Part shown: piece after piece, positions 1-64,000 of the stretch
Layout: each line of letters begins with the position of its first letter
Numbering within the stretch: position 1 is the first letter of the stretch
Assembly (NCBI GenBank): GCA_050010515.1
Contig: JBEKKX010000002.1
Span: forward strand, 1-64,000
DNA length: 64,000 bases
Reading direction: 5' to 3'
Source: Candidatus Bathyarchaeia archaeon
GTDB taxonomy: Archaea > Thermoproteota > Bathyarchaeia > Bathyarchaeales > Bathycorpusculaceae
Made by a program: the position numbers and the translations under genes
The notes under the pieces: model-generated
Database searches by the model: none
The model's input: the letters and a program-made list of their open reading frames with translations, nothing else
What the model was told of the DNA's origin: nothing

Positions 1-63
1 CTTCAATGATTATTTTATTCTTAGGGGGGAATGGAAGGGGGGGGACTTCGAAATTTGACGTAG

Positions 64-172
64 TTAATCAACTGGTTAAAGTTTGGTTGTTCGACTATTT
101 CGAAGTTGTATGTTAAAGTACGTGGTTTTGGCTTCGGTTTTTGTCGGGCGTGATAATTAATCAGTTGTTTAA
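64..172. repeat. Pair of 16-bp palindromes TTAATCAACTGGTTAA (64-79) and TTAATCAGTTGTTTAA (157-172), downstream of G tracts at 24-44
   Basis: Read directly; same motif at 55484-55499, 57412-57427 and 57482-57497. Confidence 0.85.
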
Positions 173-216
173 ATAGGGCTTATTTTAGTGGTTGTTTGTA
201 AATTGAGCATGTTCGT

Positions 217-236
217 TGTTACGTAACATTTAAATA
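217..236 (+). promoter_or_regulatory. Palindrome TGTTACGTAACA abutting TATA box TTTAAATA
   Basis: Perfect 12-bp palindrome 217-228, TATA 229-236, upstream of ORF 282. Confidence 0.55.
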
Positions 237-281
237 GGGGAACCCTACATACTTTTCATAGTAATAATACAGGTGTTAAGT

Positions 282-467
282 ATGGAAAACATAGAAAATA
301 TAAAGGGAAGATGGTCACCGCAAGACACGGCAAAACTCAAAGAACTGTATCGGGCAAACGTCCCCGTTGATGAGATATGCCGAATCCTCAAGCGAGACAG
401 AACATCAATCCTCAATAAAGTAGAGCACACAGTTAACCTTCACCGAACCGTGAAAAGCGCAACTTAA
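282..467 (+). CDS. Small Myb/GcrA-like HTH DNA-binding protein
   Basis: WSPQDTAKLKELY...DEICRILKRDRTSILNK pattern; ATG 282 preferred over GTG 273. Confidence 0.65.
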   Translation: MENIENIKGRWSPQDTAKLKELYRANVPVDEICRILKRDRTSILNKVEHTVNLHRTVKSAT

Positions 468-489
468 ACACAACTTAAGGAATCCCCTC

Positions 490-927
490 ATGTTCGGCAA
501 TAAAAGCAAAATGGAGCAATTCGAGTATTTGGTTAGCCATCCGAAATGGTTAGAGAACATCGGGTCGGCTCGCGTTTACGTTGGCATGAGCGACTTAATA
601 ATGGAAATCTTAGGTTGCGGCGACAGAAGAACAATAGCGTTTTGGATTGGCAAAAAGAAACAATTTAGAGTACGCAATAAACAAGATAGGTTAGTAGGGA
701 GCGAAAAAAACCAAACTTTACATTGGGTTCCGACTTATCATTATGAGTATGAATGGGAAGACGCTTTTCTTCAAAGACACGGCTACATTGAAACCAGAGA
801 AGACCCAGACCAAAAACAGAGTCTCGAATTGGGTTTTGACCTTCGCACTTTCAAGATTCTTAAAGGAGTCAAAGACGGCAAAACAGTAAGTGAGCCGATT
901 CCAACTCAAAACGCACCACATCCATAG
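490..927 (+). CDS. Hypothetical protein (element A)
   Basis: 145-aa ORF in operon, AGGA upstream. Confidence 0.6.
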   Translation: MFGNKSKMEQFEYLVSHPKWLENIGSARVYVGMSDLIMEILGCGDRRTIAFWIGKKKQFRVRNKQDRLVGSEKNQTLHWVPTYHYEYEWEDAFLQRHGYIETREDPDQKQSLELGFDLRTFKILKGVKDGKTVSEPIPTQNAPHP

Positions 928-939
928 GACGGTGAAAGC

Positions 940-1422
940 ATGAGTAACCAAGAAGCATATCAGCGAAAAGAAAAGGTAATCGAAGAAGCATGTAAACGGG
1001 AAGAAAAACCGTTTGTTTCACGGTTCGATATAGCACAGGAACGATACAAACTCAACAATAAAGCCGTAATGGAGAAAGCAACCGAGAAGGAACTTATAGT
1101 TCTTGAATTGGTTAAGCAGAAACGTAAGCAAAAAATTAAGGCGTTACTTGGGAAAGAGAAAAAACAGTATTTTGGCATTTCATTTAAGCAGTTCGAAAAG
1201 GCTTGTATTTGGAACGGTCACGGCTACGGGAAATGGCAAATACATGCAACATTCAAGAATGGGTTAGATACCAAAGTTTGGGAAGAAAAAATGCAATTGA
1301 ATTACCCCAAAATATGGGAAGCGTGGATTACGAGACTTAACCATAATCGCATGGAACAGCTTAAACAGAAAGAAGCTAACAGAAAACCCTCTGTTTTTAG
1401 TAAACTGCCAATGTTCAGGTAA
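940..1422 (+). CDS. Hypothetical basic protein (element A)
   Basis: 160-aa ORF, GGTGA SD upstream. Confidence 0.65.
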   Translation: MSNQEAYQRKEKVIEEACKREEKPFVSRFDIAQERYKLNNKAVMEKATEKELIVLELVKQKRKQKIKALLGKEKKQYFGISFKQFEKACIWNGHGYGKWQIHATFKNGLDTKVWEEKMQLNYPKIWEAWITRLNHNRMEQLKQKEANRKPSVFSKLPMFR

Positions 1423-1984
1423 CCCCGTTTTTCATCAATTTTAGTTAGGTTAGTTCTTTAGTGTTAACTCTATTTTTTGGAACCCAACTATTCAACAAAA
1501 CGAGTTAGGCTAACGTTATCAGGTCAGCCTAACCTTCTGTTACTATTATAGCCCTACGAGTGTAACACCTTTATAAGCAAACAACAAGCTTTATATACTT
1601 GCTCACGCAACTACTTAAACCTTACTAATATATAAACCATTCGTTTTTAAGCCAAAACCACCTAACATATGAATATATAAATAAAACCAAATCGTCCGTT
1701 TGCCAAAACAAGCTCAAATCAAGCCGCAAACGCCAAAAGAACCTGTACAACACATATACTCCGCCGTACTTGCCACCCACAGCCGAAAATCCGATGCCAG
1801 CGTCCACTTTTAGCGGTGACGAAAAATCGTGGTTGGTTTAGTTCGGGGTTGGGACTTGGTGATAAGAGTTAGTCGTTTAGGGTTGGTTATTGTTTAGAGC
1901 TTGGTTGTTTATATAGAGTGGGTTAACGGGGCTTGATTATAGGTTGTTTGGGCAAATCCTTTATCATTTTTTGTTATTTAGAAT

Positions 1985-2020
1985 AGAAAGATTTAAATAC
2001 TCGTGTTACAACTTGTAACA
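1985..2020 (+). promoter_or_regulatory. BRE-TATA (GAAAGATTTAAATA) followed by operator-like inverted repeat TGTTACA-ACT-TGTAACA
   Basis: TATA 1992-1999; inverted repeat 2004-2020; precedes RHH-like gene. Confidence 0.65.
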
Positions 2021-2070
2021 AGTGCTGACAACCGTTACTAATAAAGGTTTCGGTTTAGGTTAAACAGAAG

Positions 2071-2442
2071 ATGAAAAAAATGATAGAAAAAACAAGAGTA
2101 ATGCGCGTTCCAGAATCAGTCTATGAATTTTGGGGCTTTCTTGAGAAATACACAGGTAAATCTAAAGTTGAAAATCAAAAAGAACTTTGTGATGTTTTAA
2201 TGCAATTATGTGCAAGACACGACACTAACAAATTCAATTTAGTTTTTGAGTTGCAAGAATTTCCAACACCACAATTACTCATTAAAACAGAGGGAATTAG
2301 CACATTTACTATTGGGAAATTTGACCCAGAGGAAGAAAAGGAGAAGGAACAGGAACGGAAGCAACGATTTTCTGAGGTTGCTTTGAGCATCGCGGAATAT
2401 AACGGTAAGTCCATTCGAACAACAGAGGTAAAAAAGCCATGA
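2071..2442 (+). CDS. Putative ribbon-helix-helix regulator with C-terminal extension
   Basis: KTRVMRVPESVYEFW...TGKSKVE...ELCDVL beta-alpha-alpha pattern. Confidence 0.5.
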   Translation: MKKMIEKTRVMRVPESVYEFWGFLEKYTGKSKVENQKELCDVLMQLCARHDTNKFNLVFELQEFPTPQLLIKTEGISTFTIGKFDPEEEKEKEQERKQRFSEVALSIAEYNGKSIRTTEVKKP

Positions 2443-3047
2443 GAATTGAAGTAAAGACTTTAGATAACGCCTCATGGAATTGGACGGTTCCATTTCATGT
2501 AGAGGAATCATTAAACGGAAAACGGTTTAAGGGAGTTTTAGCCACAGAAGGCATAAGCAACAACAAAAACATTTACGAAACAGACCTTTTGAATTCGCTT
2601 GTCGGTCAAGTAGTGGGTTTAAAAATCTTTTTTGGCACATGCACAAAAGTCAACCCAAATACGGGTCAACTTACCGCAAACATGCATGATGAAAGCGGCG
2701 AACCCATAGGTCAAATATTGAGGGGCTGGATAGAAAAAGGAAAGCTCTGGATAGAGGGCATTTTAGAAGAAAGTTTTGCCAAACTACATAAAATTTCTAA
2801 GGGATGGGGTTTAAGCCTCAAGGGGAAAGGAGCAGTTTCATACGCGGTTGACGCGGCTGGAAGTGTTTTAAGCCGCATACGAAAGATGGTTTTGTCCTCA
2901 ATTCAATTGCTTAGTCCAAATACGCCTCGTGGCATGGACTCAGCCGAAGTTAAAGAGGTTCAAGAATCGCTTTGGGTTGAACAACCATTTTCAGATGAGG
3001 AATTAGCAAGCATCATAGTAACCTTGAATGAACAGGGGTTTTTATAA
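2439..3047 (+). CDS. Prohead/capsid maturation protease-like protein (HK97/T4 gp21 assemblin fold)
   Basis: FKGVLATEGISNNKNIY, His in MHD..EPIG, Ser in GLSLKG, QLLSPNTP motifs in the expected order. Confidence 0.7.
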   Translation: MRIEVKTLDNASWNWTVPFHVEESLNGKRFKGVLATEGISNNKNIYETDLLNSLVGQVVGLKIFFGTCTKVNPNTGQLTANMHDESGEPIGQILRGWIEKGKLWIEGILEESFAKLHKISKGWGLSLKGKGAVSYAVDAAGSVLSRIRKMVLSSIQLLSPNTPRGMDSAEVKEVQESLWVEQPFSDEELASIIVTLNEQGFL

Positions 3048-3048
3048 A

Positions 3049-3756
3049 ATGTCAGAAAAAACAATTGAAATAAACGTAAAGAAAGACTCGGAAAACGAGC
3101 AGTTAAAACAGCAACTCGCCGAGAAAACTGATGAGTCAGAGGATTTAAAAAATAAGCTCGGCATAATTGCGGAAAAAAAGCTGGAAGAGAAACGTAAAGG
3201 TGTTACTGAAAAAATAAACACTCTTATTGCTGACCCAGATAAACGCGCTGAAATGCTTGAGAACTTGAAGGGTCGAACCCCAGAAGGCATCAAAGATATG
3301 GAGTACACAATGAACCTTCTTGAAGAACAGCTATCGAAAGCTAAAAACCAAAAATTCGAAGTTCCCGCTGGGAGTGCACCTATGAACTCTCAACAATTGG
3401 GTTCCAGTATAGAAACTGATGATATTTACAGGAAAAAATTCGGGTCATATGACGACATGATACGCGCACTTAGAAATGAAAGTAAATCTGAGGACAAACA
3501 GAAAGCTCAACATGCAAATCTCGTTTTAAATGCGTTGTTAAACAAGTATGCCGTTGCTCAAAAACAAATACATGAGGAAAATCGTTACTGTGAAGACGAT
3601 GCTATTCCCAAAACCGACAAAGTTCCAACTGTGGACTTTAGCAAATCAGAAGAGCCTTTTAGCGAACTTGAACGTTTTGGAATCCGCAAATCACCATTAA
3701 ATTACGCTCGTAATCAACGGCAAATAATCGGTCAAAAAGCAAAGGATGTGGCATAA
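3049..3756 (+). CDS. Coiled-coil protein, possibly scaffold-like
   Basis: Heptad E/K-rich N-terminal half; directly follows protease (TAA-A-ATG). Confidence 0.55.
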   Translation: MSEKTIEINVKKDSENEQLKQQLAEKTDESEDLKNKLGIIAEKKLEEKRKGVTEKINTLIADPDKRAEMLENLKGRTPEGIKDMEYTMNLLEEQLSKAKNQKFEVPAGSAPMNSQQLGSSIETDDIYRKKFGSYDDMIRALRNESKSEDKQKAQHANLVLNALLNKYAVAQKQIHEENRYCEDDAIPKTDKVPTVDFSKSEEPFSELERFGIRKSPLNYARNQRQIIGQKAKDVA

Positions 3757-3757
3757 A

Positions 3758-4207
3758 ATGACTTCAAAAAACGAGTATATTAAGGAAATGAATGCTGAAA
3801 AAAAGAAGATTGTTCCAACTTTATACGTTAGCGATTCGGAAGGCAAATACGGTGTCATAAATAGAAAATTTTTCGAATGCATCATGGCTTATGAGGTTTG
3901 GAGTGCAGAGCCGTTTGAAGACGACTACTTGACAACTTTTCTATCAAAACCTAAACTTCAGGAAAATGATGAGGCAATTGGCATTTGGACAACGATAGTT
4001 TACAGAGTCCACTTTCACGATGAGAAATCACGGGGGTTTGCCCAATTTGAAGCTGATAACCGAAATTCAGATGGATTGACGGTTAAGCGTACAAGCGATA
4101 AAGAAATCACTAAAGAAGAGTTTGAAACGAAACTTAAAACTCACAAGTATAAAGTTCTCCAAGAAGACGGCGGTTATTTAGTCGCTCTCAAAATGTACGT
4201 TAAATAG
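3758..4207 (+). CDS. Hypothetical protein (element A)
   Basis: ORF coupled by TAA-A-ATG. Confidence 0.6.
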   Translation: MTSKNEYIKEMNAEKKKIVPTLYVSDSEGKYGVINRKFFECIMAYEVWSAEPFEDDYLTTFLSKPKLQENDEAIGIWTTIVYRVHFHDEKSRGFAQFEADNRNSDGLTVKRTSDKEITKEEFETKLKTHKYKVLQEDGGYLVALKMYVK

Positions 4208-4217
4208 GTAGGAGAAA

Positions 4218-4325
4218 ATGCCCGATGGACTCAGAGACGAAGACTTTGAAAAAGAAATCGTCCAACAAATTCGAACTAATCAAAATAAATCACGTAAAAA
4301 GGAGATGAAAAAACAACATGAGTGA
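4218..4325 (+). CDS. 35-aa small ORF MPDGLRDEDFEKEIVQQ...
   Basis: AGGAG SD; stop overlaps the start of the next gene. Confidence 0.4.
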   Translation: MPDGLRDEDFEKEIVQQIRTNQNKSRKKEMKKQHE

Positions 4326-4668
4326 TGCACAAACAGAAAATCAAAGTAAAGTTTCACAAGTAAAGGCTAATCCGACAATGAGCACTCTCGATGCACTTGT
4401 CCATGAACGCGACTTAGAAACCCAGAGACAGAAGCGCAAAGACTCAACGGTTGAAGTAAAGGCAGATGCTTATACTCCAAGCAGAAACGATATGGTACCT
4501 TTAGGTGCCGATAAATCAACTGTCAATGGCGACAAATCCGAGCAAGACCTAAGCGAAGAATATCCAGTTGAAGAAATGAATGCAATAAAGGAACCGCAAA
4601 AAATCGGCAAACCAAGTCCGACTCCCGTAATAGAAAATGAGGACGAAATACCCTCAGAAGATGACTAA
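4318..4668 (+). CDS. Acidic low-complexity hypothetical protein
   Basis: 116-aa ORF, AGGAG upstream. Confidence 0.6.
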   Translation: MSDAQTENQSKVSQVKANPTMSTLDALVHERDLETQRQKRKDSTVEVKADAYTPSRNDMVPLGADKSTVNGDKSEQDLSEEYPVEEMNAIKEPQKIGKPSPTPVIENEDEIPSEDD

Positions 4669-4673
4669 TTCAA

Positions 4674-4843
4674 GTGATTAGGGACATCGTGCGGTGTTTT
4701 GCCATAACATCCACAATTCTGTGCGGTGTCTCTATCACATCGGTACGGGGGAAAGTCACTATTCCCCTGTGCCTTAAACTTACAAAAAACATAGCGTCTC
4801 TACAACCATTCGGGGATGGGGGGTTACCTTTCCCCCCCGTCCT
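4674..4843 (+). ncRNA. Candidate structured RNA: three consecutive GU-containing hairpins
   Basis: Stems 4674-4692/4721-4738, 4742-4753/4762-4773 and 4814-4823/4833-4842. Confidence 0.45.
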
Positions 4844-4869
4844 TAAATTAATTAACTAAGGTGAAAAAT

Positions 4870-4974
4870 ATGAATAAAAAGAAAATCGTAAAAGAATTCA
4901 AGGGCAAGGAAATTGAAACCGAAGAATTGTGCATTCTTAGGTGGATGAGCGTCAAGCCTAAAGAGGATGATTAA
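4870..4974 (+). CDS. 34-aa small ORF MNKKKIVKEFKGKEI...
   Basis: AGGTGA SD; ends 2 nt before next ATG. Confidence 0.4.
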   Translation: MNKKKIVKEFKGKEIETEELCILRWMSVKPKEDD

Positions 4975-4976
4975 AA

Positions 4977-5504
4977 ATGACAGAAGAAAATGATAAAGAA
5001 CAAGAAAATAATGAAGAAAATCAATCTATCCACACTCAAGAACCTGAAGAGGAATCCCCAGAGGAAAACGTAGAGAATGAGGAAAACTCAGATGTTGACA
5101 TAGACAATTCCGAAGAGACAAGTGAGGAAGAGCAATATCAAATAGAGCTTGAGAAGTGGTTCGCGGAACTTGAGAAACTGCACGGCGTACCCTTCGCTAA
5201 TGAGATGCGTAAGAAAATCCTTTTGGACAAGCAAATCGCTAATGAACTTGATTATATGGCTTATTCTAAACAGGCTCATGAAGATGCACAGGAAAGGCTA
5301 CAAGTAATCAGAGACCAAAACGATGCGCTTTTTGAGAGAACCCAGAAGTTAGTTGAACAAGCCACAAACCTAAACGCTAAGTCGTATGCACGATTTAACA
5401 AATTCTTAGATGATAGTGAAGTCCGCGACAAAGCATTGGAAAGTCAACTTAGCCAAATAATGGAACTTAAACGGAAAAAGTTGGAAAAGGACTTAGAAAA
5501 GTAA
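4977..5504 (+). CDS. Acidic N-terminus plus coiled-coil hypothetical protein
   Basis: E/N-rich first ~55 aa, helical C-terminus. Confidence 0.65.
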   Translation: MTEENDKEQENNEENQSIHTQEPEEESPEENVENEENSDVDIDNSEETSEEEQYQIELEKWFAELEKLHGVPFANEMRKKILLDKQIANELDYMAYSKQAHEDAQERLQVIRDQNDALFERTQKLVEQATNLNAKSYARFNKFLDDSEVRDKALESQLSQIMELKRKKLEKDLEK

Positions 5505-6107
5505 ATGCAACAACTCCAAACTTTAGAAATACTATGCCCTTTTTGTAATGATAGTACAGTTGTTCGGCATGGCTTATCCAACGATGGAAGCAAACAGCGA
5601 TTTATCTGTCGTTCATGCGGAAAGAACTTTTTTGTTTCCTTAACAACTTCACAAATTATCCAGCCTATTAAGCAACCAAATAGGCACCTGACAAGAAAAC
5701 CAACAGGGCAATCGGCAAGATTTAAAATGCTAATACCTATTCCCGATGACGTTAAATGCCCAAGATGTAATGGTGTAAGCCTTCAAAGGCATGGTAAATC
5801 CCCTAATGGAAAGCAAAGGTACTTTTGTAAAACTTGCCGAATAAAATTTGTTTTCGGCTTTAAATCTAATCAACAAAAAATGATGAGTAACAGAATAATT
5901 CACATGTCACATTTGGCAATTGATAATTGTATAGAAATACCTTGCTTTTTATGCCCAGATAACGACAAGATTTGTTCAACTCTTGAATGCGGCAAATTAT
6001 CAGCGTGGTTGAATAGTCCACCTATTCATGGGTATATCCCTAAAGTTGAGGAATATGAGTTAGGCGATACAGGAGAATTTGAAGATACATGGAGACGCAA
6101 TAGGTAA
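5505..6107 (+). CDS. Two IS1/InsA-type Zn ribbons fused to a TFEbeta/RPC34-like 4-Cys Fe-S motif
   Basis: Two CPxC..RHG....GxQRxxCxxC ribbons; C-terminal PCFLCPDNDKIC....CGKLSAW. Confidence 0.65.
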   Translation: MQQLQTLEILCPFCNDSTVVRHGLSNDGSKQRFICRSCGKNFFVSLTTSQIIQPIKQPNRHLTRKPTGQSARFKMLIPIPDDVKCPRCNGVSLQRHGKSPNGKQRYFCKTCRIKFVFGFKSNQQKMMSNRIIHMSHLAIDNCIEIPCFLCPDNDKICSTLECGKLSAWLNSPPIHGYIPKVEEYELGDTGEFEDTWRRNR

Positions 6108-6745
6108 TGTTTGACACAGAAACCCACGAAGCTAAACTACGAGAGCTTAACGAGCGTTATATAGCGGGCAAACTGTCACGGGAAGGCGTTCAAAATGAAA
6201 TTAGCTGTTTGCTCGGCGAAACGAATTTGGCTTTCCGACTTCAAAACCGTTTGCTTCAAGCGGTAAACGGGGAACTTTCCGCAAAGGGAAAAGAGCGTAT
6301 AAACTTGAAGCAATACCTTGCAAAATGTGGGGAAATAGAGGATTCAATTATTCAAAGCGAGTTTCCATTCGCATTTTTCCAAGAAGCAACCTTAGAAGAA
6401 ATCGAGGCGTTAGACCCTACCCTTTTCGACTCAAAAACCTTAATGCTTATCGTAATTTCGGCTCTTCGCATGTACATCGATAACGAACAAGAAAACGACC
6501 CTAAAGCTGAAGCTCTACATAAAATCTATCTTGAGCTAAAAATTTCGCTATGTGCTTTAATCCCAGAATTTCCGAAAGAGGATGGTTTTGTTGATTATCT
6601 GGATAACCGTGAATCTAAATTATTAGCCGAACAACTCAAACAAACAGGGGAAAAATGTCCGTATTGCTCAGGTACCCACATCCAGAAATATGGGCAAAAA
6701 AAGTTCAAATGTGTATCTTGCGGGCACTATTGGAGAACCAAGTAA
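6107..6745 (+). CDS. Helical protein with C-terminal Zn ribbon
   Basis: CPYCSGTHIQKYGQKKFKCVSCGHYWR. Confidence 0.65.
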   Translation: MFDTETHEAKLRELNERYIAGKLSREGVQNEISCLLGETNLAFRLQNRLLQAVNGELSAKGKERINLKQYLAKCGEIEDSIIQSEFPFAFFQEATLEEIEALDPTLFDSKTLMLIVISALRMYIDNEQENDPKAEALHKIYLELKISLCALIPEFPKEDGFVDYLDNRESKLLAEQLKQTGEKCPYCSGTHIQKYGQKKFKCVSCGHYWRTK

Positions 6746-6962
6746 CTTAGGGGATGTCATCATAGAATTGATGCATTCCCCTTTATGGTAATTGAAGAAA
6801 GTTGAGTAAGTAGCTCTATTCAAGCTGGTAGGGTGACGCTAACCAACTAATGGTCACGTTAGCTGACGAAGACGAAAGCAGATGGTCACTCTCTCTGTAA
6901 GTAGCCAATTAACTTTCTCCATTACAAATATTGACCTAAAAAAGAAGGAAAAAAATGAGGCT

Positions 6963-7073
6963 TTAACGGTTTGCTACGCTGTCGAGATAGCTGTTAGCCA
7001 TGTCAAGTTTAGAATTCGTTTTCCGCAACTCGGCTAAGATTTCTCTTAAGACCTCAAGTTCTTCAGTTGTCAT
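6963..7073 (-). CDS. 36-aa helical ORF coupled to integrase A
   Basis: ATGA overlap with integrase stop; MTTEELEVLREILAELRKTNSKLD...; followed by T tract. Confidence 0.5.
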   Translation of the reverse strand: MTTEELEVLREILAELRKTNSKLDMANSYLDSVANR

Positions 7074-8221
7074 GGCTCTTCACTCTCTTTATGTTCTTCT
7101 TTGGGTTCTTGTTTTTTGCCATTTTGGGTTTCCATTATTTTAGCGAATTCATAGACGCTTTTCAGTTGTTCTTGAATTTGCGGTGGCACCTTGCTTAACA
7201 TACCGTTCTGTTCCATGAATTCAATTAATGCCTTTTGCGCCTTAACATGTGATACGACCAAATCGGTTAAGATGTTATATTTCGCGTTTCCGTTAACCAT
7301 TTGGCTTAATGATAGGTGTGTTGGGTAGGCTTTTTGATATTTCTCATACGCACTTTTCTTTAAAGTTTGCAAATAAGTCGAATCAGTCACGGGTATTTCT
7401 TTACCAACTATTATCTTGACTTCCCAAGCGTTTAACCCCGCGTCACTTAAAGCATTCATAAGGTATTTGCGCAATAGGTGAAAGTGGACACGACCAATTA
7501 AGACAATATTTGCCTCAGTCGCCAAATTCTTAAGGATGTTGTTTAACTGTAGCTCGGTTAAGTCAAATAATTTCGTTTGATTTGGAGATTCTTTATTTAA
7601 CTTCATTATGTAGTTGTCTAAGCTGAAGATTGCCATAGGGTTAAGTATTCCGTAAACGGTAGCTCCCGTTTTTTTCCGTTGCCAATCAAAAGCGATAAAC
7701 TCAGAGTTTTGTGATTTGGTTCTTTTAACCAAGTTTTCTACAAAGTCTCTTTCCAAGTTGCCGAAAGACGAAACGTCCCACCCTAAACTTGTTGCCGTGC
7801 TAAGAATTGCCTTGTTGCGTGTGTCGGCTACCGCATACATGGCGCGAAGGTCAGCTATTGAGAAGATGTGTTCGCCTTTAGCCGCTTCCGCTTTAACAGT
7901 CTTTTTCTTTAAACCTCTAATCGGTTCTTTTTGGCTACTATAAAATGCTCTAACCGCATTAATGGGGAACCGCACGGAATTAGGCTTTAACGATTCGCCT
8001 TTAGGAGTCTTATAATCATTAACGAGGTAGTTTTGAAATGCTAAAAGTTGGCTCTTCGCCTTGATTTGGTCGAAGTTGTCTAACAGTTGCTTAGGAGTCG
8101 TTTTAGCCCATGAGCAGAAAAACTTGAAACTTGTTTCGTTTGCACTTTTCGTTTTAGGGTTTTGGTACTCGTTAAGCCATGCGCTCATAGGTAGCCACTC
8201 GTTTTGTTCTTGTTCATTCAT
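7070..8221 (-). CDS. Tyrosine recombinase/integrase (element A)
   Basis: RNKAIL...SLGWD, RKKT, HFHLLRKY (HxxR), IVGK...STY catalytic Tyr; N-terminal core-binding region. Confidence 0.85.
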   Translation of the reverse strand: MNEQEQNEWLPMSAWLNEYQNPKTKSANETSFKFFCSWAKTTPKQLLDNFDQIKAKSQLLAFQNYLVNDYKTPKGESLKPNSVRFPINAVRAFYSSQKEPIRGLKKKTVKAEAAKGEHIFSIADLRAMYAVADTRNKAILSTATSLGWDVSSFGNLERDFVENLVKRTKSQNSEFIAFDWQRKKTGATVYGILNPMAIFSLDNYIMKLNKESPNQTKLFDLTELQLNNILKNLATEANIVLIGRVHFHLLRKYLMNALSDAGLNAWEVKIIVGKEIPVTDSTYLQTLKKSAYEKYQKAYPTHLSLSQMVNGNAKYNILTDLVVSHVKAQKALIEFMEQNGMLSKVPPQIQEQLKSVYEFAKIMETQNGKKQEPKEEHKESEEP

Positions 8222-8278
8222 GTTTTATCAACTCCGTTTTTAAGATATGTTATGTCAAAAGGTGCTAATATAGGTTAG

Positions 8279-9634
8279 ATAGCAATAATAAAACTTTTCT
8301 TATCTATTGATACTTTTGGTCGAAAAACAATAGTTAACATCCCATCTGACTTGCACTTTCCAAGCGTAGACTCCGAAAATTTCAAAGTTTGGATAACGGA
8401 GTGGGCTTGCTTATCAGGTAAAACAAGAAAGGGGCTCAGGATAAAGAAGCTTCACATAGTCTGGTCAAAAGATCCTGTTCAGGACGATATACAGGGAATT
8501 GCTATAATTAGAGGGGGAATGGTTGTTGAGAGAATACCGATATCAGACCTTCTCATCGCTCCAGATCCTATTATTTCAAAGCACATATATGGATATGTTG
8601 AAGGGGACTTGGGTGTTCAACATAAACTGAAAGAATGCGAGGATCCTACACACTATCGATTCACAAAAAAGGCAGGTTGGGGTAACAAAAATATTTACCA
8701 AGCGATTAAAGATTACGTTGCAGCTCAAATGCAATATTTCTCTTCATCCAAACTCGGATCAACAATAGGTAAATCAGCCACTGGAGATTACGCTACACTA
8801 AAAGAATTTAATACCTTGCTGAAGTCCATAGGGATTGATGTTCTAACCCTTTCTCCACCGATACCCCCAAAGACGCAGCCGCAAAGAACGTTTCAAGTTT
8901 CCTTGAATAACGACCAAACAGATGGCCTCCAATTAGTTTTTCCAACCCCTGATTTTAGAAATCCGATTAAGCGTGTCGAGTTCAACGAGGAAATTACCAA
9001 TATACACGCAAAAATTCTGAATTCAACAAAGTCCCCAGCGCGAGTTCAATTAAGCATCTATACGGAACAAAACGAGACGAAAAGGGATACGCTAATTGAC
9101 AAAGAAATTACTGTATACCCAAATTACCCCACACACGTAAACCCGATGTCACTTAAGATAACAAAAACAGAATATGCTCAGGGAGAATGTCATCTAAGGG
9201 CTAAGATGGTTTGCTTGAATCATCCTGAACATAAGAAAGGTGAGGAATTGGAAATTATCTCGGTACGTTTCTGGATAGCTACTGACCCTCCTCTGGGTAA
9301 AGGTGCCTTCAGAGAAGTTCAGTATGTTCCAGAGGTAACAGAAGAGATAGATGGTGAGATAATAAAAATCGATGGTAAAGTGACGCCACACTCTTCAGGG
9401 GATGGAAATATCCTCTTGATCAATACCTCACATCCAATATACAAACAAAGGGTACCGTCAAGGTAGAACGAACAAGCAAGAAAAGACTACCTTATCGAAA
9501 TGATGGCTAAAAAAATTCCATTTGTGCTAATTTCCAACAACAGTGCGCCTTACAAGGATATTGAAGACCCTGAAGAGATTTTCAAGAGAATATCTGCTTT
9601 GTATTCAAAAATAATGGGCAAATACTTTGAATAA
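8279..9634 (+). pseudogene. N-terminally truncated protein with internal amber stop; resembles the C-terminal part of GHKL/HATPase-associated proteins
   Basis: Frame open from 8279 without a convincing start; TAG at 9464-9466 followed by 55 more in-frame codons to TAA 9632-9634; IAIIRGGM..IYGYV..EDPTH and INTSHPIY motifs. Confidence 0.55.
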
Positions 9635-9657
9635 TCGAGAAGCACCTGGAGTACAGT

Positions 9658-10317
9658 ATGGCAATAATTGTAGACAAAAACGGAAGACGAATTTACAAAA
9701 CCATTGGGTATTTAGCGTACGAAGATAAAGAGAACGCTGATAAGTTAGACAATTTCCTGAAAATTGAAATTAAACAAATAGAAAAAAGATTAGAACAAAA
9801 AGGATTACTTACACTTAAAGGAAAAAGTGGGTCAATCCAGTTTTGGTTTAATCTGGGTCTGGAACTTAGAGATTTATGGTGTAAGGTTAGGGCTACGTAC
9901 AATTTACCTGATACATTTTTACCATATTTCTTCAAAGCTGTTTTTGATAACTCGGATGCAGTGAAACCGCAATCGGGAAGGGCTGACAGACTCAAAAATG
10001 CCTACTTCTACTATGGCTATATTATAGCCGGCTTCCCTTGGGAGCAAGTTGCGTCGGCAGGGAGTTGGCGACAGTGGATTGAGTTCTTAGATGCGAGAAG
10101 GATTCGTACTGACCCACGAATTATTGAGTGGTTCGTACAAAGAAAGGTTATGGAATTGCAAAGGGGCACCAATCTTTCGAGAGAAGAATGGTTTAGACGA
10201 ATAACGCGTGAAATCAGATCAGAGTTTCATAACATTGACACTACAGTACTGTCCAAAGACGAGTTATATGACAGCTTAGATGAAATACTTTCCAGGGTTG
10301 TATCAAGATTACAATAA
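9658..10317 (+). CDS. Hypothetical protein, weakly DUF1016-N (YhcG N-terminal)-like
   Basis: FWFNLGLEL and GSWRQWIEFL segments; GGAG SD. Confidence 0.45.
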   Translation: MAIIVDKNGRRIYKTIGYLAYEDKENADKLDNFLKIEIKQIEKRLEQKGLLTLKGKSGSIQFWFNLGLELRDLWCKVRATYNLPDTFLPYFFKAVFDNSDAVKPQSGRADRLKNAYFYYGYIIAGFPWEQVASAGSWRQWIEFLDARRIRTDPRIIEWFVQRKVMELQRGTNLSREEWFRRITREIRSEFHNIDTTVLSKDELYDSLDEILSRVVSRLQ

Positions 10318-10435
10318 ACATACGATAGCCCTCTCCAGCCTTATCTGACTAAAAAATCATATTCGCCATTTTTTTCCGTTAAACAGTTTAGACATTGAAA
10401 TGCCCCCTGTTTGTTTTTATATCAAACTTATTAAC

Positions 10436-11710
10436 TTAAGTAGGGGTAGTGGTCATTGGCTGCATGCTTTTTCGAATCCAAGAAACAAATCCCATAATTG
10501 CCTGAGCGAATATCTGAGTTTCAAGCTCTTCTGTAGTGTTCATTCCAGCGAGAAGAAGATGCCCTCTTCCCCTCTTTAATAAACAAATTGGGTAAATTTC
10601 ACCAGAGACCTCATCTTTAGCTCTTATAATGGGGACTAAGTCAGTACTATTTGGTAGCGCTCTAAATTCATTGATTGTACAGTTCTCAGGTATTAATTTC
10701 CCAAATTTCTCAACATCTTCATCACTCTGAAAGACAGGCCTTTTATTTTTCGAGACTGGCGTAGGCATTACGTTAAACTCCCTATGAAGGAGGGTGCCTG
10801 TAAATTCAAGATATTCCTTGTAATTCTGAATTGTGACGTTAATTCCATCAAACTTAATCTCGTCGGGTACCAAGAGCCTTTTTTCACATATTGCTATTTT
10901 ATTGTTCTCTTTAAGGGTAACATCCCATGCGTAAAAAAAGGGAAATCCACCTGTATTTACGTAGACACCGCCATTTTCGATATAACTGCGGATATTATTG
11001 AAAGCCAAGTTTTGCTTAACGTTGATTTCCGGAAACATTTCGCCAAAAGGGTTAATGATAATACCATATCTCTCAGAAATATCTTCAGAATTTATATCCT
11101 CAATTTCAAGTTCTATGCCTAAAGTCCCACTTAGGCTCTCAAGTCTTTTGTGCCAAGTGGTCCGATCATTATTAGCAAACGGGAATTCAGCACACTTAAC
11201 CTCTCCTGCTTCCGAGAAATAACCAGTAAGAATGCCTATCCTTACTTTAGGTAACCACCTATTTCTTATCTCAACGGTGCCAAGTAAATTGCATAACGTT
11301 TTTGCATCGTTAATTACAGTACTCGAATATTCTTTTGAAAATATTTTATCAGGCATAACCTTTGGAAATTGATTATGCTGTATTCCATATCTTGCGATAA
11401 TCCTAAGGTCATCAGTATAGCCAAGCAGAATTGGTGTCATTTTGGTTATAGTGCTTGATTTGCCGAAACCTTTTTCTTCAATCTTCTTAGCCAATGCGCT
11501 AATAGTAGTAGCTTTTAGAAAATGCTCATGGTTAACGTCGGTTACATCCAGAAGCTCACAAAGAGCTTTCAAAGAAAATTCAATAGCTTCAAAGGCAGCA
11601 ATTACAGATTCAACATTATTACTATGAAACAATCTCTTCGCTTGGCTTAGGTTATGGTAAGCTCTTCGGGTATACCATGCGGCTAAATCGCGATCTGTCA
11701 TGCTAATCAC
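10436..11710 (-). CDS. HEPN domain fused to class I glutamine amidotransferase-like domain
   Basis: N-terminal RAYHNLSQAKRL..AFEAIEFSLKAL..HEH..ARYG; C-terminal IINPFGE..YIENGGVYVNTGGFPF. Confidence 0.65.
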   Translation of the reverse strand: MISMTDRDLAAWYTRRAYHNLSQAKRLFHSNNVESVIAAFEAIEFSLKALCELLDVTDVNHEHFLKATTISALAKKIEEKGFGKSSTITKMTPILLGYTDDLRIIARYGIQHNQFPKVMPDKIFSKEYSSTVINDAKTLCNLLGTVEIRNRWLPKVRIGILTGYFSEAGEVKCAEFPFANNDRTTWHKRLESLSGTLGIELEIEDINSEDISERYGIIINPFGEMFPEINVKQNLAFNNIRSYIENGGVYVNTGGFPFFYAWDVTLKENNKIAICEKRLLVPDEIKFDGINVTIQNYKEYLEFTGTLLHREFNVMPTPVSKNKRPVFQSDEDVEKFGKLIPENCTINEFRALPNSTDLVPIIRAKDEVSGEIYPICLLKRGRGHLLLAGMNTTEELETQIFAQAIMGFVSWIRKSMQPMTTTPT

Positions 11711-11922
11711 ATATTGAGATAATTACAAATAAGATTAGCGGTGGCTTTTCTCCTACATTTAAGTAGTTGCCCCCTGGTCTTAGATTCCGCGGACTGAATG
11801 CCAATCATGGCCTTATTTAGCCTTCATTTGCCTTAAATATTAAAATTTCACTCGAAAATTAAAAAGTCAACCGCCCATAAAGACAAGAACCTTGAAACCA
11901 AACAGTACGCGAAGCAAACAAA

Positions 11923-12510
11923 TTAGGGCTCTATGTCGCTTTTTATTTTTTTTCCCCTTGCAGACGGTACAATCCTCATTTTCGCTCCGCCAAAATCCTT
12001 AGCCAACTCTTCACCCGCGAAAAAACGGTCCAGAAAAACTGCAAGCGCAGCGCATTCTGAATGTGGCTGGTTCCCGATGGACACGTTAAAATCTGATACA
12101 TCGCTTGAATAGAATTCGCCTGGAACTTTCTGGCTTCCAACAAGGACTAAAACATCCTTGTTTAAATTTTTAATTCTGTTTAGGGCGTCGCTTGTCTGGA
12201 TGTTTTCCCCGTAAGCGGTTAAATGGACAACAACGCCGCCATTAGCCTTCCAGTCGTGAACGGCTTTTTTCCACGGGGTTCCCATTTCAAACTGGAAGGT
12301 TCCGCCCCAACGCGCGGTTATTTTCCTTACTGTTTGCTCTATATTGGAGTCTTCTACGTCTGAAAGTATAAAGCCTGAAGCACAAAGTGCCCGCGCAGTT
12401 AAAGCAACATGAGTAGTTAACCGCACATCCCGCTGTGGTCTGTGCCCCCACCTTAAAACCACAATCTTTGGCAGGTCATTTGGTTTTTTGGTTGGTTGTG
12501 AATTTGCCAT
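11923..12510 (-). CDS. trm56: tRNA (cytidine56-2'-O)-methyltransferase
   Basis: LRWGHRPQRDVRLTTHVALTARA, VHLTAYG, GNQPHSE. Confidence 0.92.
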   Translation of the reverse strand: MANSQPTKKPNDLPKIVVLRWGHRPQRDVRLTTHVALTARALCASGFILSDVEDSNIEQTVRKITARWGGTFQFEMGTPWKKAVHDWKANGGVVVHLTAYGENIQTSDALNRIKNLNKDVLVLVGSQKVPGEFYSSDVSDFNVSIGNQPHSECAALAVFLDRFFAGEELAKDFGGAKMRIVPSARGKKIKSDIEP

Positions 12511-13747
12511 TTAATTCTTCCACTTTTCTTCTCACTTGCTCAGTTAACTCTGGGGTAGCTTCAAATACTACGTGAACCGAATCATTGGTGAAATCTTCTT
12601 TTTTGACATCTGTTTTTTCATGAACCCATGAGATAAAGGGCATGGTCCTGTTAGTTAACGGAACCGAAAACTGCGCTTGGACGTAATTTTCAAGAATCCT
12701 CAGTATTTCCCCTCTCAGTAAATCAAGGTTTGTTTGGCACTTTGCTGACAAGAGAATTGGATTATTAGTTTTATCTTTGAGGGCTTCGAGTTTTTGGTTT
12801 GTTTCAGCTTCGTTGATTAAGTCAATTTTGTTTAGAGCGGTTATGGTTGGTATACCTGATGCTCCAAGACGGTCGATTGTTTCTAGGCAAATGTTGTTTT
12901 TCTTCTCAATTGTTTCTATTGGCTCGCTTAAGTCTAACATCAGTATTATTAGGTCTGAAAAGATGGTTTCTTCCAGAGTGGAATGAAATGCTTCAATCAA
13001 AGATAAGGGTAAACGGTCAATGAAGCCAACAGTGTCTGTTAAAAGAAACCTACGGTTGGAAAACTCTATCATCCGCGTAGTGGTTGAAAGAGTTGTGAAT
13101 AATGCTTTGTCAACTTGAACGGTTTCTTCGGTTAAAGCATTAAACAAGGAGCTTTTTCCAGACTTCGTGTATCCAGCAAGCGAAATAGTCAAGAAGCCAA
13201 GCTCCGTCCGCCTTTCCCTATGAAGAACTCTTTTTTCTCTAATTTTTGTAAGTTTTTTGAGGTTTGTTTGAACCTGCCTTTTTATGGCGTCACTGTAAAC
13301 GTCTGCTTCGTAAGCGCCAAGACCCATAAAACCGGGCTGCTCGCTCCCTTTTGCTAATCTAACTTTTTCCTTAGCGTGCTTGAGCTCGTTTTGCAGTGTT
13401 GCCAGTTGAATCTGGAGTTGGGCTTCTGTTGTTGTGGCTCGTCTATTGAAGATTTCAAGTATGAGCTGGAATCGATCGATGACTTCTACGTGTGTTGCTT
13501 TTGCTAGATTGTATGTTTGGCGAGTTTTTAGTTGGTTGTCAAAAATTACTTTTTCAGCGCCTGCTTCCTGCACCATCTTGGCAAGTTCTTCTACTTTTCC
13601 AGCGCCTATTTGATACCGTGAATCAGGCGGTCTGGTTTGTTCTAATGTGGCTACAACAGTGTATCCGGCTGATTCTGCTAATCTTTTAAGTTCATCTAAA
13701 CTTGACTCTTCACGGTTCAGCCTACGCTGAACTATGACGGCTTTCGT
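12476..13747 (-). CDS. hflX: GTPase HflX (conserved N-terminus extends 57 codons upstream of ATG 13576)
   Basis: IDRFQLILEIF, GYTKSGKSSL, DTVGFI, NKID; upstream ELKRLAESAGY..IGAGKVEEL in frame. Confidence 0.9.
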   Translation of the reverse strand, partial: TKAVIVQRRLNREESSLDELKRLAESAGYTVVATLEQTRPPDSRYQIGAGKVEELAKMVQEAGAEKVIFDNQLKTRQTYNLAKATHVEVIDRFQLILEIFNRRATTTEAQLQIQLATLQNELKHAKEKVRLAKGSEQPGFMGLGAYEADVYSDAIKRQVQTNLKKLTKIREKRVLHRERRTELGFLTISLAGYTKSGKSSLFNALTEETVQVDKALFTTLSTTTRMIEFSNRRFLLTDTVGFIDRLPLSLIEAFHSTLEETIFSDLIILMLDLSEPIETIEKKNNICLETIDRLGASGIPTITALNKIDLINEAETNQKLEALKDKTNNPILLSAKCQTNLDLLRGEILRILENYVQAQFSVPLTNRTMPFISWVHEKTDVKKEDFTNDSVHVVFEATPELTEQVRRKVEELNGKFTTNQKTK

Positions 13748-14259
13748 TCTGTGGTTGCCTCCCCGCCTTTCTTGTCTAACTTGATAAGGTCTCCCAATGT
13801 CAATTCTTGGTTGGCGGACTGAGGGATTTGAGTGACTTTTTCTTCTGATATGGGAACAAGCAACTTGATTTTTAACATGTGTTCAAGCTTTGCGGCAAGC
13901 TGGTTGTTTGGCGTCATTTTGCCAGCTTCAAGGTTTCTTAAAACTGAGGCTTTCTCGTTTATTTTTTTGCCCAGTTCCTCATGGGTGAGCGCTAATTTTT
14001 CCCGCGCCGCTCTTATTTTATTTGCATAGTCTTCGGCAGGTTCTTGAGTGATTTCCACTTTAGCAACAATTGGTTTTCTTTGAACCATTGTAACAGGAGC
14101 CTTTGGTTTTTTGAGGTTTTTTTGGGGAAGGGCTACTTCTTCTTCATGGATTATTTTACCATGCTTTGAGCATTCAACGCATACGGTTAGTTTGGCTCCT
14201 TCAATTACTGCCGTTATTGGTTCATCATGAATTTTGTGTCCGCAGACTTCACATCTCAA
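13732..14259 (-). CDS. mbf1: Archaeal multiprotein bridging factor 1
   Basis: CEVCG..IEGAKLTVCVEC Zn ribbon plus HTH_3, LTLGD. Confidence 0.9.
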   Translation of the reverse strand: MRCEVCGHKIHDEPITAVIEGAKLTVCVECSKHGKIIHEEEVALPQKNLKKPKAPVTMVQRKPIVAKVEITQEPAEDYANKIRAAREKLALTHEELGKKINEKASVLRNLEAGKMTPNNQLAAKLEHMLKIKLLVPISEEKVTQIPQSANQELTLGDLIKLDKKGGEATTERKPS

Positions 14260-14342
14260 TGTGAGCTTTCACCTTTCACTGTCTTTATTATCTTGTTATG
14301 TTTATACTTGTCGAAAACAAAAAGCCAATCGACGGTGAAAAT

Positions 14343-14810
14343 GTGGATAACGAACTTGGCAAAGTAAGGACTATTGCTGACTACCAGTTTGGAAAAGGCG
14401 TAGGCACAAAGCTTTTTCCAGAAAATACTGAAATACAGTTTTCTCCAAGAACAGGCAGAATACGCTTCATTAACCTAAACGGCGAAAGATTAGCTACATT
14501 GCGCCCTACCGACGGCTTGCTTTCGTTGAGCATTAAAGCAGCCAAGTTCATGGCTGAAAATTTACCTTTCGCCAAATGTTTTGTTACAGTGCAAAACGAC
14601 GTTTCAAAGTTCATTGCCGAAGGTGGAGATGTTTTTGCCGTTCACGTGGTCAAAGTTGACGATGAGATTCGCGCCAAAGATGAAGTTATCGTCAAGGATG
14701 AGGCAGGGAATGTTTTGGCGGTTGGGCGGGCTTTGCTTTCAAGCGTGGAGATGACGGCTTTTAAAACAGGCGTAGCAGTTAAGGTGCGGCATGGCTGCAA
14801 GGAAAGTTAA
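14343..14810 (+). CDS. PUA-domain protein (archaeosine TGT C-terminal-like)
   Basis: IADYQFG, TGRIR, LRPTDG, GGDVFA, DEVIV, AVKVRHG; GTG 14343 with GGTGA SD. Confidence 0.85.
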   Translation: MDNELGKVRTIADYQFGKGVGTKLFPENTEIQFSPRTGRIRFINLNGERLATLRPTDGLLSLSIKAAKFMAENLPFAKCFVTVQNDVSKFIAEGGDVFAVHVVKVDDEIRAKDEVIVKDEAGNVLAVGRALLSSVEMTAFKTGVAVKVRHGCKES

Positions 14811-15289
14811 GTTTTTCAAGGTATTCGTTTAATTTTTAGGTTATATTCATTTATCAGGGCATTTTATTCGAGAAAATAACCAGCTATGAATACTCTGCGA
14901 AATGGACAATCGCTAGTGGAGATGCCACCCCAAAATTCCTCTTTTGTTGTGGACCAATAATTCATAAATCCTAATAAGATGAAGCTTCAAAATGACAATC
15001 ATGTGCTCTTTACTAAATTACCAAACTCGATATTTAGAAGAACATTTGCAGCAAAGAAAAAAACAAACGAAAAAAACCGACGCTGAAACGATTGAAATAA
15101 TCATGCCTGCTACAATCCCGTTAAGTTGCAAATAAATGAAATGTTTCATCCAAAACTCGCAAGCAAGTACGCTATATGTTACTTCAGATAAAAATAACGT
15201 GCATCCTTCACTTTAGCAAGCAAGACGTGCCTCTCCAAGAGCAACCAACTTAAGCACATAAAAAATCTGATTTACAGCCAAAAGTGTGA

Positions 15290-15415
15290 TACCTCAAGTG
15301 CTGTCCAAAATGCAACATGCATTTCTGCTTCACCTGTACGCTTGAATTAATGTATATGCAGAAGAAGCTTCCGCTTCAATGCCCTATGTGTGGTGGGGGG
15401 CTTCATTATCCTTAA
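15290..15415 (+). pseudogene. RING-finger-like remnant YLKCCPKCNMHFCFTC...CPMCGG
   Basis: 41 open codons directly preceded by TGA, inside a ~780-bp gap with no long ORF. Confidence 0.4.
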
Positions 15416-15588
15416 GGCAGTAATTTAGAAGTTTTCATGGATGATAAGTCTTAAATCTGAAAAGCATAGAAATTACCTAAAGTATCTTTCCGCTTCGGTA
15501 TGTGGGAATAAATGCTTTGGAGAATTAAACTAAAATCAAAACGAATACCTTTGGAAAGTTAAGTTTATGAAGTTCTACTGCAGAATAC

Positions 15589-15972
15589 TTGGTGGAAGTG
15601 AAGTCTACGCATAAACGTATGAATCCTCGAGAGCAAAAACGTTTGATGCAACGTATGGGCATGAACATGAATTCTGTACCTGACGTTCAACAAGTCATAA
15701 TTAAAACAAGCGGCAAAGACATAGTTATCGATGAACCCGAAGTGGCAATTTTAGAAATTCAAGGGCAAAAAATGTACCAGGTTATCGGCGGTCAAGTTTC
15801 AGAGCAAGCCCCATCTCAACGCCAAACCGCTAAGGCAGCTCAGCCAGCGTTTTCTGAAGAGGATGTGAGGCTGGTGGCTGACCAAACTGGTAAAAGTTTA
15901 GAGAAAGCAAAAGAAGCCCTTGAGGAATGCCAGGGAGATTTGGCGAAAGCTATACTGCTGCTTCAATCTTAA
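15589..15972 (+). CDS. nac: Nascent polypeptide-associated complex protein
   Basis: MNPREQKRLMQRMG, EEDVRLVADQTG, GDLAKAIL UBA-like tail. Confidence 0.92.
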   Translation: MVEVKSTHKRMNPREQKRLMQRMGMNMNSVPDVQQVIIKTSGKDIVIDEPEVAILEIQGQKMYQVIGGQVSEQAPSQRQTAKAAQPAFSEEDVRLVADQTGKSLEKAKEALEECQGDLAKAILLLQS

Positions 15973-16030
15973 TTCTTAATCTTTATTTATATCTCTTGGA
16001 TGTCCTATTAGTCATGAAGGGGCTTGGGCA

Positions 16031-16954
16031 CTGATTCAAAACGTAGATGTAGCGGTTATTGGTCACTTCTCAATCGACACAATTCTATTGCCCAGCAGAA
16101 CTGCCCCATTTGTTGTTTTAGGCGGCGCTGTAACCTACACGTCATTTGCTGCTAAACGTTTGGAAGCAACTGTTTCTGTAATCTCCAAAGTAGGCGGGAA
16201 TTTTCCAGAAGCTTACCTGTGGTGGCTAAGGCAAGAAGGCATCGACGTTTCAGGCGTAATTAAGCGTGCAGATGAGCCGACCACAGGCTTTGAGCTGGGT
16301 TACAATGCAGATTTGTCTGATAGAACCCTGAAATTGAAAAGTAAAGGAGCGCCAATAAACTTGGCTGACTTACCAGTTGATTTGCATGCTAAGGCAGTTC
16401 ATGTTGCGCCCATTGCCAACGAAGTATCATTCGAAGTAGTTGAGCATCTGAAGCATTGCGCTGATATACTGTCGCTTGACCCTCAGGGTTTACTTCGAAG
16501 CTTCGACGAAGCAGGAAACGTAACAGAAAACGCTTCGGTTGACAAACGAATATTTAGTTTAGTCAACATTTACAAGTCATCTTTAAATGAAATTTATGCG
16601 TTAACTGACCAGTCTGAGCTTAAACCTGCAATAAAAGCCATTCACGATTTCGGAGTTGAAACCGTCATCGTTACCATGGGCACTAAAGGCTCAGTGCTCT
16701 CAGTCGAGGGAGCACAATACAATATTGCAGCATGCCCTTCACAAGTTGTAGTTGACCCAACAGGCGCAGGAGACGTTTTCGTAGGCGGCTTCTTAACCGA
16801 GTACCTACGCCAAAAAGAATCAGTATGGTGTGCTTGCGTCGGTTCAGCTGCAGCTTCGCTGGTCGTCGAAGGAATTGGCCCAACTTATTTCGGCAAAAAA
16901 GAAGAAATTTATCAGAGAGCCAAGACTTTGTATGAAAAGGAACTTAAGCAATAG
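16031..16954 (+). CDS. PfkB family carbohydrate kinase (probable CTG start)
   Basis: DVAVIGHFSIDTI N-terminus, LDPQG, DPTGAGDVF. Confidence 0.88.
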   Translation: MIQNVDVAVIGHFSIDTILLPSRTAPFVVLGGAVTYTSFAAKRLEATVSVISKVGGNFPEAYLWWLRQEGIDVSGVIKRADEPTTGFELGYNADLSDRTLKLKSKGAPINLADLPVDLHAKAVHVAPIANEVSFEVVEHLKHCADILSLDPQGLLRSFDEAGNVTENASVDKRIFSLVNIYKSSLNEIYALTDQSELKPAIKAIHDFGVETVIVTMGTKGSVLSVEGAQYNIAACPSQVVVDPTGAGDVFVGGFLTEYLRQKESVWCACVGSAAASLVVEGIGPTYFGKKEEIYQRAKTLYEKELKQ

Positions 16955-16978
16955 TGTATATTTACGTAGTAAACTAAT

Positions 16979-17206
16979 ATGCATGAGGCTTTGACTGTGG
17001 GTCGCATAGAAAAAGGAGTTAAATGCAATGTGTCAGGCTGCGGCAGAGAAGCTGCCCGTTCAATATCAGTTGACAAAGTCAAGGCTGTTTTAAATGTTAG
17101 CAGCAAAGAAAAGCGCGCTTACATTTGCAAAGAGCATTATAAAGAATATAAGAAAAAGACGAAAAAAGATAAAACGCTTGATAAGTGGCGTTACGGTCAC
17201 CCATAA
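16979..17206 (+). CDS. Small Cys/His (Zn-binding) hypothetical protein
   Basis: CNVSGC...ICKEHYKEYKK. Confidence 0.7.
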   Translation: MHEALTVGRIEKGVKCNVSGCGREAARSISVDKVKAVLNVSSKEKRAYICKEHYKEYKKKTKKDKTLDKWRYGHP

Positions 17207-17218
17207 GAGTGAAATGCC

Positions 17219-19108
17219 ATGCGAATACTCCAGTTACACTCTAACTTTATAGTTTTCAAACCCATCCAAAAAGAAATCGCTATTGCTGAAGAAGCGGAGC
17301 AAAAAGAAAACCGCATAGAAGAAGTCGTAGTATTATTCATCGCCATAGAAGAAGGTGACAACGCAGCAGTAGCGCAGAAAGCCATCGACGACATCCGAGC
17401 CTTTCTAGGTAAACAGAAAACGAACCGCATCCTAATTTACCCCTTTGCACATTTGAGCAGCAACCTCAGCAACCCAAGCGAAGCCCTCAAAATTATAAAA
17501 GCCATGGAAGCCTACGCCAAAGAGAAAGAAATCGAAACCTACCGCGCTCCATTTGGCTGGAACAAGCAATTCACCATCTCAATTAAAGGTTACCCGCTTG
17601 CTGAGCAGGCACGCTCTTATGCACCTGCGATAGAAGCTAAGGCTGAAGGTGGAGCGAAAAAAGAAGAAGAGCCTGTTTCTGCAGCACTAAAAGCCGAGGA
17701 CAAGATGCAGTCTTTCTGGCACATTATCCTGCCCGATGGCTCATTGGTGCCGATTGAAGAATTCAAATTCAAAGGGCATGTTAACCTGCAAAAGTTCTCC
17801 CAGTATGAAATTAAGAAGGCTAGGGCAGTCACTCAGATGCCGCCTCATGTCACGTTGATGAAGAGGCTGGAAATCGCAGATTATGAAGCAGGCAGTGATC
17901 CAGGCAATATTCGCTGGTACCCGAAGGGTCGCTTGATAAAATCGTTGCTTGAACAGTATGTCAATCTTCGCATGAACCAGTACGGCGCAATGGAAGTTGA
18001 AACCCCAATCATGTATGACTTTAACCACCCAAGCCTCAAAAGTTACTTAAACCGTTTCCCAGCACGCCAATACGTATTAAAATCCGAGGACAAAGAGCTT
18101 TTCTTGCGGTTTGCCGCATGCTTTGGGCAGTTTCTTATGGCTCATGATGCCCAGTTTAGCTACAAACAGATGCCTATCAAACTATACGAGTTAACACGTT
18201 ACAGTTTTAGGCGTGAAAAAAGCGGTGAAGTCGTCGGCTTAAAACGTCTGCGAGCTTTTACGATGCCTGATTGCCACGCTTTCTGCACTGACCTTGAGCA
18301 GGCGAAGAAGGAGTTCTTGACGCGGTTTAACATGAGCATGGAAGTGTTAAGCAACATAGGCTTAACAAAAGAAGATTATGAAGTAGCGATGCGCTTCACC
18401 AAGGGCTTCTACGATGAGCATAAGGAGTTCATTGCTGAATTAGCGAAAAAATTTGACAAGCCTATGCTGGCCGAAGTGTGGAACGAGCGGTTCTTCTACT
18501 TCATCCTCAAATGGGACATCAACTTCGTTGACAACCAAGACAAAGCCGCAGCACTCAGCACAGACCAAATCGACGTGGAAAACGCTAAACGCTATGAAAT
18601 AACCTACGTTGACGAGAAAGGAGAAAAACAGTACCCGCTGATTCTGCACTGTTCCCCAAGCGGCGCCATCGAACGAGACATCTACGCGTTACTTGAGAAG
18701 GCTTACCGTGAGCAGATGGCTGGTAGGGCGCCGATGCTTCCGCTTTGGCTTTCGCCAACTCAGGTGCGGCTTATTCCAATATCTGACAAGTTTATGGATC
18801 TGGTGGAAGAGCTTGCAGGGCAAATTGCTTCCCACTGCATACGCGTCGATATCGATGATAGTGCATCGACATTGCAGAAGAAAATCCGTGAAGCCGAGCA
18901 GGAATGGGTACCATACATTATCGTTGTCGGCGAAAAAGAAGTTGAGTCAAAAACCCTCTCTGTCCGAGACCGGGAGCTTAAGGGTCAACAGCACAAAATG
19001 ACCACTGACCAGTTAATAGCGAAAGTGTCTGAGAAAATCGCTGGCAAACCCTTCAAGCCTTTGCCGTTGCCGCTTTACCTTTCCAAGAGACCTCAGTTCC
19101 ACGGTTGA
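17219..19108 (+). CDS. thrS: Threonyl-tRNA synthetase, archaeal type with editing domain
   Basis: MRILQLHS, YPFAHLS, RFAACFG, RLRAFTMPDCH, LHCSPSGAIER. Confidence 0.96.
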   Translation: MRILQLHSNFIVFKPIQKEIAIAEEAEQKENRIEEVVVLFIAIEEGDNAAVAQKAIDDIRAFLGKQKTNRILIYPFAHLSSNLSNPSEALKIIKAMEAYAKEKEIETYRAPFGWNKQFTISIKGYPLAEQARSYAPAIEAKAEGGAKKEEEPVSAALKAEDKMQSFWHIILPDGSLVPIEEFKFKGHVNLQKFSQYEIKKARAVTQMPPHVTLMKRLEIADYEAGSDPGNIRWYPKGRLIKSLLEQYVNLRMNQYGAMEVETPIMYDFNHPSLKSYLNRFPARQYVLKSEDKELFLRFAACFGQFLMAHDAQFSYKQMPIKLYELTRYSFRREKSGEVVGLKRLRAFTMPDCHAFCTDLEQAKKEFLTRFNMSMEVLSNIGLTKEDYEVAMRFTKGFYDEHKEFIAELAKKFDKPMLAEVWNERFFYFILKWDINFVDNQDKAAALSTDQIDVENAKRYEITYVDEKGEKQYPLILHCSPSGAIERDIYALLEKAYREQMAGRAPMLPLWLSPTQVRLIPISDKFMDLVEELAGQIASHCIRVDIDDSASTLQKKIREAEQEWVPYIIVVGEKEVESKTLSVRDRELKGQQHKMTTDQLIAKVSEKIAGKPFKPLPLPLYLSKRPQFHG

Positions 19109-19191
19109 TAAACGAATTATACGTATCATTGGCGTAAACTATATCAAATAATCGAATAATATGAAACAGTTAGTGACGAAGTGAGAACAGT

Positions 19192-20076
19192 ATGAGCAGT
19201 GAATTGGTAGTTTACGTTGACGGTGTATATTATCCTAAATCGCAGGCTAAAATATCCGTGTTTGACCATGGGCTCCTCTACGGTGACGGCGTTTTTGAGG
19301 GAATCCGCGAGTACAACCGCGTTGTCTTTAAACTTAAAGAGCACATTGACCGCCTGTACCGTTCAGCACTTGTGATAACGTTGAAAATTCCCTTAACCAA
19401 AGAGGAAATGACTAGTGCCGTCGTTGAAACCCTGCGGAGAAACAAGTTGAAGGACTCATACATTCGTTTGGTGGTTACACGGGGTGTAGGCGACCTTGGA
19501 TTAGATCCACGTAAATGCCCCAAAGCCTCAGTAATAATCATAACTGACAAAATCGTGCTGCATGCAGACGGAGCGAAAGAGAACGGAGTTACCACGATGT
19601 TCTCTTGGGTGAGACGAAACCCCGTGGACGCAACCACACAAGAAATAAAATCACTCAACTACCTCAACAGCGTCCTTGCAAAAATTGAAGCAAACGCAAA
19701 CGGCGTGGACGAAGCCATCTGCCTTGAAAGCAACGGTTACGTAGCTGAAGGCGTAGGCGAAAACGTTTTCATCGTGAAAAACGGCGAATTATTAACCCCG
19801 CCCCCTTCAACAGGTGCCCTTGCAGGTATCACCGCTGAAGTCACAGAGAAACTTGCCGCTAAACTGGGCATAAAACTAACAGTGACCAATCTTACGCCGT
19901 TTATGGTGTTCACCGCTGACGAAGCTTTCTTCACTGGAACCGCCATGGAAATGGTGCCCATATGCGAAGTTAACAAGCGCCAAATCGGCACAGGCAAACC
20001 CGGACCAATCACAAAGAAGTTGATGGCTGAATTCCAAAAAGTAATCGAAGACCCAGCACAGGGCACAAAAATTTAA
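19192..20076 (+). CDS. ilvE: Branched-chain amino acid aminotransferase
   Basis: DHGLLYGDGVFEGIR, KSLNYLN, EAFFTGTA. Confidence 0.95.
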   Translation: MSSELVVYVDGVYYPKSQAKISVFDHGLLYGDGVFEGIREYNRVVFKLKEHIDRLYRSALVITLKIPLTKEEMTSAVVETLRRNKLKDSYIRLVVTRGVGDLGLDPRKCPKASVIIITDKIVLHADGAKENGVTTMFSWVRRNPVDATTQEIKSLNYLNSVLAKIEANANGVDEAICLESNGYVAEGVGENVFIVKNGELLTPPPSTGALAGITAEVTEKLAAKLGIKLTVTNLTPFMVFTADEAFFTGTAMEMVPICEVNKRQIGTGKPGPITKKLMAEFQKVIEDPAQGTKI

Positions 20077-20288
20077 TTTTTCCATTTTTTACTTCCTTCT
20101 ATTGTAGCAAGCTGCTTTTAGCTGGGAGTTTGATTAGCTGACATAACTCCTGTAGGCTCGCCGTGGTGAGTAACGGGAGAGGGTAGCAATTTAGCTAGTG
20201 GATTTCCCTATCTAAATTGGAGTAGGAGGGAGGGGGCTACTTTTTAGATGTTGAGAATAGGTCAAAAAAGCTATTGGCAAGCATGATG

Positions 20289-21503
20289 TTATGGTTTTTT
20301 GCTTTTGCTTTTTTTCATGAAAGCTTCTAGGGCGTTGTAAGCTGCATTCAACTCTTCTATCGGCGGCAGGAAAACTATTCTCGCGTGTCCTTTGCCGTAA
20401 ACTGGGTCGAAGCCTGAGCCGTTAACGATGAGTACGCCGGTTTCTTTGAGCAGGTTGACGACGAAGTCCATGTCGGTTTTCCATCGGGTGCCGATGTCGC
20501 GGATTTTTGGGAATATGTAGAATGCACCTTCAGGCTTGGTAGTGCTTATTCCTTCAATTTCGTTTAGTCGTTTCCACGAGAAGTCTCGTCTCTGCCTAAG
20601 ACGATCAACGATATCCTTCACCATTTCCTGAGGTCCATTGAGCGCGGCTGTTGCCGCTATTTGCACGGGCGTGTTGGCACAAATGCGTATGCGGCATTCC
20701 TTCTCAACTCCCTCCTTAAGGGCTTCGAGTTGTTTGCCTTTGCCTTTAAAGTACATGTAGCCCAAGCGTAAGCCAGTCATTTGGTAAACTTTGGAGAAGC
20801 CGTTTAACCCAACAATTGGCACATCCTTAGAGAGGTACGCTGCACTGACGAATTCTTTCTCGTAAGTTAATTGGTCGTAAATTTCATCAGTCAGCACCGG
20901 CAGGTCATGTTCTCCTGCGATGTCAAGAATCTCTTTAATCGTTTTTCCATCGTAAACTGAACCTGTCGGATTGTTAGGGTTAATGATTACAATGGCACGT
21001 GTTTTCTTGGTTATTTTGCTTCTTAAGTCATCGATGTTTGGATGCCAACCTTCGTCTTCTATAGTTTCATATGCAACAGGTGTGCCATCAAAAAACCTTG
21101 TGTAGGAAATGTATGGCGGGTAGGTTGGGCCTGGAAAGAGAACTTCATCGCCTTTTTCAACTAGGGCGCCAAGAATCATCTGTATTCCTTCAGAAATACC
21201 CTCAGTTATCAGCACGTTATCTGCTGTGATGTCGACGTTGTTGACTTTTTTCTCTTTTCTAACGATTGCTTCTCTGAGGTCCAATCTGCCTTCTGAAGGT
21301 GAATAGTAATTATCATCCTTTTGTACTGCCGTACATAAGGCATCTTTAACGTTTTGCGGGGTCTTAAAATCAAAAGCTGCAGGGTCGCCGATGTTAAGGT
21401 AATAAATTTTTTTACCGTCCTTGATTAACTGTTTAGTGTGTACTATGACGTCTCGTATGGCATACTCAATGTTTGATGCTCTGCTGGTTACTTTGATGCC
21501 CAA
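20289..21503 (-). CDS. Class I/II PLP aminotransferase (alanine aminotransferase-like)
   Basis: LNIGDP, INPNNPTG, DEIYD, NGFSKVY..TGLRLGY. Confidence 0.92.
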   Translation of the reverse strand: MGIKVTSRASNIEYAIRDVIVHTKQLIKDGKKIYYLNIGDPAAFDFKTPQNVKDALCTAVQKDDNYYSPSEGRLDLREAIVRKEKKVNNVDITADNVLITEGISEGIQMILGALVEKGDEVLFPGPTYPPYISYTRFFDGTPVAYETIEDEGWHPNIDDLRSKITKKTRAIVIINPNNPTGSVYDGKTIKEILDIAGEHDLPVLTDEIYDQLTYEKEFVSAAYLSKDVPIVGLNGFSKVYQMTGLRLGYMYFKGKGKQLEALKEGVEKECRIRICANTPVQIAATAALNGPQEMVKDIVDRLRQRRDFSWKRLNEIEGISTTKPEGAFYIFPKIRDIGTRWKTDMDFVVNLLKETGVLIVNGSGFDPVYGKGHARIVFLPPIEELNAAYNALEAFMKKSKSKKP

Positions 21504-21675
21504 GTTATGTTACCCGTAACCAAACACTTGCTAACCAAAAAAATAAATCTTCCTAAGATTAAACAACATGAATAGGCTTGGCTTGTATTTGCGAATGGAA
21601 TATTGCAAGTGTTGCTTCTCAGCATATTTTTATTTTCGATTCCCCTTTGAATACAAATGGGTTTTGGTGAACAAG

Positions 21676-23508
21676 ATGTTCGGCTGGACTGGTACTTTCC
21701 TAAATATAGATTTAACCAAACGTAAGGCTACTCCAGAAAGATATGATGAAGCTTTAGCGTTGAATTTTCTGGGCGGTAGAGGCTTCGCCGTCAAAATCCT
21801 CTGGGACACCCTTAAACAGGGAACCGACCCGCTATCACCTGAAAACAAACTAGTTTTTGCCACTGGACCACTAACAGCCATTGGTTTACCAAACAGCGGC
21901 AAACTTGTTGTTGCGTCAAAAAGCCCCTTAACCGGCGGTTACGGCGACGGAAACATGGGAACATTAGCGTCTGTGAATATGCGGAGGGCTGGTTACGATG
22001 CGCTAATCATCGAGGGCAAAGCGCAAACGCCAGTCATCCTCCATATTAAAGATAAAGACTGCGAGTTTGTGGATGCTAAGGATTTTTGGGGCTTGAATTC
22101 TTTTGAAACTCATGAGCAGCTGGTAAAGAAATATTCGCGCACGGCAGGCATCGTTTCTATTGGTCCAGCTGGAGAGAACCAAGTCAAGTTTGCAAATGTT
22201 GTTTCGCAAGAGGGACGCGCGGGCGGGCGACCGGGAATGGGCGCTGTCATGGGCTCCAAAAATCTAAAAGCCATAGTAATTGAAGGCACAGCGCAAATAC
22301 CGCTTGCAGACCCAGACGAAATGAAGAAGTTAGCTGCCGATGGTTACCGAGAAGTCCTAGCTAAACCGCTCTACGCCTTTTGGAAGCGGCAGGGAACCAT
22401 GTCAACAGTAGAATGGTCACAAGAGAACAGTGCTCTGCCCACCTTCAATTACAGGCAAGGAGTTTTCGATAAAGCTGAAGAAATTGGCGGATTTTCCATG
22501 GAAAAAATCAAGGTTTCAAACCGCGGCTGCCCACAGTGCAATATGACCTGCGGCAATGTTGTTAAAAACAGCGAAGGAAAAGATTCAGAGTTAGATTACG
22601 AAAACGTTGCTATGCTTGGCTCCAACATTGGTTTAGGCAATCTGGCGCAAGTGGCCACCTTGAACCGCATGGCAGACGAGCTTGGGTTTGACGCTATCGC
22701 TCTTGGGAACGTGCTTGGCTTTGCCATGGAAGCCTCCGAGAAAGGGCTGATAGCAGAGAAGATCAGGTGGGGGCAGTTTGAAGAGATTAAAGTGTTGATT
22801 AACAATATCGCTTACAGGCGTGGTTTGGGCGCAGTCTTAGCTGAAGGAGTCCGAGCCGCTTCTGCAACGGTTGGTAATGGGTCGAGCGAGTGGGCAATGC
22901 ATGTCAAGGGCTTGGAGGTTTCCGCTTATGATTGCCACGCTGCGCCCGGTATGGCTTTAGCCTATGGTACCAGCTCCATCGGTGCTCACCATAAAGATGC
23001 TTGGCTAATAACATGGGAAGTAAAAGCGGGCAGAGAAAAATACGATTCAGGAAAGGTTGATTATCTCATTGAAACCCAGCTTATCCGCGGCGGGCTCTTT
23101 GAAGCATTAACTGTCTGCCGTTTTCCCTACAACCAACTTGGCTTTGAGCTTGAATGGTACCAAAAATACTTGCGTGCAGCCACAGGAGTAGAATTTTCTT
23201 TAGAGCAGTTAAACCAAATCAGCGATAGAATACTCAATTTAGTTCGGGCATTTTGGGTGCGAGAGTACAGGGAAAAATGGACGCGCAGCTTGGATTTTCC
23301 GCCCATGAGGTGGTTTAAAGAACCCTTAGCAGAAGGCGCATTAAAAGGCTCTATGCTTGATTATGAAAAATACAACGGTATGCTGAGCACTTACTATGAG
23401 AAAAGAGGCTGGGATGAGCAAGGAATACCTAAGAAGTCTACTTTGGCACGGCTAGGTTTACATGATGCAGCTGAACAGCTCAAGGCATACGTTAAATTGG
23501 AGGAGTAG
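21676..23508 (+). CDS. Tungsten aldehyde:ferredoxin oxidoreductase (AOR/FOR family)
   Basis: FLGGRG, KSPLTG, GRPGMGAVMGSKNLKA, DELGFD, YYEKRGWD; start set at ATG 21676. Confidence 0.92.
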   Translation: MFGWTGTFLNIDLTKRKATPERYDEALALNFLGGRGFAVKILWDTLKQGTDPLSPENKLVFATGPLTAIGLPNSGKLVVASKSPLTGGYGDGNMGTLASVNMRRAGYDALIIEGKAQTPVILHIKDKDCEFVDAKDFWGLNSFETHEQLVKKYSRTAGIVSIGPAGENQVKFANVVSQEGRAGGRPGMGAVMGSKNLKAIVIEGTAQIPLADPDEMKKLAADGYREVLAKPLYAFWKRQGTMSTVEWSQENSALPTFNYRQGVFDKAEEIGGFSMEKIKVSNRGCPQCNMTCGNVVKNSEGKDSELDYENVAMLGSNIGLGNLAQVATLNRMADELGFDAIALGNVLGFAMEASEKGLIAEKIRWGQFEEIKVLINNIAYRRGLGAVLAEGVRAASATVGNGSSEWAMHVKGLEVSAYDCHAAPGMALAYGTSSIGAHHKDAWLITWEVKAGREKYDSGKVDYLIETQLIRGGLFEALTVCRFPYNQLGFELEWYQKYLRAATGVEFSLEQLNQISDRILNLVRAFWVREYREKWTRSLDFPPMRWFKEPLAEGALKGSMLDYEKYNGMLSTYYEKRGWDEQGIPKKSTLARLGLHDAAEQLKAYVKLEE

Positions 23509-23519
23509 CCAGCTTTCGA

Positions 23520-24962
23520 TTAGTATGCTCTTGCAAAATACACCATTTCTTTAGCTTTTTGCCCGCAGTAAACGCAGTTCGTCGTCGGTTCTTCTTTCTG
23601 GAAGGGTCGAACTCTGATGGTTGCGCCTGTTTCATCCTTAATCTTTGCTTCACAGTCAGCGCTGCCGCACCATGCTGCCTTGACAAAGCCTCCTTTGTCA
23701 CAGATGACTTTTTTGAATTCTTCATAGCTCTGAGCAGTGCAGGTTTTTTCTTCAAGTAGGGCTTTGGCTTTTGCAAACAGGTTATCCTGAATTTCCTGCA
23801 GAAGCTTCTCAACGGTAGCTGGAATGTCTTTTTCTTTAACTGCCGTTTTTTGGCCGGTATCACGCCTCACCATTACCACTTGCTCTTGCTTGAGGTCTCT
23901 TGGACCAATTTCTATTCTTATGGGGACGCCTTTGAGTTCCCACTGGTTAAACTTCCAGCCTGGAGTGTATCCTTCCCGGTCATCTAAAACAACGCTTACG
24001 CCTTTAGCCTTCAGCATTTCAGCGATTTCTTTTGCTTTAGCAGCTATTGCAGCAGGTTCTGCGCCCTTGTAAGGAATAGGAACAATGACAACTTGTGTAG
24101 GCGCCACTTTGGGAGGAATGACTAAGCCTTTGTCGTCACCGTGAACCATAACCATAGCGCCAATAATTCGCGTGGTCATGCCCCAGCTGGTTTGCCAAAC
24201 ATAATGGTCCTTCTCATCCTCACCGATGAATTTAACATCAAAGACTTTCCCGAAGTTCTGTCCAAGGTTGTGGCTGGTTCCCATCTGCAGCGCTTTACCA
24301 TCAGGCATTATAGCTTCTAATGCGGTGGTGTAGAGGGCTCCAGCGAATTTTTCGCTATCACTTTTTGTGCCCACAAGCACTGGAATTGCAAGGTAATTCT
24401 CCACTATGTCCTTGTACTCGTTTAGGGCGTACATGACTTCTGCTTCTGCTTCCTCACTTGTGGCGTGAGCTGTGTGGCCTTCTTGCCAAAGAAACTCTCT
24501 TGTGCGCAGAAATAGTCTGGTGGCTTTTGTTTCCCAACGCACAATGTTGCACCATTGATTAATCTTTAGGGGTAAGTCTCGCCAGCTGCGAATCCACTTG
24601 GCAAAGGTAGCGTACATTATGGTTTCGCTGGTCGGTCTAATGGCAAGCTTCTCTTCCAGCGGGGTGTCTCCGCCCTGAGTAATCCATGCCACTTCAGGCG
24701 TGAATCCAGCGAAATGCTCCGCTTCTTTCTTAAGGAAGCTTTCAGGGATAAACATGGGAAAATACACGTTTCGGTGTCCTGTGGCTTTGATTTTTTTGTT
24801 TAGGATTTCTTGGATTTTCTCCCATATAGCGTAAGCGTCTTCACGGATTATCATGCAGCCTTTTACAGGGGCGTAATCTGCAAGTCCAGCTTTCAAAACA
24901 ACTTCTACGTACCACTCGGAGAAGTCAACATTTTTCTTTACGGTTACTCCAGTATCAGACAT
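23520..24962 (-). CDS. proS: Prolyl-tRNA synthetase (archaeal/eukaryotic type)
   Basis: RPTSET, FLRTREFLWQEGH, GTSHNLGQNF, C-terminal ARAY. Confidence 0.96.
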   Translation of the reverse strand: MSDTGVTVKKNVDFSEWYVEVVLKAGLADYAPVKGCMIIREDAYAIWEKIQEILNKKIKATGHRNVYFPMFIPESFLKKEAEHFAGFTPEVAWITQGGDTPLEEKLAIRPTSETIMYATFAKWIRSWRDLPLKINQWCNIVRWETKATRLFLRTREFLWQEGHTAHATSEEAEAEVMYALNEYKDIVENYLAIPVLVGTKSDSEKFAGALYTTALEAIMPDGKALQMGTSHNLGQNFGKVFDVKFIGEDEKDHYVWQTSWGMTTRIIGAMVMVHGDDKGLVIPPKVAPTQVVIVPIPYKGAEPAAIAAKAKEIAEMLKAKGVSVVLDDREGYTPGWKFNQWELKGVPIRIEIGPRDLKQEQVVMVRRDTGQKTAVKEKDIPATVEKLLQEIQDNLFAKAKALLEEKTCTAQSYEEFKKVICDKGGFVKAAWCGSADCEAKIKDETGATIRVRPFQKEEPTTNCVYCGQKAKEMVYFARAY

Positions 24963-25118
24963 AACTTATTTCTCTTCTTTTCATTTCTATGCGTGCAGCA
25001 TATAAAACCGTAACGGGGATAATTGCTGAAAACAGCCGTCAATAAAGCAAGTAAAAACGGTTTTTAGCCTTCAATCTTCAATTTAAGGACTAATACCAAA
25101 GAAAAAGAAGAAAAAGCT

Positions 25119-25277
25119 TCACTTCAGTCTCCTGAAGAGCCCTTTTTTAGGGAAGTCTTTGCATTCGTAGATTCGCAGTTGCCTTTGAGGTTCGATGCGG
25201 CACCTCTTGCGCGCGTTCTTACGCTTTATTAGTGGGGCAAGTTGAAAGAAAGGGCATTTAGAGCAGAGAGTACTCAA
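25119..25277 (-). CDS. 52-aa basic four-Cys protein
   Basis: TTG start, MSTLCSKCPFF...C...ECKDF; lies between permease and a T-rich terminator. Confidence 0.45.
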   Translation of the reverse strand: MSTLCSKCPFFQLAPLIKRKNARKRCRIEPQRQLRIYECKDFPKKGLFRRLK

Positions 25278-25296
25278 GTTTTCTTACCAGCTTCTC

Positions 25297-26496
25297 CTAC
25301 CTTGTCATCATCCTTCTAAATAACGGAACCGCAATTGCAATCATGATTACACCGAACGCTATCAGGATTATCAGGTCCGTAGAGATGTCGGATACTCCTG
25401 CACCTAGCACCATGACTTTTCGCAGAGCATCAGCAGCATACGTTAACGGAAGGAATTTGGCTATGTCTTGCATGTACCAGGGCATCGACTGTATTGGGAA
25501 CATCACACCGCTGAGGAACATCATTGGAAACATTAACGTCATCATCATCATCTGCGCCGTCTCCTGATCCTTAGCGAAAGACGTCATCACGATGCCTAAG
25601 CCGACGAATGAGAATACGCCTAGTAGGAGCAAACCGACCACGAGCAGAAGGCTTCCGTGGATTGCGACGTCAAACAGTCCTACAGCCAATGCCATTATTA
25701 TGAAGCCTTGGAGTAAGCCACGAGCGGTCTGACCCAAAGCTTTTCCTAGGATGATGGATAACCGGTTGATCGGCGCGACCATCATGCCGTCCATGGTGCC
25801 GACTTCCTTCTCTTGAGATATTGCCACAGGAAGCCCAGTCATGACGCTCATCATAACTGTCAACATCATTATTCCAGGGGCAATGAAGTTGAAGTAGCTT
25901 GGGTTTCCGGGAACAACACCTTCCGACTTAACAACGTAAGGCTGAACGATAGCCAAAGAGTCATTCGCAGTTACAGCTGAAGATAGACGTTGAACTTTTT
26001 CCTGCGCAAGCAGCGTGTTCATCTCCCCAAATACCCCGGTCAAAGCCCCTTGCAACTCAGCTGATATTGTCGGGTTGGATTGGTCAGTAATGATAATCAG
26101 TGTTCCCTGTTCTCCGTTCATGATGCAGTCGGAGAAATTGCTGGGAATGATTATGCCGCCGTCAATCTTGCTATTTTGAATCTCGTTCTTGATGTCAGCC
26201 ATACTTGTAGCGTTGGAAAGCTTCAGCATGTGCGTTTGAGTGTTGATTTGCTGTAACCCCGTGAGGAAGGCTTGGCTTGGAAGTGTGATGTTGTTAAAGC
26301 CTGAATCTTGATTCACCACCCCGACAGGCATGTTGCTTATCGTGGTGTTGCCTGATGGATAGATAAAACCAATCATAGCCATCATGAACAAGGGCATAAG
26401 AATAAGCAGAACTACCCCCAAACGGTTCCTGAACAGCTCTGTTAGATCTTTCCAAGCGATACGCACAGAATGCGAAAATAGAGTTTTTGCGCCCAT
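25297..26496 (-). CDS. ABC-2 type exporter permease
   Basis: Multiple TM segments, EKEVGT, FLSGVMFP, PLTYAADALR. Confidence 0.9.
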   Translation of the reverse strand: MGAKTLFSHSVRIAWKDLTELFRNRLGVVLLILMPLFMMAMIGFIYPSGNTTISNMPVGVVNQDSGFNNITLPSQAFLTGLQQINTQTHMLKLSNATSMADIKNEIQNSKIDGGIIIPSNFSDCIMNGEQGTLIIITDQSNPTISAELQGALTGVFGEMNTLLAQEKVQRLSSAVTANDSLAIVQPYVVKSEGVVPGNPSYFNFIAPGIMMLTVMMSVMTGLPVAISQEKEVGTMDGMMVAPINRLSIILGKALGQTARGLLQGFIIMALAVGLFDVAIHGSLLLVVGLLLLGVFSFVGLGIVMTSFAKDQETAQMMMMTLMFPMMFLSGVMFPIQSMPWYMQDIAKFLPLTYAADALRKVMVLGAGVSDISTDLIILIAFGVIMIAIAVPLFRRMMTR

Positions 26497-26502
26497 TTTA
26501 TC

Positions 26503-27522
26503 TCACCTTATCCTATTCGGCGCAGCCCCGTAATGCCTATGTTGTTCTATCGGTATTTTCTGGTCCGCGCTGTCTCTTACTTGGTGACCCGTTATGTGCA
26601 GGAACACGTCCTCAAGTGTGGGTTGCAGGTTTTCCATGGAATTTATTTTTCCGTCCGCAGTTCTTATAGCGTCAATTACATTGTCGAAGGCTTCTTGACC
26701 ATGGCTAATGACTCTTAAATGCAACGAGTTTTCCTGAGAAACATTGTCCACGCATTTGCAATCTTGAACTGCCTGAAAAATTTGGGGTGATAGATTTCCG
26801 ATCTCAAGTTTCAATATTGTTGTATCCGCTCCTGAAATCATTTTTTTCAAGTTCGTCGAAGTATCCAGCGCCACTATTTTGGCGTGATCCATTATGCCGA
26901 TTCGATCGCAAAGGAGATCTGCATCCACCATCATATGGGTCGTTACGATTATGGAGGTGCCGTTTTCCCTGTTGAGCTTTTTGATGAATTCGCGAATCTC
27001 AACGGAAGACTGAGGGTCCAAACCCAGAGTCGGCTCATCGAGAAAGAGCACCTGGGGCATGTTCAGCAGCGCCCGTATCACGTTCATCCTCTGCCTCATG
27101 CCTGTCGAAAACGTGCCCACTTGAGCGTTCTTCCATTTGGTAAGTTGAACCAGCTCAAGCAACTCGTCTATTCTTTTGTTTAAGTCGTCTTTGGGAAGAT
27201 TGAAGAGACTTCCGAAAAATACCAAGTTTTCCCTAGCCGTCAAACGATTGTACATTATCATTTTTTCGGAAACTATACCTATCAGTTTCCTGACTTCTGT
27301 ACCATCTTTCACTATGTCGTAACCACCAATCGTCGCGGTTCCCTTGGTCGGCGCGGCCAACGTGGATAGCACTCGTAGGGTTGTGCTCTTGCCAGCTCCG
27401 TTGGGACCGAGCAAACCGAAAATCTCGCCCTTTTTGACGTCGAACGAGATGTTGTCAACCGCTACGAAGTCGTTGAACATTTTCGTAAGGTTCTTGACTT
27501 CGATTATCGAATCATTCGCCAT
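26503..27522 (-). CDS. ABC exporter ATP-binding protein (DrrA-like)
   Basis: GPNGAGKST, FSTGMRQR, LFLDEPT; start ATG 27522. Confidence 0.92.
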   Translation of the reverse strand: MANDSIIEVKNLTKMFNDFVAVDNISFDVKKGEIFGLLGPNGAGKSTTLRVLSTLAAPTKGTATIGGYDIVKDGTEVRKLIGIVSEKMIMYNRLTARENLVFFGSLFNLPKDDLNKRIDELLELVQLTKWKNAQVGTFSTGMRQRMNVIRALLNMPQVLFLDEPTLGLDPQSSVEIREFIKKLNRENGTSIIVTTHMMVDADLLCDRIGIMDHAKIVALDTSTNLKKMISGADTTILKLEIGNLSPQIFQAVQDCKCVDNVSQENSLHLRVISHGQEAFDNVIDAIRTADGKINSMENLQPTLEDVFLHITGHQVRDSADQKIPIEQHRHYGAAPNRIR

Positions 27523-27554
27523 TTTGGTAACCACATTTTGCAATATTATTCCTT

Positions 27555-27566
27555 GCAATATATTGC
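27555..27566. promoter_or_regulatory. Candidate PadR operator GCAATATATTGC
   Basis: Perfect palindrome in the divergent ABC/PadR promoter region. Confidence 0.55.
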
Positions 27567-27612
27567 GGTAAAATATAAGTATTACCCAAATACAATATAG
27601 ATTTGAAATACG

Positions 27613-28206
27613 ATGGCAACAGAAACTGAAGACAAGACAACTACAAGCTGGCTTAAAGAAGCCCAAAAAGGCTACATACGCATTGGAGTCCTCATCCTTC
27701 TTAACAAGAAACCCTCCCACGGCTACGAAATCATGAAACAAATCAACAACCGAACCAAAGGCTTCTGGCAACCCACCGCCGGCGGCGTCTACCCCATCTT
27801 GCGCGACCTAGAAAAATCAGGGTATATCAAAGGTGAATGGCAAACCCAGAAAAACCGCAAGCTCAAAGTTTACAAGATCACTGAATCAGGAGAACTTATC
27901 CTCAGAAGAGCCATCGTAAAACAAACCGAAATCTCCAATAACATCGGCAACCTTTTCCGAGAATTCTCTAGAGACGTCCTCAACGTTGAGACGACAAATA
28001 CGTCTATGCCGGGAATGCCTTCCCCCTTTACGCCCTTCCTTGAAGAAAAAATAGACAGCAAAGAAAACCTAAAACAGATAGAGCACGAGCGAAAGCACAC
28101 CTGCGAATCAGTAAAAATGATGCAGGAACGACTAAAGCAAATTGACAAGAGAATCAAAGAAATAAAAAAACAAGAACACAGTGATTCTCCTCAAGCAACA
28201 GAGTAG
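27613..28206 (+). CDS. PadR family transcriptional regulator
   Basis: PSHGYEIMK, GGVYPILRDLE..GYI, KVYKITESG. Confidence 0.92.
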   Translation: MATETEDKTTTSWLKEAQKGYIRIGVLILLNKKPSHGYEIMKQINNRTKGFWQPTAGGVYPILRDLEKSGYIKGEWQTQKNRKLKVYKITESGELILRRAIVKQTEISNNIGNLFREFSRDVLNVETTNTSMPGMPSPFTPFLEEKIDSKENLKQIEHERKHTCESVKMMQERLKQIDKRIKEIKKQEHSDSPQATE

Positions 28207-28266
28207 CGAACATGCGAAACTGTTATTTGGCAACCGCTTCTAATAGCATTCAAGGAAGCTAAAGGC

Positions 28267-28704
28267 ATGACAAATGAACATTATGCTTACATACTAACGG
28301 TTGACGAAAAATATTGGAACCGATTATGCCAACGCAACAGCGCTCAGATTGGAACGCATGTTTTTATCCGAAAAAACCAAGTTGCACCCAAAGAAGTTGA
28401 CCAGTTACTGTTTTATGTTACAAGAAAAAAGCAGGTTTTGGGTGTTGCAGATTTTCTTGAGCGTTTAACCGGTAATTATGAGGATTTGTGGAAAAAGTTT
28501 GGCAGCGAAAGCTGTTTTGAATCGTTTGAAGAATACAAAAGCTTCGCTGGTGGCAGAGAAATGATGACTTTCATAAGGTTCAGCAATTTTAGGGAAATCG
28601 CTAATCCCAAATCTAAAGAGGAAGTGTCCAAGGTTCTTGGGTCTTTGCGGGGCTTCGGAGCAGGAAATTACCTTGATAATGAAACAGTCATGCAATTAGT
28701 GTAA
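28267..28704 (+). CDS. EVE/ASCH (PUA-like) domain protein
   Basis: ILTVDEKYW, LLFYVT..KQVLG, EDLWKKFG. Confidence 0.55.
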   Translation: MTNEHYAYILTVDEKYWNRLCQRNSAQIGTHVFIRKNQVAPKEVDQLLFYVTRKKQVLGVADFLERLTGNYEDLWKKFGSESCFESFEEYKSFAGGREMMTFIRFSNFREIANPKSKEEVSKVLGSLRGFGAGNYLDNETVMQLV

Positions 28705-28753
28705 AGAATTAAATCTGTGACTGAATATTTGCTAAATTAGAAGTGAATCCCGA

Positions 28754-29077
28754 ATGTTCCGCGTGAGAGTAAACAAAATTGAGTCCACCCGCGATTTAGA
28801 CGGTAACCTTGGAAAACGAATTGAGCTGCTTGAAGAGCAAGAAGTCAACCCCTACGTGCTGAGACCACAGTCAGATGAAGCCAAAATGGCACAGGACATC
28901 ATGCAAGCACTCCAACAGCAAATGCCCTTCCTGCCGCAAAAAACCCAGCTTGCAACACCAAAAATAATCCTATTTTTAACCGAGCAGGAATACGACAATT
29001 TAGGCATTAGCTTTGATGTAAACCAGATTTACGAAGTGATATTGGAAAACCAAGCGATCCGTTTCAGGAAAGTTTAA
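28754..29077 (+). CDS. Arcadin-1-like protein
   Basis: D.DG...KRIELLEE and PKIILFLTEQEY...FDV resemble crenarchaeal arcadin-1. Confidence 0.7.
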   Translation: MFRVRVNKIESTRDLDGNLGKRIELLEEQEVNPYVLRPQSDEAKMAQDIMQALQQQMPFLPQKTQLATPKIILFLTEQEYDNLGISFDVNQIYEVILENQAIRFRKV

Positions 29078-29453
29078 GGATTTCCTTTCTCATCTGCCTC
29101 AGCGCAGCATGCTTTGGATGAAAAGACAACACAAACATCATACTCCTCAACGCTGAACATATTCCCTCTAAATCAGACATTTTGCCTTCATCACAGTATA
29201 GCGGAATAGGCTCATCGCCATCGCTTTCTTCATAGTAAACGTAAATCGGAGAACCAGTCCCATCGAATTTTACCATCTCAAAGTTTAAATTTAATCGTTT
29301 AGCCGTTTCCTGTGTGGCAGTTCTAACCGACGCCAACCGTTTCCTGCCTGGAGCACCAGTTGACGCGTAAACCATCAGTTTCCCACTGTTCCTTTTGAAC
29401 ATGACACACTCACCAACACGCAGTATGCGAAAAACCCTTTTAAAACAAGCCAT
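29064..29453 (-). CDS. Hypothetical protein
   Basis: ORF with IYVYYE..PIPLYCD..FVLSFHP. Confidence 0.65.
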   Translation of the reverse strand: MACFKRVFRILRVGECVMFKRNSGKLMVYASTGAPGRKRLASVRTATQETAKRLNLNFEMVKFDGTGSPIYVYYEESDGDEPIPLYCDEGKMSDLEGICSALRSMMFVLSFHPKHAALRQMRKEILKLS

Positions 29454-29528
29454 GAAACGACTCTTTCAAGCAGGGGAGGGGTGACTGAAAGTGAAACCCT
29501 CTTAAACCGCCAAAACAAGATTTAACCC

Positions 29529-29801
29529 ATGAAAACCAGAGCACACGTCTTTGTAAGCGGCATAGTTCAAGGCGTTTTCTTTAGGCAAAAAACTAAGCGG
29601 CAAGCCGAGAGCTTTGGAATTGCAGGTTGGGTGAGAAATTTGCCTGATGGCAGAGTTGAAGCAGTTTTTGAAGGTGAAGAAGAAGCTGTTAGGGCACTTG
29701 TAGAATATTGCCATCATGGCCCTTCTTATGCAAGGGTAACAAACGTTGATGTTGCGTGGGAACCTTATCGTGGAGAATTTAACGGCTTTGAGACGCGATA
29801 G
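29529..29801 (+). CDS. acyP: Acylphosphatase
   Basis: VSGIVQGVFFR, GWVRNLPDGRVE, GPSYARV. Confidence 0.95.
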   Translation: MKTRAHVFVSGIVQGVFFRQKTKRQAESFGIAGWVRNLPDGRVEAVFEGEEEAVRALVEYCHHGPSYARVTNVDVAWEPYRGEFNGFETR

Positions 29802-29805
29802 CAAT

Positions 29806-30204
29806 TTACGCTTTTTTCTTTGGCACCCGAAAATGTGAATCTTTTCCGGCGCTGATATATTCTCCGCCCATGCCTCTCACTGCGGAAGCAATTTTTGCAA
29901 AGTTTTCTGAACCCAAAAACTGCTTCGGTTTAATTATCATGTAATCGCCCTTCTCCTCAAAGCTTAATCGGGCCTCAAGCTCCTCAGGAAATGACATGCG
30001 AATTTCATCAAGCGACCTCTGTTTTGCACCAGCCTCAGGCGGTGTAGGCGCTTGAGTAGCTGTCGGCTGGGTAATTTGACCCCCCGCGAGAGACTTGATT
30101 GATGATGAAACGGAACGCATTTCTTCTGAAATGTCGCTTAAAGTTTTAAGAATTTTATCAACCTTTCCGACTAGCTCATTGAGCTTTTCTTTGTCAGTAC
30201 TCAT
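29806..30204 (-). CDS. Hypothetical protein: coiled coil plus C-terminal alpha/beta domain
   Basis: IIKPKQFLGSENFAKIASAVRGMGGEYISAGKDSHFRVP; domain also in 56588..57307. Confidence 0.75.
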   Translation of the reverse strand: MSTDKEKLNELVGKVDKILKTLSDISEEMRSVSSSIKSLAGGQITQPTATQAPTPPEAGAKQRSLDEIRMSFPEELEARLSFEEKGDYMIIKPKQFLGSENFAKIASAVRGMGGEYISAGKDSHFRVPKKKA

Positions 30205-30296
30205 GCAAACGCTTCCTTAAACTTCTAAATAATCCCAAGACGCTTATTAATTATTTGCAATATACACAATAACTTAGGTCTGGAAGAAAATAGGGC

Positions 30297-31334
30297 ATGA
30301 TTGAAATCGACGGGAGCCAAAAAAGCGGAAGCGGCACAATACTTCGCCTTTCCGTAGCCTTGGCAGCCATCATAAAACAGCCACTACATATATGCAACAT
30401 TAGACAGAACCGCCCGCAACCAGGCTTAAAACATCAGCATTTGGAAGCAGTGTTGACAGCGGCCAAACTCTGCAACGCCAAAGTGCAAGGAGCAGCCTTA
30501 GGCTCAAGGGAGCTTTGGTTCATGCCTCAGCAAATAAAAGGCGGTAACATTGAAGCAGAAATCGAAACCGCTGGAAGCATCCCGATGCTTCTACTGGCGA
30601 CATTGCCAGTCTGTTTGTTCGCTGATAACCCTGTACACTTGCATGTAGCCAAAGGCGGAACAGACACAACCCATGCGCCAACAATCAACTACATGCGATA
30701 TGTGTTTGTGCCAGCGCTGAAACAGATGGGGACTGACTCTAACATAACCGTTCAAAAATACGGTTATTACCCAAAAGGAATGGGGGAAGTAACAATGACC
30801 ACAAAACCGAACCGAGTACTAAAACCGATCCAGCTTGAAAACTTTGGCAAGCTAGAGAGAATAAAGGGTGTTTCAGTCTGCACTTTTTTGGCTGATAGGC
30901 AAGTGGCAGAGCGGCAAGCAAAAGCAGCAGAAGACTGCCTCTCACAAAGGGGCTATGACGCTTCTATCGAGGTTGTAAACGACCAGTCAAATCCTTTTCA
31001 AAAAGGCAGTTCAATCGTTCTGTGGGCTGAAACCGACACAGGCGTAATAATAGGCGCTGACGCAATAGGTGAACTCCGTAAAATGAGTGAAGCCGTCGGA
31101 AAAGAAGCCGCTGAAAAACTTTTAACCGAGTTAACTGTTGAGCCAACAGTTGATGTTTACTTGGCAGATATGCTCATTCCCTACATGGCGCTGGCACAGG
31201 GCAAATCAACTTTTTTGGTTAGAGCAATTTCTGAGCATATTGAAGCTAACATTTGGCTGATGGAAAAAATGTTAAACGTTAAATTCACCACTCAAAGAGT
31301 AAACAACCTCTATAGGATAGAAAAAAGCAGCTGA
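30297..31334 (+). CDS. rtcA: RNA 3'-terminal phosphate cyclase
   Basis: IDGS..SGSGTILR, RPQPGLKHQH, GGTD, GYYPKG.G. Confidence 0.93.
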   Translation: MIEIDGSQKSGSGTILRLSVALAAIIKQPLHICNIRQNRPQPGLKHQHLEAVLTAAKLCNAKVQGAALGSRELWFMPQQIKGGNIEAEIETAGSIPMLLLATLPVCLFADNPVHLHVAKGGTDTTHAPTINYMRYVFVPALKQMGTDSNITVQKYGYYPKGMGEVTMTTKPNRVLKPIQLENFGKLERIKGVSVCTFLADRQVAERQAKAAEDCLSQRGYDASIEVVNDQSNPFQKGSSIVLWAETDTGVIIGADAIGELRKMSEAVGKEAAEKLLTELTVEPTVDVYLADMLIPYMALAQGKSTFLVRAISEHIEANIWLMEKMLNVKFTTQRVNNLYRIEKSS

Positions 31335-31338
31335 TCGC

Positions 31339-32409
31339 ATGCCCAAATCAACCATTTGCATAAAAGTTCCAAAAAAACAAGGCGAAGGAGCAATAGCCTT
31401 AGCCAATAAACTTGAACTTATAGATAAGTCATTGGAAATTCAGCGGGATGAAGGCAACCTTTGCATCCCCTTGATCAGGCAACCAGATGAGAAAGAGTTA
31501 GCAACGCTGAAAATCGAAGGGCCCGAAACGCAATTATCAACTAGCGTTTTCGCTGAAAAGAGGCCAACCGCACAATCCCTCCTGCAGGTTCTCGAAAACA
31601 ATTTGCCCTCCTATTTGCTGGCGAGTTTGCCTCAAGCATTGGACCTAACAGGGGACATAGCCGTCATCGAAATTCCGCCAGAATTGAAAGCATACGAAAA
31701 CCTTATCGGCGAAGCAATCCTAAAAACGCACAGAAACATCAGAACTGTGCTCGCAAAAGCAGGAGCAATAAGTGGAACTTACCGGTTGCGCGAGTTCACT
31801 TTTATCGCCGGAGAACACAAAACCCAAACTGTACACAGGGAATTCGGCTGCCAATACCACGTTGACGTAGCCAAAGCATATTTTTCGCCTCGGCTTTCCC
31901 ATGAACACCAGCGTGTGGCATCACTCGTGCAAAGTGGTGAAACTGTGGTGGATTTATTTGCTGGAGTTGGACCCTTCTCAGTGCTAATTGCCAAAAAGAA
32001 TCCGAACGTTAGGGTTTACGCTGTTGATATTAATCCTGACGCCGTTGAGCTGCTTAAAGTAAATGCAAGGGTAAACAGGGTTGAAAACAGAGTTTTCCCA
32101 ATCCTTGGAGATGCAAAGCAAATTACCGCAAACAAGCTTAAGGGTTCAGCTGACCGGGTGATAATGAATTTGCCTGAAACAGCAATCAAGTTTGTTGATG
32201 CCGCTTGCCAAGCAATCAAGCCTCAGGGTGGAATAATCCATTTTTATGCTTTTGTTCGTTCACCTGACTCAATAGAAAACCTCAAGTTCCGATTTTCCCA
32301 AGCTGCAGAATCAACGGGCAGAAAAGCGGAAGCGTTTCTTTATGCAAAAAGCATCCGGGAAACTGCACCCTACGAGTCGCAGATTGTTTTAGATGCTAAA
32401 ATTTCTTAA
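31339..32409 (+). CDS. trm5: Trm5/Met-10-like tRNA methyltransferase
   Basis: GDIAVI, YFSPRL, VVDLFAGVGPF, RVIMNLP. Confidence 0.85.
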   Translation: MPKSTICIKVPKKQGEGAIALANKLELIDKSLEIQRDEGNLCIPLIRQPDEKELATLKIEGPETQLSTSVFAEKRPTAQSLLQVLENNLPSYLLASLPQALDLTGDIAVIEIPPELKAYENLIGEAILKTHRNIRTVLAKAGAISGTYRLREFTFIAGEHKTQTVHREFGCQYHVDVAKAYFSPRLSHEHQRVASLVQSGETVVDLFAGVGPFSVLIAKKNPNVRVYAVDINPDAVELLKVNARVNRVENRVFPILGDAKQITANKLKGSADRVIMNLPETAIKFVDAACQAIKPQGGIIHFYAFVRSPDSIENLKFRFSQAAESTGRKAEAFLYAKSIRETAPYESQIVLDAKIS

Positions 32410-32840
32410 CCGCGAAGAACAAGGGTAATGTTGACTTTATGTTGTGGATTTTTTAGCTTCTCCACTAATTCTCTTGGTAAATCATTTGCTGATTTATCAG
32501 CGCGAATTGCCAACGTTCGGTTGCAGATATAATCGCTTTTTCGGATTACAATGTCGGTTGGGTGAGTTAAAATCAATTTTTGGGAGCCAGAGGCGTTAAT
32601 TTGCTCAGTTAAGCCTCCAGCCTCGATAATTATGGTTAGTTTAGCGTTTGGTCTTTTCAATTTCTCTTTGAATGTTTGGTTTAAGTCAGCTACTGCTTTA
32701 TCCGCAGCTACTCCGACTACGCAATCGCCAGTTTTTGACAGGTGCTTTTCCCTTGTAAACATTAAAGTTGAAGGGTGAATGGCTTGAATATTTTCATGCC
32801 CAAACGCCACGATGTTTTCTCTTGTTTCTTTAGCACTCAA
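32406..32840 (-). CDS. DUF371 family protein
   Basis: GHENIQAIHPSTL, GDCVVGVAADK, VIRKSDY. Confidence 0.85.
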   Translation of the reverse strand: MSAKETRENIVAFGHENIQAIHPSTLMFTREKHLSKTGDCVVGVAADKAVADLNQTFKEKLKRPNAKLTIIIEAGGLTEQINASGSQKLILTHPTDIVIRKSDYICNRTLAIRADKSANDLPRELVEKLKNPQHKVNITLVLRG

Positions 32841-33827
32841 TTACTCGTTAACCTCAATGGAATCCACTTTGCCGTCCCCGTCTAGATCAAAGCCGTGAAT
32901 CACCACTGCGAAGGTGTCCTCGCCCTTGTATTTCTCTAGTGTTTTCTTCCAAAAATTAGTCAAAGCTAAAACGCATGCTTTTGTTCCTACGGCTTTGTTT
33001 CCTGCTAAAACCACGATGCGTTTGGTCTTATCCCATGGATTCACGATTTTAGCAATTAATCCTGAAACATCCGAAGTGTAAACCTGCGAAGTCTTTTTTG
33101 ATGATAAACCGCCCAGCAAGAACCCTTGCTCTGAAGATTGCATTATGAATTTGATGGGTAAATATTCGTTTATTTCCTGTGTAAGAAGGTTTGTTCCTGG
33201 TCCCCCAACAAGGATTAAATTGTTTTTTTCCTCTTTCTCCACTTTCACGTCAACGTCGAGTTTCACAGCGAATTCTGTGGGCATTTTTGCAAATTGGCCA
33301 ATGAAAAGCGCCAAGTGCGCTGCGTAGTGTCCGTCTCTGGCGCTGGTTTTAAACGGGCCATGCGGCTGTGGGCTGCCTACAACTATTTTTCCGTCAAAAA
33401 CACCGTTGCTAATGAATTCTTTGAAGAACTCTTGGAGTTGCTTGTCGATGCTTAAGAGGCAAAAGTTTTGGATTGCTTTATAGCCGTCCGGAAACTCGAT
33501 GCCGAAAGCTGGTGACACTACTTTGTAATATTTTGCTGTAGCACCTTTCTTTTTTTCCTCACGCTCAACGGCTATGGCTCCTGCTTTTGCTAGTTTTCTA
33601 ATGTGATAATAGACTTTTTGCTCATGCATACCAAGTTGCTTTGCGATTTCTAAGGGGTACATTTCCTTTTTTGATAACATTGTTAGGATTTTCCAGCTTA
33701 GGCTGCCCAGTATCATTTTTAGTTTTTGTGAATCGTCCATTATGCTGATTTCTTTTACTTCTTGGGTGTTGCCGTTGTCTTGGAGAAGCAGTTTTTTATC
33801 CATGTCAGTCAAAAGGGTAGATAACAT
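32841..33827 (-). CDS. ArsR-type HTH regulator with C-terminal S-layer-like domain
   Basis: YPLEIAKQL..EQKVYYHIRKL; IVVGSP, NLILVGGPGTN. Confidence 0.8.
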   Translation of the reverse strand: MLSTLLTDMDKKLLLQDNGNTQEVKEISIMDDSQKLKMILGSLSWKILTMLSKKEMYPLEIAKQLGMHEQKVYYHIRKLAKAGAIAVEREEKKKGATAKYYKVVSPAFGIEFPDGYKAIQNFCLLSIDKQLQEFFKEFISNGVFDGKIVVGSPQPHGPFKTSARDGHYAAHLALFIGQFAKMPTEFAVKLDVDVKVEKEEKNNLILVGGPGTNLLTQEINEYLPIKFIMQSSEQGFLLGGLSSKKTSQVYTSDVSGLIAKIVNPWDKTKRIVVLAGNKAVGTKACVLALTNFWKKTLEKYKGEDTFAVVIHGFDLDGDGKVDSIEVNE

Positions 33828-34025
33828 GCAGGTACTATAAAAAATTTATTTATAATGGTTCAAAAAATTTAGGCTCAAATCGCTTTAAAGCTTTCGCTTG
33901 CATGAATAAAGGGTAAGACACACTAAAAATTTTTTTTGAGCGGTGAAACTGAAACCTTAAAAATGCTTATTAGCAAAACACAGACTTCATAAGCTTAAAC
34001 CATTGCGAAAAGCGAGGCTTCTGAA

Positions 34026-35855
34026 ATGTGTGGAATATTCGGTTGTGTTTTAAAGGAAGAAAACGCCGCTCCCCTAATTCACTCGTCACTTAAACGGCTT
34101 GAATATCGCGGCTACGACTCAGTAGGCATAGCAACAATATTTAATGGAAAAATTTACTTAAAAAAAGATCAGGGAAAAATCGACGAGGTTCACAAAATCC
34201 TAAACCTTGACGATTTACCAGGCAGCATAGGTATTGGTCACACGCGCTGGGCGACGCATGGTGCACCCTTAAAAGTGAACGCTCACCCTCATGCCGATTG
34301 CACAGGCGGAATAATGGTTGTTCATAACGGAATCATTGAGAATTTCATGGAGCTTAGAACAGAACTGGAAAATCTTGATCATACGTTTGTTTCCAAAACA
34401 GACACAGAAGTAATTCCACACCTTATTGAGCAAACCCTCAAACAGAACCCTAAACTCTCCTTTGTCGAGGCAGTTCAAGAAAGCCTCAAGCGCCTTGAAG
34501 GCTCCTATGCCCTCGCCGTAATCTCCACAAAAGAGCCTGACAAGATTATCTGCGCCAGAAATGAGAGCCCCTTGGTTTTAGGCATCAATAGCGAGGGTGT
34601 TTTTTGTGCTTCTGATATTCCAGCGTTTCTGCCAGTTACCAACAAGGCAGTCATGGTGAATGATGGTGAACTGGTTATTCTGTCAGCGCAAGGTTATGAG
34701 ATTAAGAAAATTCAGGATCTCAGCCCTGTCAGTCGGGAACCGGAAACTATTGAGTGGACAGCTGAAATGGCTATTAAACAAGGCTATCCGCACTTTATGA
34801 TCAAAGAGATTCATGAGCAGCCTGAAACTCTTCGCAACACGCTGAGAATGCAGGAGCATTATCTGGATTTACTTACAACTTTTCTGGATCGTGCGAACGA
34901 GGTTTTTCTTGTTGCTTGTGGAACAAGCTACCATGCATGTTTAGCGGCTTCATACATGTTCTCTAAACTTGCGTTCTTGCCCACATACCCCGTTTACGCT
35001 TCAGAATTTATAGAACAACATGGCAAATCAGTAAACATTGACAGCACCATTTTAGCGGTTAGTCAGTCAGGCGAAACAGCTGACACCATAGCAGCCGTTA
35101 CCTGCGCCCAGCAACGTGCAGCCACGATTCTAAGCTTAACTAATGTTATCGGCTCTTCTTTGACACGTATTTCCCGTGTTTATATTGGCACGCAAGCTGG
35201 TCCAGAGATTGGAGTTGCCGCAACGAAAACTTTTACGTCTCAGCTTTCCGTGATGGCGCAACTTGCGCTTAGATTGGCAAAGAAAAGAGGCAAAGTTTCT
35301 CAGGATGAAATAGACAGCCTTGAAGAGAATTTGCTTAAATTGCCTGAAATTGCTGACGCAATAGTTAAGACGCAAGAGGAAAAAGTTAAGCAAATCGCCA
35401 AGAAATACAAGGATTCTAAAGTGTTCTTTTTCTTAGGCAGAGGAATCAGCACCGCCACTGCTTATGAAGGCAGACTTAAACTAATGGAAATCGCTTATAT
35501 TCCGTCGATAGCGTTCCCAGCAGGCGAAAGCAAGCATGGCCCAATTAGCTTGGTTGAAAATGGCTTCCCAGCAGTTTTCATTTGCCCCAAGGATGACTGC
35601 CATAAGACGCTGATTGGTAACATTATGGAAATGAAAGCCAGAGGCGCCCACATAATTGCCATTGCCGAGGAAGGAGACGAGGACATCAAAGCGTTGGCTG
35701 ATGATTACGTTGAGGTTCCGAAGGGCATTCCTGGTGTTCTGTCGCCGATTCCTTTTGTAGTGCCCCTGCAGCTTTTAGCGTATTATGTTGCTCTTGAGAA
35801 AGGATACGACCCGGATATGCCAAGGAACCTGGCAAAGTGTGTTACTGTAAAGTAA
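34026..35855 (+). CDS. glmS: Glutamine-fructose-6-phosphate transaminase
   Basis: MCGIFG, GHTRWATHG, SQSGETADT, PRNLAK. Confidence 0.96.
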   Translation: MCGIFGCVLKEENAAPLIHSSLKRLEYRGYDSVGIATIFNGKIYLKKDQGKIDEVHKILNLDDLPGSIGIGHTRWATHGAPLKVNAHPHADCTGGIMVVHNGIIENFMELRTELENLDHTFVSKTDTEVIPHLIEQTLKQNPKLSFVEAVQESLKRLEGSYALAVISTKEPDKIICARNESPLVLGINSEGVFCASDIPAFLPVTNKAVMVNDGELVILSAQGYEIKKIQDLSPVSREPETIEWTAEMAIKQGYPHFMIKEIHEQPETLRNTLRMQEHYLDLLTTFLDRANEVFLVACGTSYHACLAASYMFSKLAFLPTYPVYASEFIEQHGKSVNIDSTILAVSQSGETADTIAAVTCAQQRAATILSLTNVIGSSLTRISRVYIGTQAGPEIGVAATKTFTSQLSVMAQLALRLAKKRGKVSQDEIDSLEENLLKLPEIADAIVKTQEEKVKQIAKKYKDSKVFFFLGRGISTATAYEGRLKLMEIAYIPSIAFPAGESKHGPISLVENGFPAVFICPKDDCHKTLIGNIMEMKARGAHIIAIAEEGDEDIKALADDYVEVPKGIPGVLSPIPFVVPLQLLAYYVALEKGYDPDMPRNLAKCVTVK

Positions 35856-35978
35856 CATTTTTTCTTTTTTAATATTCGTTCAACATTAAGGCAGGCTTGC
35901 AGTATTCACAGTAGTGCTTCGACTGGGGGGAAGTAGCGTTTGTTCCATTAACAGGCGAATAAGGGCAAAGCTAACGCT

Positions 35979-37013
35979 TTAACCGAACCATTTTTCCAGC
36001 GTCATTTTTCCCTTCTGCTTCTTGGAGCCTTCCAGCATCTTGTCTAAGGATTTTGTGACTCTGTCCTCTGAGAAATCCCTTTGCCGGCATAAGAAGTCGA
36101 TGATGCCTTCAACGTTGGGCTCTTTCCATTCCAGCTTATAGTTATCTGTGACTTGCGGATGCAGAAAAACTTCCCTTATACAATTTGGCTCAACTGGAAA
36201 ACTAGCGTTTTTTACGTAAGGCAACGCATCCTCTAATGTTCCATATTGCTTGATTAACTTCAAAGCAGTTTTTGGCCCAAGCCCTTTTATGCCATTCGGG
36301 TTGAAGTCTGTGCCAATCAGTATGCCAACGTCAATTAATTGTTCGTATGTTAAGCCGCACTCAGTTAGCGTTTTGGAAAGCTCAATTACCTCGGGAACGA
36401 CGTCAATGTAGATGTTTTTGCTGGGGAGCTTCCGTCTGCCAGAAATGGTTACGTTTCTTAGCAGTTTTGGTGCTCCAAAGAGCAAGCTGTCATAGTCTTG
36501 GCTTGCACAGTAATCTGCATCTCCGCGTTTGGTCATCTGCGCGGCTTGGGCTTCACCTTCGCTTGGCGCCTGAATCCACGGCAAACCCATAAGCTCCAAA
36601 AGTTTTCGGCTGTCGTCTTTCATGTAATCTTTCATGCTTGTTGTGGCTTGAGCGAACATCCGCATCTTTGCGGTGTCACCTTTTGCCGCTGCTTTCTCAT
36701 AGTGCACGGCTGCTTCCACCTTGACTTGCCTGCGCCGCTCAATCTCAGCCGCCTTCAAAGTTGGCGGAATGCCATCGAAAACGTAGATTGGTTTTATGCC
36801 CATTTCTACAAGGTTACTTGTACGGTAGAATAAACCGCTCAGGTGGCTGGTGACTTTTCCAGTGCTGTCTTTCAGCGGTGTGCCGTCGGGCTGGCGGATA
36901 ATGGAGAGAAACTGGTAAATCGCGTTATAAGCGTCTATGGCGATGATTTTGCCACTTAAATCCTCTAATTTAACGGGAGTTTTCGGAACAAGGTCCTTGA
37001 AATCTACGCCCAA
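35979..37013 (-). CDS. fen: Flap endonuclease 1
   Basis: YQFLSIIRQPDG, APSEGEAQA, SQDYDSLLFG, PIP-like TLEKWF. Confidence 0.96.
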   Translation of the reverse strand: MGVDFKDLVPKTPVKLEDLSGKIIAIDAYNAIYQFLSIIRQPDGTPLKDSTGKVTSHLSGLFYRTSNLVEMGIKPIYVFDGIPPTLKAAEIERRRQVKVEAAVHYEKAAAKGDTAKMRMFAQATTSMKDYMKDDSRKLLELMGLPWIQAPSEGEAQAAQMTKRGDADYCASQDYDSLLFGAPKLLRNVTISGRRKLPSKNIYIDVVPEVIELSKTLTECGLTYEQLIDVGILIGTDFNPNGIKGLGPKTALKLIKQYGTLEDALPYVKNASFPVEPNCIREVFLHPQVTDNYKLEWKEPNVEGIIDFLCRQRDFSEDRVTKSLDKMLEGSKKQKGKMTLEKWFG

Positions 37014-37077
37014 AATTTACCACAACAATAAAAATAGGCAAGAAGCCTTCTTAATAAACTTGCGAAGGCTATATGAT

Positions 37078-38334
37078 TTAAATCCGCGATTTTTTGGGTG
37101 ACGATGATATTTTTGTTTTAACGATTTTATGAGCTCGCCATGTGTGAACAAAGGCAAAAGGTCCGATACCAATTTTACTCAACATTTTGGCGTATTGCCC
37201 TTCAATCCAGCTTTGCATTTCTTTCTTTCTTAGCGTAACATATACTTGCGACGAAGCGGCCAGACCAGCTATCCAAGGAGAAAGGAAGCCTGAAAGTCCG
37301 GCATACGTAATTGCAGCCGCTGATACACTTATGCCGCTATACATAACATTTGAGACTTTATCAAGAAAAGGGGCCGATTTTTTAAAATTCTCTGCTTCTT
37401 GAAATAGCGCATCTCTTGTCTCTAGTGCCTCTTTAACTTTCAGGTCCTTCACAAGTCTTGAGAATTCTTGGTAGGCCCTTTGTAAATCTTTTGCGCAGTC
37501 TTGTGTTTCTACCACAAGATCAATGTTAAGATCCGATGAGTCCGACGGAGTCACAAATCCTAAATCAGTTATTAGATATTCCGCAATTTCACTGGTAAAT
37601 TCTTCCTTTGAGTGGTTATTGCCTTTCAATGGAATATTAACCATTTTTCCAATAGTTTCATCTGTGGGTGCTATTCCTCCTAGGTATGGTGGGATTAGGA
37701 CTTGGTGTTTAAGGTATGCTAACCAATCTGTTTCATACATTCGAATTGATTCATTATCCTTCATTGATCGTATGTAATGAAAGCCCATATTGATCCTTCT
37801 TTTATACCCTAAAGCACAAAAAACACTGTACAAAAAGGCGTTTTTTGATATAATTTTTTCATTGGACCGCTTTGCTTCATTTTCGAACCTTTTTAACTCA
37901 TTAAATCCCACAAGTTCATTAATAATTTCGTAAGTTCTATCCCAAGGAGCTATTCTAATTAACGGATCCAGATGCTCAAACTCTTTTCCGGCATAGTCAC
38001 TGTATGGCCAGAGTAATAAAGGGTATAACCGCCCTTTTTTCGACAATTCTACAACATCTTTTACATCCATACCAGCATAATTTTTAAACTCAGGTACCGT
38101 CATCGGCGAGATTCCCAAAATTGGGTATGAATAAAATGGAATAACTCTCCACCCATCAAGAAGATAGGGACTGATGTAAGCTCTTTCCATTCCATTCCAA
38201 GGAAATTCTGGGTATAGATACTTTGCCAGTTGTGTACCTTTATTTTTTTTAAACTCTGCTACTGCTCGTTCAGCTGCCTTTAGGCCTTTTTCCATTTGTT
38301 GGCTTTCTAACTCATTAAGCTCAGCGAGCCTCAT
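37078..38334 (-). CDS. Accessory hypothetical protein with C-terminal hydrophobic hairpin
   Basis: 418-aa AT-rich ORF; no recognised family. Confidence 0.7.
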   Translation of the reverse strand: MRLAELNELESQQMEKGLKAAERAVAEFKKNKGTQLAKYLYPEFPWNGMERAYISPYLLDGWRVIPFYSYPILGISPMTVPEFKNYAGMDVKDVVELSKKGRLYPLLLWPYSDYAGKEFEHLDPLIRIAPWDRTYEIINELVGFNELKRFENEAKRSNEKIISKNAFLYSVFCALGYKRRINMGFHYIRSMKDNESIRMYETDWLAYLKHQVLIPPYLGGIAPTDETIGKMVNIPLKGNNHSKEEFTSEIAEYLITDLGFVTPSDSSDLNIDLVVETQDCAKDLQRAYQEFSRLVKDLKVKEALETRDALFQEAENFKKSAPFLDKVSNVMYSGISVSAAAITYAGLSGFLSPWIAGLAASSQVYVTLRKKEMQSWIEGQYAKMLSKIGIGPFAFVHTWRAHKIVKTKISSSPKKSRI

Positions 38335-38529
38335 TATAATCTAATAACTATTTGCTAACAAGGGTTATAATAGTTTTTAAAGAAAATTAGAAATTTTTAC
38401 AACTTTTGTTTAATCAAACTCTCGTAATATAACATCTTTGGGAGTTAACACCAAAGGTTGCTGAAAGGACAGATTCATTGCACAAAACGATTAAAAAAAC
38501 AAATTACCGCCTCTCCTTGTTCAAAAAAC

Positions 38530-39156
38530 TTAGGCTTGAGTTGCCGTCAAAGTAATATCAAAGCTGTAGCTGAATTGTCCATTACTTGCATAATTTGTGT
38601 TTGTAGGTGCCATGTTCGTCATAAGCATAATTGCTTCTGTTTGTCCAACAGCTATTGAGCTTGTTGTCGGAGAACCAGTCATACTAGTTAACATTTCGTA
38701 TTGAAAATTAAAATCGATGTTAGAAGGAACATTTACGTTTGATGCAGTAGCAGTTATTGTTATCGGCGCGTTACCAGTGTTTGTCACTATTAATGTATCC
38801 AAACTAGTTGGTGCCCAACCGCTGCCAAAACCTGGAGTCGTAGGAGATTGCCACATTGTATAAGTTGGAAAATCAGCAAAACTTGAAGGAGTTAAAGTCG
38901 AAGGGACAGCAGTTCCATTCTGAAAAGACAACGAAAATGATGTAGAAACAGGGGTTGCCGTTGGCGTTGGAGTTGCTGTTGGGCCTGGTGTTGCTGGTAG
39001 ATTAGGATAACTCGCTGTTCCTCTAACACTTATGGTTTGTGAGTTTGTTACAGTGGCTATCACTAAGGGAATTGCAATCAACAGAATTGATATCACAACT
39101 AAAATCAAAAGTTTCTTTCTCACCGATTTCACCTCCAAAAAAGCCGCTGCCTCCAT
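38530..39156 (-). CDS. Secreted/surface S/T/P-rich beta protein
   Basis: RKK plus hydrophobic signal, TP repeats, C-terminal FDITLTA strand. Confidence 0.75.
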   Translation of the reverse strand: MEAAAFLEVKSVRKKLLILVVISILLIAIPLVIATVTNSQTISVRGTASYPNLPATPGPTATPTPTATPVSTSFSLSFQNGTAVPSTLTPSSFADFPTYTMWQSPTTPGFGSGWAPTSLDTLIVTNTGNAPITITATASNVNVPSNIDFNFQYEMLTSMTGSPTTSSIAVGQTEAIMLMTNMAPTNTNYASNGQFSYSFDITLTATQA

Positions 39157-39327
39157 CCTTTCTTATTTAAAGTATGTTCTTTCTAGAAATTTATAAAACA
39201 ATGTGGTCACAATCTGAAGCAACATTTGCTCCTAAAAGACGCAACACCAAAGCTTAAGGACTCTTTAATTTTAAGCATAGCAGATATAAGGAACCCTTAC
39301 AATTTAAAACCGCAAGAGATGTAGATT

Positions 39328-39516
39328 ATGACAGAAAGAGCAACAACACTGTCCTTGGTCACCTGTACAAGCTGCGGCAAACCAATTCCGCCAGGCAGCG
39401 AATCCACAAAATTCCTCTGCCCCAACTGCGGAGAAATCCAGATTAAACGTGATGGAAAATGCCGCAAATTCGGCCGCTTATACAAGTGTCCAAAATGCGG
39501 ATTCACAGGACCATAA
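39328..39516 (+). CDS. DUF1610-like Zn-finger protein
   Basis: CTSCG..FLCPNCG..CRK..YKCPKCGFTGP; usual neighbour of EF-1beta. Confidence 0.88.
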   Translation: MTERATTLSLVTCTSCGKPIPPGSESTKFLCPNCGEIQIKRDGKCRKFGRLYKCPKCGFTGP

Positions 39517-39527
39517 GGCGATATTAG

Positions 39528-39803
39528 ATGGGAAGCGTTTTAGTAACATACAAGGTGTTTCCAGAAGACATAGTGGAAAACTTTGATGACCTCAAAAATA
39601 AAATCCAAAGCATCGCGCCTGAATTCTCAGCAATCGAAGGTTACGGCGAAGAACCCATAGCTTTTGGACTTAAAGCGCTGCTTGTTCAAGTTAAGTTCCC
39701 AGAGGACAAAACAGGCATCGTTGACGAGTTCGAAGAAAAACTCGCTAAAATCCCAGGCATCAGCCAAGCCCAAACCTTCATGGTGCGTAGAACCAGCAGA
39801 TAA
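39528..39803 (+). CDS. ef1b: Elongation factor 1-beta
   Basis: KVFPED, EEPIAFGLKAL. Confidence 0.92.
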   Translation: MGSVLVTYKVFPEDIVENFDDLKNKIQSIAPEFSAIEGYGEEPIAFGLKALLVQVKFPEDKTGIVDEFEEKLAKIPGISQAQTFMVRRTSR

Positions 39804-39949
39804 AACGTTGCGGCTGTCTTGGCAAAAACCCTCATTCTTTTGGTATTGAGTACCTGAAAGTCTTTGCCGTTACGCTTTAAAGTTTATATAGTCATAAAAG
39901 GTTCTTTCAAACATGTATCTTTAGCATCAGATTATTTGGAGGATTCTGT

Positions 39950-42145
39950 TTGAGCGAAGTTCAATTACGTGTCGGAGACGCAAGGCAAAGAGATGTAGGC
40001 AGAGGGATCGCCCGCATAGACCAGCGAACTATGCAAAAACTAGGCATAAGCGCTGGAGACGTAATAGAAATTATAAACAAACGCACAACGTCAGCCATAG
40101 CTTGGCCAGCCTACAGTGAAGACCAAAACCGTGATATCATCCGTATCGACGGTTTCACACGCAAAAACTCTGGAGTAGCCATAAACGAATACGTTGTCGT
40201 GAGGCCAGCAAAAGTCAAAACAGCCCTAAGTATAACGCTTGCACCAGTTGACATGCGGCTAAACGTTGACGAAGACTTCACTAACTTTGTTAAAAACCGC
40301 CTCATGGAACGTACCCTCGTAGAGGGCGACACAACCCTAGTAATGATGTTGGGACACGCCATTCCATTTACAGTCTCAAAAAACCGACCCCACGGCATAA
40401 TAAAAGTAACAGCCGAAACACGCTTAACCATTCTAAACGAGCCAGCACCTGAAGGCAAAGGCTTACCTAGAACCACCTATGAAGACATCGGCGGCTTACA
40501 TGAAGAAATCCAACGTGTCCGCGAAATGGTCGAACTGCCACTCCGCCACCCAGAACTTTTCCAACGCTTAGGAATAGAACCGCCAAAAGGCGTCCTGCTT
40601 CATGGTCCACCAGGCTGCGGCAAAACACTATTAGCCCGAGCGGTCGCTAACGAGTCAGAAGCCAACTTCTACTCCATTAACGGTCCAGAAATCATGAGCA
40701 AATTCTACGGAGAATCTGAAGCGCGATTGCGAGAGATTTTCCAGCAAGCCCAGCAGAACGCTCCGAGCATAATATTCGTCGATGAGCTTGACGCTATAGC
40801 GCCTAAACGGGAGGAAGTAACAGGTGAAGTTGAAAGACGCGTCGTTGCACAGCTCCTCGCGTTAATGGATGGTTTAAGCGGAAGAGGAAACGTCATAGTC
40901 ATCGGTGCAACCAACCGTCCAGGCGCACTTGACCCTGCACTGCGCAGACCAGGAAGATTCGACCGTGAAATAGAAATCGGCGTACCTGACAGGAAAGGAA
41001 GATACGAAGTCCTCCAAATACACACACGAGGAATGCCATTGGTCCCTTACAAAGAGGGAGAAAAAGGCGAAGGAGTCAACCTTGACCGCCTCGCCGACAT
41101 GACACACGGTTACACTGGAGCCGACCTATCTGCACTAGGCAGAGAAACAGCCATGAAAGCATTACGCAGATACCTCCCGCAGATTAACCTTGAAGAAGAA
41201 CGCATTCCACCAGCCGTGCTTGAAAAGATGGAAGTACAGATGAGCGATTTTGACAACGCATACAAAGAAATTACACCAACAGCCATGCGAGAGGTGTACA
41301 TTGAAGTTCCCACTGTCCATTGGGACGACGTAGGCGGACTTGAAGACGTAAAACAGCACCTCATAGAAGCTGTGGAGTGGCCACTGAAGAGCCCAGAAAT
41401 GTTCACTAAGCTTGGAATTAGACCGCCAAAAGGCATCCTCCTTTATGGTCCACCAGGCTGCGGCAAAACACTGTTAGCCCGAGCGGTGGCGACAGAAAGC
41501 GAAGCCAACTTCATATCAATTAAAGGCCCAGAAGTCTTCTCCAAATGGGTTGGAGAATCAGAAAAAGCCATACGTGAAATATTCCGCAAAGCCCGCATGG
41601 CAGCGCCTTCAGTGGTATTCTTAGATGAAATAGACTCGATTACGCCTAGACGCGGCATGGGTATGTCTGACAGCGGCGTTTCAGAACGAGTCATAAGCCA
41701 ACTTTTAACAGAAATGGATGGCATAGTAACATTACAAGACATAGTAATTATAGCTGCCACCAACCGTCCTGACATGGTGGATCCCGCCGTTCTGCGCCCT
41801 GGAAGGTTTGACAGATTAATTTATGTGCCTGAACCGGACGATAAGGGCCGCTTGCAAATATTTAAAATCTACACGAAAGGCATGCCAATCAACAAAGACG
41901 TTGACCTAAACCAGTTAACAATAATGACTAAGTACTATGGCGGCGCTGATATAGAATCCTTATGCAGAGAAGCCGCAATGCACGCATTAAGAAGGGATGT
42001 AAACTCCCAAGAAGTAACCATGAAAGATTTCTTGGATGCGCTGAAAGAAATGGGTCCATCAGTAACGCCCGACATGGAGAAATGGTACAAGAGCTTTATG
42101 CAGCAAGTCCGACAGGTACAAAAGCCAGCGACACCAGTTGCTTAG
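39950..42145 (+). CDS. cdc48: CDC48/VAT AAA+ ATPase
   Basis: [11 protein letters not shown]-domain; two GPPGCGKT domains; RPGRFDR. Confidence 0.95.
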
Positions 42146-42156
42146 AAGGAAAGCGT

Positions 42157-42387
42157 ATGCCTCAGATAAAAACTTGGAAAACCCGCCCAGCTTATTTTGT
42201 TATGTTGGAAGTTCTCGCTAAGAAGGGCGACATGACTGATGATGAGCTCTTTGGACAGTTGAAAGGTGAGTTTGACGATTTGGGCTACAAAGACTTCAAT
42301 GATCTGCTACTGAAGCTGGAGGTAACCGGTAAAATTCGCACTTCTTCATTGGCGCGTGGAAAACGCCGAATTGAACTAGTCCATTAA
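42157..42387 (+). CDS. Small winged-helix-like protein
   Basis: ATG 42157; DFNDLLLKLEVTGKI. Confidence 0.65.
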   Translation: MPQIKTWKTRPAYFVMLEVLAKKGDMTDDELFGQLKGEFDDLGYKDFNDLLLKLEVTGKIRTSSLARGKRRIELVH

Positions 42388-42391
42388 CATA

Positions 42392-43645
42392 ATGATGATG
42401 AAGCACACAGTGCAACCGACTGGTAATATTCCAGATGCCATAATTGTTGGAGGCGGACCTGTTGGTTCATATGCCGCACTAAACTTGGCTAAATTAGGCG
42501 TTAAAGTCACCGTTTTTGAAGAACACCCTGAAATCGGGTTGCCTTCCCATTGCGCTGGTCACCTGAGCATTCGAAGCTTAAGCACTATGGGTTTGTATCC
42601 GCTTCCAAATGGGATTGTTGAAAACACTTTTAGTGCAGCCAACTTTTATTCGCCCGATGGCACCAAGTTTTCACTTCATCTTTCCCGTCCAGTAACTACC
42701 GCTCTAAACAGAGCACGTTTTGACCAGTACTTGGCTGGGCAAGCAGAAGCGGCTGGTGCATGTTTCGTCTTAAACGCCTATGTCCACTCGCTGATAATGG
42801 CGGATGGCCATGTCAAAGGCGTAAATATCCAGCGAAACGGTGTAAAAGAAGAGAAAGTTTATTCTAAGATCACCTTGGATGCGGAAGGCATCTCTTCTAG
42901 GTTTTTGAGGCAAGCAGGTTTAGCAACGCTTAAGCCTGAAGAGCTGGTTTATGCGGTTGAAGCTGAAGTAGAAAACGTACAAGACGTTGAGCGTGATGCG
43001 GTTGAAGTTTACTTAGGCAAGAATTATGCGCCTGGCTTTTACGGATGGCTTATTCCAAGGCTTGATGGAACAGCAAAGGTTGGGTTGGCAACAAACAAGG
43101 GAAACCCCCGTGAATTCCTGCATCAGCTCATGTCTAAGCATCCAGTTGCGTCTAAACAGCTTGGCAAAGCCAAAATAACACAAATTGGGTATCACGCTAT
43201 ATCTTTAGGCGGTCCAATCAACAGGGCTTATGCAAACGGTTTTCTTGCTGTAGGCGACTGCGCTTCACAGGTTAAACCGACCACTGGCGGCGGAGTAATT
43301 TTCGGGTTAACATGCGCCAAAATCGCGGCAGAAACTGCTAGCGAAGCCATAAAGCAAGGCGACGTGTCACCTGATTTTTTGCGGGTTTATCAGAAACGCT
43401 GTTCCGACTTGCTTAGTTTTGATTTTATTGTTATGCTTAGGCTTAGAAGGTTTCTTGATTCTCTGTCTGACGAGAAAGTGGATGAGATGCTGCGGATCTG
43501 CGGAAAGTTGGGCGTGGATAAAGCATTAAGCGATGTGGATGAAATCGACTTTCAAGGAAAGCTTATGCTTAAAGTTTTAGGGAAACCTTCAATGCTGGCA
43601 GCTATGGCTTACTTTGTTATGCTTTACTTGTCTGCAAACACTTAA
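42392..43645 (+). CDS. Geranylgeranyl reductase family FAD oxidoreductase
   Basis: VGGGPVG, RARFD, YGWLIP, VGDCASQVKPTTGGG. Confidence 0.88.
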   Translation: MMMKHTVQPTGNIPDAIIVGGGPVGSYAALNLAKLGVKVTVFEEHPEIGLPSHCAGHLSIRSLSTMGLYPLPNGIVENTFSAANFYSPDGTKFSLHLSRPVTTALNRARFDQYLAGQAEAAGACFVLNAYVHSLIMADGHVKGVNIQRNGVKEEKVYSKITLDAEGISSRFLRQAGLATLKPEELVYAVEAEVENVQDVERDAVEVYLGKNYAPGFYGWLIPRLDGTAKVGLATNKGNPREFLHQLMSKHPVASKQLGKAKITQIGYHAISLGGPINRAYANGFLAVGDCASQVKPTTGGGVIFGLTCAKIAAETASEAIKQGDVSPDFLRVYQKRCSDLLSFDFIVMLRLRRFLDSLSDEKVDEMLRICGKLGVDKALSDVDEIDFQGKLMLKVLGKPSMLAAMAYFVMLYLSANT

Positions 43646-43683
43646 AATCTTGGATGCCAAACATAGAAGCGGGATAAAAGAGA

Positions 43684-44046
43684 ATGAGCGAATTTGAATA
43701 CAAACAAGTCCTCGTTTTCCGTTCGGATTTGAAGATGGGTAAAGGCAAAATTGCGGCGCAAGCTGGGCACGCTGCAGTTTCAGCCGCTCAAAATGCTTAT
43801 ACGCATCGTAAGAAGTGGTGGGAAGCTTGGCTCTACGAGGGGCAACGGAAAATCGCAGTTAAGGTTCCAAGTGAAAAGGAGCTTCATGAATTGGAAGAGG
43901 CTGCTGACCAGTTAGGTTTGCCCCACGCATTGATTGTTGATAGAGGTTTAACGCAGATTCCTGAGGGCACGGTGACATGTTTAGGGATTGGTCCTGCTCC
44001 AGCGGAAATGGTTGATAGGTTAACTGGTAAGCTAAAGTTATTCTAG
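43684..44046 (+). CDS. pth2: Peptidyl-tRNA hydrolase 2
   Basis: DLKMGKGKIAAQAGHA, GQRKIA, DRGLTQI. Confidence 0.95.
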   Translation: MSEFEYKQVLVFRSDLKMGKGKIAAQAGHAAVSAAQNAYTHRKKWWEAWLYEGQRKIAVKVPSEKELHELEEAADQLGLPHALIVDRGLTQIPEGTVTCLGIGPAPAEMVDRLTGKLKLF

Positions 44047-44050
44047 GCGA

Positions 44051-45430
44051 GTGGTGTTGCCTGTGTCGGCGCTCGATAAACAGCTAGGCATCGAAATTTA
44101 CGCCAGCAAAAGCTTAGGCATCGGGGGCGTCATCCGTGAAGCAGTTGACGACTTTGTGGTTGAAGAAGTTCTTGCTGACGGCTCAAAAGCATCCGTGAAC
44201 GGGGCTGTTGCAGGCAGGGTTTTAGGTTCTACTCTTCAAAAGCAACGGTATTTGCTGTGCGTTTTGGTGAAGCGCAACTGGGACACGTTCATAGCCATCA
44301 AAAACGTTGCTAAACAACTTGGCGTAGACCAGAGGTGCATCCAGATTGCGGGCATTAAAGATGCAAAAGCCATAACAGCTCAGCACTTGACGATTGAGGA
44401 TGGCTTGATAGAGGATGCTTCAAAAGTTAATGTTAAAGATATCCAAATCTACCCTATAGGCTATCTTCGTGAGGCGCTTTCATTATATTACCTGCTTGGC
44501 AACATCTTCACAATAAAAATCAAAGCCATAAAATACAAGGAATCAACCGTTGAAACAAGAATTTCGCAGACCCTTGAGGAGCTTGAAGCTTTAGGTGGCA
44601 TTCCAAACTTTTTTGGGCACCAACGTTTCGGAACTACCCGTCCCATAACGCATTTGGTTGGAAAAGCTCTTGTTAGAGGCAGTTTTGAGGAGGCAGCAAT
44701 GCTTTTTTTGGCTAAACCAAGCGTTCACGAGCATCCAGCCTCAAGGCAAGCACGCCAAGAACTCCAATCAACAAAAAATTTCAAACAAGCACTGGAAAAC
44801 TTTCCTAAGCAACTTCGCTTTGAAAGGTTAATGCTGAATCACTTAGCAGATAAACCAGATGATTTCATTGGCGCTTTTCAACGGTTGCCCGTTAAGCTTC
44901 AAGAGCTTTTTGTTCAAGCGCATCAGTCTTACCTGTTTAATCGTTTCCTCAGCGAACGGGTTAAGCATGGTTACTCTTTGAACAAGGCTGAGGTTGGCGA
45001 TTTCGTGGTTGCTGTTGAACGTTCTGGATTGCCCCTGAACAGCATGGCAAAAAATGTAACAGCGGAAACTCTTGCTAGCGTTAATGAGCAAATTAAGGCT
45101 GGAAAACTGCGAGTTGCTTTACCTATTGTTGGAGTAAGGCAGAAGCTCTCTCAAGGGGTCATGGGGCAAATAGAGAAGGAGGTTCTTGAGGAAGAAGAAA
45201 TCAAGTTCGAGAACCTGCGAATTAACGCGTTATCAAGGATTGGCGGCAAAGGCGGCTTGCGAACGGCGATAACTCCAATCAGAGACTTTAAGCTCCAAAA
45301 TGTTTCAGCAAATGCAAGCGGCAAAGACTGCCAAGCTGAGTTAAGCTTCATGCTGCTCAGAGGTTCCTATGCAACAGTGGTTCTCAGGGAAATAATGAAA
45401 CCCAAAAGTCCCATAACTGCGGGTTTCTGA
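44051..45430 (+). CDS. truD: tRNA pseudouridine(13) synthase
   Basis: DFVVEE, AGIKDAKAIT, PNFFGHQRFG, GSYATVVLRE. Confidence 0.93.
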   Translation: MVLPVSALDKQLGIEIYASKSLGIGGVIREAVDDFVVEEVLADGSKASVNGAVAGRVLGSTLQKQRYLLCVLVKRNWDTFIAIKNVAKQLGVDQRCIQIAGIKDAKAITAQHLTIEDGLIEDASKVNVKDIQIYPIGYLREALSLYYLLGNIFTIKIKAIKYKESTVETRISQTLEELEALGGIPNFFGHQRFGTTRPITHLVGKALVRGSFEEAAMLFLAKPSVHEHPASRQARQELQSTKNFKQALENFPKQLRFERLMLNHLADKPDDFIGAFQRLPVKLQELFVQAHQSYLFNRFLSERVKHGYSLNKAEVGDFVVAVERSGLPLNSMAKNVTAETLASVNEQIKAGKLRVALPIVGVRQKLSQGVMGQIEKEVLEEEEIKFENLRINALSRIGGKGGLRTAITPIRDFKLQNVSANASGKDCQAELSFMLLRGSYATVVLREIMKPKSPITAGF

Positions 45431-45492
45431 GAGACAGCAAAAACGCTGATAAGGAAGCGTTTAATTCACTATTTTAAAGGAAGCTTATTTTT

Positions 45493-46056
45493 ATGGAAGA
45501 TAAGCCTCAACAGCAATGCGTTATACCAATTCATAAACCGAGTCTTAAAGAATTAATCTTCTTTTTCTTATCTGGAATCCTAGTGAGTATTCCGTTTGCT
45601 TTGTTTTTTTCGAACTTTTACCCGCTTTTTCCCGGAGCTTTAGCGGTTATTTTAATAGCTCCTTTCGTAGAGGAGTTAGCGAAAGTTTTCCCATTATTCT
45701 ATAGGCATGGGGAAACCGAAAGGTCACTTGTAACTTTAGGTATTCTGATTGGGTTAGGTTTCGGTATTTCCGAATTCTTTTTGTATGTTTTCATTTATGA
45801 TGTACCTTGGATTGTTAGAATCCCAGGCGTTATTTTTCATGCTTCAAGCGCGGCTATAACTGCTTACGGTATCGCTAAGAAAAAACCTCTACCCTACTAC
45901 CTGACGTCTGTACTGCTTCATGCTACAAACAACTTTTTTGCTTTGGAAGCTGCGGTGAATTTTGGTGTATTAGCTGAATTGATAGTTTTAATCACTGTTT
46001 ATCTTCTTGCTTGGCACTTTTATCATCAGGCTTCAAACGAAAAAATGGTCGTTTAA
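45493..46056 (+). CDS. PrsW-family intramembrane metalloprotease
   Basis: APFVEELAK, GLGFGISE, LLHATNN. Confidence 0.85.
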   Translation: MEDKPQQQCVIPIHKPSLKELIFFFLSGILVSIPFALFFSNFYPLFPGALAVILIAPFVEELAKVFPLFYRHGETERSLVTLGILIGLGFGISEFFLYVFIYDVPWIVRIPGVIFHASSAAITAYGIAKKKPLPYYLTSVLLHATNNFFALEAAVNFGVLAELIVLITVYLLAWHFYHQASNEKMVV

Positions 46057-46580
46057 GAAACCCTGTCTGTTCTAGCTAAATCTCTAAGCCTGTTAACCCC
46101 ATCTATCTCATTAATGAATTCAGCGACGCTTTTAGGAACAAGATCCGTCCAGCTGTCATCTTGGAGCATTTTTTCTCTAATGATAGTTGACACGTATTGT
46201 TTCCTATCAAAGAATGGAATGTTTTTGACTTGATAACCTGCTTCCATGAAAAGCCTTCGTGTCAACGGCTCATTAGAATAACAAACATTAAACTTTGGAG
46301 TGTAACCTTCCAACGCGCTAACCCATAACATATGCAAGTGGACATCTGGAACTGGAACAATCCAAAGCTTAGAATAATCCACTTTAGCCTCTTGCAAAGC
46401 ACGGCGAATCATAACTAATCTTTCGCCCGCTGTAAACGGGTTATTGGAGTTATGGCTGTACTGAGCGCTACCAATGACTATGACGAGTTCATCAACTTCT
46501 TTTAAAACTGCCTTGATAGCGCCAAGGTGACCTAAATGGAAAGGCTGAAATCTGCCAACGTAAAGACCTCGATTAACCAA
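46053..46580 (-). CDS. nadM: Nicotinamide-nucleotide adenylyltransferase
   Basis: GRFQPFHLGH, NPFTAGER. Confidence 0.92.
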   Translation of the reverse strand: MVNRGLYVGRFQPFHLGHLGAIKAVLKEVDELVIVIGSAQYSHNSNNPFTAGERLVMIRRALQEAKVDYSKLWIVPVPDVHLHMLWVSALEGYTPKFNVCYSNEPLTRRLFMEAGYQVKNIPFFDRKQYVSTIIREKMLQDDSWTDLVPKSVAEFINEIDGVNRLRDLARTDRVS

Positions 46581-46645
46581 CGGTGCTTCCTCGCCTTTGA
46601 GGTTAAGCTCGCATGCTTTTATGATTTGTGTAAAAAAAATTCAGG

Positions 46646-47230
46646 TTAAGCCAAATTTCTTAGAACATATTCAACAGGGAAAACCTGAAGCTGACGCCCA
46701 TTGACTTCTAATTCTTTTGAAGTTGAGAAGCCTCTTTTCTCCCTGCCTAAGAGCTCAAGTTTAACTTTCAAGCCTCCACCATAACCTCCTAGCGTAAAAT
46801 CGGATTTAACAACTCTGTGGCAGGGAACGATTGGTGCAAAAGGATTAGCCGCCATAACGTTTCCCACAGCCCTTGGTCCACCACCTACCGCTTTGGCAAT
46901 TGAGCCGTAAGAAGCCACATAACCGAGTGGAATCTCGACAGTTGTTTTAAGCACTTTTTGTGTGTAAATTGGCAAACGAGTCAAGGCTAACGAGAAGCTT
47001 GCGTTAACATTTTGTCCCTCATAAATACTCTTCAAAGAAGCAAGAGTGTTTTTGGCGAAAGCCGAGGGCTCATGGAAAACCTGAAAAGATACGTTGAACG
47101 GTATATTTCCTAAAATGTTGCTTAATGTTAATTGTTGGCTTACACCAAAGGATGATGTTACAATCTGCTGTTGAGCATAGGCTACTCCGAACCAAACGCC
47201 GCCAATGTTTTGAGTATAAATTTCTATCAT
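46646..47230 (-). CDS. ogt: Methylated-DNA-protein-cysteine methyltransferase
   Basis: RAVG, VPCHRVV, GGYGGG. Confidence 0.92.
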   Translation of the reverse strand: MIEIYTQNIGGVWFGVAYAQQQIVTSSFGVSQQLTLSNILGNIPFNVSFQVFHEPSAFAKNTLASLKSIYEGQNVNASFSLALTRLPIYTQKVLKTTVEIPLGYVASYGSIAKAVGGGPRAVGNVMAANPFAPIVPCHRVVKSDFTLGGYGGGLKVKLELLGREKRGFSTSKELEVNGRQLQVFPVEYVLRNLA

Positions 47231-47566
47231 TTGCCTTCCTTTTACAACTTACATAGAGACAGAGTCCAAGAGGGGCTACTCCCTAATTAGCATAGTTAAA
47301 AAACATGCGGTATGTTAAAAGTTTCTGCGGTAAAAGCTTATTTTGCTTTGCATTCCATATAAACAGCCACTAACTTAACATTCTTAATTGCTTCTGGAAT
47401 TCAGTAAGCCTTTTGCAAGCACGGTTAGGTAACCGATTAGTTTTCCCCATTTATTCACTTTCCAGAGGTTAGACTCATCATATTTAGTCGCCTTGCCTGT
47501 CATAGAATGGTTATAAGTAAGCTTAATAGATTGTTTTGTGTATAACAACGGGAAAAGGCGAAAATT

Positions 47567-48253
47567 ATGGAAGGATACGGACCACAACTACCGCAAATAC
47601 CACAAATCCCACAAATGCCACAGATGCAAGATCCATCACAGCAAGCTCAGCAAGGCGGCTACGCTTGGATTCCAGGCGCCACTACAGTTGGCGTTGTCTT
47701 CTCAGACGGAGTACTCTTAGCTGCTGAAAAAAGAGTAACATACGGTTATTTCATTATGAGTAAAGGCGGAAAAAAAGTATTCAAAGTAACCGACCGAATC
47801 GGCGTTGCATGCGCAGGGCTTGTTGGAGACATGCAAATTCTCGCTAAAGAAATGGAAGCGCAAGCTAATCTTTTCAGCATGGACACTGGCAGAAAAATCA
47901 GCGTGCGCTCAGCAGCAAAACTTATGGCAAACGTCCTCTTCAACCGTCGATACGCACCATTAATTACTCAAACAATTGTCGGCGGTTTAGATGAAGAAGG
48001 CCCATCGCTTTTCGTGCTTGATGTTTTAGGCTCGCTTATACCTGATAAATACGCAGTAGTGGGTTCAGGCACAGAAATAGCCATAGGTGTTTTGGAAGAA
48101 GGCTACAAAGAAAGCATGAACGCAGAAGAAGCGAAAGAACTCGTGATGCGTTCTATAAAGTCAGCAATAAGCAGAGATTCAATGAGCGGCGACGGCATTG
48201 ACTTCCTTATTATAACTAAGGAAGGCGTAACTGAAGAAGCTGTAAAGTTTTAA
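47567..48253 (+). CDS. psmB: Proteasome beta subunit (Ala at the usual Thr1 position)
   Basis: GATTVG, AGLVGD.Q, GSG, RDSMSGDG; PQ-repeat N-terminal extension. Confidence 0.9.
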   Translation: MEGYGPQLPQIPQIPQMPQMQDPSQQAQQGGYAWIPGATTVGVVFSDGVLLAAEKRVTYGYFIMSKGGKKVFKVTDRIGVACAGLVGDMQILAKEMEAQANLFSMDTGRKISVRSAAKLMANVLFNRRYAPLITQTIVGGLDEEGPSLFVLDVLGSLIPDKYAVVGSGTEIAIGVLEEGYKESMNAEEAKELVMRSIKSAISRDSMSGDGIDFLIITKEGVTEEAVKF

Positions 48254-48333
48254 ACCAATTTTTCTTCAAATTTATCTTCAAAGGAAGGATTCAGCGGTGC
48301 CTACGCACATGTTAGTAAGGAAAGGGATGCGTT

Positions 48334-48957
48334 ATGTCGTTTGAACTAAGCTTAGAAGAAGGAAAATTCTTAATCCAACTCGCTCGAAGCGCAGTTAACG
48401 AAAAATTGGAGAAAGGCAAAACCATTCAACCTCCAAAAGAGACTCCCAAGAAACTTTTTGAGCAATGCGGCGTATTCGTAACTATAAGTAGTCTAAGGAA
48501 CGGGGAGAAGGAGCTTCGCGGCTGCATAGGTTACCCTTACCCGACAAGTCCGCTTGTTGAGGCAGTGATTGATTCTGCCATTAATGCTGCAACACAAGAC
48601 CCACGGTTTTATCCATTAACCTTAAAGGAATTGAGCAAAGTTGTTTTTGAAGTAAGCGTGCTAACGCCTCCAGCGCCTGTGGAAGTTAAGAATCCAAAGG
48701 AGTACTTGAGTAAAATTAAGGTTGGCGAAGACGGCTTAATTGTTGAAAGGGGCTTCTATCGGGGTTTGCTGTTGCCACAGGTACCTATTGAATGGGGCTG
48801 GTGTGAAGAAGAATTTCTTTGCCAATGCTGCGTCAAAGCAGGGCTTTCCCCGGACAGTTGGCTAACAAAAGACGCTAAAATATACAAGTTTAAAGCCATC
48901 ATTTTTGAGGAAGAAACGCCGCTGGGCGAAGTTAAACGTGTAAACCTTAGCAAATAG
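48334..48957 (+). CDS. AMMECR1/TIGR00296 family protein
   Basis: GVFVT, LRGCIG, DPRF, GLLLPQV. Confidence 0.92.
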   Translation: MSFELSLEEGKFLIQLARSAVNEKLEKGKTIQPPKETPKKLFEQCGVFVTISSLRNGEKELRGCIGYPYPTSPLVEAVIDSAINAATQDPRFYPLTLKELSKVVFEVSVLTPPAPVEVKNPKEYLSKIKVGEDGLIVERGFYRGLLLPQVPIEWGWCEEEFLCQCCVKAGLSPDSWLTKDAKIYKFKAIIFEEETPLGEVKRVNLSK

Positions 48958-48966
48958 CAATCGCCG

Positions 48967-50106
48967 TCAATCTAGTAGGGTTTCGATGATTGTAACTGCC
49001 CTGTCTAACCCTTTAAACTTGTTAGAAAACTCGTTGAGCGCCAACATGTTTCTGTCGAAGGATTCTTGCTCCTTTTCCATTTTCGCAACCGCCTTTTGTA
49101 ATTGGCCTTTGTTTTTAACGGTTATTGAGCAGTTTAAGTCTTGAAGTTTTGCAGCGTTGCCCAACTGTTCAGGTTGTGTTGGAATGCAAATGCTTGGTTT
49201 TGAATATTTGATGGTTTCAAAGCATGTTGCATGTCCACCGCTAAAGATTACGAATTTAGCGTTCTTCATACATTCCTGCCTCTCTTCTGCAGACAGCCAT
49301 GTGTGAAGTTCGCAGTTTCCAATTTTAGTGGTGACTTTTTTGCCTGGTGTTCCTAAGCTAATGACGCATTTAGTTTTGAGTTTTTCAAGGACTGGAAGGA
49401 GGATTTTCATTATTTTTGCTCTTGTGCCCGGGGGACCGCTTATGGGTGCAAAAATGTGTTCTTGCGAGCCTTTAGCGTGTGTTGTGTCAACGAAGCTTCC
49501 TATGAATTCAACTTTCCCGTTTAATCCCATATTATCCAAGTTTCCAATACTATACTCAGAGATAGTGTACGGTGGGGGATTATCTGGGATTATTATTTTT
49601 GAGCACCGCTTTACATATCTTTCAATCAGTCGTTCGCCTGGATTAAGAAAAGCAGAGAAGCCGTAGCTTGGCCTTATCATGTTAGCGATGTAAACTGAGG
49701 GAAACCCCCATTTCTGCGCAAGCCTAAGCGCGTTTATGTCACCATCGGCGATAAGAATGTCAGGCGCAATATCACGGATGTTTTCTCTAAGGTCATAGTA
49801 ACGATGTATAGTTTCCATTGTACTGGAATTTTTTATTTCAAACCTGTTTTTTTCGATGTTAAACAGTGGAAGAGGAAATAAAACGTTGATTAGCGAGGCA
49901 GAAGTGATTATGCCATAGGAGTTCTCATACCAAGATACCGGTGTGCATTTGTAAACATTTCTAAATTCTTTCTGCAGCATCTGGTAAGCTTTGCCGCCTG
50001 AGAAAAAGAACAATTCATGACCGTTTTTCTCCAGTTTCTTCCCTAAGGGTATGATACGGGAAACATGGCCTAAGCCAAGCTCTGAGCAGCTTAACAGCAA
50101 TCGCAT
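48967..50106 (-). CDS. GT-B glycosyltransferase (GT28/MJ1255-like)
   Basis: GLGHVSR, SGGH.T..E, PEQLGNA. Confidence 0.85.
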   Translation of the reverse strand: MRLLLSCSELGLGHVSRIIPLGKKLEKNGHELFFFSGGKAYQMLQKEFRNVYKCTPVSWYENSYGIITSASLINVLFPLPLFNIEKNRFEIKNSSTMETIHRYYDLRENIRDIAPDILIADGDINALRLAQKWGFPSVYIANMIRPSYGFSAFLNPGERLIERYVKRCSKIIIPDNPPPYTISEYSIGNLDNMGLNGKVEFIGSFVDTTHAKGSQEHIFAPISGPPGTRAKIMKILLPVLEKLKTKCVISLGTPGKKVTTKIGNCELHTWLSAEERQECMKNAKFVIFSGGHATCFETIKYSKPSICIPTQPEQLGNAAKLQDLNCSITVKNKGQLQKAVAKMEKEQESFDRNMLALNEFSNKFKGLDRAVTIIETLLD

Positions 50107-50201
50107 ATGAACACAAGATACGTCGGCGATTTATTTTAACTATGCCGTATTCTGCTTGAAAAAAGCAAGCAATTTAAGGTTTAACCGCAACATTACAAGG
50201 T

Positions 50202-51056
50202 ATGTTTGTTCCACGAAAAATTCTGGAAGAGAAGCTAAGGCAAATACTCGCGGAAGACATCGGGCAAGGCGACGTAACAGCCCAAGCAATTATTCCTTCA
50301 AACTTAAAGGTAAAGGCAATAGTTATTGCTAAAGAAGAAGGCATAGCGGCTGGAATAGAAGAAACAATCATTCTCGCTGAATATTTAGGATTAAAAGTTA
50401 AAGCTAAAGTTGTTGACGGGGAAAAAATAAAGAATAAACAAGTATTAATGGAAATTTCAGGAGATGCCCAAACCATTCTCTCGGCTGAGAGAACCATGCT
50501 AAATCTTCTTTCACGAATGAGCGGCATCGCAACCGCCACACGAACGTTAACAACAAAACTTGAAAAAGCAGGTTCTAAAGCAAAAATCGCTGCGACACGT
50601 AAATCGGCGCCTGGATTGCTTTATTTTGATAAAAAAGCAGTAACCATAGGAAGCGGAGATCCACATAGGCTTCACTTGGATGATATGATTTTGATTAAAG
50701 ACAATCATCTAGTAATAGTCGGAAGCGTTGAGGATGCGGTTAAAAAAGCAAAAGCGAACGCTTCTTTTAGCAAAAAAATTGAGGTGGAAGTTACAAAAGC
50801 TGAGGATGCAATGCAGGCGGCTAAGGCAGGAGCAGATATTATAATGCTTGATAATTTTTCGCCTAAACAGGCTAAGGATGCAGGCGAAATGTTAAAGAAA
50901 GCCGGGTTTGCCAATGTGCTTTTGGAAGTAAGCGGTAAAATTACAGGCAAGAACCTTTTGGAGTACGCGGCAGCGCAAGTTGACATTATAAGCATAGGAG
51001 AGCTGACTCATAGCGTTAAAGCATTAGATATAAGTTTAGAGGTTGAGAGATATTAG
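50202..51056 (+). CDS. nadC: Quinolinate phosphoribosyltransferase
   Basis: EDIGQGDVT, ATRK, HRLHLDD..LIKDNH, IMLDN. Confidence 0.93.
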   Translation: MFVPRKILEEKLRQILAEDIGQGDVTAQAIIPSNLKVKAIVIAKEEGIAAGIEETIILAEYLGLKVKAKVVDGEKIKNKQVLMEISGDAQTILSAERTMLNLLSRMSGIATATRTLTTKLEKAGSKAKIAATRKSAPGLLYFDKKAVTIGSGDPHRLHLDDMILIKDNHLVIVGSVEDAVKKAKANASFSKKIEVEVTKAEDAMQAAKAGADIIMLDNFSPKQAKDAGEMLKKAGFANVLLEVSGKITGKNLLEYAAAQVDIISIGELTHSVKALDISLEVERY

Positions 51057-51587
51057 CCATACTTCTATTATTGCGCTTACAATAAGTATGGCAGCGCAGA
51101 TTCCTATTAGTATTGCAGTGTTTTTTAGTTCAAGCCATCGCCGTTGCATTAGTCTGCGGGTCAGCCAAATGCCTTCTGCTATTGCAGTTGAATAGGCAGT
51201 GAATTCTAGCCAGAACACGGGTGTTAACACTAAGCTTAGCAGTTCTATCCATACGGGATAGCCTTGTACGGAAGCTATAGCCCCAAGTGCAAGGCCAGTA
51301 TTACCCAGTATTATAAATCCTATTATAGGCCCAATTAAAGGAACAAACATTACCAAACAGATTGAGAAATTATTGATGAAAACATATTCTGTTAAGCTGC
51401 CATTGGACTTATGCGTATTAAGAGTCGCGTTTAAACCGTTACTTATTGACGTTGCGTCTTGATGGCTAAGAGGTATATAGCTTCCGATAACCGTGACTAT
51501 GAATGCAAGTATGAAAATTATTATGATTGAGTAGATTCTTTTGCGTTTTGATGAAGCATTCGTCCAAAAGGACAAATCAAGTTTCAT
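51036..51587 (-). CDS. SpoIIM-like membrane protein
   Basis: VFINNF, WLEF, SAIIEV; multiple TM segments. Confidence 0.8.
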   Translation of the reverse strand: MKLDLSFWTNASSKRKRIYSIIIIFILAFIVTVIGSYIPLSHQDATSISNGLNATLNTHKSNGSLTEYVFINNFSICLVMFVPLIGPIIGFIILGNTGLALGAIASVQGYPVWIELLSLVLTPVFWLEFTAYSTAIAEGIWLTRRLMQRRWLELKNTAILIGICAAILIVSAIIEVWLISLNL

Positions 51588-51598
51588 TGTATGCCTTC

Positions 51599-52291
51599 TT
51601 AGTTTGTGAGTTTAATTTTTAAGGTGCGGAATCCTCGTGCACAAGGGTTTAGCGTTTCTAATAATTTAACCTTTGTTAAAACTCTTTCAACATCAACGGC
51701 GTAGCCGCGTACATCATGCTCAGCCGCTATAAGCGAGTGAAGGTACACGCGGTCTTCTTGCACTATTGGTTGACACATTAAAGGTAAACCTAGCAAAACA
51801 GGCTCTTTTTGGTCTACCGCTTTTTTGCAAGCAAACAGAATTGCTTCTGCACCAGCCGTTAACTCTGCGATACGGACAGGAACACTTTCTTTACCAATAG
51901 CCAACACGTCCACATCATGGATCCGTTTGATTTCGCCAGCAATTTTCCGTAGTCTAGGCAAAATCTTCAAAATGTTTTGTCGCCCTGTTCTAGATGTGCG
52001 CAAGTTTGAAAGCTCAACTGGTGATAGCTCCTCAATGGAGACTCCGCCAAGCGACAGATCCAAATGCACAACATCAGCCTTCATTTTATCAAGCAAGCTT
52101 CTGCAAAGCTCAGCCTCATGCACTATCACTTCAAAGCCGCTTTCAACTTCTCTAAAAATTGGTTCAGCCAACCTGAAAGATGGCTCCCTGTACGGTGAAT
52201 TAACCAACACTGAAACAGATGCGACAAGGTACAGTGGCTTAAACTGCGGGTCTAATATTGCTGCTGCAGAATCCGCCGATATAACTCTCAA
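51599..52291 (-). CDS. DUF4152-like RNase H-fold protein
   Basis: ISADS.AAIL, DVVHLD, AIGKESVPVRIAEL. Confidence 0.75.
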   Translation of the reverse strand: MRVISADSAAAILDPQFKPLYLVASVSVLVNSPYREPSFRLAEPIFREVESGFEVIVHEAELCRSLLDKMKADVVHLDLSLGGVSIEELSPVELSNLRTSRTGRQNILKILPRLRKIAGEIKRIHDVDVLAIGKESVPVRIAELTAGAEAILFACKKAVDQKEPVLLGLPLMCQPIVQEDRVYLHSLIAAEHDVRGYAVDVERVLTKVKLLETLNPCARGFRTLKIKLTN

Positions 52292-52330
52292 GTCTTACAC
52301 CTAACAATAATAGTAGTTAAGCAGAAGAAA

Positions 52331-52972
52331 TTAGGTTTCCTGTTCACAGTTGCCCTTCGATTTTAAGCCTGTGGCTAAAAGGTACATTTCAGAGCTTTTA
52401 GCTCGGCTTGCCTGAGGCTTCACTATCTTAACTGTTTCAAAAAGATTCTTTGCTGTTTGGATAAAATCGTTGAGCAAGTTACCTTCAAAAACCTTAACAA
52501 AAAAGTTCCCTTTGGGCTTAAGTAGGCATTGAGCTATTTCTAATGCTTTAGTTGCTAAGTCAATTTGTCTTGCGTGGTCAACTTCCCAAACGCCAGTGAT
52601 GTTTGGTGCAGCATCAGAAATTACTGCGTCCGCTTCGCGAGGCAGAAACGAGCGTATTTCCTCGACTATGCCTGGCTCAGTGAAGTCTGCAATTATTGTT
52701 CGAATGTATTCCTGCGTGAAGGGTTCGATTGGTTTTAAATCAACGCCCAGAACAAAACCGTTTTTTCCAGTCATTTTTCTTGCTGCTTGAATCCATCCTC
52801 CTGGCGCAGCGCCTAAATCCACTACTACGTCGTCTCTTTGTATGAAACCATATTTCGCGTTGGCTTGAACTAGCTTGTATGTGGCTCTGGAGCGGTAGTT
52901 TTCTTCTTTGGCTTTTTTGTAGTAGTATTCCCGTTTTCTATCTTGGATCCAAGCTTTCGGCAAGTGAATCAT
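52331..52972 (-). CDS. rlmE: 23S rRNA methyltransferase RlmE/FtsJ
   Basis: YRSRATYKL, DLGAAPGGW, SDAAP, ASRAKSSEMY. Confidence 0.93.
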   Translation of the reverse strand: MIHLPKAWIQDRKREYYYKKAKEENYRSRATYKLVQANAKYGFIQRDDVVVDLGAAPGGWIQAARKMTGKNGFVLGVDLKPIEPFTQEYIRTIIADFTEPGIVEEIRSFLPREADAVISDAAPNITGVWEVDHARQIDLATKALEIAQCLLKPKGNFFVKVFEGNLLNDFIQTAKNLFETVKIVKPQASRAKSSEMYLLATGLKSKGNCEQET

Positions 52973-53366
52973 CCTCTTGTGTGCTTGGCGCGCTTGGACC
53001 CGCAGTAGTTGTGGCTTCTTTTCCTAAGCCGAGTATCCAATCTGTAAGTTTTGGGCAGCTTTTAGGTGAAAGTGCAGTTGTTGGGTCACACCTTTCATTG
53101 TCTGGGCAGAGTAAGCATGGGCAGTCAACGATGGTTTCTATCGATGCTGGAAGCCTTTTTGGGTAAAGCCTATATGTCCATCTGCCTTCTTGCAGTTCTT
53201 TTTCTCTGCGGATTAGGCCTTTTTCTTCTAGTTTAATGGAGACACGTGAGCCTTCTCGGCTGCTTGCGCCTAGTTCACGCCATAAATCGGATTGAAGCAC
53301 ACCTTGATAGCCTGTGTTTACTACATAATGGAGTGCTTTCTGTTCAAGGTCATTACGTTTAGGCAT
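52938..53366 (-). CDS. TFEbeta / RPC34-like transcription factor (wHTH plus 4-Cys Fe-S domain)
   Basis: GVLQSDLWREL..KLEEKGLIRRE..TYRL; PCLLCP...C...P..CPKLTDW. Confidence 0.8.
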   Translation of the reverse strand: MPKRNDLEQKALHYVVNTGYQGVLQSDLWRELGASSREGSRVSIKLEEKGLIRREKELQEGRWTYRLYPKRLPASIETIVDCPCLLCPDNERCDPTTALSPKSCPKLTDWILGLGKEATTTAGPSAPSTQEDDSLAESLDPR

Positions 53367-53412
53367 CTGATATCAATCCAAATAATGCAATTAGAATATA
53401 AGCGTTGAATCC

Positions 53413-53451
53413 AGATAAAAATATGTTTCCGTAGCTGTAGCTGTAGATAAT
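53413..53451. repeat. attL-like site AGATAA-AAATAT-GTTTCCGTAGCTGTAGCTGTAGATAAT
   Basis: Inner 27 bp are an inverted repeat (20/27) of 58522-58548. Confidence 0.7.
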
Positions 53452-53506
53452 ACATCAATTGACCCAGAATTCATAAAGCCTTTAACTTTTGAGGGGGGAA
53501 TAAAGG

Positions 53507-54742
53507 ATGAGTGACTTTACGGAAGCAAATGAAGAGTGGATTCTAAAATTCGAATCTGGAAAAAATTGGATTCCTAAACTGCCAAGCCGACATACAAAAC
53601 GCATTTTCATAAGAGCCTTACAGAAATACTGCCAAGCTGTCAAACAAAACCCAGATGAGCTAATCAACCTTAAAATCGAAGGCTTGAAAGCTGTAGCAAC
53701 AGAAAAGGAATTCGGAGCGGAACGACAGCTTGAAACCTACCTTAGAAACTCAGGTATGACTGACAGCGTTAAAGCTGAATCCAAGAATGCCATTATCAGC
53801 TTTTATAAACATAATTGGAGAAACCTTAACCCCAACGTTGCAAGCGATATAGAACCCCCAGAAGCTAAGAAGAGAACCCCGACAATAGAGGATATACAAG
53901 CCCTCGATGCTAACATGACTACTTCACGGGATAAAGCGTTAGTTTGGTTTTTCCCCTCAACTGCCGTAAGAATTGAAACTTTAACTAAACTGACTAAAAG
54001 AGACCTAAAGCCGACAGGTGACAGCGAAGTTCCCTATTACATGGAAATTGAAAGCGCGAGATTAAAAGGCTCTGGAATTGGAAAATATAAAGGCATAAAG
54101 CAAATAACTTTCGTTCATAAGTTGGCATGGCAGAGATTAGAAGATTATTTTGCAGAAGCTAAACGCAAAGGCTACAACTTAACCGATAGTTCGCCGTTGT
54201 TTATTGCATACAAAGGGCACTTCAGCAAAGAAGAAAAGAAATTAGCAGTTAAACCTAAAAGAATCCGAGTCATGACTCAGGGAGCAATCAATCAAGTGTA
54301 TGATAATGGGTCACTCTCCGCATGGAAAGATTTGGAACAGAAACGCTTTTCGCCTCATGATTTCAGAGATTTCCTTGAATCATCCCTTGAAAGTGCGGGA
54401 ATAGACAAAAATCTCAGAGACCCTATGATGGCGCACAAGGTCAGGGGAGTAGATAAGCACTATTCAAGCCATGAAATTTTGGAAATGAAAGATAAATACA
54501 AAACCGCATTGCCTTATCTGTTACCTCAATCTGTGGAGAAACTCAAAGCTGAAGCTGACAAAGTGAAAGAGGAAAATGAGAAAAGAATTAAATTTCTTGA
54601 ACAGCGACTTCTTGATAACGGTTTAAGTATCAATAAGATGCTCACAGACTTTAACCAGTTGAAAGCAACTTTTGAGGAACTGCAAAAACTGAAAGAGGAA
54701 GAGGAACGCAACAAACCAGAAAAGAAAAAGGTATGGGATTGA
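53507..54742 (+). CDS. Tyrosine recombinase/integrase (element B)
   Basis: RDKALV..STAVRIE (R), RLKG (K), PHDFR (HxxR), MAH...KHY (H, Y). Confidence 0.92.
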   Translation: MSDFTEANEEWILKFESGKNWIPKLPSRHTKRIFIRALQKYCQAVKQNPDELINLKIEGLKAVATEKEFGAERQLETYLRNSGMTDSVKAESKNAIISFYKHNWRNLNPNVASDIEPPEAKKRTPTIEDIQALDANMTTSRDKALVWFFPSTAVRIETLTKLTKRDLKPTGDSEVPYYMEIESARLKGSGIGKYKGIKQITFVHKLAWQRLEDYFAEAKRKGYNLTDSSPLFIAYKGHFSKEEKKLAVKPKRIRVMTQGAINQVYDNGSLSAWKDLEQKRFSPHDFRDFLESSLESAGIDKNLRDPMMAHKVRGVDKHYSSHEILEMKDKYKTALPYLLPQSVEKLKAEADKVKEENEKRIKFLEQRLLDNGLSINKMLTDFNQLKATFEELQKLKEEEERNKPEKKKVWD

Positions 54743-54750
54743 CTAAACCC

Positions 54751-54780
54751 CTTTTTCCTCTTTTCTTTCTCTTCTTTTCT
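54751..54780 (+). terminator. Pyrimidine/T-rich archaeal terminator after integrase B
   Basis: CTTTTTCCTCTTTTCTTTCTCTTCTTTTCT. Confidence 0.55.
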
Positions 54781-55218
54781 ATGTTTTTCGAATTAAACAG
54801 TAGCTTAAAAAGCCATAAACCGACAAAAAGTCAAAAACGTACAAGGGTAGTAGGGCATAATCCCAGCCTAAAATTTTTAATGGAAAATTATTTAAACGAC
54901 TTATAGCAATGCAACAATCATGATAAGCATTATTGAAAATATGCTTGTAACATTGAGAGATAGAGAACTTGAACTTGCAACCCAAGAATATGCTAAACGA
55001 TGCGATAAATTCACAGTTGAAACAAACGGCTTACTTCATCGTCATATTTCAGGCGTTTGCATTGTCCCCCATGTAGAAGTATCATCGAATAAAATTGCAT
55101 TACAAGGCAAATACCTCTAAATATGCAGTCATTTATGGGTTAGTTTTATCTTTTCCATATGGCAAATCAGGTTCTTAATTCTTAATCGAAGCTATACAGA
55201 TTTAAGATTGAGGGGTGA

Positions 55219-55470
55219 AGACCATTTAGAGGAATAGATGTAATAAATATTAACTCAGTTAACTTAAAATGCAGAGAATGTGGAAAAAACGCGAAATGGA
55301 TAGTTATAGACCAAAGGTACGGCGTAGACCTCAAAGAAGTCGCCGCCGCCGCAACAAAAGGAGTAATAGCCCCCCCGTACAACCAATACTTTTACCCTCT
55401 TTGTGAAGAACATTTTAACTTCTTAAAAGAAAGTAAACCTTCCATGCATATGGATTATTATTATATTTAG
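55219..55470 (+). CDS. CxxC...CxxH Zn-finger ORF lacking a canonical start (missed by ORF track)
   Basis: LKCRECGKNAKW...YPLCEEHF; possible ATA start 55243 after GAGGA. Confidence 0.4.
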   Translation, partial: RPFRGIDVININSVNLKCRECGKNAKWIVIDQRYGVDLKEVAAAATKGVIAPPYNQYFYPLCEEHFNFLKESKPSMHMDYYYI

Positions 55471-55537
55471 GCTCAAATCCTAATTAAACAACTGATTAAT
55501 TAAGCCAAATTGCCAAAAAAAAGAATGTTGTTGGTTG

Positions 55538-56065
55538 CTATTGAACTACAATAGTCACCAAATTACTGCTATACGTATTTCCATTGGCATCGGTAATAGT
55601 GCAATAGCCCTGATAAACTCCATTTCCAGCATTTTCATATAGGTCATTCCCATCTTCAAATTGATAGGTGACTGTATTCGTATTAGGAAAATTAGGGTAG
55701 GAAGGGTTGAGTTGGCTTGGTGACATGTTATAGACGTTTTCTTGTCCATAACTGTAAGTGCCTGTATGGAATTCTATGCTCTGAACAGGAGAAACATCTG
55801 ATACTTGCAGAGTAAATTGAGCAGTTAAGGCTATTCCATTTCCTTGCGGTATTGTCACCGTTTGAGTGTCAGGTGTTAACGTAACAGTTGGAGAACTATT
55901 AGCGTTTGAATTTCCAGAATTGCCTACGTTATTTGCATTATTTGAATTATGTGATGACCTATCTAAAATTAGCACTCCTACCAATGAAACAGCTAATATT
56001 ACTATTATCACGACTGCCAAAATCATATATTTATTAATTCTTTTAGTTGATAATGGTTGAGCCAA
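55538..56065 (-). CDS. Membrane-anchored extracellular beta-rich protein
   Basis: N-terminal TM, N/S-rich linker, Ig-like C-terminus (YCTITDANG..SNLVTIVV). Confidence 0.75.
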   Translation of the reverse strand: MAQPLSTKRINKYMILAVVIIVILAVSLVGVLILDRSSHNSNNANNVGNSGNSNANSSPTVTLTPDTQTVTIPQGNGIALTAQFTLQVSDVSPVQSIEFHTGTYSYGQENVYNMSPSQLNPSYPNFPNTNTVTYQFEDGNDLYENAGNGVYQGYCTITDANGNTYSSNLVTIVVQ

Positions 56066-56175
56066 TTGTATAACCTCTTACCGTATGCACTATGCCTTTC
56101 TTTCAGCTTATAAGTTTTGGTTCTGGTAACTTCACGTCATACGGTTTTTTCTGTTAACTGCCGTCTGAGACAGCT

Positions 56176-56505
56176 TCAAACGGTAGGATTTTTAGGTCTG
56201 ATGTCTGCGCCACATTTAGGACAGAAACTATTATCAGCGTCAATCCGACTGTTGCATTTTGGACATATAGCTAAGACTTTTTGGGTAGATTGGGATTGGG
56301 GATAAACTATGGTGGGCGCTTGAGCTTGAGGTGGATAATTGTATATGACTTGTTTTGGATGAGGTGATGTAACCAAACCAACTATAAGCATGATAAATCC
56401 AATAAATCCGCAAAGTGCGGCAAATGGAATTAATATTATTGTTAGGAATAGAAAAATGCCAACAAACATTAGAAAAAGTCCACCAATGATTAGCCCAGCT
56501 CTCAA
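56176..56505 (-). CDS. Two-TM protein with C-terminal Zn ribbon
   Basis: Hydrophobic hairpin; CPKCNSRIDADNSFCPKCG. Confidence 0.8.
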   Translation of the reverse strand: MRAGLIIGGLFLMFVGIFLFLTIILIPFAALCGFIGFIMLIVGLVTSPHPKQVIYNYPPQAQAPTIVYPQSQSTQKVLAICPKCNSRIDADNSFCPKCGADIRPKNPTV

Positions 56506-56587
56506 ACTGATTCCCTCAGTTTGCTTTATGTGGACATTTTAAATATAAAACTTGTCATGGATATTACTTCTGATTAAAAAAGAGGGG

Positions 56588-57307
56588 TTAAGGGTTCGGT
56601 TGCTGTTGCTGTGGTTCCGTCTTAGCTTTAATAGGTATCACGTAATGCCCTTCTCGTCTTTCATTAACAACGTATCTACCATTAAGACCCCTCATTTTCT
56701 GACCAATTTCGGCAAATTTGGAAGGGTCAAGCATTCGGTTTGGTTTAGCAATAATCAACTTAGCCTTACTGTCTATTGAAATGTCGAGCAGATTCTTAAT
56801 TTCTTCCAACTGTATGAGCGTAGGCTCGGCTAACTGTTTAAGATTTGCCTCTTCTTCTTTCGCTTGTTTTTCAGCTTCCACTTTCGCTTTTTCAGTTTCA
56901 ACCTTCTCTTCTAACGGTTTGTTTTGAGTGTTATAGGCTCGGATTCTCACCACTTCACACGGGTCTTTATTTGGAAAAGCTGTAGCCATTTCTTCCGCTT
57001 CTTCAGATGGTCTGCCGAGAAGAACGTATTGTTTTACGAGTTCATTATGAACATCCTTCTTTTTCTGAGCTTTAAGCGCGTCTTGTTCTGCTTTCGTCAT
57101 AGACCATTTTTTATATAACCTATCAAAAATTGCTTGTCCGTCCTTGCCTTGTTTATTCCAGAAAGCTATAAATTCGTCTTTGTGTTTCTCCATGAACTCT
57201 TTAACTAAAAAAGTAGCACTACCATAACCGCTGGGGTCAATTATTGAATCAAAACCTTCCCCTAACTCAGTTTCGAGAAATGTCGAAATACTGTGATTAT
57301 TAGCCAT
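56588..57307 (-). CDS. Element B protein with C-terminal domain homologous to host ORF 29806..30204
   Basis: IIAKPNRMLDPSKFAEIGQKMRGLNGRYV...GHYVIP. Confidence 0.75.
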   Translation of the reverse strand: MANNHSISTFLETELGEGFDSIIDPSGYGSATFLVKEFMEKHKDEFIAFWNKQGKDGQAIFDRLYKKWSMTKAEQDALKAQKKKDVHNELVKQYVLLGRPSEEAEEMATAFPNKDPCEVVRIRAYNTQNKPLEEKVETEKAKVEAEKQAKEEEANLKQLAEPTLIQLEEIKNLLDISIDSKAKLIIAKPNRMLDPSKFAEIGQKMRGLNGRYVVNERREGHYVIPIKAKTEPQQQQPNP

Positions 57308-57411
57308 GATTTTTTCACTTCCATTTTACTTATCTGAATACATACGATACACGACCCACATATAAACTTTTGGCAAGAAACAACATCTTCATTTAAACTT
57401 TTCCAAGCCAA

Positions 57412-57497
57412 TTAATCAACTGATTAAATGAAATAGACAGCAAAATGTCAACGCCTCATCCATGCCAAAAAACACAGAAATTTAACCAACTGATTAA
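57412..57497. repeat. Pair of 16-bp palindromes TTAATCAACTGATTAA and TTAACCAACTGATTAA
   Basis: Same motif as at 64-79, 157-172 and 55484-55499. Confidence 0.85.
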
Positions 57498-57509
57498 AAA
57501 AAGCCCAAA

Positions 57510-57557
57510 AACGTCCGAACATGTGAACGTCCGAGCATATGAACGTTTTTTCATATG
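57510..57557 (+). repeat. Three tandem 16-bp iteron-like repeats
   Basis: AACGTCCGAACATGTG / AACGTCCGAGCATATG / AACGTTTTTTCATATG. Confidence 0.7.
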
Positions 57558-58263
57558 AAACACCCGACCAAAACCTAACCCCCCACTACCCACCCCCCGC
57601 ACTAAGCGGGGCAAACCCCAAAACAACACCCTCTCTTCTTTTAGAACAGCCGAGAGTAAGATAGTAGATTCAACTGAGTAGATTAGGTTAGAATAGAATA
57701 GCTATGGGTAGGGAAGGGGTAAAAGGGGAAACCAATAGGCATACCCGCGCTAAGTCGTCCGACACACACACACCGCCCCCGCGCAACACACACATAACAA
57801 AAAATGATAAACAAATGCAATCATTAACCGAAAGTGTTAATCATCGAGCACCCAGAACGAACCAACAAAACAAGCACATAGAACCCAGAAAAAGCCATGC
57901 CCATGTTTACCTTAATTCAGGAAAAAAAGATACTGCCTTGCGTTTTCATGAATCGAACTCCCCGCCTATCTGTACCCCTGAACAACAGCAACTCCTGAGC
58001 GTCCGCCCTCGCTGGAAAAATACCCATTTTTTAAAATTTCTGGGTTCGATTTTTATGGATGGGATTCCCCATTTTATTTGGCTTGGAAGAATTCCTTGCC
58101 CAAAATCATTTTTTGAGCAAAATCAAGGGTATGTAGCTTAAAGGCTAAATTGGGCTTGTTTTGCCAATTGAACACGTGTTCTACAGTTATTTGGCATTTC
58201 AAGCCCAGAATAGCCTTTAAATATGGGTTTTGCATTGCTATAAACATAAACGAAGTTGGAAAA

Positions 58264-58491
58264 ATGACAGCAACCCCAGAAAAAAACCAAATAATAAAGC
58301 AACCGAAACTTAGCTTAGCACAACGCTTTAAGAAATGGCTAAATGGGGAATATTATAAGGCACCAACAAAAGAAGAAATACAAGAAGCTGAAGAGTTGGA
58401 GCAAGAAGCTAAAGAAGACGAAATAGAGGATTCGCAAGGGGACGGATTAATGAGCGAAGGGGATATTATGTTCCCTGAGGAGATTGAATAA
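58264..58491 (+). CDS. 75-aa protein with acidic C-terminus (element B right end)
   Basis: ATG 58264 downstream of TATA-like CTTTAAATA (~58215). Confidence 0.6.
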   Translation: MTATPEKNQIIKQPKLSLAQRFKKWLNGEYYKAPTKEEIQEAEELEQEAKEDEIEDSQGDGLMSEGDIMFPEEIE

Positions 58492-58521
58492 ATGAGCAAC
58501 TTAGAAATAGCCAAAAAGCGA

Positions 58522-58560
58522 ATTATCTACAGTTGCAGAAGTGGATACAAATATGTATCC
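58522..58560. repeat. attR-like site ATTATCTACAGTTGCAGAAGTGGATAC-AAATAT-GTATCC
   Basis: GGATAC/GTATCC perfect inverted repeat around the 6-bp core. Confidence 0.7.
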
Positions 58561-58579
58561 CTTAAAAAACTTGGAATCC

Positions 58580-59614
58580 ATGAAAAACATGCAGAGCAAG
58601 CAGCGAAAAGATGAAAATTACTGTTTAGGCATAGAATCTTCAGCAGACGATTTTGGCGTTGGAATAGCCGCCTTCAACGGAGAAATACTCGCCAACAAAT
58701 CCGACAGTTACATACCAGCAGAAGGCGGAATCCACCCTAGAGAAGCAGCAAGGCACCACTCTGAAGTTGCTGATAAAGTGCTAAGCGACGCCTTAACGGC
58801 GGCGGGCGTGAAGCCAAGTGACTTGTCGATTATTGCGTTTTCTCAGGGTCCAGGTTTAGGACCATGCTTGCGCACAGGTGCTACTGTTGCCAGAGCTTTG
58901 GCGTCATACCTTGAGGTTCCGCTAGTGGGTGTTAACCATTCTGTGGCGCATATTGAGATTGGAAAACTAAAAACTGGCGTTGTTGACCCAGTGACCCTTT
59001 ACGCTTCAGGCGGCAACACCATGGTGACAGCTTTTGAGGCTGGACGCTACAGAGTTTTCGGTGAAACCTTAGATATTGCCCTTGGGAACTGTTTGGACGT
59101 TTTCGCTCGGGAAGCGGGTCTTAAGCACCGGAAGGGTTTGCCGCTTGGAGCTGCCGTGGAGCGGTTGGCAGCTAATGGGAAAAGGCTGGTTTCTTTGCCG
59201 TATGTTGTGAAGGGCATGGACTTATCCCTTAGCGGCTTATTGACTGCGGCGACAGCTCAGCTGCATAGGGGCGATTGCTGCTTGGAGGATTTGTGTTATA
59301 GTCTTCAGGAGAACGCTTTTTCGATGGTTACTGAAGTTACTGAGCGCGCGTTGGCGCATACGGAGAAGAAGGAGGTTCTGTTAACAGGAGGGGTAGCAGC
59401 CAATAAACGGTTGCAATCCATGCTTGCTGTTATCGCGGAGGAGCATGACGCACGGTTCAGTGTGGTTCCGCTTGAGTTTGCAACTGACAACGGCGCCATG
59501 ATTGCTTGGACAGGCGTTTTAGCTTACAGGCACGGGGTAGTTACGCCTTTGGATGAGAGTTATGTGAAGCTGCGTTGGCGGGTGGATAAGGTGGATGTTC
59601 CATGGATACAGTAG
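58580..59614 (+). CDS. kae1: KEOPS t6A synthase Kae1
   Basis: LGIES, GGIHPREAA, GPGLGPCL, VNHSVAH, SGG, DNGAMIA; start ATG 58580 or 58589. Confidence 0.95.
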   Translation: MKNMQSKQRKDENYCLGIESSADDFGVGIAAFNGEILANKSDSYIPAEGGIHPREAARHHSEVADKVLSDALTAAGVKPSDLSIIAFSQGPGLGPCLRTGATVARALASYLEVPLVGVNHSVAHIEIGKLKTGVVDPVTLYASGGNTMVTAFEAGRYRVFGETLDIALGNCLDVFAREAGLKHRKGLPLGAAVERLAANGKRLVSLPYVVKGMDLSLSGLLTAATAQLHRGDCCLEDLCYSLQENAFSMVTEVTERALAHTEKKEVLLTGGVAANKRLQSMLAVIAEEHDARFSVVPLEFATDNGAMIAWTGVLAYRHGVVTPLDESYVKLRWRVDKVDVPWIQ

Positions 59615-60261
59615 TCGAGCAAACGCTGTTTAAGAAGGGTGCGGAAGCCAGCTTGTACCTTGCCGATTGGCATAGTCGAAAAGTAGTCATTAAGGTGCGA
59701 ATTCCAAAAAGGTATCGTCCGGAGGCGTTGGATGAGCAGATTCGAAGTTACCGCACAGTGCATGAGCCGCAGTTGATGCATGAAGCGAAAGCAGCTGGGG
59801 TGCCGACTCCGTTGATATACATGGTTAACGTTGCTGAAGCTTCGATTACGATGGAGTATGTGGAAGGGCAGCAGATTAAGCAGCTACTGAACAAGGTTCC
59901 ACAGGGTAAGCGGCGGGAATTATGCATGGCAATCGGCGAGTTAATCGGTAAACTTCACAGTCGTGGCTTAATCCACGGCGACCTAACAACATCAAACATG
60001 ATTCTGAGCCCTGAGGGCAAAATCTTTTTTGTTGATTTCGGTTTAGGCGAAAAAAATAGCGAGCTGGAGGCGGAGGGTGTGGATTTGCATTTGATGAAGC
60101 GGGCGCTGCAGAGTACCCATTACCAGTTCTGGGAAGAATGCTTCAAAAACGTGCTGTCTGGTTACTCGTCGGTTCTGGGTTCGGAAGCAGCGGAAAAGGT
60201 TTATGAGAAAATAAAGGAGATAGAGAGGCGTGGCCGCTATGTCGAGGAAAGAAAACAATAA
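59602..60261 (+). CDS. bud32: KEOPS kinase Bud32
   Basis: GAEA, IHGDLTTSNMI, VDFGL, ERRGRY. Confidence 0.95.
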   Translation: MDTVVEQTLFKKGAEASLYLADWHSRKVVIKVRIPKRYRPEALDEQIRSYRTVHEPQLMHEAKAAGVPTPLIYMVNVAEASITMEYVEGQQIKQLLNKVPQGKRRELCMAIGELIGKLHSRGLIHGDLTTSNMILSPEGKIFFVDFGLGEKNSELEAEGVDLHLMKRALQSTHYQFWEECFKNVLSGYSSVLGSEAAEKVYEKIKEIERRGRYVEERKQ

Positions 60262-60853
60262 TCAAACCTGTAGTCTCAATGGCAAGGTTGTCTTTTTTGC
60301 CACAGGCAACATTAACAAGTTCAACGAAGCCAGAAGCATCCTAAGCAGTTACGGGTTTGCAGTCGCAATGCTGCGCGTGAAGGGAGACGAGATGCAAAGC
60401 GACAGCCTGAAAGAAATCGCAAAAACAAGCGCCGTAAACGCGTTTAAACGAAGCCACTTGCCCATTTTCGTGGAGGACGCAGGCTTATTTATTGATGCCC
60501 TAAGCGGTTTTCCCGGTCCATATGCTGCTTACGTATACAAAACAATTCACAACAGCGGCATACTACGGTTGATGGAAAACGTGGCGGATAGGCATGCGAG
60601 ATTCCGGTCAGTTATATCTTACTGTGACGAAACCCTTTGTGAGCCAGAGTGTTTTGACGGCGAATCCAATGGCGAAATAACCTTAACCGAACGCAGACAA
60701 CAGGGAAAATCAGCTTTTGGCTTTGACCCTATTTTTCAGCCTGTTGGAAGCTGTAAAACATTTGCGGAAATGACTATTGAAGAGAAGAACGGTTTCTCGC
60801 ATAGAGCAATTGCCATACGCAAATTTGCTGAATGGTACAAAACAAAGCCTTGA
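60239..60853 (+). CDS. rdgB: HAM1/RdgB non-canonical purine NTP pyrophosphatase
   Basis: FATGNINK, VEDAGL, GFPGPY, FGFDPIF, SHR. Confidence 0.92.
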   Translation: MSRKENNNQTCSLNGKVVFFATGNINKFNEARSILSSYGFAVAMLRVKGDEMQSDSLKEIAKTSAVNAFKRSHLPIFVEDAGLFIDALSGFPGPYAAYVYKTIHNSGILRLMENVADRHARFRSVISYCDETLCEPECFDGESNGEITLTERRQQGKSAFGFDPIFQPVGSCKTFAEMTIEEKNGFSHRAIAIRKFAEWYKTKP

Positions 60854-60969
60854 ATAATTTATCAAATAAATACCTTCAAAACGCAACGGCAAAACGGAAT
60901 CTGTCAGCATCATTACATAAAATGTTATATCTGCAAAGCAACTGAATGAAGAACACAGGGGAACCAGGA

Positions 60970-61337
60970 ATGAGTAAACAGAAAGCGGCAAACGGAAACC
61001 GGGTAAGTGTACTTGCGACAATATTTGCTGTTGTATTAATTGGATTGGCAAGTCTGGTTTACACTTATTACACACCATTGATAATTCGAAGGATGCCGAA
61101 ATAGCTGACCAGAGCAATCAAATAGCCAGTTTAAATGCCACAATTTTGGGCCTCAACAGTCAGGTAGCTGCTTTAAAGAGCCAAATAAGTGATTTGCAGG
61201 AAAAATACACAGCGAACCTTGTTACTGCACTTGGAGCTAATGAAATCTCAAGCTCTATAGCTCTGTTCTTTGTCATCTCTACATATCTGGCACAGTTACC
61301 GATGCTGGTAAACAGTAGCTATGTGAGCCAGGGCTAA
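60970..61337 (+). pseudogene. Frameshifted membrane-anchored coiled-coil surface protein remnant
   Basis: ATG 60970 with TM segment; frame change near 61075 into QIASLNATILGLNSQVAALKSQI. Confidence 0.5.
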
Positions 61338-61452
61338 GACATCCAAGAATATTACAGATACGTGATTATAAGGAACCAGAAGATTGCAATGGGAAAGAAT
61401 TTCTACCTGAATGTCAATTATAAATATAATCTAATTTAGTTTACACAATATA

Positions 61453-61686
61453 ATGGAAGAAGTTCCTACTAGAATGTCAAATATAAAGGAAGAACACAGG
61501 GATAATTTACTTGGTGGACTTGCAATTATTCTAATTGGAATACTTCTTAGTTCATCAGCTATATGGGGATTAGTTGATAACGTCTATTCAATGAATAGTG
61601 GACTTGCACCAATAATGTTTATTATTTTAGGAGTTGGATCAATTATTTGGGGTGTATTAATATTCATTCATAAACCTGAGGCGTAA
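61453..61686 (+). CDS. Small two-TM membrane protein
   Basis: Two hydrophobic segments. Confidence 0.6.
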   Translation: MEEVPTRMSNIKEEHRDNLLGGLAIILIGILLSSSAIWGLVDNVYSMNSGLAPIMFIILGVGSIIWGVLIFIHKPEA

Positions 61687-61742
61687 ACAATTGTTGTTTG
61701 GTCACGAAAAAACAAGGGCTACCTTCACAGGAGACATAGACG

Positions 61743-62236
61743 ATGAATTCGGTAATTAGGTTTATAAAGGCAATATATTGTTTAGTCAAAGCCTTGCTAG
61801 GTTTACCATACGTGTCTACGGGGATATTGGTACTGTTAGCCTTGACTTGGTTTAGCCAACCCCCTGATTTAATATTAACAGCTGCGTTGTTGTTTGCTTT
61901 TCCAGTTTCTTGGTTATGTCGGCTTCAATGTGAGCGAGAACAGAGATTTTATAAGGGGTTGTTTATGGATAGCAAAAGCTACAGACAAGCAACAAGTTCA
62001 ACAAAAGTGTCGTCAGGTACAGCGAAAAGCTGTCCTGTCTGCAACAAAACTATCTCTTCAGAAAACAATTTCTGTCCTTATTAGGCAACTGACCTCAGAG
62101 GGCAAAGGTTGCAACAGCAGCCCAATCCCGCAGAAACAGGGATGACGATATGTCCAAAATGCAACAACAGAGTAGCTTACAATGCGAGTTTTGTGCAAAT
62201 TGTGAAGCAGACTTCAGACCGAAAACACCAATAGTA
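61743..62236 (+). pseudogene. Degenerate membrane plus double Zn-ribbon gene
   Basis: CPVC..FCPY-stop, then CPKCNNRV and, after a frameshift, CANCEADFRPKTP; similar to C-terminus of 56176..56505. Confidence 0.55.
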
Positions 62237-62285
62237 GGGCTTAACAATTTTTAAGGCAAAAATCTAGTTAGACACAGATATTAAC

Positions 62286-62735
62286 TTGATTCGTCTTTTC
62301 TTCCGTTCAAGGTTTATCAACTTGGATATTAGGCTGCAAGTTTTCAAGCTTGATGCGGATGATGATAATTATTCGCGGAGAAGCTTTCGCTTTGCTGTTG
62401 TTGACTTTAGTAAGTCTAAGAGTTATCCTTCAAATTTTGTTTGTATGCTACCAGTACAATTAGGAGCTGGAAGATCGGATTGTGTTTTCCTTCATGTTTT
62501 CGGAGACAAAAGCTTGGAACAAGCTAAGGCTTTGTTGAAAGCTGCTTTGGAGCGGGAGGATGATTCTGAGGTTAAAGCTGAGATTGAGAGAAGACTCAAG
62601 CTGCTTGAGCCTAAAGGGGTTAATCAAATAAAGTGCAGTGGTTGCGGAAAACTCTTTCAGCCTAGACGGATAAGACGGTTCAAGAACAAATTTTGCGAAG
62701 AATGCATGAAGAAAAAGTTTGGAAGTCGAGTATAG
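62286..62735 (+). CDS. Hypothetical protein with C-terminal Zn finger
   Basis: YPSNFVCMLP; CSGCGKLF...FCEEC. Confidence 0.7.
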   Translation: MIRLFFRSRFINLDIRLQVFKLDADDDNYSRRSFRFAVVDFSKSKSYPSNFVCMLPVQLGAGRSDCVFLHVFGDKSLEQAKALLKAALEREDDSEVKAEIERRLKLLEPKGVNQIKCSGCGKLFQPRRIRRFKNKFCEECMKKKFGSRV

Positions 62736-62849
62736 AGGAGGAATGGGTTAGGTTTCTATGCTTCGCTGTTTTAATTTAGTATCTATGATGCTGCATACCT
62801 GTTCCGAAATTGGTCAAAAATGGTATTTGCTTGAATTTTGCTCTAAGTG

Positions 62850-62878
62850 CGATTCCGCTGGGATTTGAACCCAGCCCC
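62850..62878 (-). other. tRNA 3'-end-like fragment (T arm plus acceptor strand)
   Basis: Minus strand CTGGG-TTCAAAT-CCCAG-CGGAATC; no 5' half found. Confidence 0.45.
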
Positions 62879-63001
62879 AAGTGTTGATATTAACCACGAG
62901 TTTCCCTTTTTGTGATTCTTGGCTCAATAGTTTTGAATTAGCTTCAATCAACACTTTCATGCGGGAAATCCCTTTTGATTGGTCAAGTGGCTAGATCGGC
63001 A

Positions 63002-63658
63002 TTATTCTTTTAGCATCTGAGTGAGTATGCGTAGTTCTGCTTTTCTGCGATGCGTCGCCAAAGCGGATTTGTGAAGGTTGAGTTTTTTTGCTAACTGTTC
63101 GGAACTGATTTTTCTTGGCAAGTTGTAATATCCCAGCTTGTATGCTGCAATCAAGACCTTTCTTTGCTTTTCCGTCAAAGCATTAAGCGGCGAATCAGGC
63201 GAGAACTTTGCATCCGCAAGCGAGACTATTCTATAGCGCATTCCTGACCTTTCTATTGTCCTAAGAGTTTCTCTTATCTGTTTTATACTGCCGAGGAAAG
63301 TCATCTTGAAATTTCCTTGCCGCATTTCTCTAGAAACAATGTATCCTCCTTTTTCCCCAAACGCATTAAATCTTGCATCAATTTGCTTCAGTTTGTGCTT
63401 AACGAGAACTATGTAAGCACCTCCAGTTTCTCGTTCAAGAAGTTGCACTTGATCAGCGTTATCGTTAACCAGCTTTGCGTAGTCTTCGACGTTAGAGACT
63501 TCAGTTTCAAGTTCTACTCTACATATCATTGTTATTTCTTCCTCTTTATGTCGGAGGAGTAACAAAACTTCTAAAGTCTTTACGTTTTGAAGAAGTTGCG
63601 ATTCCCCTTCAATTTTGCTTAATTCGTCTTTTGGAAACTCCAGTATGAGTCTGCGCAT
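63002..63658 (-). CDS. Bat/HTH_10-type transcriptional regulator
   Basis: LTEKQRKVLIAAYKLGYYNLPR...HRRKAE. Confidence 0.88.
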   Translation of the reverse strand: MRRLILEFPKDELSKIEGESQLLQNVKTLEVLLLLRHKEEEITMICRVELETEVSNVEDYAKLVNDNADQVQLLERETGGAYIVLVKHKLKQIDARFNAFGEKGGYIVSREMRQGNFKMTFLGSIKQIRETLRTIERSGMRYRIVSLADAKFSPDSPLNALTEKQRKVLIAAYKLGYYNLPRKISSEQLAKKLNLHKSALATHRRKAELRILTQMLKE

Positions 63659-63705
63659 AAACTAACGCATAGTGCTTTGGTCAATTATGTGTTTTGGTCT
63701 GAAAG

Positions 63706-63725
63706 GCGGATACATCCGCTATAAG
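63706..63725 (+). promoter_or_regulatory. Inverted repeat GCGGAT-AC-ATCCGC abutting TATA-like TATAAG
   Basis: Lies in divergent regulator/ABC promoter region. Confidence 0.5.
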
Positions 63726-63785
63726 GCTAATTCGGCAGTATACTCTCTCATAGAGACCCACAGATGGATTCAAGGGGTAAAAGAC

Positions 63786-64000
63786 ATGAGCGAAGATGTC
63801 ATAATTGTTGAAGGGTTAACAAAAATCTTTAATGGTGGTCTAGTAGCTGTTGACCACGTAAGTTTCACCGTGAAACAAGGCGAGAATTTTGGTTTTTTAG
63901 GGCCAAATGGAGCTGGAAAAACAACAACAATCAAAATGCTCACCACAATACTAAAGCCAACAGAAGGAAGGGCCTTGATACTTGGCAACGATGTTGCCAA
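63786..64000 (+). CDS. ABC ATP-binding protein, 5' part (runs off window)
   Basis: AVDHVSFTVKQGE.FGFLGPNGAGKTT. Confidence 0.9.
   Translation, partial: MSEDVIIVEGLTKIFNGGLVAVDHVSFTVKQGENFGFLGPNGAGKTTTIKMLTTILKPTEGRALILGNDVA

Follow-up and report, generated by a model that had tools for sequence, protein, structure and literature searches.

A 16-bp palindrome, TTAATCA-NN-TGATTAA, is confined to mobile DNA in the genome of a Candidatus Bathyarchaeia archaeon and recurs, in a similar promoter-proximal setting, throughout the genome of an archaeal head-tailed virus. A dimeric regulator serving a network of Bathyarchaeia viruses and mobile elements probably uses it (we put the probability at about 0.6) as an operator or an upstream activating site. 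The restriction to mobile DNA, the positions, spacing and conservation of the copies, and their sharing with the virus were observed directly; binding of a protein to the palindrome and an effect on transcription are predicted from these sequence data. The window analyzed is a 64,000-nucleotide stretch, positions 1 to 64000 of contig C2 in a host assembly of 2,379,893 bp and 66 contigs.

Scanned with the pattern TTAAHCARYTGDTTAA (TTAAHCA-RY-TGDTTAA, 16 bp), the 64-kb window gave five matches, at 64, 157, 55484, 57412 and 57482, and 100 dinucleotide-preserving shuffles of it gave none. The first-pass annotation of this DNA had listed these five copies and had noticed none among the core genes, in line with the scan. 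With up to two mismatches to the pattern there were seven matches in the window against 1.33 expected, the two extra ones lying at 22787, in the core region, and at 54793, in the second of the elements described below. Genome-wide, the pattern matched eight times (the five copies in the window, C3 1089 and 1118, and C5 46480), all eight within three integrase-bearing elements, and the reversed-pattern control gave no match; in this genome the motif keeps to such elements and does not occur at background frequency. Allowing one mismatch to TTAATCAACTGATTAA yielded 11 sites genome-wide, of which 10 fell in the three elements and one at C8 29465, against approximately 0.25 such sites expected outside mobile DNA by our own composition estimate. 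The C8 near-match, which abuts the ATG of a host gene of the MazE/AbrB type, was set aside as probable chance. The centers of the sites in this genome are all nonpalindromic (AC/GT, once GA), and arm variants are one-sided and found only at the symmetry-related positions 5 and 12, with compensatory changes never seen.

Four of the copies in the window form two pairs, and in each case the first gene of the block lies downstream of the pair. In element 1, the distal site TTAATCAACTGGTTAA (64 to 79) and the proximal site TTAATCAGTTGTTTAA (157 to 172) lie 93 bp apart beside twin G tracts (GGGGGGAATGGAAGGGGGGGG, 24 to 44, plus strand); the proximal site is 56 nt upstream of a TATA-like TTTAAATA (229 to 236) and 110 nt before the ATG at 282. 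In element 2, the proximal site TTAATCAACTGATTAA (57412 to 57427) and the distal site TTAACCAACTGATTAA (57482 to 57497) lie 70 bp apart beside twin C tracts (CCCCCCACTACCCACCCCCC, 57579 to 57598, minus strand). The proximal site is here 14 nt from CATTTAAA (57390 to 57397) and 45 nt from CATATAAA (57359 to 57366), both TATA-like and on the minus strand, and the ATG follows at 57307. A direct reading of the sequence agrees with the pair spacings, the neighboring G/C tracts and the position ahead of the first gene as originally described, and also with the report that 154 to 172 is the exact reverse complement of 55484 to 55502 over 19 bp. The latter interval contains the fifth copy, TTAAACAACTGATTAA (55484 to 55499), which lies between convergent gene ends. 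A degenerate copy with two mismatches to the pattern (TTAAACAGTAGCTTAA, 54793 to 54808) is located 51 nt past the stop of the element-2 integrase and aligns with the intact C5 46480 copy, which occupies the same post-integrase place. Twin G/C tracts occur 11 times genome-wide, three of them in the three elements.

The window starts at a contig end, which truncates element 1. The opening 36 bases of C2, reverse-complemented, are those with which C3 opens, a unique end overlap at a poly-G tract, and a 202-kb metagenome contig (L158; 98 to 100% protein identity) crosses the C2/C3 join uninterrupted, so the left edge of the window is an assembly break and not a genome end. The C3 part of element 1 contributes sites at 498, 1089, 1118 and 3115 and a two-mismatch site at 4222, so that the element has six or seven sites within some 4.4 kb. 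DNA of the host that relatives conserve begins near C3 7220 to 7700; on the other side, window positions 6500 to 11917 have no match in 30 other genomes of the same genus at an E value of ≤1e-20. The variable island holding element 1 measures about 19 kb in all, and the borders of element 1 within it are approximate. Past the element-1 integrase, positions 8351 to 11917, without a match in the 30 other same-genus genomes, include a 424-amino-acid (aa) HEPN-domain protein (10436 to 11710) and may be a separate variable or defense island. At the island edge, a stretch of about 105 nt (C3 7475 to 7586) has three to four further copies (83 to 95% identical) in each of two related genomes, G004 and G047, and weaker copies in G000; it matched no Rfam family or tRNA.

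The first gene after the element-1 pair (273 to 467, plus strand) encodes a protein of 64 aa that resembles helix-turn-helix proteins weakly, matching the "transcriptional regulator" family phrog_323 at E 1.3e-6 and, below cut-off, HTH_38 at E 0.03. Further on, a morphogenesis-like operon is headed by a 123-aa protein (2071 to 2442, plus strand), grouped by homology clustering, whose homologues directly adjoin a palindrome pair in four metagenome loci (L153, L154, L168 and L173). Upstream of the copy in element 1 (1991 to 2019) there is a TATA-like ATTTAAATA followed by another, 15-bp palindrome, GTTACAACTTGTAAC (2005 to 2019), which falls at the expected transcription start; the homologous operon elsewhere has a TTAATCA palindrome pair instead. 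The next product (2439 to 3047, plus strand) is probably a distant relative of Caudovirus prohead serine proteases, matching virus ORF 11535-12191 (tblastn E 3e-18). The ORF itself had no Pfam match even at an E value of 5, and a PDB profile search with the protease alignment gave nothing below E 0.2; its profile collected 119 relatives, of which 55 were scanned, five of these matching Peptidase_S78 (PF04586) and two being fusions with phage capsid domains. A four-sequence alignment of the family shows invariant H83 and S126, which are predicted to be catalytic. It is followed by a charge-rich, scaffold-like protein (3028 to 3756, plus strand; virus ORF 10001-10789, E 2e-15), for which gene position and composition suggest a scaffold function. 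Given the 119-relative profile with its Peptidase_S78 matches, element 1 thus has a protease relative together with a scaffold-like gene. Searches of elements 1 and 2 against Pfam, PHROGs, NCBIfam and the virus found no capsid, portal or terminase gene. The remaining plus-strand genes of note encode a protein with two InsA-type zinc ribbons (5505 to 6107; PF03811, E 1.6e-16) and, by family clustering, a 212-aa protein with a C-terminal four-cysteine ribbon (6107 to 6745), the relatives of which are found in G019, in the virus (71332 to 71691) and as short ORFs in element-2-type elements (C5, G004, L156). A divergent tyrosine-recombinase-like integrase (7070 to 8221, minus strand) has its best assignments below cut-off (PF00589, E 0.0023; NCBIfam XerA, E 2e-5).

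Element 2 is a 5.1-kb insertion at 53431 to 58543, with 38% G+C compared to 43.6% in the core region. Its extent follows from empty sites, junction repeats and assembly contigs. It is flanked, where kae1 starts, by a 17-bp direct repeat with imperfect copies, the left copy being GATAAAAATATGTTTCC (53414 to 53430, plus strand; defined by empty sites in relatives, the sequence itself and an empty-site contig) and the right copy GATACAAATATGTATCC (58544 to 58560, plus strand), which overlaps the kae1 start. In 16 of 30 other same-genus genomes the site is empty, the alignments of the two flanks overlapping by 16 to 20 bases on one contig, and in 10 more of the 30 no more than about 60 bases separate the flanks. 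Occupied and empty forms are both present in public assemblies from peat and wetland: in run X19 one contig skips from 53418 to 58549 (empty site), and in run X11 a loose end at 53430 continues with the letters that follow 58560, with a depth of 2 to 12 for element-2 contigs versus flanks summing to about 300. Among the contigs aligned, none was reported to span a circular junction. A search for exact flanking repeats of ≥10 nt returned nothing convincing for the elements, and the imperfect repeat of element 2 was detected only through the empty sites. Neither a tRNA scan nor Rfam at the gathering threshold found anything in the window, L001 (C3) or L002 (C5), so no RNA gene marks the integration sites. 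Another insert, of about 1.8 kb, occupies the same kae1-start site in runs X19 and X13 and in genome G047, making this a recurrent integration target.

The element-2 integrase (53507 to 54742, plus strand; 411 aa) is weakly assigned (XerA, E 8e-7, below cut-off) and shares 48% identity with the integrase of the C5 element and 72% with that of G004; a PDB sequence search with both window integrases returned chance-level rows only. A small zinc-finger ORF (55219 to 55470, plus strand; a stop-to-stop frame whose start codon is approximate) has a 72% identical homologue in G063 with palindromes on both sides. The first gene after the element-2 pair (56588 to 57307, minus strand) encodes a 239-aa protein whose C-terminal domain of about 55 aa is also present in virus ORF 13427-14026 (phmmer E 5.8e-6) and in a host protein (29806 to 30204). 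The terminal gene (58150 to 58491, plus strand; 113 aa) has homologues in the C5, G004 and L156 elements, likewise located at that end. The third element of the genome, at C5 about 43200 to 47780, is of the element-2 type, with homologues of 56588-57307 and 58150-58491; its palindrome at 46480 is intact and just past the integrase stop, the place taken in element 2 by the degenerate 54793 copy. Near the non-integrase end of such elements, a stretch of about 230 nt (C5 43469 to 43692, L013 7093 to 7310, and L156) is 95 to 98% identical (translated) between genomes and contains a mini-ORF ending in QCRDCGKRFRKH, as in the G019 relatives of 6107-6745.

The palindrome is abundant in the virus G041 (IMGVR_UViG_3300035660_000003), a 112,412-bp genome with direct terminal repeats that is rated complete and has 35 matches versus none for the reversed control. 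It surfaced in an exact-match scan of IMG/VR in which, among the matches listed, most were chance singletons, and pair patterns were then used in place of the single-motif scan. G041 is an archaeal head-tailed virus: it encodes a large terminase subunit and a capsid protein, as well as MCM, Rad51/RadA, LonB, a Topo VI-A/Spo11-like protein, L10e and an ATP-dependent ligase. It also carries two DruA-like proteins (Druantia defense family), a papain-like protease and an extensive block of glycosylation genes. Element 1 has the prohead-protease relative and the scaffold-like gene in common with it, and element 2 one gene; in the virus, the protease (11535 to 12191) is followed by 10001-10789 and then by a capsid-like gene (8542 to 9441). 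Another ORF, 22181-22633 (HK97 gp10-like, weak), is shared with an element-1-type ORF of G019.

The viral sites are spread over 84 kb, ahead of many different genes, with 27 of the 35 outside every ORF of a crude gene set and the other eight in ORFs of 52 to 108 aa. An outward-facing TATA-like motif lies within 60 nt of 16 of the 35, compared with 3.4 ± 1.7 (maximum 10) for random positions. At many sites TTTATAAG or TTTAAATA follows 8 to 45 nt on, with an ATG after another 30 to 45 nt, and many carry a one-sided GAAAAGA flank. This order of palindrome, TATA box and ATG precedes the MCM gene and the operon with the shared morphogenesis genes. At an orthologous promoter of six G041-like viruses, the two palindromes and the TATA box are conserved, and in the most diverged of them, L180, the spacer between the palindromes differs.

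The window (157, 229 and ATG 282; 57412, TATA and ATG 57307) and 15 further pair loci, from other Bathyarchaeia, show the same layout, with a site-to-TATA distance varying from 8 to 56 nt. Among neighbor spacings of ≤120 bp, 21 of 47 are 42 to 43 bp and most others lie near multiples of 10.5 bp, counts that are not independent, since many involve orthologous copies and the search behind them allowed only gaps of 10 to 40 nt. The counts leave out L171 and L184 (GC 54 to 58%, GC center), judged unrelated, and L175, L158 and L157, which respectively overlaps L174, is the G000 copy and equals G004. About half of the sites in the host genome lie between converging genes (C3 1089/1118, 3115 and 4222, and window 55484).

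Close pairs, defined as two sites 10 to 40 nt apart, were found in IMG/VR in G041 only (three loci). In 185,579 species genomes they occurred at six loci, all from Bathyarchaeia, Bathyarchaeota or "uncultured archaeon," and the 27 metagenome stretches with such pairs include at least 14 G041-like virus fragments and two that look unrelated. Extending the search to other Bathyarchaeia genomes and viruses, as the first-pass annotation had suggested, placed the motif in a virus and, among the species genomes, its close pairs only in those titled as Bathyarchaeia or archaea. As they are found essentially nowhere else among the species genomes, close pairs can serve as a sequence tag for Bathyarchaeia mobile DNA in metagenomes. 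The pattern is rare in relatives: in a scan of 40 related genomes, seven of 24 from the same genus had one or two matches and 17 had none. Matches with an AC/GT center were examined in G004, which has an element-2-type element with three sites at the same locus as element 2; in G019, which has element-1-type contigs with the palindrome; and in G013 and G012, which have single sites in other contexts. The G012 site, inside an Lrp/AsnC gene, was set aside as probable chance.

The palindrome follows cargo modules and not integrases. At further same-genus loci with homologues of the element-2 integrase, G063 has three sites and seven of eight have none at ≤1 arm mismatch. The two window integrases are unrelated on comparison and most of the cargo is dissimilar, as had been noted from the start. 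Together, the site-free loci and the unrelated integrases indicate that the motif marks a regulatory network spanning several types of element and a viral lineage, not one integrase family, and the idea of a single new element family finds no support in its original form. What survives of the initial proposal is a shared, predicted protein-binding site linking the elements, now in the form of a common dyad confined to mobile DNA and paired near TATA boxes. Of the functions offered for it, a replication or packaging role fits the dispersed, promoter-proximal copies less well, and a helper-encoded factor may read it; 35 copies are present in a 112-kb virus that shares genes with both elements.

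We suggest that a dimeric, sequence-specific DNA-binding protein would occupy the palindrome in head-tailed viruses and integrated elements alike. Paired sites, about four helical turns apart, would place it immediately ahead of the BRE/TATA region that serves a transcription unit's first gene, and at sites between converging genes the bound protein could block read-through. Sequence comparison detected no protein family common to all motif carriers, and 93 small G041 ORFs searched against Pfam contained no classical DNA-binding domain, only a few zinc ribbons. One candidate binder is the InsA-type zinc-ribbon family, present in the virus and in both element types (element 1, 5505 to 6107; G041 16324 to 16500; L163; L156; G063). 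Its viral member sits beside a four-site cluster (15593 to 15866), and in L163 its gene is the first after a pair. The helix-turn-helix-like 64-aa protein (273 to 467) is a second candidate, and a third is a nuclease-like family with a D...E-x-K motif, read by eye in the alignment, that directly adjoins a pair in G004, L153, L154, L156 and L161. The four-cysteine ribbon family (6107 to 6745) offers a further lead. Eighteen sequencing runs contain half or more of the sampled words of the stretch, whose organism is common at peat sites, and no RNA run is listed among those carrying it.

The palindromes might instead be replication-origin or partition (centromere-like) sites, recognized by an initiator or segregation protein, with the proximity to promoters being secondary. 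Both window pairs do lie in 0.8 to 1 kb of noncoding DNA with twin G/C tracts and CA repeats, the sole twin C tract of G041 is 24 nt from a palindrome, and one viral stretch of about 2 kb (37100 to 39200), where ORFs of ≥60 aa are nearly absent and six palindromes lie along with G tracts, looks less like a promoter array and may be an origin or a noncoding RNA locus. Yet origin repeats are usually clustered, whereas the 35 viral sites extend over 84 kb ahead of many genes and recur at fixed places relative to TATA boxes, and searches of elements 1 and 2 turned up neither a gene for a replication initiator nor ParA/ParB. We therefore regard an origin or partition function as unlikely.

A regulator or chromatin protein of general use to the host, whose target the mobile elements had borrowed, would explain why elements with unrelated gene sets have the motif in common and why no shared element-encoded binder was found; the near-match at the host AbrB/MazE-type gene (C8 29465) could be read in the same way. 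Such a protein should nevertheless have host targets, and the 2.38-Mb genome has that one near-match outside mobile DNA, while 17 of the 24 other genomes of the genus are devoid of any match, which leaves this explanation with a low probability.

We think equally little of the palindrome as a site for a nuclease or recombinase (PD-(D/E)XK-like proteins) or as an accessory site of the integrase. It draws on the D...E-x-K family adjoining a pair in five loci and on the site just past the integrase stop in the C5 element, degenerate in element 2. Both window elements, however, are without the nuclease-like family, seven of eight further integrase loci have no site, and the att of element 2 (junctions 53430 and 58544) differs from the palindrome in sequence and place. 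The core site of a tyrosine recombinase consists of inverted binding sites around a 6- to 8-bp overlap at the element junction, to which 7-base arms with a 2-bp spacer do not correspond. Lastly, a role as a hairpin in RNA or DNA, such as a terminator, is most improbable even with several sites between converging genes and perfect copies folding to −4.2 and −5.1 kcal/mol, since the structures are weak (150 to 179 folds at −1.3 kcal/mol, z 0.02, and 55477 to 55506 at −1.7, about shuffle level), most virus sites are upstream of promoters, and the one-sided, noncompensatory changes at positions 5 and 12 fit protein contacts and not a hairpin.

If the palindrome is indeed a regulatory site, its sharing between virus and elements suggests cross-talk, of either a helper/satellite or an immunity type. 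Tentatively, and with considerable doubt, elements 1 and 2 and their relatives in C5, G004, G019 and G063 might stand to the G041-like head-tailed viruses of Bathyarchaeia as satellites or as immunity islands. As satellites, they would be switched on at infection by a virus-encoded regulator acting through the shared operator, and element 1 could rebuild helper capsids with a prohead protease and a scaffold of its own. As immunity islands, they would encode a regulator that silences an incoming virus at its 35 sites. Features in keeping with satellites are the integrase and att repeats that element 2 possesses, and the morphogenesis genes of element 1, found there without capsid, portal or terminase.

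Two bacterial systems invite comparison. Stoperators, the sites of the L5 repressor gp71 in Cluster A mycobacteriophages, are asymmetric 13-mers with an orientation bias; there are dozens per viral genome, intergenic, at promoters or between genes and shared by related genomes, so that cross-immunity is possible. The sites described here likewise are many copies of one short, intergenic sequence across a viral genome and its relatives. They differ from stoperators in being 16-bp palindromes with 7-bp arms, in their archaeal TATA promoters, in their presence on small integrated elements with other integrases, and in that the binder is a prediction. In P2 and P4, helper and satellite share a dyad site, at a fixed distance from a bacterial promoter, upstream of late promoters that are activated by the zinc-finger proteins Ogr and Delta. 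The zinc-ribbon family common to G041, element 1 and element-2-type elements is reminiscent of these activators, but the site-to-TATA distance varies here, and both activation and a helper relation are putative.

Bathyarchaeia are abundant in sediment and peat and are without cultures, and we know of no information on gene control in their viruses. The palindrome provides a specific handle on the promoters of a 112-kb virus, related virus fragments and small integrated islands, and it predicts a regulator that should be retrievable with a DNA probe. According to a 2025 preprint (bioRxiv 10.1101/2025.02.15.638363), pSSVx and pSSVi, satellites of Sulfolobus spindle-shaped viruses, were until then the sole archaeal satellites on record. 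Like elements 1 and 2, they are small archaeal elements with few virus-related genes. They are known satellites, dependent for their spread on helpers that are spindle-shaped viruses of Saccharolobus, whereas encapsidation of elements 1 and 2 is putative, and their genes and cis motif are shared with a head-tailed virus of Bathyarchaeia. Fuxiviridae, Kunpengviridae and other head-tailed Bathyarchaeia viruses have been described with MCM and replication genes and, in some, integrases (PMC10848311). The main text of that article contains neither "promoter" nor "inverted repeat," its single "palindrom" being in a reference title, and the sample number of G041 and two related contig prefixes are absent from two of its supplementary files. 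The parts of the literature searched yielded no published description of the palindromic 16-mers. Within the same bounds, the satellite reading, if true, would mean that a head-tailed virus of archaea has a satellite system for the first time, and a regulatory link between virus and chromosomal island would be the first in an uncultured archaeal class.

Some further observations concern the host genome and the two elements. The sole CRISPR-like array found in the assembly (C14 44687 to 44900) has three to four repeats, and pieces of its spacers match the array itself only, not G041, the elements or any retrieved locus. The host protein that shares a domain with the first gene after the element-2 pair (29806 to 30204) has 132 aa, is conserved across Bathyarchaeia and has 2,879 database matches, none with a name. 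Its AF2 model (mean pLDDT 72.8) had no Foldseek match in the PDB at an E value of ≤0.001, the best rows being domain II of ribosome recycling factor at about 0.08, and the ESM Atlas returned only Bathyarchaeota clusters without names. Finally, ATAACAAAAAATGATAAA is common to the noncoding regions of elements 1 (1960 to 1977, reverse-complemented) and 2 (57794 to 57811), and appeared as loose ends where metagenome contigs were aligned to the window.

Follow-up and report, generated by a model that had tools for sequence, protein, structure and literature searches.

A mobile-element protein joining two zinc ribbons to a TFEβ-like four-cysteine domain: a candidate mimic of an archaeal basal transcription factor subunit

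Introduction

Can a mobile element of an archaeon carry its own version of a basal transcription factor subunit? The question is raised by ORF 5505..6107, located in a 64,000-nucleotide stretch of archaeal DNA that we refer to as the window, the product of which combines Zn ribbons with a Cys domain resembling that of TFEβ. In Sulfolobus, the winged helix (WH) of TFEβ is dispensable, whereas its FeS domain is vital for TFEα binding, and TFEα requires its own WH and C-terminal tail for pairing with TFEβ, as described in the available text of Blombach et al. 2015 (PMC4495717). TFEβ has been proposed to be a global regulator of archaeal transcription, with its level and its oxygen-sensitive cluster varying with conditions (PMC7289017, available text). 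An earlier note on the window, made from its sequence, had suggested that the protein might mimic a basal transcription factor. We describe here a computational analysis of the locus.

Results

Architecture of the element protein

The features of the gene and its product are as follows.

5505..6107, + strand: gene for the chimeric protein, 200 amino acids, arranged as Zn ribbon, Zn ribbon and TFEβ-like Cys domain (ORF list, Pfam, NCBIfam, family alignments A1, A2 and A6)
5529..5642, + strand: Zn ribbon 1, approximately residues 9–46, CPFC...CRSC (Pfam Zn_ribbon_InsA in two stretches; Elf1-like over residues 11–46)
5751..5852, + strand: Zn ribbon 2, residues 83–116, CPRC...CKTC (best stretch of PF03811, residues 83–112; NCBIfam NF050000, residues 85–116)
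5889..5924, + strand: conserved segment NRIIHMSHLAID, residues 129–140, ahead of the Cys cluster (alignments A2 and A4)
5937..6011, + strand: four-Cys cluster and the helix that follows it, residues 145–169, IPCFLC...KLSAWL (hhalign, PDB match, Cys spacing table)
6015..6062, + strand: conserved C-terminal tail motif SPPIHGYIPKVEEYEL, residues 171–186 (kept in two-ribbon family members)

The ORF starts with ATG one base past the stop codon of ORF 4977..5504, and its own stop codon overlaps the start of ORF 6107..6745. Residues 1–120 consist of the two ribbons, in place of a winged helix. The earlier note had read this region as two InsA-like ribbons replacing the host WH, and this reading was borne out by Pfam PF03811 (E 1.6e-16) and NCBIfam IS1_IS1595_Zn (NF050000, E 9.2e-19), each matching over two stretches. 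No WH, MarR or B-block family was present among the best 25 of 27 Pfam families. The ribbons are of the transposase type, which is compatible with other roles too. In the predicted full-length structure, pLDDT was approximately 91–94 over residues 11–40 of ribbon 1, approximately 90 for ribbon 2, and 45–67 for the C-terminal domain; modelled alone, this domain had a mean pLDDT of 59.1, corresponding to low confidence.

The Cys residues of the cluster are C147, C150, C157 and C162, with KLSAWL forming the subsequent helix. The motif had previously been placed at 5931–6011, of which the end is exact and the start lies two codons early, the true start being 5937. The NRIIHMSHLAID segment is the counterpart of the TFEβ linker and “SIDSI” stretch. 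N9, R10, H13, H16 and D20 were invariant among the six closest family members (alignments A2 and A4).

The host TFEβ orthologue

The window also contains a host gene with a related motif.

52938..53366, − strand: host TFEβ orthologue, 142 amino acids, WH and CX2CX5CX10C domain (family profile, orthologue survey)

The motif CPCLLCPDNERC...CPKLTDWI occupies residues 82–111 of this protein. The family profile matched human RPC6 (E 1.8e-7) colinearly across the WH and the Cys domain, and 191 of the phylum's 201 genomes carry the gene. The ligand spacing equals that of C92/C95/C101/C112 of Sulfolobus TFEβ (PMC4495717, available text). By these sequence comparisons, ORF 52938..53366 is the TFEβ orthologue, and the host TFEβ represents the kind of protein from which the captured domain came.

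A small and rare element family

The element family comprised 11 proteins, each bearing one ribbon or two, after one 565-residue repeat protein that lacked the Cys motif (P0003) had been dropped as spurious; a 1958-residue protein from the search of representatives (P0007) was left out of the family. A full-length match of the element type was found in one of 401 genomes of the class, and a word-index search with the whole protein returned only the protein itself (1 of 15 candidates). No relative was detected in a viral contig collection scanned both with the protein and with the A4 profile. In a genome contig collection, the single-protein scan gave none and the A4 scan one locus (L059). A candidate from a metagenome scan (L064) proved to be a GC-rich false match.

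A stand-alone mini-protein of approximately 60 residues with a TFEβ-like Cys domain was also observed in 33 of 61 genomes of the genus, in variable contexts; the copy in the host genome, encoded at G000:C4:22555–22740, has 62 residues.

Homology of the C-terminal domain to TFEβ

The element and host proteins have in common PCxLCPDN, four Cys residues and CxKLxxW, as the earlier note had stated, and BLASTP aligned element residues 138–169 with host residues 75–111 (13 of 37 identical; E 4e-6, calculated for this pair only). The Cys region also matched TFEβ at the profile level, as had been anticipated: hhalign of A2, the C-terminal alignment of the element family (nine sequences), against A3, an alignment of 18 host TFEβ orthologues, gave a probability of 96.3% and E 1.7e-9 over 32 columns. 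In a column-shuffle control, three of 200 shuffles beat the real score (134–138 versus 54.9) and the other 197 scored at most 20.8; the three were end-of-query alignments of 13–22 columns, one of which was inspected in full and showed 14% identity, and they were taken for artefacts.

A search of 5.77e9 proteins (31–154 aa) with the A2 profile yielded 95 candidates, including eight matches at E<=1e-3. Four were of the element type and four were true TFEβ proteins with a WH motif (P0013, 1.6e-6; P0015, 1.8e-5; P0016, 2.6e-4; P0017, 3.9e-4; database-wide E values). Among 24,223 six-frame ORFs of at least 40 residues in the host genome, the C-terminal family profile retrieved the protein itself (2e-32), the mini-protein (2e-9) and the host TFEβ-like gene (1.3e-6), with the next match, an unrelated one, at 0.085. 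The A4 profile matched eight of the 401 genomes of the class at E<=1e-7, one through the element protein of the host genome (G000) and the other seven all through TFEβ orthologues. With the C-terminal 80 residues, 20 places were obtained in 61 related genomes: the protein itself, 13 TFEβ orthologues, two element-type or mini-proteins and four weak matches (L016, L020, L021 and L022) that were rejected as noise by profile. The tail motif was present alone in L020.

The likeness extends beyond the Cys residues. TFEβ-invariant positions I79, P83, P101, L107 and W110 are matched by equivalent positions in the consensus of the element family, and a family member with canonical spacing (P0006) aligned with TFEβ P0015 free of gaps. 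The best PDB match of the A2 profile was the Fe-S domain of human RPC6 (residues 285–315), at an E value of 0.19 that is not significant alone. In the reverse direction, a search of the host genome with the Cys-domain part of the TFEβ alignment (A3, residues 70–115) retrieved TFEβ itself (1e-22) and the mini-protein (0.0014), with the element protein falling outside the top 15 (E>4). The match to an RPC34 model that the earlier note had envisaged did not materialize for Pfam, in that PF05158 (Rpc34) matched none of eight element or mini-protein sequences at E<=10; its scores for true TFEβ proteins (P0013, 1.7e-4; P0015, 1.2e-3; host TFEβ, 0.05) were all below the 28.4-bit cut-off. Profile comparison nevertheless indicates that the similarity between the element domain and TFEβ exceeds chance and that residues 145–169 share ancestry with the Fe-S domain of TFEβ/RPC6.

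Cysteine ligands and metal

At least four Cys residues were kept in all 11 members of the element family, in line with the conservation expected in the earlier note. Their spacing was 3-4-4 in six members, 2-6-4 in three, including the window protein, and 2-5-10 in one (P0006), with the remaining member having six Cys residues; nine of the 11 thus have 3-4-4 or 2-6-4 in place of the 2-5-10 seen in 22 of 22 TFEβ sequences. The third Cys lies four residues ahead of the fourth (C-x-P-x-x-C), an arrangement resembling a Zn knuckle. Given this non-canonical spacing, the metal could be Zn rather than a 4Fe-4S cluster, and we regard Zn as a live alternative. The assignment of a TFEβ/RPC34-type Cys domain was therefore upheld by profile homology, whereas canonical CX2CX5CX10C ligand spacing was not found in the window protein and an Fe-S cluster is thus not established. 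Natural variants of the cluster motif (2-5-10, 2-6-4, 3-4-4 and 2-11-4) could reveal what the RPC34/TFEβ domain requires for binding of its metal and its partner.

Mobile-element context

The following genes surround ORF 5505..6107.

490..4668, + strand: run of co-oriented ORFs, left part of the element (ORF list)
4977..5504, + strand: upstream abutting gene, 175 amino acids, acidic N-terminus, coiled-coil-like (ORF list; no family)
6107..6745, + strand: overlapping downstream gene, 212 amino acids, C-terminal IS1/IS256-type Zn ribbon (NCBIfam IS256_N_4Cys, E 0.002, residues 183–207)
7070..8221, − strand: tyrosine-recombinase-like integrase (Pfam Phage_integrase, E 0.0023; NCBIfam XerA, E 2e-5; both below cut-off)

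The gene belongs to a conserved block of three, the last of which also ends in a Zn ribbon. Family members with available genomic context lie in syntenic, integrase-bearing elements, and syntenic neighbours were found at L059, L062 and L063. Homologues of ORF 6107..6745 are at the equivalent position in L059 (9086–9757) and L062 (232–867), and counterparts of ORF 4977..5504, which had no Pfam or PHROG match, were recognized by eye, unaligned, at a like position in L059 (7009–7602) and L063 (1162–1731). The integrases of the window and L108 are related (E 8e-6), and the L108 enzyme also matches the integrase of L059 (E 1.4e-24). The location in a mobile element that the earlier note had assumed is thus confirmed by the integrase, its relatives in L059 and L108 and the syntenic neighbours.

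No Pfam, PHROG or PADLOC match was obtained for the ORFs of 490..4668, and PADLOC returned nothing for 10 island proteins. Since the contig begins at window base 1, the element's left end was not located. A direct-repeat search for att sites in L060 (1–12240) gave only short, chance-like families, and contigs from four DNA runs aligned on L060 showed neither a joint bypassing the whole element nor a circle junction; these contigs split the left part of the element into strain variants. The intergenic region directly upstream of the three-gene block (4669–4976) is structured and conserved. The 64-kb window yielded no match in Rfam and no tRNA with ARAGORN. The element is integrated, with its own integrase, and is possibly derived from a virus. 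Its host is a peat archaeon of the Thermoproteota, probably a member of the Bathyarchaeia.

Predicted complex with TFEα

Binding of the protein to TFEα had been proposed in the earlier note. We modelled host TFEα, encoded at G000:C3:7765–8274 (170 amino acids, 21-row alignment), together with element residues 121–200 and a 4Fe-4S cluster, and obtained ipSAE values of 0.72, 0.71 and 0.72, compared with 0.00 for the best of three controls. Of 80 solved complexes, 58 reached the ipSAE mark, as did two of 110 mismatched pairs; our model differs from this calibration set in its custom alignments and ligand. Contacts agreed by at least 93% among runs, and pLDDT of the partner was at least 66. In the model, residues 89–109 and the tail (148–168) of TFEα face I145, C147, F148, L165, L169 and P172–H175 of the element protein; residues 135–143 also lie within the interface, and residues 172–175 touch the Zn-ribbon region of TFEα. 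The predicted docking of the domain on TFEα parallels what is reported for the TFEβ FeS domain in the available text of PMC4495717. The score may reflect memory of solved RPC3/RPC6-type complexes, and the model speaks in favour of binding in silico, not as proof of it.

Discussion

ORF 5505–6107 gives a mobile element its own paralogue or mimic of a basal-factor subunit, a new variant whose function we infer. The reading that we prefer, to which we assign slightly less than an even chance, is that of a chimera whose TFEβ-derived domain docks on host TFEα and biases open-complex formation. At the N-terminus, a pair of C4 Zn ribbons of the IS1/InsA/IS1595 type stands in for the TFEβ winged helix, and the C-terminal approximately 60 residues copy, in diverged form, the metal-binding four-Cys domain of TFEβ/RPC34. 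This copy may fill the TFEβ site by docking on the helix that follows the WH of TFEα and on the TFEα C-terminal tail. In this way the element would form an alternative TFEα/β* factor or block normal TFE, and open-complex formation might be biased either toward element promoters, with the ribbons as new contacts to DNA or RNA polymerase, or away from host genes. Redirection of RNA polymerase and sequestration of TFE, the two outcomes suggested in the earlier note, are both pure conjecture.

The principal alternative, which we consider appreciable but rather unlikely, is an element-specific DNA-binding regulator, in which the ribbons bind element DNA and the TFEβ-derived Cys domain serves as a small, metal-stabilized module for self-association or redox sensing that makes no contact with TFEα any more. 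Such a role would suit the IS1/InsA-type ribbons, which accompany DNA-binding transposases, as well as the divergence of the Cys spacing from TFEβ, the conserved three-gene block closed by another gene with a ribbon of this type, at its C-terminal end, and the structured intergenic region immediately upstream. Metal binding alone, however, hardly explains why non-Cys positions invariant in TFEβ are mirrored in the element consensus, and it is those residues, together with the conserved tail, that meet TFEα in the complex model, for which the controls scored 0.00.

A transposon relic or accessory, either an InsA-like regulator of transposition or a recombination directionality factor with a chance resemblance to TFEβ, appears improbable. 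The protein matched NCBIfam transpos_IS1 with 54.9 bits over profile positions 1–51 of 199, a family member (P0011) is labelled “transposase-like protein” by one source, and host transposase ORFs (C22 and C9) bear the same ribbon. The IS1 match, however, does not reach the cut-off of 100 and is confined to the ribbon, and the protein has neither an HTH nor a DDE part; the gene sits in an operon conserved across tyrosine-integrase elements and apparently not in an insertion sequence, and its product resembles TFEβ to a statistically significant degree. A factor of the Rpb9/TFS/TFS4 type that binds RNA polymerase, with two linked Zn ribbons tethered by the TFEβ-like domain, is very improbable: Foldseek with the full-length model returned mostly Rpb9/A12.2 chains and archaeal TFS4 (7oqy_Y; best E 4.6e-3, TM 0.15–0.35) and the best PDB sequence match of the full-length profile was the 1qyp Zn ribbon (E 0.014), but no Foldseek match reached E<=0.001, rmsd was 11–13 Å, TFIIS_C and RNA_POL_M were absent among the Pfam matches listed, and any protein with two ribbons would look much the same.

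Set beside known systems, the element protein shares with TFEβ/RPC34/RPC6/hRPC39 the C-terminal signature P-C...C...C...C-x-K-L-x-x-W. It differs from TFEβ in lacking the winged helix, in carrying an extra conserved tail motif, in escaping PF05158 in every case tested, and in being rare and borne by a mobile element, whereas TFEβ is a near-universal single-copy core gene. With InsA and IS1/IS1595 it has in common the C4 ribbon, which is present twice and scores strongly against the HMMs; unlike these, it has no HTH or catalytic part of a transposase, apparently lies outside any insertion sequence and joins its ribbons to a transcription-factor domain.

In bacteria, phage sigma factors and sigma appropriators exemplify the supply by a mobile element of a replacement or modifier of an initiation-factor subunit, with folds unrelated to that of the element protein. 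By extension of our preferred reading, integrative elements in archaea resembling Bathyarchaeia might encode an alternative TFEβ subunit, which retains solely the metal domain that docks on TFEα, bears tandem Zn ribbons instead of the promoter-facing winged helix, and reprograms or throttles open-complex formation, and the stand-alone proteins of approximately 60 residues might act as minimal TFEα decoys, or “anti-TFEβ”; this broader proposal, an archaeal counterpart of sigma replacement or appropriation, we put forward as a doubtful one.

Known viral or cellular shutdown of archaeal transcription targets RNA polymerase itself, with ATV ORF145/RIP and TFS4 binding the enzyme directly (at the clamp; at the NTP channel) (PMC5569661 and PMC9501531, available text). 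The element protein resembles these small proteins, linked to mobile elements or infection, in probably targeting the basal transcription machinery, and resembles TFS4 also in its two Zn ribbons; in the same texts, by contrast, neither RIP nor TFS4 is described as copying a TFE subunit. As the earlier note had supposed, literature searches yielded no described element protein with this architecture, the available text of the two reviews included. The TFEβ-like domain may allow the element to tap directly into the transcription-start machinery of its host. If this is correct, copying of a basal-factor dimerization domain by a mobile element would be a new route of takeover, and the protein would offer studies of promoter opening a natural separation-of-function variant of TFEβ, with the Cys domain and no WH.

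Two minor observations concern the C-terminal domain. A FastTree analysis of an alignment of approximately 45 columns separated TFEβ, element and mini-protein groups, and was given no weight, the alignment being short and the tree midpoint-rooted and taken without support values. Searches of the ESM Atlas gave no usable match by features and, by structure, a lead only, with TM values of 0.37–0.39 to three TFEβ-looking clusters that bear PF04182, span 111–126 residues and belong to Thermoproteota/Bathyarchaeota.

Element gene and its protein

The gene of interest and the Cys motif in its product are located as follows:

5505-6107, + strand: element protein gene, an ORF of 200 aa
5937-6011, + strand: Cys motif of the element protein, residues 145-169 in the translation of ORF 5505..6107

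Together with its neighbours, the ORF makes up a compact three-gene block: ORF 4977..5504 ends one base before it begins, and the start of ORF 6107..6745 overlaps with its stop codon. Tandem InsA-like Zn ribbons, described in the earlier note, were confirmed: the InsA NH2-terminal Zn ribbon (Pfam PF03811, E 1.6e-16) and the IS1/IS1595 Zn-binding domain (NCBIfam, E 9.2e-19) were each found twice. The Cys motif that the note placed at 5931-6011 is present, but its start had been set two codons early. In a full-length structure model, both ribbons were predicted confidently (pLDDT about 90) and the COOH-terminal part poorly (pLDDT 45-67); the latter would be compatible with folding upon binding of metal and a partner, but proves nothing in this respect.

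Host TFEβ

52938-53366, - strand: host TFEβ gene, an ORF of 142 aa with the Cys motif at residues 82-111

Judged from its sequence, this ORF is TFEβ, as had been proposed. It matched the winged-helix (WH) family B-block_TFIIIC (Pfam, E 2.9e-5) and, weakly, the last 37 profile positions only of Pfam Rpc34 (E 0.05), and a profile of 18 orthologues matched human RPC6 (E 1.8e-7) with colinear WH and Cys domains. Six-frame searches detected the gene in 191 of 201 genomes sampled across the phylum (165 of 174 of good quality). The invariant cysteines of the orthologues, C84, C87, C93, and C104 (CX2CX5CX10C), have the same spacing as C92/C95/C101/C112 of Sulfolobus TFEβ, which is described as carrying a [4Fe-4S] cluster (Blombach et al. 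2015, PMC4495717). According to the sections of that report consulted, binding to TFEα depends on the FeS domain of TFEβ, which is vital, whereas its WH is dispensable; both the WH and the COOH-terminal tail of TFEα are needed. This agrees with the role in dimerization that the earlier note gives for the cluster domain in Sulfolobus.

An FtsJ-type methyltransferase gene (PF01728) overlaps the TFEβ gene, and the pair is kept across the order. Directly upstream of TFEβ lies a second tyrosine-recombinase-like gene (53507-54742, + strand), unrelated to the integrase-like gene at 7070-8221 and followed by low-GC ORFs without family as far as about 57.3 kb. Given that the corresponding position in genome G004 is occupied by a copy with 71% identity, and that G030 retains a remnant of 21 aa there, the site looks like a recurrent integration spot.

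Homology of the element Cys domain with TFEβ

Residues 138-169 of the element protein aligned by BLASTP with residues 75-111 of host TFEβ (13 of 37 identical, E 4e-6 as a single comparison), and profile-profile comparison (hhalign) of the element family (9 sequences) with TFEβ (18 sequences) gave a probability of 96.3% (E 1.7e-9, 32 columns). Searched against 5.77 billion proteins of 31-154 aa, the element profile retrieved four true TFEβ proteins, all with a visible WH motif, at database-wide E values of 1.6e-6 to 3.9e-4. Among 24,223 six-frame ORFs of the host genome it found host TFEβ at E 1.3e-6, the next unrelated ORF being at 0.085. Matches at E <= 1e-7 occurred in 8 of 401 genomes of the class and comprised the element protein in the host genome and seven TFEβ orthologues. 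A single-sequence search of 61 related genomes listed 20 places: the query itself, 13 TFEβ orthologues, two element-type or mini-proteins, and four noise matches. The best PDB match of the profile, the Fe-S domain of human RPC6 (residues 285-315, E 0.19), serves as a pointer only. Each of the invariant TFEβ positions I79, P83, the four cysteines, P101, L107, and W110 has its equivalent in the element consensus, and one family member, P0006, aligned without gaps with the TFEβ protein P0015 over the entire domain.

The RPC34/TFEβ profile match sought in the earlier note was thus obtained with hhalign, but not with Pfam Rpc34, which matched none of eight element or mini-protein sequences, nor in the reverse search of the host genome with the TFEβ Cys-domain profile, which failed to recover the element protein among its best 15 matches. 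In a column-shuffle control of hhalign, 3 of 200 shuffles exceeded the real score (134-138 versus 54.9) and the other 197 scored 20.8 or less; the three aligned no more than 13-22 columns at the end of the query (14% identity in the one printed fully) and are regarded as a scoring artefact. Taken at the sequence level, homology of the COOH-terminal domain with the TFEβ Cys domain is well supported and very probable.

Family members, Cys pattern and metal

An exhaustive HMMER scan with the COOH-terminal 80 aa (E <= 1e-3) matched nine proteins: the element protein, six true relatives (P0002, P0004, P0005, P0006, P0008, and P0009), P0003, and P0007. P0003 was dropped as a repeat protein, and P0007 (1958 aa) is left out of the family count. 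Profile searches added P0010, P0011, P0012, and P0014, and P0002 proved to be the COOH-terminal piece of a full-length 215-aa protein at the related element locus L059. The family thus has 11 distinct members including the L059 protein, seven with two ribbons and four with one. All 11 contain at least four cysteines in the cluster, in keeping with the Cys conservation expected in the earlier note. The spacing is 3-4-4 in six members, 2-6-4 in three including the window protein, and the canonical 2-5-10 in P0006; the one other member has six cysteines. P146, C147, C157, and C162 never vary across the nine aligned sequences, and the second cysteine moves by one position.

In most element members and mini-proteins, the third Cys stands four residues ahead of the fourth (C-[DN]-P-x-x-C), whereas TFEβ has an aliphatic residue or Thr at that place and its third ligand ten residues before the fourth. 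CxxC and CxxxxC knuckles are also typical of Zn sites, and the sequence is compatible with either a cubane cluster or Zn.

A stand-alone version of the domain is encoded elsewhere in the host genome:

G000:C4:22555-22740 (L095 2556-2741), outside the window: mini-protein of 62 aa, little beyond the Cys domain

Its pattern is C-x2-C-x11-C-x4-C (2-11-4) followed by KLSEWL. In searches of the host genome ORFs, it was recovered with the element profile (E 2e-9) and also with that of the TFEβ domain (E 0.0014); hhalign gave probabilities of 97.2% against the element family and 93.3% against TFEβ. Within the genus, 33 of 61 genomes encode such a mini-protein, some of them twice, in mostly non-syntenic contexts (at 9 of 11 other loci, resemblance to the host locus is confined to the gene and some 90 adjoining bases). 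They could be minimal TFEα-binding decoys.

A 73-aa frame in genome G032 (L020 867-1085, - strand) has a tail motif, ISPPIHRYIPKITDEF, that closely resembles SPPIHGYIPKVEEYEL in the window protein, and no Cys cluster; the tail motif may be a separable docking peptide.

Predicted contact with TFEα

Contig C3 of the host genome: TFEα, 170 aa (PF02002, E 1.6e-18)

We modeled TFEα (21-row alignment) with element residues 121-200 (9 rows) and a 4Fe-4S cluster. The complex reached ipSAE values of 0.72, 0.71, and 0.72, and all three controls 0.00. In the calibration, which applies only roughly because own alignments and a ligand were used here, 58 of 80 solved complexes attained the mark, as did 2 of 110 mismatched pairs. 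Contacts agreed to at least 93% between runs, with partner pLDDT of at least 66. The pass may stem from solved RPC3/RPC6-type complexes that the predictor had learned; the model supports binding of the element Cys domain to TFEα, as the earlier note had supposed, without showing it. The predicted interface involves TFEα residues 89-109 and COOH-terminal tail residues 148-168, facing I145, C147, F148, L165, and L169 of the element protein, which fits the Sulfolobus biochemistry. The conserved tail P172-H175 contacts residues 124-126 in the Zn-ribbon region of TFEα in the model, possibly the reason for its conservation.

The most likely reading, at a little under even probability, is that the element protein takes the place of TFEβ on TFEα. 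An element regulator whose Cys domain serves only self-association or redox sensing is a less probable but serious alternative, and a transposon-type accessory protein is improbable. An RNA polymerase binder like Rpb9/TFS4 is very unlikely, its sole hint being weak Foldseek rows (best E 4.6e-3) with TM scores of 0.35 or less.

If the element protein docks at the TFEβ site, its Zn ribbons in place of the WH would yield an altered TFE factor, and the outcome could be retargeting to element promoters or dampened host initiation. In Sulfolobus, the TFEα WH and TFEβ FeS domain are reported to be enough to stimulate DNA melting, with the TFEβ WH contributing to stability of the pre-initiation complex (PMC4495717); the ribbon-for-WH swap would therefore give an altered rather than a dead factor. 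The element protein has a Cys domain homologous to that of TFEβ and may use the same interface, but it lacks the WH, canonical spacing, Pfam match, and core-gene status and is therefore not a strict TFEβ family member.

The earlier note knew of no element protein with this architecture, and our search of titles and abstracts found no paper on a virus- or mobile-element-encoded TFEβ-like protein. The parts consulted of two reviews (PMC5569661, PMC9501531) and a Bathyarchaeia virus paper (PMC10848311) name only RIP, TFS4, and unspecified Zn-finger/wH proteins. We regard the element protein as a candidate variant or mimic of an initiation-factor subunit, supplied by a mobile element.

Genomic context and distribution

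490-6745, + strand: co-oriented ORF run without family match, containing the element protein gene
7070-8221, - strand: tyrosine-recombinase-like gene (HMM matches below cut-offs)

Housekeeping genes (HflX-like GTPase, ThrRS, AOR, ProRS, and others) begin at about 12.5 kb. The mobile-element setting claimed previously holds: in addition to the recombinase-like gene, the gene block recurs at L059, in a MAG titled Candidatus Bathyarchaeia archaeon, and in the metagenome pieces L062 and L063. The L059 element encodes an integrase, a HerA/DUF87-like ATPase (7.5e-5), a GT2 glycosyltransferase, and a PHROG tail-completion/Neck1-like protein (phrog_5, 2.8e-9). A one-ribbon member (L108, genome G020) belongs to an island of some 8 kb that is flanked by host genes and also encodes a related integrase. 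At E <= 1e-7, only the host genome among 401 of the class (40 of the genus including the host) gave an element-type match, and only the G020 protein was added when the single sequence was searched in the 61 relatives (37 of them from the genus, the host included). These sparse matches and integrase-bearing loci indicate that the gene is rare and patchily distributed, with mobile elements as its carriers. No capsid or terminase that would mark the element as a provirus was recognized, and its left end was not found.

An extra gene, absent from the window's element, directly follows the Zn-ribbon/Cys-domain gene in L059 (8249-8743) and L063 (2222-2764). That of L059 is the phrog_5-like gene, a match that hints at descent of the related elements from a tailed virus. 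A 424-aa ORF (10436-11710, - strand), situated in the low-GC DNA that separates the integrase from the first housekeeping genes, has an NH2-terminal HEPN domain (E 1e-6) and no PADLOC match.

The stretch was present in 20 DNA runs among those listed (peat, wetland, soil), 7 of which may be the source of the window DNA itself; no RNA run was among those listed. Contigs from two runs, X6 and X9, diverge from the reference at the same two points (L060 313-2096, window about 177-1960) and carry other sequence between them, so that this part of the element is a replaceable module differing between strains.

Upstream of the three-gene block, the intergenic stretch 4669-4870 (+ strand) forms three strong predicted hairpins (-73.5 kcal/mol, z -6.45; none of 200 shuffled sequences did as well). 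The stretch has no Rfam family and is conserved in L063, and a short ORF (MNKKKIVK...) follows it in both elements.

Follow-up and report, generated by a model that had tools for sequence, protein, structure and literature searches.

A 5.1-kb archaeal element with an intact tyrosine recombinase, probably inserted by site-specific recombination at a conserved motif between a TFE-beta-like gene and kae1

Several kinds of small integrative elements have been described in archaea. The Sulfolobus integrative plasmids pSSVi and pXZ1 measure 5-7 kb, target tRNA genes and encode a large primase-type Rep, and some small plasmids of this type are satellites of viruses. For SSV-type integrases, attP lies inside int and the gene is split by integration, as summarized in a review (PMC8371274). 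The integrase system of SNJ2, from the haloarchaeal pleolipoviruses, uses a 14-bp core and a tRNA-Met target, and its integration efficiency is described as depending on small accessory proteins encoded beside int, which are coiled-coil and wHTH proteins forming one operon with it (Wang et al. 2018, PMC5861418). The cryptic integrated elements (CIE) of Thaumarchaeota, as surveyed by Krupovic et al. (2019, PMC6563490), have short att sites and start at 2.6 kb, the size of the four-gene NitUzo-E2; in that survey, 15 of the 68 precisely mapped elements are intergenic.

We analysed a 64,000-nucleotide stretch from a Candidatus Bathyarchaeia archaeon (hereafter the window) and found at positions 53413-58560 a discrete insertion of 5,148 bp. 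It is very probably an integrated mobile element of an uncultured archaeon, inserted by its own recombinase at a conserved A/T-rich motif of the promoter region that separates two essential genes, the TFE-beta-like gene and kae1. The attL core (53413..53430) comprises a host-derived AGATAA arm, the shared AAATAT(GT) and a right arm from the element, and the attR core (58543..58560) comprises a GGATAC arm from the element, the same shared letters and a host arm; the attR core is a perfect 6-6-6 palindrome-spacer-palindrome. Direct reading of the two 18-mers gave an imperfect direct repeat, identical at 15/18 positions, and a recount of the inner 27-bp arms gave 20/27 inverted matches, both in agreement with an earlier note on this DNA. 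The longest perfect run common to the two 18-mers is AAATATGT (8 nt). All three differing positions lie outside it and would be those expected between an attB and an attP. AAATAT is plausibly the 6-bp spacer or core, the sequence itself placing the exchange only within the shared 8 nt.

The ends also form a 38-nt inverted repeat (53414-53451 against 58522-58559, 74%), the longest among 258 inverted-repeat pairs between 53000 and 59000. Within it, an 11-mer is perfectly repeated, as CTGTAGATAAT at 53441-53451 and as ATTATCTACAG at 58522-58532. This 11-nt arm follows a 10-nt linker in the left inner arm (53431..53451) and precedes one in the right inner arm (58522..58542). When the 100-nt end windows were subjected to 300 mononucleotide shuffles, none reached 28/38 inverted matches, one reached an exact 11-mer and two reached a 15/18 direct repeat. 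The GC content is 38.2% for the element and 42.6% for the genome.

On the left, the element is flanked by the gene of a 142-aa TFE-beta-like protein (52938..53366, - strand) with a winged helix and a Cys-rich C-terminus, assigned by Pfam, an RPC6 match and synteny. Our criterion for TFE-beta was homology to RPC39/RPC6, with a winged helix and, at the C-terminus, an Fe-S-cluster domain. The protein matched the Pfam B-block_TFIIIC wHTH (E 2.9e-5), and its residues 78-111, in the Cys-rich C-terminus, resembled the C-terminal end of human RPC6 (E 0.003). On the right lie kae1 (58580..59614, + strand; NCBIfam arch_KAE1, E 3e-146) and then bud32 (59602-60261; NCBIfam Bud32, E 1e-73). The earlier note had placed the insertion in this divergent intergenic region rather than in a tRNA gene, and a tRNA search over 50000-62000 indeed found none. 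It had also proposed beforehand that its reading would fall if the two genes were not neighbours. By tblastn, the TFE-beta-like gene was divergent from and adjoining kae1 at 27 of 29 kae1 loci other than the window's own, with a start-to-start gap of 71-180 nt at 26 of them and of 841 nt at one; the remaining two loci are that of genome G004, where an element is present, and one on a cut contig.

The predicted empty site was found. In one relative (G016, locus L006), the intergenic DNA corresponds exactly to the two flanks of the window joined across the core. The empty spacer computed for the window (46+18+19 = 83 nt) compares with gaps of 84-85 nt in the two closest empty relatives. We also used metagenome contigs from 4 of 22 listed runs, mapped at 90% likeness. 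In one contig of run X19, position 53418 is joined to 58549 (depth 44, side 35), the eight letters at the joint fitting either side, and loose contig ends at 53430 and 58544/58545 (runs X5, X11 and X19) run on into the opposite flank. Together with the empty-site relatives, which show the same breakpoint, this joint bears out the claim of a complete, precisely bounded 5.1-kb element. The contigs with an empty site may stem from sister strains into which the element had never inserted, and need not reflect excision.

The target is well conserved: the exact 16-mer ATAAAAATATGTATCC is present at 16 of 21 loci of the genus and the core at all 21, and the 16-mer is unique in the genome. The motif lies at -35..-26 from the first ATG of kae1 and at -59..-50 from the TFE-beta-like ATG; across the order, the spacing to the TFE-beta-like gene is about constant, and that to kae1 varies. 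The motif might be a TATA/BRE element, an assignment that is uncertain because these positions are offset from the genome-wide A/T-rich peak near -44..-37. The earlier note had suggested that the element may alter the expression of the two flanking genes; since both junctions regenerate a near-identical copy of the conserved motif, we predict little disruption of the TFE-beta-like/kae1 promoter.

These findings suggested a mechanism in which the element's Xer/Cre-like tyrosine recombinase would carry out conservative site-specific recombination between a palindromic attP and the unique, highly conserved A/T-rich host motif of the divergent promoter region. The attP would have outer 11-nt inverted repeats 38 nt apart and central 6-nt inverted arms flanking AAATAT as the spacer. 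Strand exchange would take place within the shared AAATATGT, so that attL would retain the left host arm and attR the right one, and because the exchange lies there, a near-identical motif copy would be left at each junction. The exact positions of exchange and the sites bound by the integrase are predicted from the layout of the ends. A circular intermediate is presumed, and the element may still be active.

The recombinase gene, int (53507..54742, + strand), is one uninterrupted frame that falls entirely within the element, at 77 nt from the attL core, and so is intact, not split as in SSV1, as the earlier note had stated. We rejected an SSV-type ('suicidal', type I) integrase on this ground, int being unsplit and within the element. 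Intactness after integration, the trait compared here, is shared with pNOB8-type archaeal integrases. The 411-aa product has core-binding and catalytic domains followed by a long C-terminal helix (residues 343-401). With its AlphaFold model (pLDDT 84.4), Foldseek returned 55 PDB matches at E<=0.001, of which the top one was archaeal XerA (4a8e, E 5.5e-8), followed by IntI, XerH and Cre; all the matches listed were tyrosine recombinases. The family profile also matched XerA 4a8e (E 2.7e-4), with boxes I and II aligned. All six catalytic residues are present (R155, K187, H284, R287, H310 and Y319); H284 is conserved in 32 and the five others in 36 of 36 family members.

The score of this Int against Pfam PF00589 was 15.1 bits (E 0.019), below the gathering cut-off of 27.1. 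Yet 34 of the 36 family members matched PF00589 at E<=1 (best 1e-12), and most database relatives carry a precomputed match. The sub-threshold score contradicts neither the modelled fold nor the residues, which indicate a divergent but complete tyrosine recombinase. We considered a XerA chromosome-dimer resolvase, which would be a single, conserved chromosomal gene whose product acts at dif, and rejected it, since NCBIfam recomb_XerA_Arch gave 28.8 bits against a cut-off of 220, the genome has two paralogues, and the locus is without the gene in 27 of 29 related cases. In the plasmid and phage collections, tblastn found no match at E<=0.01.

The backbone of the element consists of two terminal genes, int on the left and, on the right, one encoding a 75-aa acidic-tail module, and the ~3.4 kb between them are exchangeable ORFan cargo. 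ORF66 (54920..55120, + strand) had zero matches in Pfam, PHROGs and NCBIfam. An open frame at 55264..55472 (+ strand), seen by translation and not among the called ORFs, has a CxxC...C..H pattern and no ATG, GTG or TTG start, and is putatively coding. ORF175 (55538..56065, - strand), with an N-terminal hydrophobic segment, an Asn/Ser-rich linker and a C-terminal domain, matched no Pfam, PHROGs or NCBIfam family at E<=0.001. ORF109 (56176..56505, - strand) has membrane segments and a C-terminal zinc ribbon (Pfam Zn_Ribbon_1, E 7.7e-8), the sole identification by these three collections among the cargo ORFs. ORF239 (56588..57307, - strand) is modelled (pLDDT 93) with a helical N-domain, a long helix and a small alpha/beta C-domain; its relatives comprise only 40 cluster representatives, a homologue in a paralogous element on contig C5 is 41% identical, and the fold search gave no match (best Foldseek E 0.31, best VIA Z 6.3). 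A non-coding stretch with C-rich and G-rich tracts follows (57498..58263), whose RNA fold z was -2.5 on the + strand and +0.5 on the - strand, and in which Rfam found no family at gathering score; within it, 57574-57806 is 71% identical to the C5 element.

ORF75 (58264..58491, + strand), with which the gene series ends ahead of attR, is an ORF77-like tail module with a basic helix (..AQRFKKWLNG..), an acidic linker and the C-terminus ..MFPEEIE. It has homologues at the same position in the C5 element and in genomes G004 and G106. The module is fused to Int at loci L092 and L047.

We considered the possibility, also named in the earlier note, that the element is a satellite; as a helper-dependent one, it would integrate by its own Int but need a larger element or virus in the same host to replicate or spread, sharing a regulatory motif and the tail module with this helper. 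This reading, which bears on how the element is transferred and does not conflict with our preferred explanation, is possible, though we hold it to be rather unlikely. In agreement with the earlier note, profile searches (Pfam, PHROGs, NCBIfam) and the fold search with ORF239 recognized no Rep, capsid or conjugation gene in the element, and the same three collections identified no viral hallmark or transposase gene among the cargo.

A 16-nt palindrome, TTAAnCAACTGATTAA, provides a further link: it occurs at 55484..55499 and, 105-190 nt upstream of ORF239, at 57412-57427 and 57482-57497; over the whole window, 7 strand-matches were counted where 0.18 would be expected. Of its 12 matches in the genome at <=1 mismatch, 10 lie where contigs C2 and C3 begin or within one of the two elements (focal and C5), though this shared motif could equally belong to a host regulator. 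The tail module is likewise the C-terminal part of two ATPases, a 378-aa P-loop protein in an 8.5-kb relative (G095) and one of 375 aa in a ~10-kb element adjoining tRNA-Met on contig C15. G098 and G095, relatives at the same site or of the same family, contain an 8-gene module with weak HK97-gp10-like matches (E 2e-4 to 6e-4). Yet the Pfam matches of this module are weak or below cut-off, a capsid or packaging gene was firmly identified in none of the candidate helpers, and there were no CRISPR spacer links.

The same breakpoint was found in G000, five other genomes of the genus (G004, G098, G093, G076 and G062) and three metagenome contigs, among them loci L066 and L067; in the compared attL stretch, one of the three contigs does not differ from the locus of one of the genomes. 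Leaving out G093 and G062, whose right ends were not recovered, the elements at this site measure 5.06, 5.15, ~6.5, ~9.2 and ~10.1 kb. Their cargo is unrelated, and their likeness at the DNA level is confined to int and the last ~350 bp. Int identity does not track host identity. With G004, the TFE-beta-like protein and kae1 are both 97% identical and Int 72%; with G093, the values are 83% for the TFE-beta-like protein and 79% for Int. In a tree made with the quick version of the search, the window's Int grouped with those of G098 and G093 and not with that of G004, and the Int clades corresponded one-to-one to att classes (kae1 site, 7/7, SH-aLRT 100; site 2, 2/2, SH-aLRT 98; site 3, 5/5, SH-aLRT 94).

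The C5 element, whose Int is 51% identical, occupies a different integration site. Its ends show a 14/14 direct repeat and perfect 11-nt inverted repeats 38 nt apart, and it shares with the focal element the attP layout of such repeats, 6-nt arms and a 6-nt spacer. A matching empty site of the C5 type was found in relatives. A 1.46-kb form at the C5 site consists of the integrase alone and uses the same attB as a 4.7-kb relative.

Alternatively, the insertion could be an immobile relic, old, fixed and merely inherited, with int open and inactive. Decay is common in the int family, because several copies are broken in other genomes: those of G093, G022, G087 and G091 have in-frame stops, that of G062 is a fragment, and many N-terminal int stubs occur elsewhere. 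Furthermore, no circle joint was found in the contigs of the 4 runs, contigs being prone to drop rare variants, and 0 of 79 metagenome loci showed terminal overlap. The three mismatches between attL and attR could also be taken for decay; however, they lie where an attB and an attP would differ, and the same element-derived arm recurs in G098, G093, G076, L066 and L067. The full-length Int with its six catalytic residues also speaks against a relic, as do the two empty relatives nearest by kae1 identity (93-94%), which have no element, and G004, still closer at 97%, which holds a different one. In addition, the occupied form was a minority in three of four metagenome runs (depth in X11, about 200-330 for the flank against 1.7-11 for the element; in X5, about 21-62 against 9.5-13). 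We therefore regard a relic as improbable.

The earlier note had proposed a minimal tyrosine-recombinase transposon or satellite with a short target. For a transposon with a short, loosely specified target, the terminal inverted repeats, the short shared core and the integrase-only form may be cited; this is highly improbable, since all seven rows of the kae1-site clade share one nucleotide position, the integrase-only form sits in the attB of its larger relative, the 'terminal inverted repeats' are the two halves of a palindromic attP, the repeat that in a transposon would be a target-site duplication from staggered cuts is imperfect as expected of an attB/attP hybrid, and the genome has no second copy or alternative site, a genome-wide search for attB- or attP-like 18-mers (<=2 mismatches) having found only one attP-like site on another contig. 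As the Int clades track the att sites, the process is site-specific integration, not transposition.

A broader reading of the family, which we put forward as a tentative and on balance unlikely proposal, is that these integrases target promoter-core (TATA-like) motifs and that the 75-aa module is a docking peptide regulating a Xer-like recombinase. The three att classes all have A/T-rich quasi-palindromic cores (AAATAT in ATAAAAATAT, ACTTTA inside CTTTAATAAAT, and ATATTTAAATATA). If so, integration would duplicate the motif and leave both divergent host genes with a promoter core, and int, about 80 nt downstream of the host-side copy, would have its expression, and that of the element, coupled to an essential host promoter. 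The module occurs on its own and as a fusion with either Int or a HerA/FtsK-like ATPase; by analogy with FtsK-gamma and XerD, it might serve as a portable docking peptide, and would then represent a type of accessory or directionality factor that is not yet known from archaea.

Returning to site-specific integration by the element's own Int, we compared the locus with known systems. Its Int resembles XerA, Cre, XerH and IntI, its best structural and profile matches, in a two-domain fold lacking an arm-binding domain and in a core site of inverted arms around a 6-nt spacer. In contrast to xerA, int is multi-copy, polymorphic for presence and flanked by cargo; unlike the XerA/Cre type, Int has an additional C-terminal helix of ~60 residues and its site has outer 11-nt repeats one helical turn beyond the core. 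With SSV-type elements, pSSVi and pXZ1, it shares being a small integrative archaeal element, but it has an unsplit int, a target other than a tRNA and no recognisable Rep. Like the SNJ2 system as described (PMC5861418), it has an archaeal integrase, a short core and an int that stays intact on integration, whereas its target is not tRNA-Met and its acidic-tail module appears unrelated to the SNJ2 accessories, going by their published description. Like the CIE, it bears an integrase without viral, conjugative or clear replication genes; in comparison with those covered by the survey (PMC6563490), it differs in host lineage and integrase clade, in its 60-bp palindromic attP with a tail-module gene conserved at attR, and in reusing one divergent-promoter motif across species, though the intergenic CIE may include promoter-core targets. 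The family is undescribed and otherwise one of ordinary small integrating elements, and we class the present element with the archaeal cryptic integrated elements, as a new member whose promoter-core target is unusual.

The two 18-mers proposed in the earlier note as the ends of the element were found at 53413-53430 (attL core) and 58543-58560 (attR core), between a TFE-beta-like gene and kae1. They are identical at 15 of 18 positions, and the longest perfect run common to both is AAATATGT. Among the 258 inverted-repeat pairs in 53000-59000, the longest joins 53414-53451 to 58522-58559 (38 nt, 74%) and contains a perfect inverted 11-mer (53441-53451 and 58522-58532). When both 100-nt end windows were shuffled 300 times, the 28/38 inverted matches were reached in none of the shuffles, the exact 11-mer in one and the 15/18 direct repeat in two. 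The right 18-mer is itself a palindrome interrupted by a spacer (6-6-6), which is why the element ends match each other in direct as well as in inverted orientation. Joining the ends gives a conceptual attP made of an 11-nt repeat, a 10-nt linker, a 6-nt arm, AAATAT, a second 6-nt arm, a 10-nt linker and the other 11-nt repeat, the outer repeats being separated by 38 nt. The sequence of these outer repeats varies among elements of the family, and the inversion is kept within the elements of the window, G004 (a related genome), L067 and L092 (two metagenome loci) and contig C5 of the same genome; it is imperfect in that of G076. Such two-sided conservation is the pattern that putative protein-binding sites needed on both arms would show. 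An automatic search for inverted-repeat ends in other family members gave convincing ends for only three classes of att site, called here the kae1 site, site 2 and site 3. An 11-nt repeat that flanks the integrase in loci L118, L119 and L050 was left uncounted as element ends, there being no direct repeat alongside it.

The kae1 gene was searched in 40 relatives. The adjacency supposed in the earlier note was borne out by 27 of the 29 loci taken from other genomes, in which the TFE-beta-like gene and kae1 are divergent neighbours with a start-to-start gap of 71-180 nt in 26 loci and 841 nt in one. Of the remaining two loci, that of G004 is occupied by an element and the other lies on a contig that is cut. 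The empty site that had been predicted exists in G016 (locus L006), the intergenic DNA of which is the exact join of the window flanks across the core. Without the element the spacer of the window measures 83 nt, and the gaps are 84-85 nt in the two closest empty relatives.

The runs containing this stretch are all peat or wetland metagenomes, and four of the 22 listed were examined as Logan contigs. One contig of run X19 joins 53418 to 58549, with 8 letters ambiguous. In runs X5, X11 and X19, loose ends at 53430 and 58544/58545 continue into the opposite flank, and the depth of the flanks is far above that of the element. These empty-site contigs, matched at 90% likeness, may come from sister strains and are therefore evidence for the breakpoint, not for excision. 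The circle junction was absent from the contigs of the four runs, and terminal overlap from every metagenome locus fetched; as these are assemblies, both negative results carry little weight. Another X19 contig (depth 34, side 65), slightly different from the window, joins 53553 to 58514, i.e., the first ~47 nt of the integrase gene (int) to a point 8 nt short of the right inverted repeat. This single case, at 90% likeness, may be what a deletion has left in a related strain, a remnant of ~190 bp that keeps both att sites and both repeats.

The 411-aa product of 53507-54742 (+), Int, had no Pfam match at E ≤ 0.01 and no sequence match in the PDB; it scored 15.1 bits with PF00589 (cut-off 27.1) and, weakly, 28.8 bits with the NCBIfam archaeal XerA model (cut-off 220). 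PF00589 was nonetheless matched at E ≤ 1 by 34 of 36 aligned relatives, the best at 1e-12. A structure model computed with these 36 relatives as input (pLDDT 84.4) retrieved, among the PDB matches listed, only tyrosine recombinases, with archaeal XerA first (E 5.5e-8), followed by IntI, XerH, Cre and Tn1549 Int. Box I and box II of the family profile align to XerA, and R155, K187, R287, H310 and Y319 are invariant in all 36 relatives, H284 being present in 32. The model is devoid of an arm-binding domain and carries an added helix of ~60 residues at the C-terminus. The gene is intact, as had been claimed, and Int is thus not a split integrase of the SSV type. The element is concluded to be moved by this divergent Xer/Cre-like integrase and may still be active. 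No relatives of Int were found in IMG/VR (24 pattern matches, none confirmed), among GenBank phages or among PLSDB plasmids.

Int matches at E ≤ 1e-50 were present in 20 of the 100 other genomes of the genus, and many further ones contained fragments, broken copies or N-terminal stubs. Matches limited to the first ~50-80 residues (e.g., in G003, G014, G016, G044, G046, G058, G068, G105 and G115) may be scars left where elements were replaced or decayed. Integrases of the same clade as Int adjoin the TFE-beta-like gene in G004, G098, G093, G076 and G062, as well as in metagenome loci L065, L066 and L067, with the same attL junction in every locus; L065 and the G093 locus are identical over the part of attL that was compared. 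Sizes were obtained for the elements with a recovered right end: 5.06 kb (G004), 5.15 kb (window), about 6.5 kb (L067), about 9.2 kb (G098) and about 10.1 kb (G076). At the DNA level, int and the last ~350 bp of the kae1-site elements are alike and the middle is unrelated.

We considered the possibility that these copies descend vertically from one insertion. G004 shares 97% identity with the window in both the TFE-beta-like protein and Kae1 versus 72% in Int, and the corresponding values for G093 are 83% (TFE-beta-like) and 79% (Int). In a quick tree the window Int clusters with those of G098 and G093, not with that of G004. This discordance between integrase and host genes agrees with elements being acquired or replaced repeatedly at one site and does not fit vertical descent of one insertion. 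Two genomes, G106 and G095, and three metagenome loci share a third class of att site, the core of which is the palindrome ATATTTAAATATA; at L177 (contig C34 of G106) this site lies ~195 nt downstream of sua5. Both sua5 and kae1 belong to the t6A pathway, and their proximity to att sites may be a coincidence. A quick maximum-likelihood tree was computed for 52 integrases, 38 of them without an assigned att site, and each att class forms one clade in it (7/7, 2/2 and 5/5, with SH-aLRT support of 100, 98 and 94). The whole genome contains no other attB-like 18-mer at ≤2 mismatches and one additional attP-like site, on contig C51. The reading of the element as a transposon, put forward in the earlier note, is therefore rejected, since att class follows integrase clade and no second attB-like 18-mer exists in the genome.

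A paralogue of Int, 51% identical, is encoded in the same genome by a 4.7-kb element on contig C5 (~43185-47868). On one side this element is bordered by the stop codon of a 502-aa gene, on the other by a conserved CTTAATAAAT motif that precedes the gene of a 426-aa membrane protein. Its sequence is unrelated to the window attP and its geometry is the same: the ends show a 14/14 direct repeat and perfect 11-nt inverted repeats 38 nt apart, and the centre has 6-nt arms, matching at 5 of 6 positions, around a 6-nt spacer. Relatives with the empty site confirm its boundaries. Over the last ~290 nt of its integrase gene and the adjoining downstream DNA it shares 83% identity with the window element, versus 51% overall identity of the integrases, which suggests recombination between elements. 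Furthermore, a 1.46-kb element consisting only of attL, int and attR was found in L092 (metagenome) and L047 (contig C5 of G084), at the same attB as the 4.7-kb element; its integrase has 436 residues, with an acidic tail fused at the C-terminus. The two loci share att and flanking sequences and are thus not independent cases.

The exact 16-mer ATAAAAATATGTATCC at the kae1 site is present in 16 of 21 loci of the genus and its core in all 21, and other families of the order have a recognisable version. The distance from the core to the ATG is 46 nt for the TFE-beta-like gene and, counting from the first ATG, 19 nt for kae1. The conserved, A/T-rich sequence of the core suggests a TATA/BRE element, possibly common to both genes. 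The position is equivocal: the motif occupies -35 to -26 relative to kae1 and -59 to -50 relative to the TFE-beta-like gene, the genome-wide A/T-rich peak, based on crude start calls, being near -44 to -37; across the order, its distance is constant to the TFE-beta-like gene and not to kae1. As attP and attB differ at only 3 of 18 positions, the motif is nearly unchanged in both junctions. The host-side copy at attL is directed into the element, ~80 nt upstream of int, and each of the three att classes has its core some 75-95 nt upstream of int. A scan for sigma-70-type promoters, a model unsuited to archaea, found 14 versus 13.7 expected.

No gene other than int is conserved except ORF75 (58264-58491, +), which is the final gene on the attR side and encodes a 75-aa acidic-tail module. 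Ten database homologues were found, and those of G004, the C5 element and G106 occupy the same position. The same module is the tail fused to the integrase of the 1.46-kb element. In G095, an 8.5-kb element encodes at its attR end a 378-aa zinc-ribbon and P-loop ATPase, whose last 62 residues are a copy of the module with 79% identity. A third tail bearer in the genome of the window is a 375-aa P-loop ATPase (29973-31100 of contig C15). The ~10-kb C15 element (~21700-31600), beside tRNA-Met (21711-21786), differs in its integrase-like ORF (285 aa) and also contains a group of small ORFs and, at 31343, a copy of the 16-nt palindromic motif TTAAnCAACTGATTAA. Since it recurs in an integrase fusion and in ATPases, the tail module is portable and not bound to this integrase family alone; its putative partner could be the recombinase, the partner of the ATPase or a host factor.

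Searches of Pfam, PHROGs and NCBIfam with ORF66, a CxxC frame without a standard start, ORF175, ORF109 and ORF239 returned no family except a zinc ribbon. The fold of ORF239 was predicted with confidence (pLDDT 93); its sequence had no usable match in the ESM atlas and retrieved only 40 unnamed representatives in an exhaustive HMMER search, and its fold gave a best E of 0.31 with Foldseek and a best Z of 6.3, for a generic alpha/beta subdomain, in the wide VIA search. The single CRISPR array of the genome has three repeats, and its two spacers match no element of this genome and no fetched locus. In the non-coding stretch 57320-57830, Rfam gave nothing at gathering score (best IMES-5, 24.3 versus 96.1 bits, and CncR1, 20.9 versus 76). 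The part at 57540-57830, with 71% conservation in the C5 element, has C-rich and G-rich tracts that could pair at long range on the + strand (fold z -2.5, one strand only); it may be an origin or an RNA. Homologues of 57320-57830 were limited to the C5 element and one of 100 genus genomes, plus two tiny matches, too few for a covariation test.

Two larger relatives, L168 (G098) and L174 (G095), have in common a syntenic module of eight genes. Its products include a ribbon-helix-helix protein, one with a weak HK97-gp10-like match (E 2e-4 to 6e-4) and a DnaB/HerA-like ATPase, and the whole could be a small virus-like or satellite-like module. A further ORFan mobile region occupies window positions 1 to ~9500 and runs off the contig start. 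It comprises a divergent integrase (7070-8221, -; PF00589 E 0.0023, below cut-off), an InsA-type zinc-ribbon protein (5505-6107), two genes (3028-3756 and 6107-6745) homologous to the G098/G095 cargo module and two copies of the TTAAnCAACTGATTAA palindrome, at 64 and 157.

We conclude that the finding is real and cleanly resolved: the element integrates site-specifically and is of the cryptic integrated kind, belonging to an undescribed family that is widespread in the genus. In the literature searched, no mention was met of small integrative elements of Bathyarchaeia or of promoter-core att sites. As far as the relevant passages go, the description of the Bathyarchaeia virome mentions integrases only for two large viruses (PMC10541130), and the terms 'TATA' and 'Bathyarchaeota' are absent from a 2021 review of archaeal tyrosine recombinases (PMC8371274). 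The family thus provides a lineage without described small integrative elements with a precisely defined attB/attP/Int set, including a natural 1.46-kb integrase-only form; such modules are the usual basis for integration vectors where genetic tools are lacking.

According to the same review, the archaeal integrases characterised so far do not need a directionality factor, SNJ2 Int is aided by two small proteins (details in PMC5861418) and FtsK is absent from archaea (PMC8371274). Among the integrated elements of Thaumarchaeota, 15 of 68 have intergenic targets and 14 of 68 targets 3' of a gene, and cryptic ones are as small as 2.6 kb (PMC6563490). A cryptic integrated element moved by a tyrosine recombinase is ordinary biology. 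Four features go beyond routine: a hot spot in a putative promoter core, to which elements with different loads have come repeatedly, an attP whose 60-bp geometry is conserved, a mini form reduced to the integrase, and the portable tail module. With five differently loaded elements of 5-10 kb across species, the kae1 site indicates that a conserved, putative promoter motif of essential genes can act as an integration hot spot, as tRNA genes usually do.

Follow-up and report, generated by a model that had tools for sequence, protein, structure and literature searches.

A reading frame across the attP of a Bathyarchaeia integrative element and its possible role in coupling integrase translation to the circular state

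To our knowledge, little is known of how archaeal mobile elements control their integration and excision. The genome of a Bathyarchaeia archaeon from peat carries an integrative element of about 5.13 kb with a divergent tyrosine integrase, and a preliminary description of the sequence had proposed that excision of this element would assemble a new reading frame across attP and thereby couple an operon at its right end to the integrase gene. The locus thus raises the question whether such a frame exists, whether it is kept in related elements, and whether it might tie the translation of the integrase to the circular state. The question is addressed here with the 64-kb window, i.e., the whole stretch of 64,000 nucleotides that was analysed, and with related elements from Bathyarchaeia MAGs of peat and similar habitats.

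The element, its insertion site and its integrase

The element (5,130 bp, window positions 53419-58556) lies between a gene for a winged-helix (wHTH) protein of the host, located beside attL on the minus strand (52938-53366) and divergent from the integrase gene int, and the host gene kae1 on the plus strand (58580-59614), which codes for a member of the TsaD/Kae1 family (family match with E = 5e-80) and is followed by a gene for a bud32-like kinase. It is bounded by two plus-strand copies of the 8-bp core AAATATGT, one at attL (53419-53426) and one at attR (58549-58556), the latter placed by the repeat and by a metagenomic joint described below. The core occurs twice in the window (starting at 53419 and 58549) where 3.3 copies would be expected, so that its number would not by itself be remarkable; a plain search for repeats around the element missed it, and no tRNA gene that might serve as target is present in the 64-kb window.

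The assignment of the att sites in the preliminary description stands not by this count but because of the empty sites in relatives, the 8-mer shared by elements at the same site and an exact joint in a metagenome. Orthologues of the wHTH gene were found in 40 of the 41 genomes searched, and in 17 of 19 loci fetched from relatives this gene directly adjoins kae1 with the site intact and empty; one of the two remaining loci (G004) carries a related element and the other is cut by the contig end. The empty site in the 17 loci has the sequence that results from joining the left half of attL to the right half of attR. A related integrase resides at the kae1 site in six other genomes of the genus (63-85% identity over the matched parts), and the same 8-mer bounds all five same-site elements whose contigs reach kae1, with element sizes of 2.7-10.1 kb. 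Finally, a metagenome contig from run X19 joins position 53418 to 58549 exactly, the eight letters fitting both sides. End repeats together with a matching empty site in relatives, as expected for a site-specific integrative element, are therefore both present.

The depth of the empty-site contig in run X19 is 44 as compared to about 3 for the element, and because the depth of the element in runs X9, X11 and X19 (about 3-7) is far below that of its flanks (70-360, over window positions 53300-58700), it is carried by a minority of the population. Runs X9 and X19 also contain a smaller same-site relative with 1,823 other letters between positions 53553 and 58514. Many metagenome contigs with these integrases (loci L075-L147) stop 140-280 nt upstream of int and hence near att, as is to be expected from insertion polymorphism. 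One contig that is placed in the genus (locus L155, on the same contig as G066:C57) bears a public bacterial name (Limnocylindrales), which is probably a binning or labelling error.

The integrase gene (53507-54742, plus strand) codes for 411 amino acids and is intact in the integrated state. In an alignment with 14 relatives the residues R155, K187, R287, H310 and Y319 are invariant while position 284 is H or Q, which corresponds to the catalytic order R, K, H-x-x-R, H/W, Y of tyrosine recombinases. The window protein taken alone matches PF00589 with E = 0.019 and 15.1 bits, below the cut-off of 27.1; the same model matches 8 of the 14 relatives (best E = 9.2e-9), a model of archaeal XerA matches 9 of them, the XerA structure 5hxy from the PDB is matched by the integrase profile with E = 9e-4, and a precomputed PF00589 domain is annotated in most of 142 relatives from the database. 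Taken together, the family is clearly recognisable from its sequences as one of tyrosine recombinases. A relative at E ≤ 1e-20 is present in 33 of 120 genomes of the genus, and no close relative was found in viral contigs, where the profile gave one distant match of 25%. An extension of the protein at its N-terminus is ruled out by an in-frame stop two codons upstream of the int start.

Downstream of int the element carries small cargo ORFs of 57, 66, 175, 109 (with a zinc ribbon), 239 and 145 aa (54733-58141), followed at the right end by a gene for a 75-aa protein with an acidic C-terminus (58264-58491, plus strand); neither the cargo ORFs nor the 75-aa gene gave a lead in Pfam, PHROG or Atlas. 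Elements with other cores likewise have the 75-aa gene at their right end, and its product retains the acidic C-terminal motif DSQGDGLM...FPEE. Its position, together with a fusion to int that is seen in mini elements (see below), suggests that the protein may be a recombination helper.

The core itself lies within a 17-nt motif, ATAAAAATATGTATCCC, which is found unchanged upstream of kae1 in each of the 17 relatives with an empty site and ends at a distance of about 24 nt from the ATG of kae1 (window 53402-53426 and 58549-58579; loci L003-L020). This motif is probably the BRE/TATA of kae1. Once the element is inserted, the host half of the motif points toward int, and kae1 receives its upstream half from the element. 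Because the presumed kae1 TATA thus remains at attL in the direction of int, the integrated copy may be transcribed from it and hence may not be silent.

A reading frame across the joined ends

At the right end of the element, a frame begins with an ATG at 58492, immediately behind the TAA (58489-58491) of the 58150/58264 ORF, and comprises this ATG plus 21 codons up to and over the core (58492-58556, plus strand). At the left end, 31 open codons and a TGA follow from the core onwards (53419-53514, plus strand), and this half is devoid of in-frame ATG, GTG and TTG codons. Joining the right to the left end at the core in silico yields a 50-codon ORF which runs in frame over the core and the TGA of which (53512-53514) overlaps the integrase ATG at 53507 by 8 nt (ATGAGTGA), just as had been described before. 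The different peptide that had been proposed for the integrated state was likewise borne out, since the ORF there extends for 40 codons to a TGA at 58612-58614 (58492-58614, plus strand), the last 19 codons and the stop being derived from the host, and overlaps the kae1 start (ATG at 58580) out of frame. On the attL side, the host codon that precedes the core in the junction frame is a TAA (53416-53418); the copy belonging to the element has TAC at this place.

The 75-aa gene ends directly before the ATG of the junction ORF, so that the right-end operon is compact. A TATA-like box (TTTAAATA, 58216-58223, plus strand), recognised from its sequence, precedes this operon and aligns with a conserved TTTATATA in G004, in a second element of the same genome (on contig C5) and in G130; the promoter that had been proposed at about 58215 thus coincides with a putative and conserved box.

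For a comparison across relatives, 24 distinct related Bathyarchaeia elements were modelled, with att sites taken from empty sites, exact repeats or palindrome scoring. Exact repeats of at least 11 letters gave att sites for some elements only and a palindrome-scored search added more; weak palindrome calls, in which the top score is near the second, were left out except for L114 and L061, which were flagged. In 18 of the 24 elements an ORF that begins with ATG passes through the core in frame and terminates at the int start (at +1, +5 or -2), the overlaps at +1 being of the TTGA, ATGA or GTGA type. These elements comprise about ten different cores, all six elements at the kae1 site and the second element of the same genome, and the openness of homologous junctions, on which the preliminary description had made its proposal depend, is thereby largely corroborated. 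Stops, frameshifts or a crossover elsewhere were mostly not found, the frame being broken in four of the 24, all of them visibly decayed copies: a mini element of 1,462 bp in which int is fused to the next gene, a copy in which a deletion of about 30 nt took out the left arm of the attP repeat, and two remnants of 2.5-2.8 kb in which int is interrupted. Two further elements were not called because of a doubtful core (L071) and an unclear int start (L064).

Three copies with a damaged int (G115, G097 and L134) retain the junction ORF, and its presence is therefore no proof of activity; recent decay leaves the ORF in place, and close relatives are not independent.

The second element of the same genome (G000, contig C5, locus L024, about 5199-9868) measures 4,670 bp and has a core of 14 bp and an integrase with about 50% identity. 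It shares the right-end gene, its junction ORF is intact and overlaps int by a TTGA, and its attR lies directly against the stop codon of a host gene that runs convergently. The mini elements of 1,462 bp (L065, 912-2385, in G075; also L095 and L169) have a junction frame that is broken by one base, and their int ORF continues in frame into a C-terminus which resembles that of the 75-aa right-end protein; they are either decayed copies or a minimal form with int only.

Under a strict definition, with an ATG at most 90 nt before the core, an open frame over the core and a stop within -2 to +5 of the int start, the junction ORF is present in 12 of 13 elements, as compared to 1.0-5.4% of trials with shuffled sequences; in the one exception the ORF starts further upstream. 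The in-frame ATG recurs about 50-70 nt before the core, and in several lineages the ORF has a length of 47-50 codons. A longer attP-crossing ORF of about 100-115 aa is found in L061 (G092) and probably in L064 (G085), where the last right-end gene itself runs across the junction and ends on the int start.

A second comparison was made independently of att sites, using the 150 nt upstream of 133 int starts from all fetched loci, which fall into 24 clusters at 75% identity. In 20 of these clusters a frame with a stop overlapping the int start is open for at least 27 codons, whereas the fraction in shuffled sequences is 0.21 and in the real DNA of the window 0.195 of 6,515 stop-to-stop intervals reach that length. 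With the clusters treated as independent, the binomial tail probabilities are 1e-10 (p = 0.21) and 6e-7 (p = 0.33), figures which overstate the significance because the lineages are homologous. The open frame is not the same one in all lineages, and the remaining non-int frame is short. The distance from the start of the core to the int start is 88 nt in the window and 85-89 nt in 11 of 16 elements.

Among same-site elements, the variable columns of the junction ORF are spread over the three codon positions (15/49, 12/49 and 11/49), whereas int shows the usual excess at third positions (73/113, 52/113 and 100/113). Because the three positions vary equally, the junction peptide does not appear to be under selection. 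At the DNA level the junction region is variable in 38 of 147 columns as compared to 225 of 339 in int; the junction peptides of different lineages have no common motif beyond that imposed by the conserved DNA motifs, and a Pfam search of the junction ORF gave no match. Judged from these alignments, it is the openness, the length, the overlap, the SD-like motif and the mostly TTG start of int that are kept, and not the peptide, as would be expected if the frame matters by being translated and not by its product.

On the attL side, no in-frame ATG is present in 15 of 16 elements and a host stop lies at most 26 nt from the core in 13 of 16, while in-frame TTG or GTG codons occur in 10 of 16. Runs of at least five T between core and int, possibly archaeal terminators, are found in 7 of 16 elements and are absent from the spacer of the window.

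A check on the att calls that is independent of the ORF is provided by the fold of attP. The in-silico attP forms an imperfect inverted repeat in which arms of about 25 bp flank a short AT-rich core, the left arm at 53425-53451 pairing with the right arm at 58523-58548 (both on the plus strand, from folding) once the ends are joined. The predicted fold of the window attP, with the ends joined by script, has -31.2 kcal/mol and a z-score of -6.2. Relatives with different arm sequences and cores have equivalent long inverted repeats, and in a copy without the left arm (L066) the fold is lost. An inverted repeat around a core has the look of the core-type binding sites of tyrosine recombinases, and the left arm is probably a core-binding site of the integrase.

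Signals at the integrase start and readings of the junction frame

Over the 24 clusters the start codon of int is TTG in 17, GTG in one and ATG in six. In the window an SD-like motif (GAGGGGGGA, 53491-53499, plus strand) lies 8 nt before the int ATG, and relatives have GAGGTGA, GGAGGTG or GAGGGG 6-9 nt upstream of int. These motifs fit the 16S 3' end of the genus, ending in GGATCACCTCCT, which was taken from two closed genomes of the genus since no 16S was found in the window's own assembly. Further upstream there is a CTTTAAC box (53480-53486, plus strand) about 25 nt before the int start, with a YTTTAA counterpart in nearly all relatives, which is possibly a TATA box or a protein site; this box or the strong SD-like motif could also allow for an independent expression of int. 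Termination-reinitiation is associated with co-directed ORFs whose stop and start overlap (-4, -1 or -8), often with an SD inside the upstream ORF; overlaps at +1, +5 or -2 are present in 20 of the 24 clusters. In a study in Haloferax and E. coli, 13 of the 14 overlapping stop/start pairs tested are reported as strictly coupled (PMC6728339).

On this basis we consider it fairly probable that translation of the integrase is coupled to the circular form of the element. The right-end operon would then be read in the circle as one unit from the TATA-like box at about 58216 through the 75-aa gene and the junction ORF into int, and ribosomes that end the junction ORF at the overlapping stop and start would reinitiate at the int start, which is usually a weak TTG behind an SD-like motif. 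The hairpin of -31 kcal/mol that is modelled inside the junction ORF could hinder ribosomes; according to the proposed mechanism, translating ribosomes would melt the attP hairpin in the mRNA and would keep the leader translated. Upon integration the coupling would be lost because the ATG-bearing half is removed: it would lie 5 kb away and read into host DNA, and the left half would be shut by a host stop and would be without an ATG. Integrase synthesis in the integrated state would then drop to the level allowed by the SD and by local or host promoters, the net effect being a burst of integrase in the circle, favouring integration or reintegration, and low integrase when the element is resident.

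More tentatively, the start may be physically split throughout the family, the ATG and the leader being supplied from the far end only via circularisation, so that the state of the element would be read at the ribosome and not at the promoter, and the core at the kae1 site would at the same time be the TATA of an essential host gene. If this were true, element and host would swap promoter halves at the kae1 site with each integration, the host half facing int and the element half driving kae1.

A joint of the circle was not seen among the contigs of four runs, which carries little weight as contigs drop rare forms. Likewise, no intact attP palindrome about 85 nt before int was found in 79 metagenome and 33 genome loci, there were no terminal overlaps of at least 14 letters among contigs longer than 2.5 kb, and in 80 loci int was not directly preceded by a 58264-like gene. 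Among the sequencing runs listed as containing the stretch, none was of RNA.

Other readings of the junction frame differ in what they take to be its function. It could encode a functional small protein, complete only in the circle and acting as a state-specific regulator or recombination helper, with the coupling to int being secondary. The topology is that of promoter, attP-containing ORF and integrase gene in mycobacteriophage BPs, the repressor of which is split at attP (PMC3694055; PMC4557955, as far as these reports were considered here), and both the ORF of about 100-115 aa spanning attP in L061/G092 and probably L064/G085 and the length of 47-50 codons held in several lineages are in line with a protein product; the lack of a third-position excess and of any constraint on amino acids, the missing common motif between lineages, the differing frames and the missing Pfam match nevertheless make such a protein quite unlikely. 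That the integrase is instead made mainly from its own or a host promoter and its SD in both states, the junction ORF merely modulating expression, e.g., by preventing premature termination or hairpins on read-through transcripts, and not acting as an on/off switch, appears unlikely as well. In its favour are the YTTTAA box and SD-like motif conserved in almost all of the 24 clusters, the host motif, which is retained at attL and lies invariant about 24 nt before kae1 in the 17 relatives, and the example of ICEKp1, which is described as using an adjacent host promoter when integrated and a promoter from its 3' end when excised (PMC13023037). However, transcription from a TATA box located about 25 nt upstream of the start would imply a leaderless mRNA, on which a conserved SD would be useless and to which the TTG starts in 17 of 24 clusters are poorly suited, and this reading leaves unexplained why the upstream frame is open and ends on the start.

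The open frame might, on the other hand, be a by-product of integrase sites, the inverted repeat and regulatory boxes, kept by chance and shared ancestry. Junction DNA is indeed more conserved than int (38/147 as compared to 225/339 variable columns) and has no coding signature, and the overlap is partly imposed by the integrase itself, since int begins with M-S in all relatives, so that TTGAG or ATGAG automatically gives a TGA at +1, with AGTGA or AGTAA giving a stop at +5. What such an origin does not account for is that openness persists across clusters with less than 75% nucleotide identity and about ten unrelated cores and arms, through frame switches and indels, in 20 of 24 clusters where a fraction of 0.2 is expected and in 12 of 13 elements where 0.01-0.05 is expected, and that the other non-int frame is short while an in-frame ATG recurs about 50-70 nt before the core; a mere by-product is therefore very improbable.

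Known systems and possible significance

It is known from the circle junction promoters of IS911 and IS30 and from the sib retroregulation of lambda that the state of recombination can change the signals linked to a recombinase gene, the IS circles acting at the level of promoter assembly and sib at that of mRNA decay. We know of none among these that uses a reading frame across the junction. In ICEclc, circularisation places the outward signal Pcirc from the far end before int, which is reported to yield more integrase and is thought to favour reintegration (PMC5812530). The orientation of the putative right-end promoter would fit such a Pcirc-type outward signal, co-oriented with int after joining, and the element would in this respect resemble ICEclc and ICEKp1 (ICEEc1), for which a far-end outward signal joined to int by circularisation has been described (PMC5812530; PMC13023037); like ICEKp1, the integrated copy here may in addition borrow a host promoter at attL (PMC13023037). 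In contrast to these bacterial examples, which are transcriptional switches established by experiment, it is an archaeal reading frame over attP, overlapping the start of int, that points here to a translational link.

As in the mycobacteriophages BPs, Brujita and their relatives, attP lies in the modelled junctions inside an ORF directly upstream of and co-oriented with int. In the BPs type, this ORF is reported to be transcribed together with int, and integration to alter its C-terminus and to part int from the upstream promoter (PMC3694055; PMC4557955); in the parts of these reports covered here, the ORF that is split codes for a repressor and loses a degradation tag, whereas the junction ORF has about 50 codons, no amino-acid conservation, no DNA-binding domain and a stop that overlaps the int start. 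With the 'suicidal' archaeal integrases of the SSV1 type the element shares a frame that is intact in the circle only and has attP within it (PMC8371274, as far as covered). In that type it is the integrase gene which is split, whereas the chromosomal int of the present element is intact with 411 aa and has the core 88 nt upstream; the element thus does not belong to the SSV type, and its split ORF forms a mini-gene of its own upstream of int. In SNJ2, a haloarchaeal pleolipovirus, a tyrosine integrase also has overlapping small genes upstream, with which it is reported to be co-transcribed (overlaps of 8 and 20 bp; PMC5861418). There, unlike here, the att core is described as lying against the C-terminal coding sequence of int, and integration leaves the operon unsplit (PMC5861418).

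The titles and abstract openings listed in literature searches gave no description of an attP-spanning ORF coupled to int, nor of these Bathyarchaeia elements, and a 2021 review of archaeal tyrosine recombinases discusses split integrases and promoters, and no circle-dependent coupling in its parts covered here (PMC8371274). The same parts of the review and those considered of the SNJ2 study (PMC5861418) report no arrangement of this kind. By analogy, we are inclined to view the arrangement as an archaeal, translational variant of the promoter switching of ICEs and of the integration-dependent immunity of mycobacteriophages. Both ideas, that of the ICE promoter switch and that of attP within an ORF, would then be extended to archaea and to translation, and a testable model would be at hand of how a minimal element might be biased toward the integrated state without an excisionase, in a compact integrase/att system from an uncultured lineage. 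The signature, a frame which stays open over attP and terminates on the start of int, at a distance of about 88 nt between core and int, would moreover mark active as opposed to decayed elements and locate att sites with cores too short for repeat finding.

In two loci (L053 and L182), a long palindrome with a score of 15.5 and arms of about 33 nt lies about 144 nt upstream of a fragmentary int, beyond the usual att position. The cores of relatives are mostly AT-rich, TATA-like words (e.g., ATTTAAG.., TTAAGAAT.. or ATATTTAAATATAAA..), which hints that this integrase family may favour promoter-like or intergenic AT-rich sites over tRNA genes.
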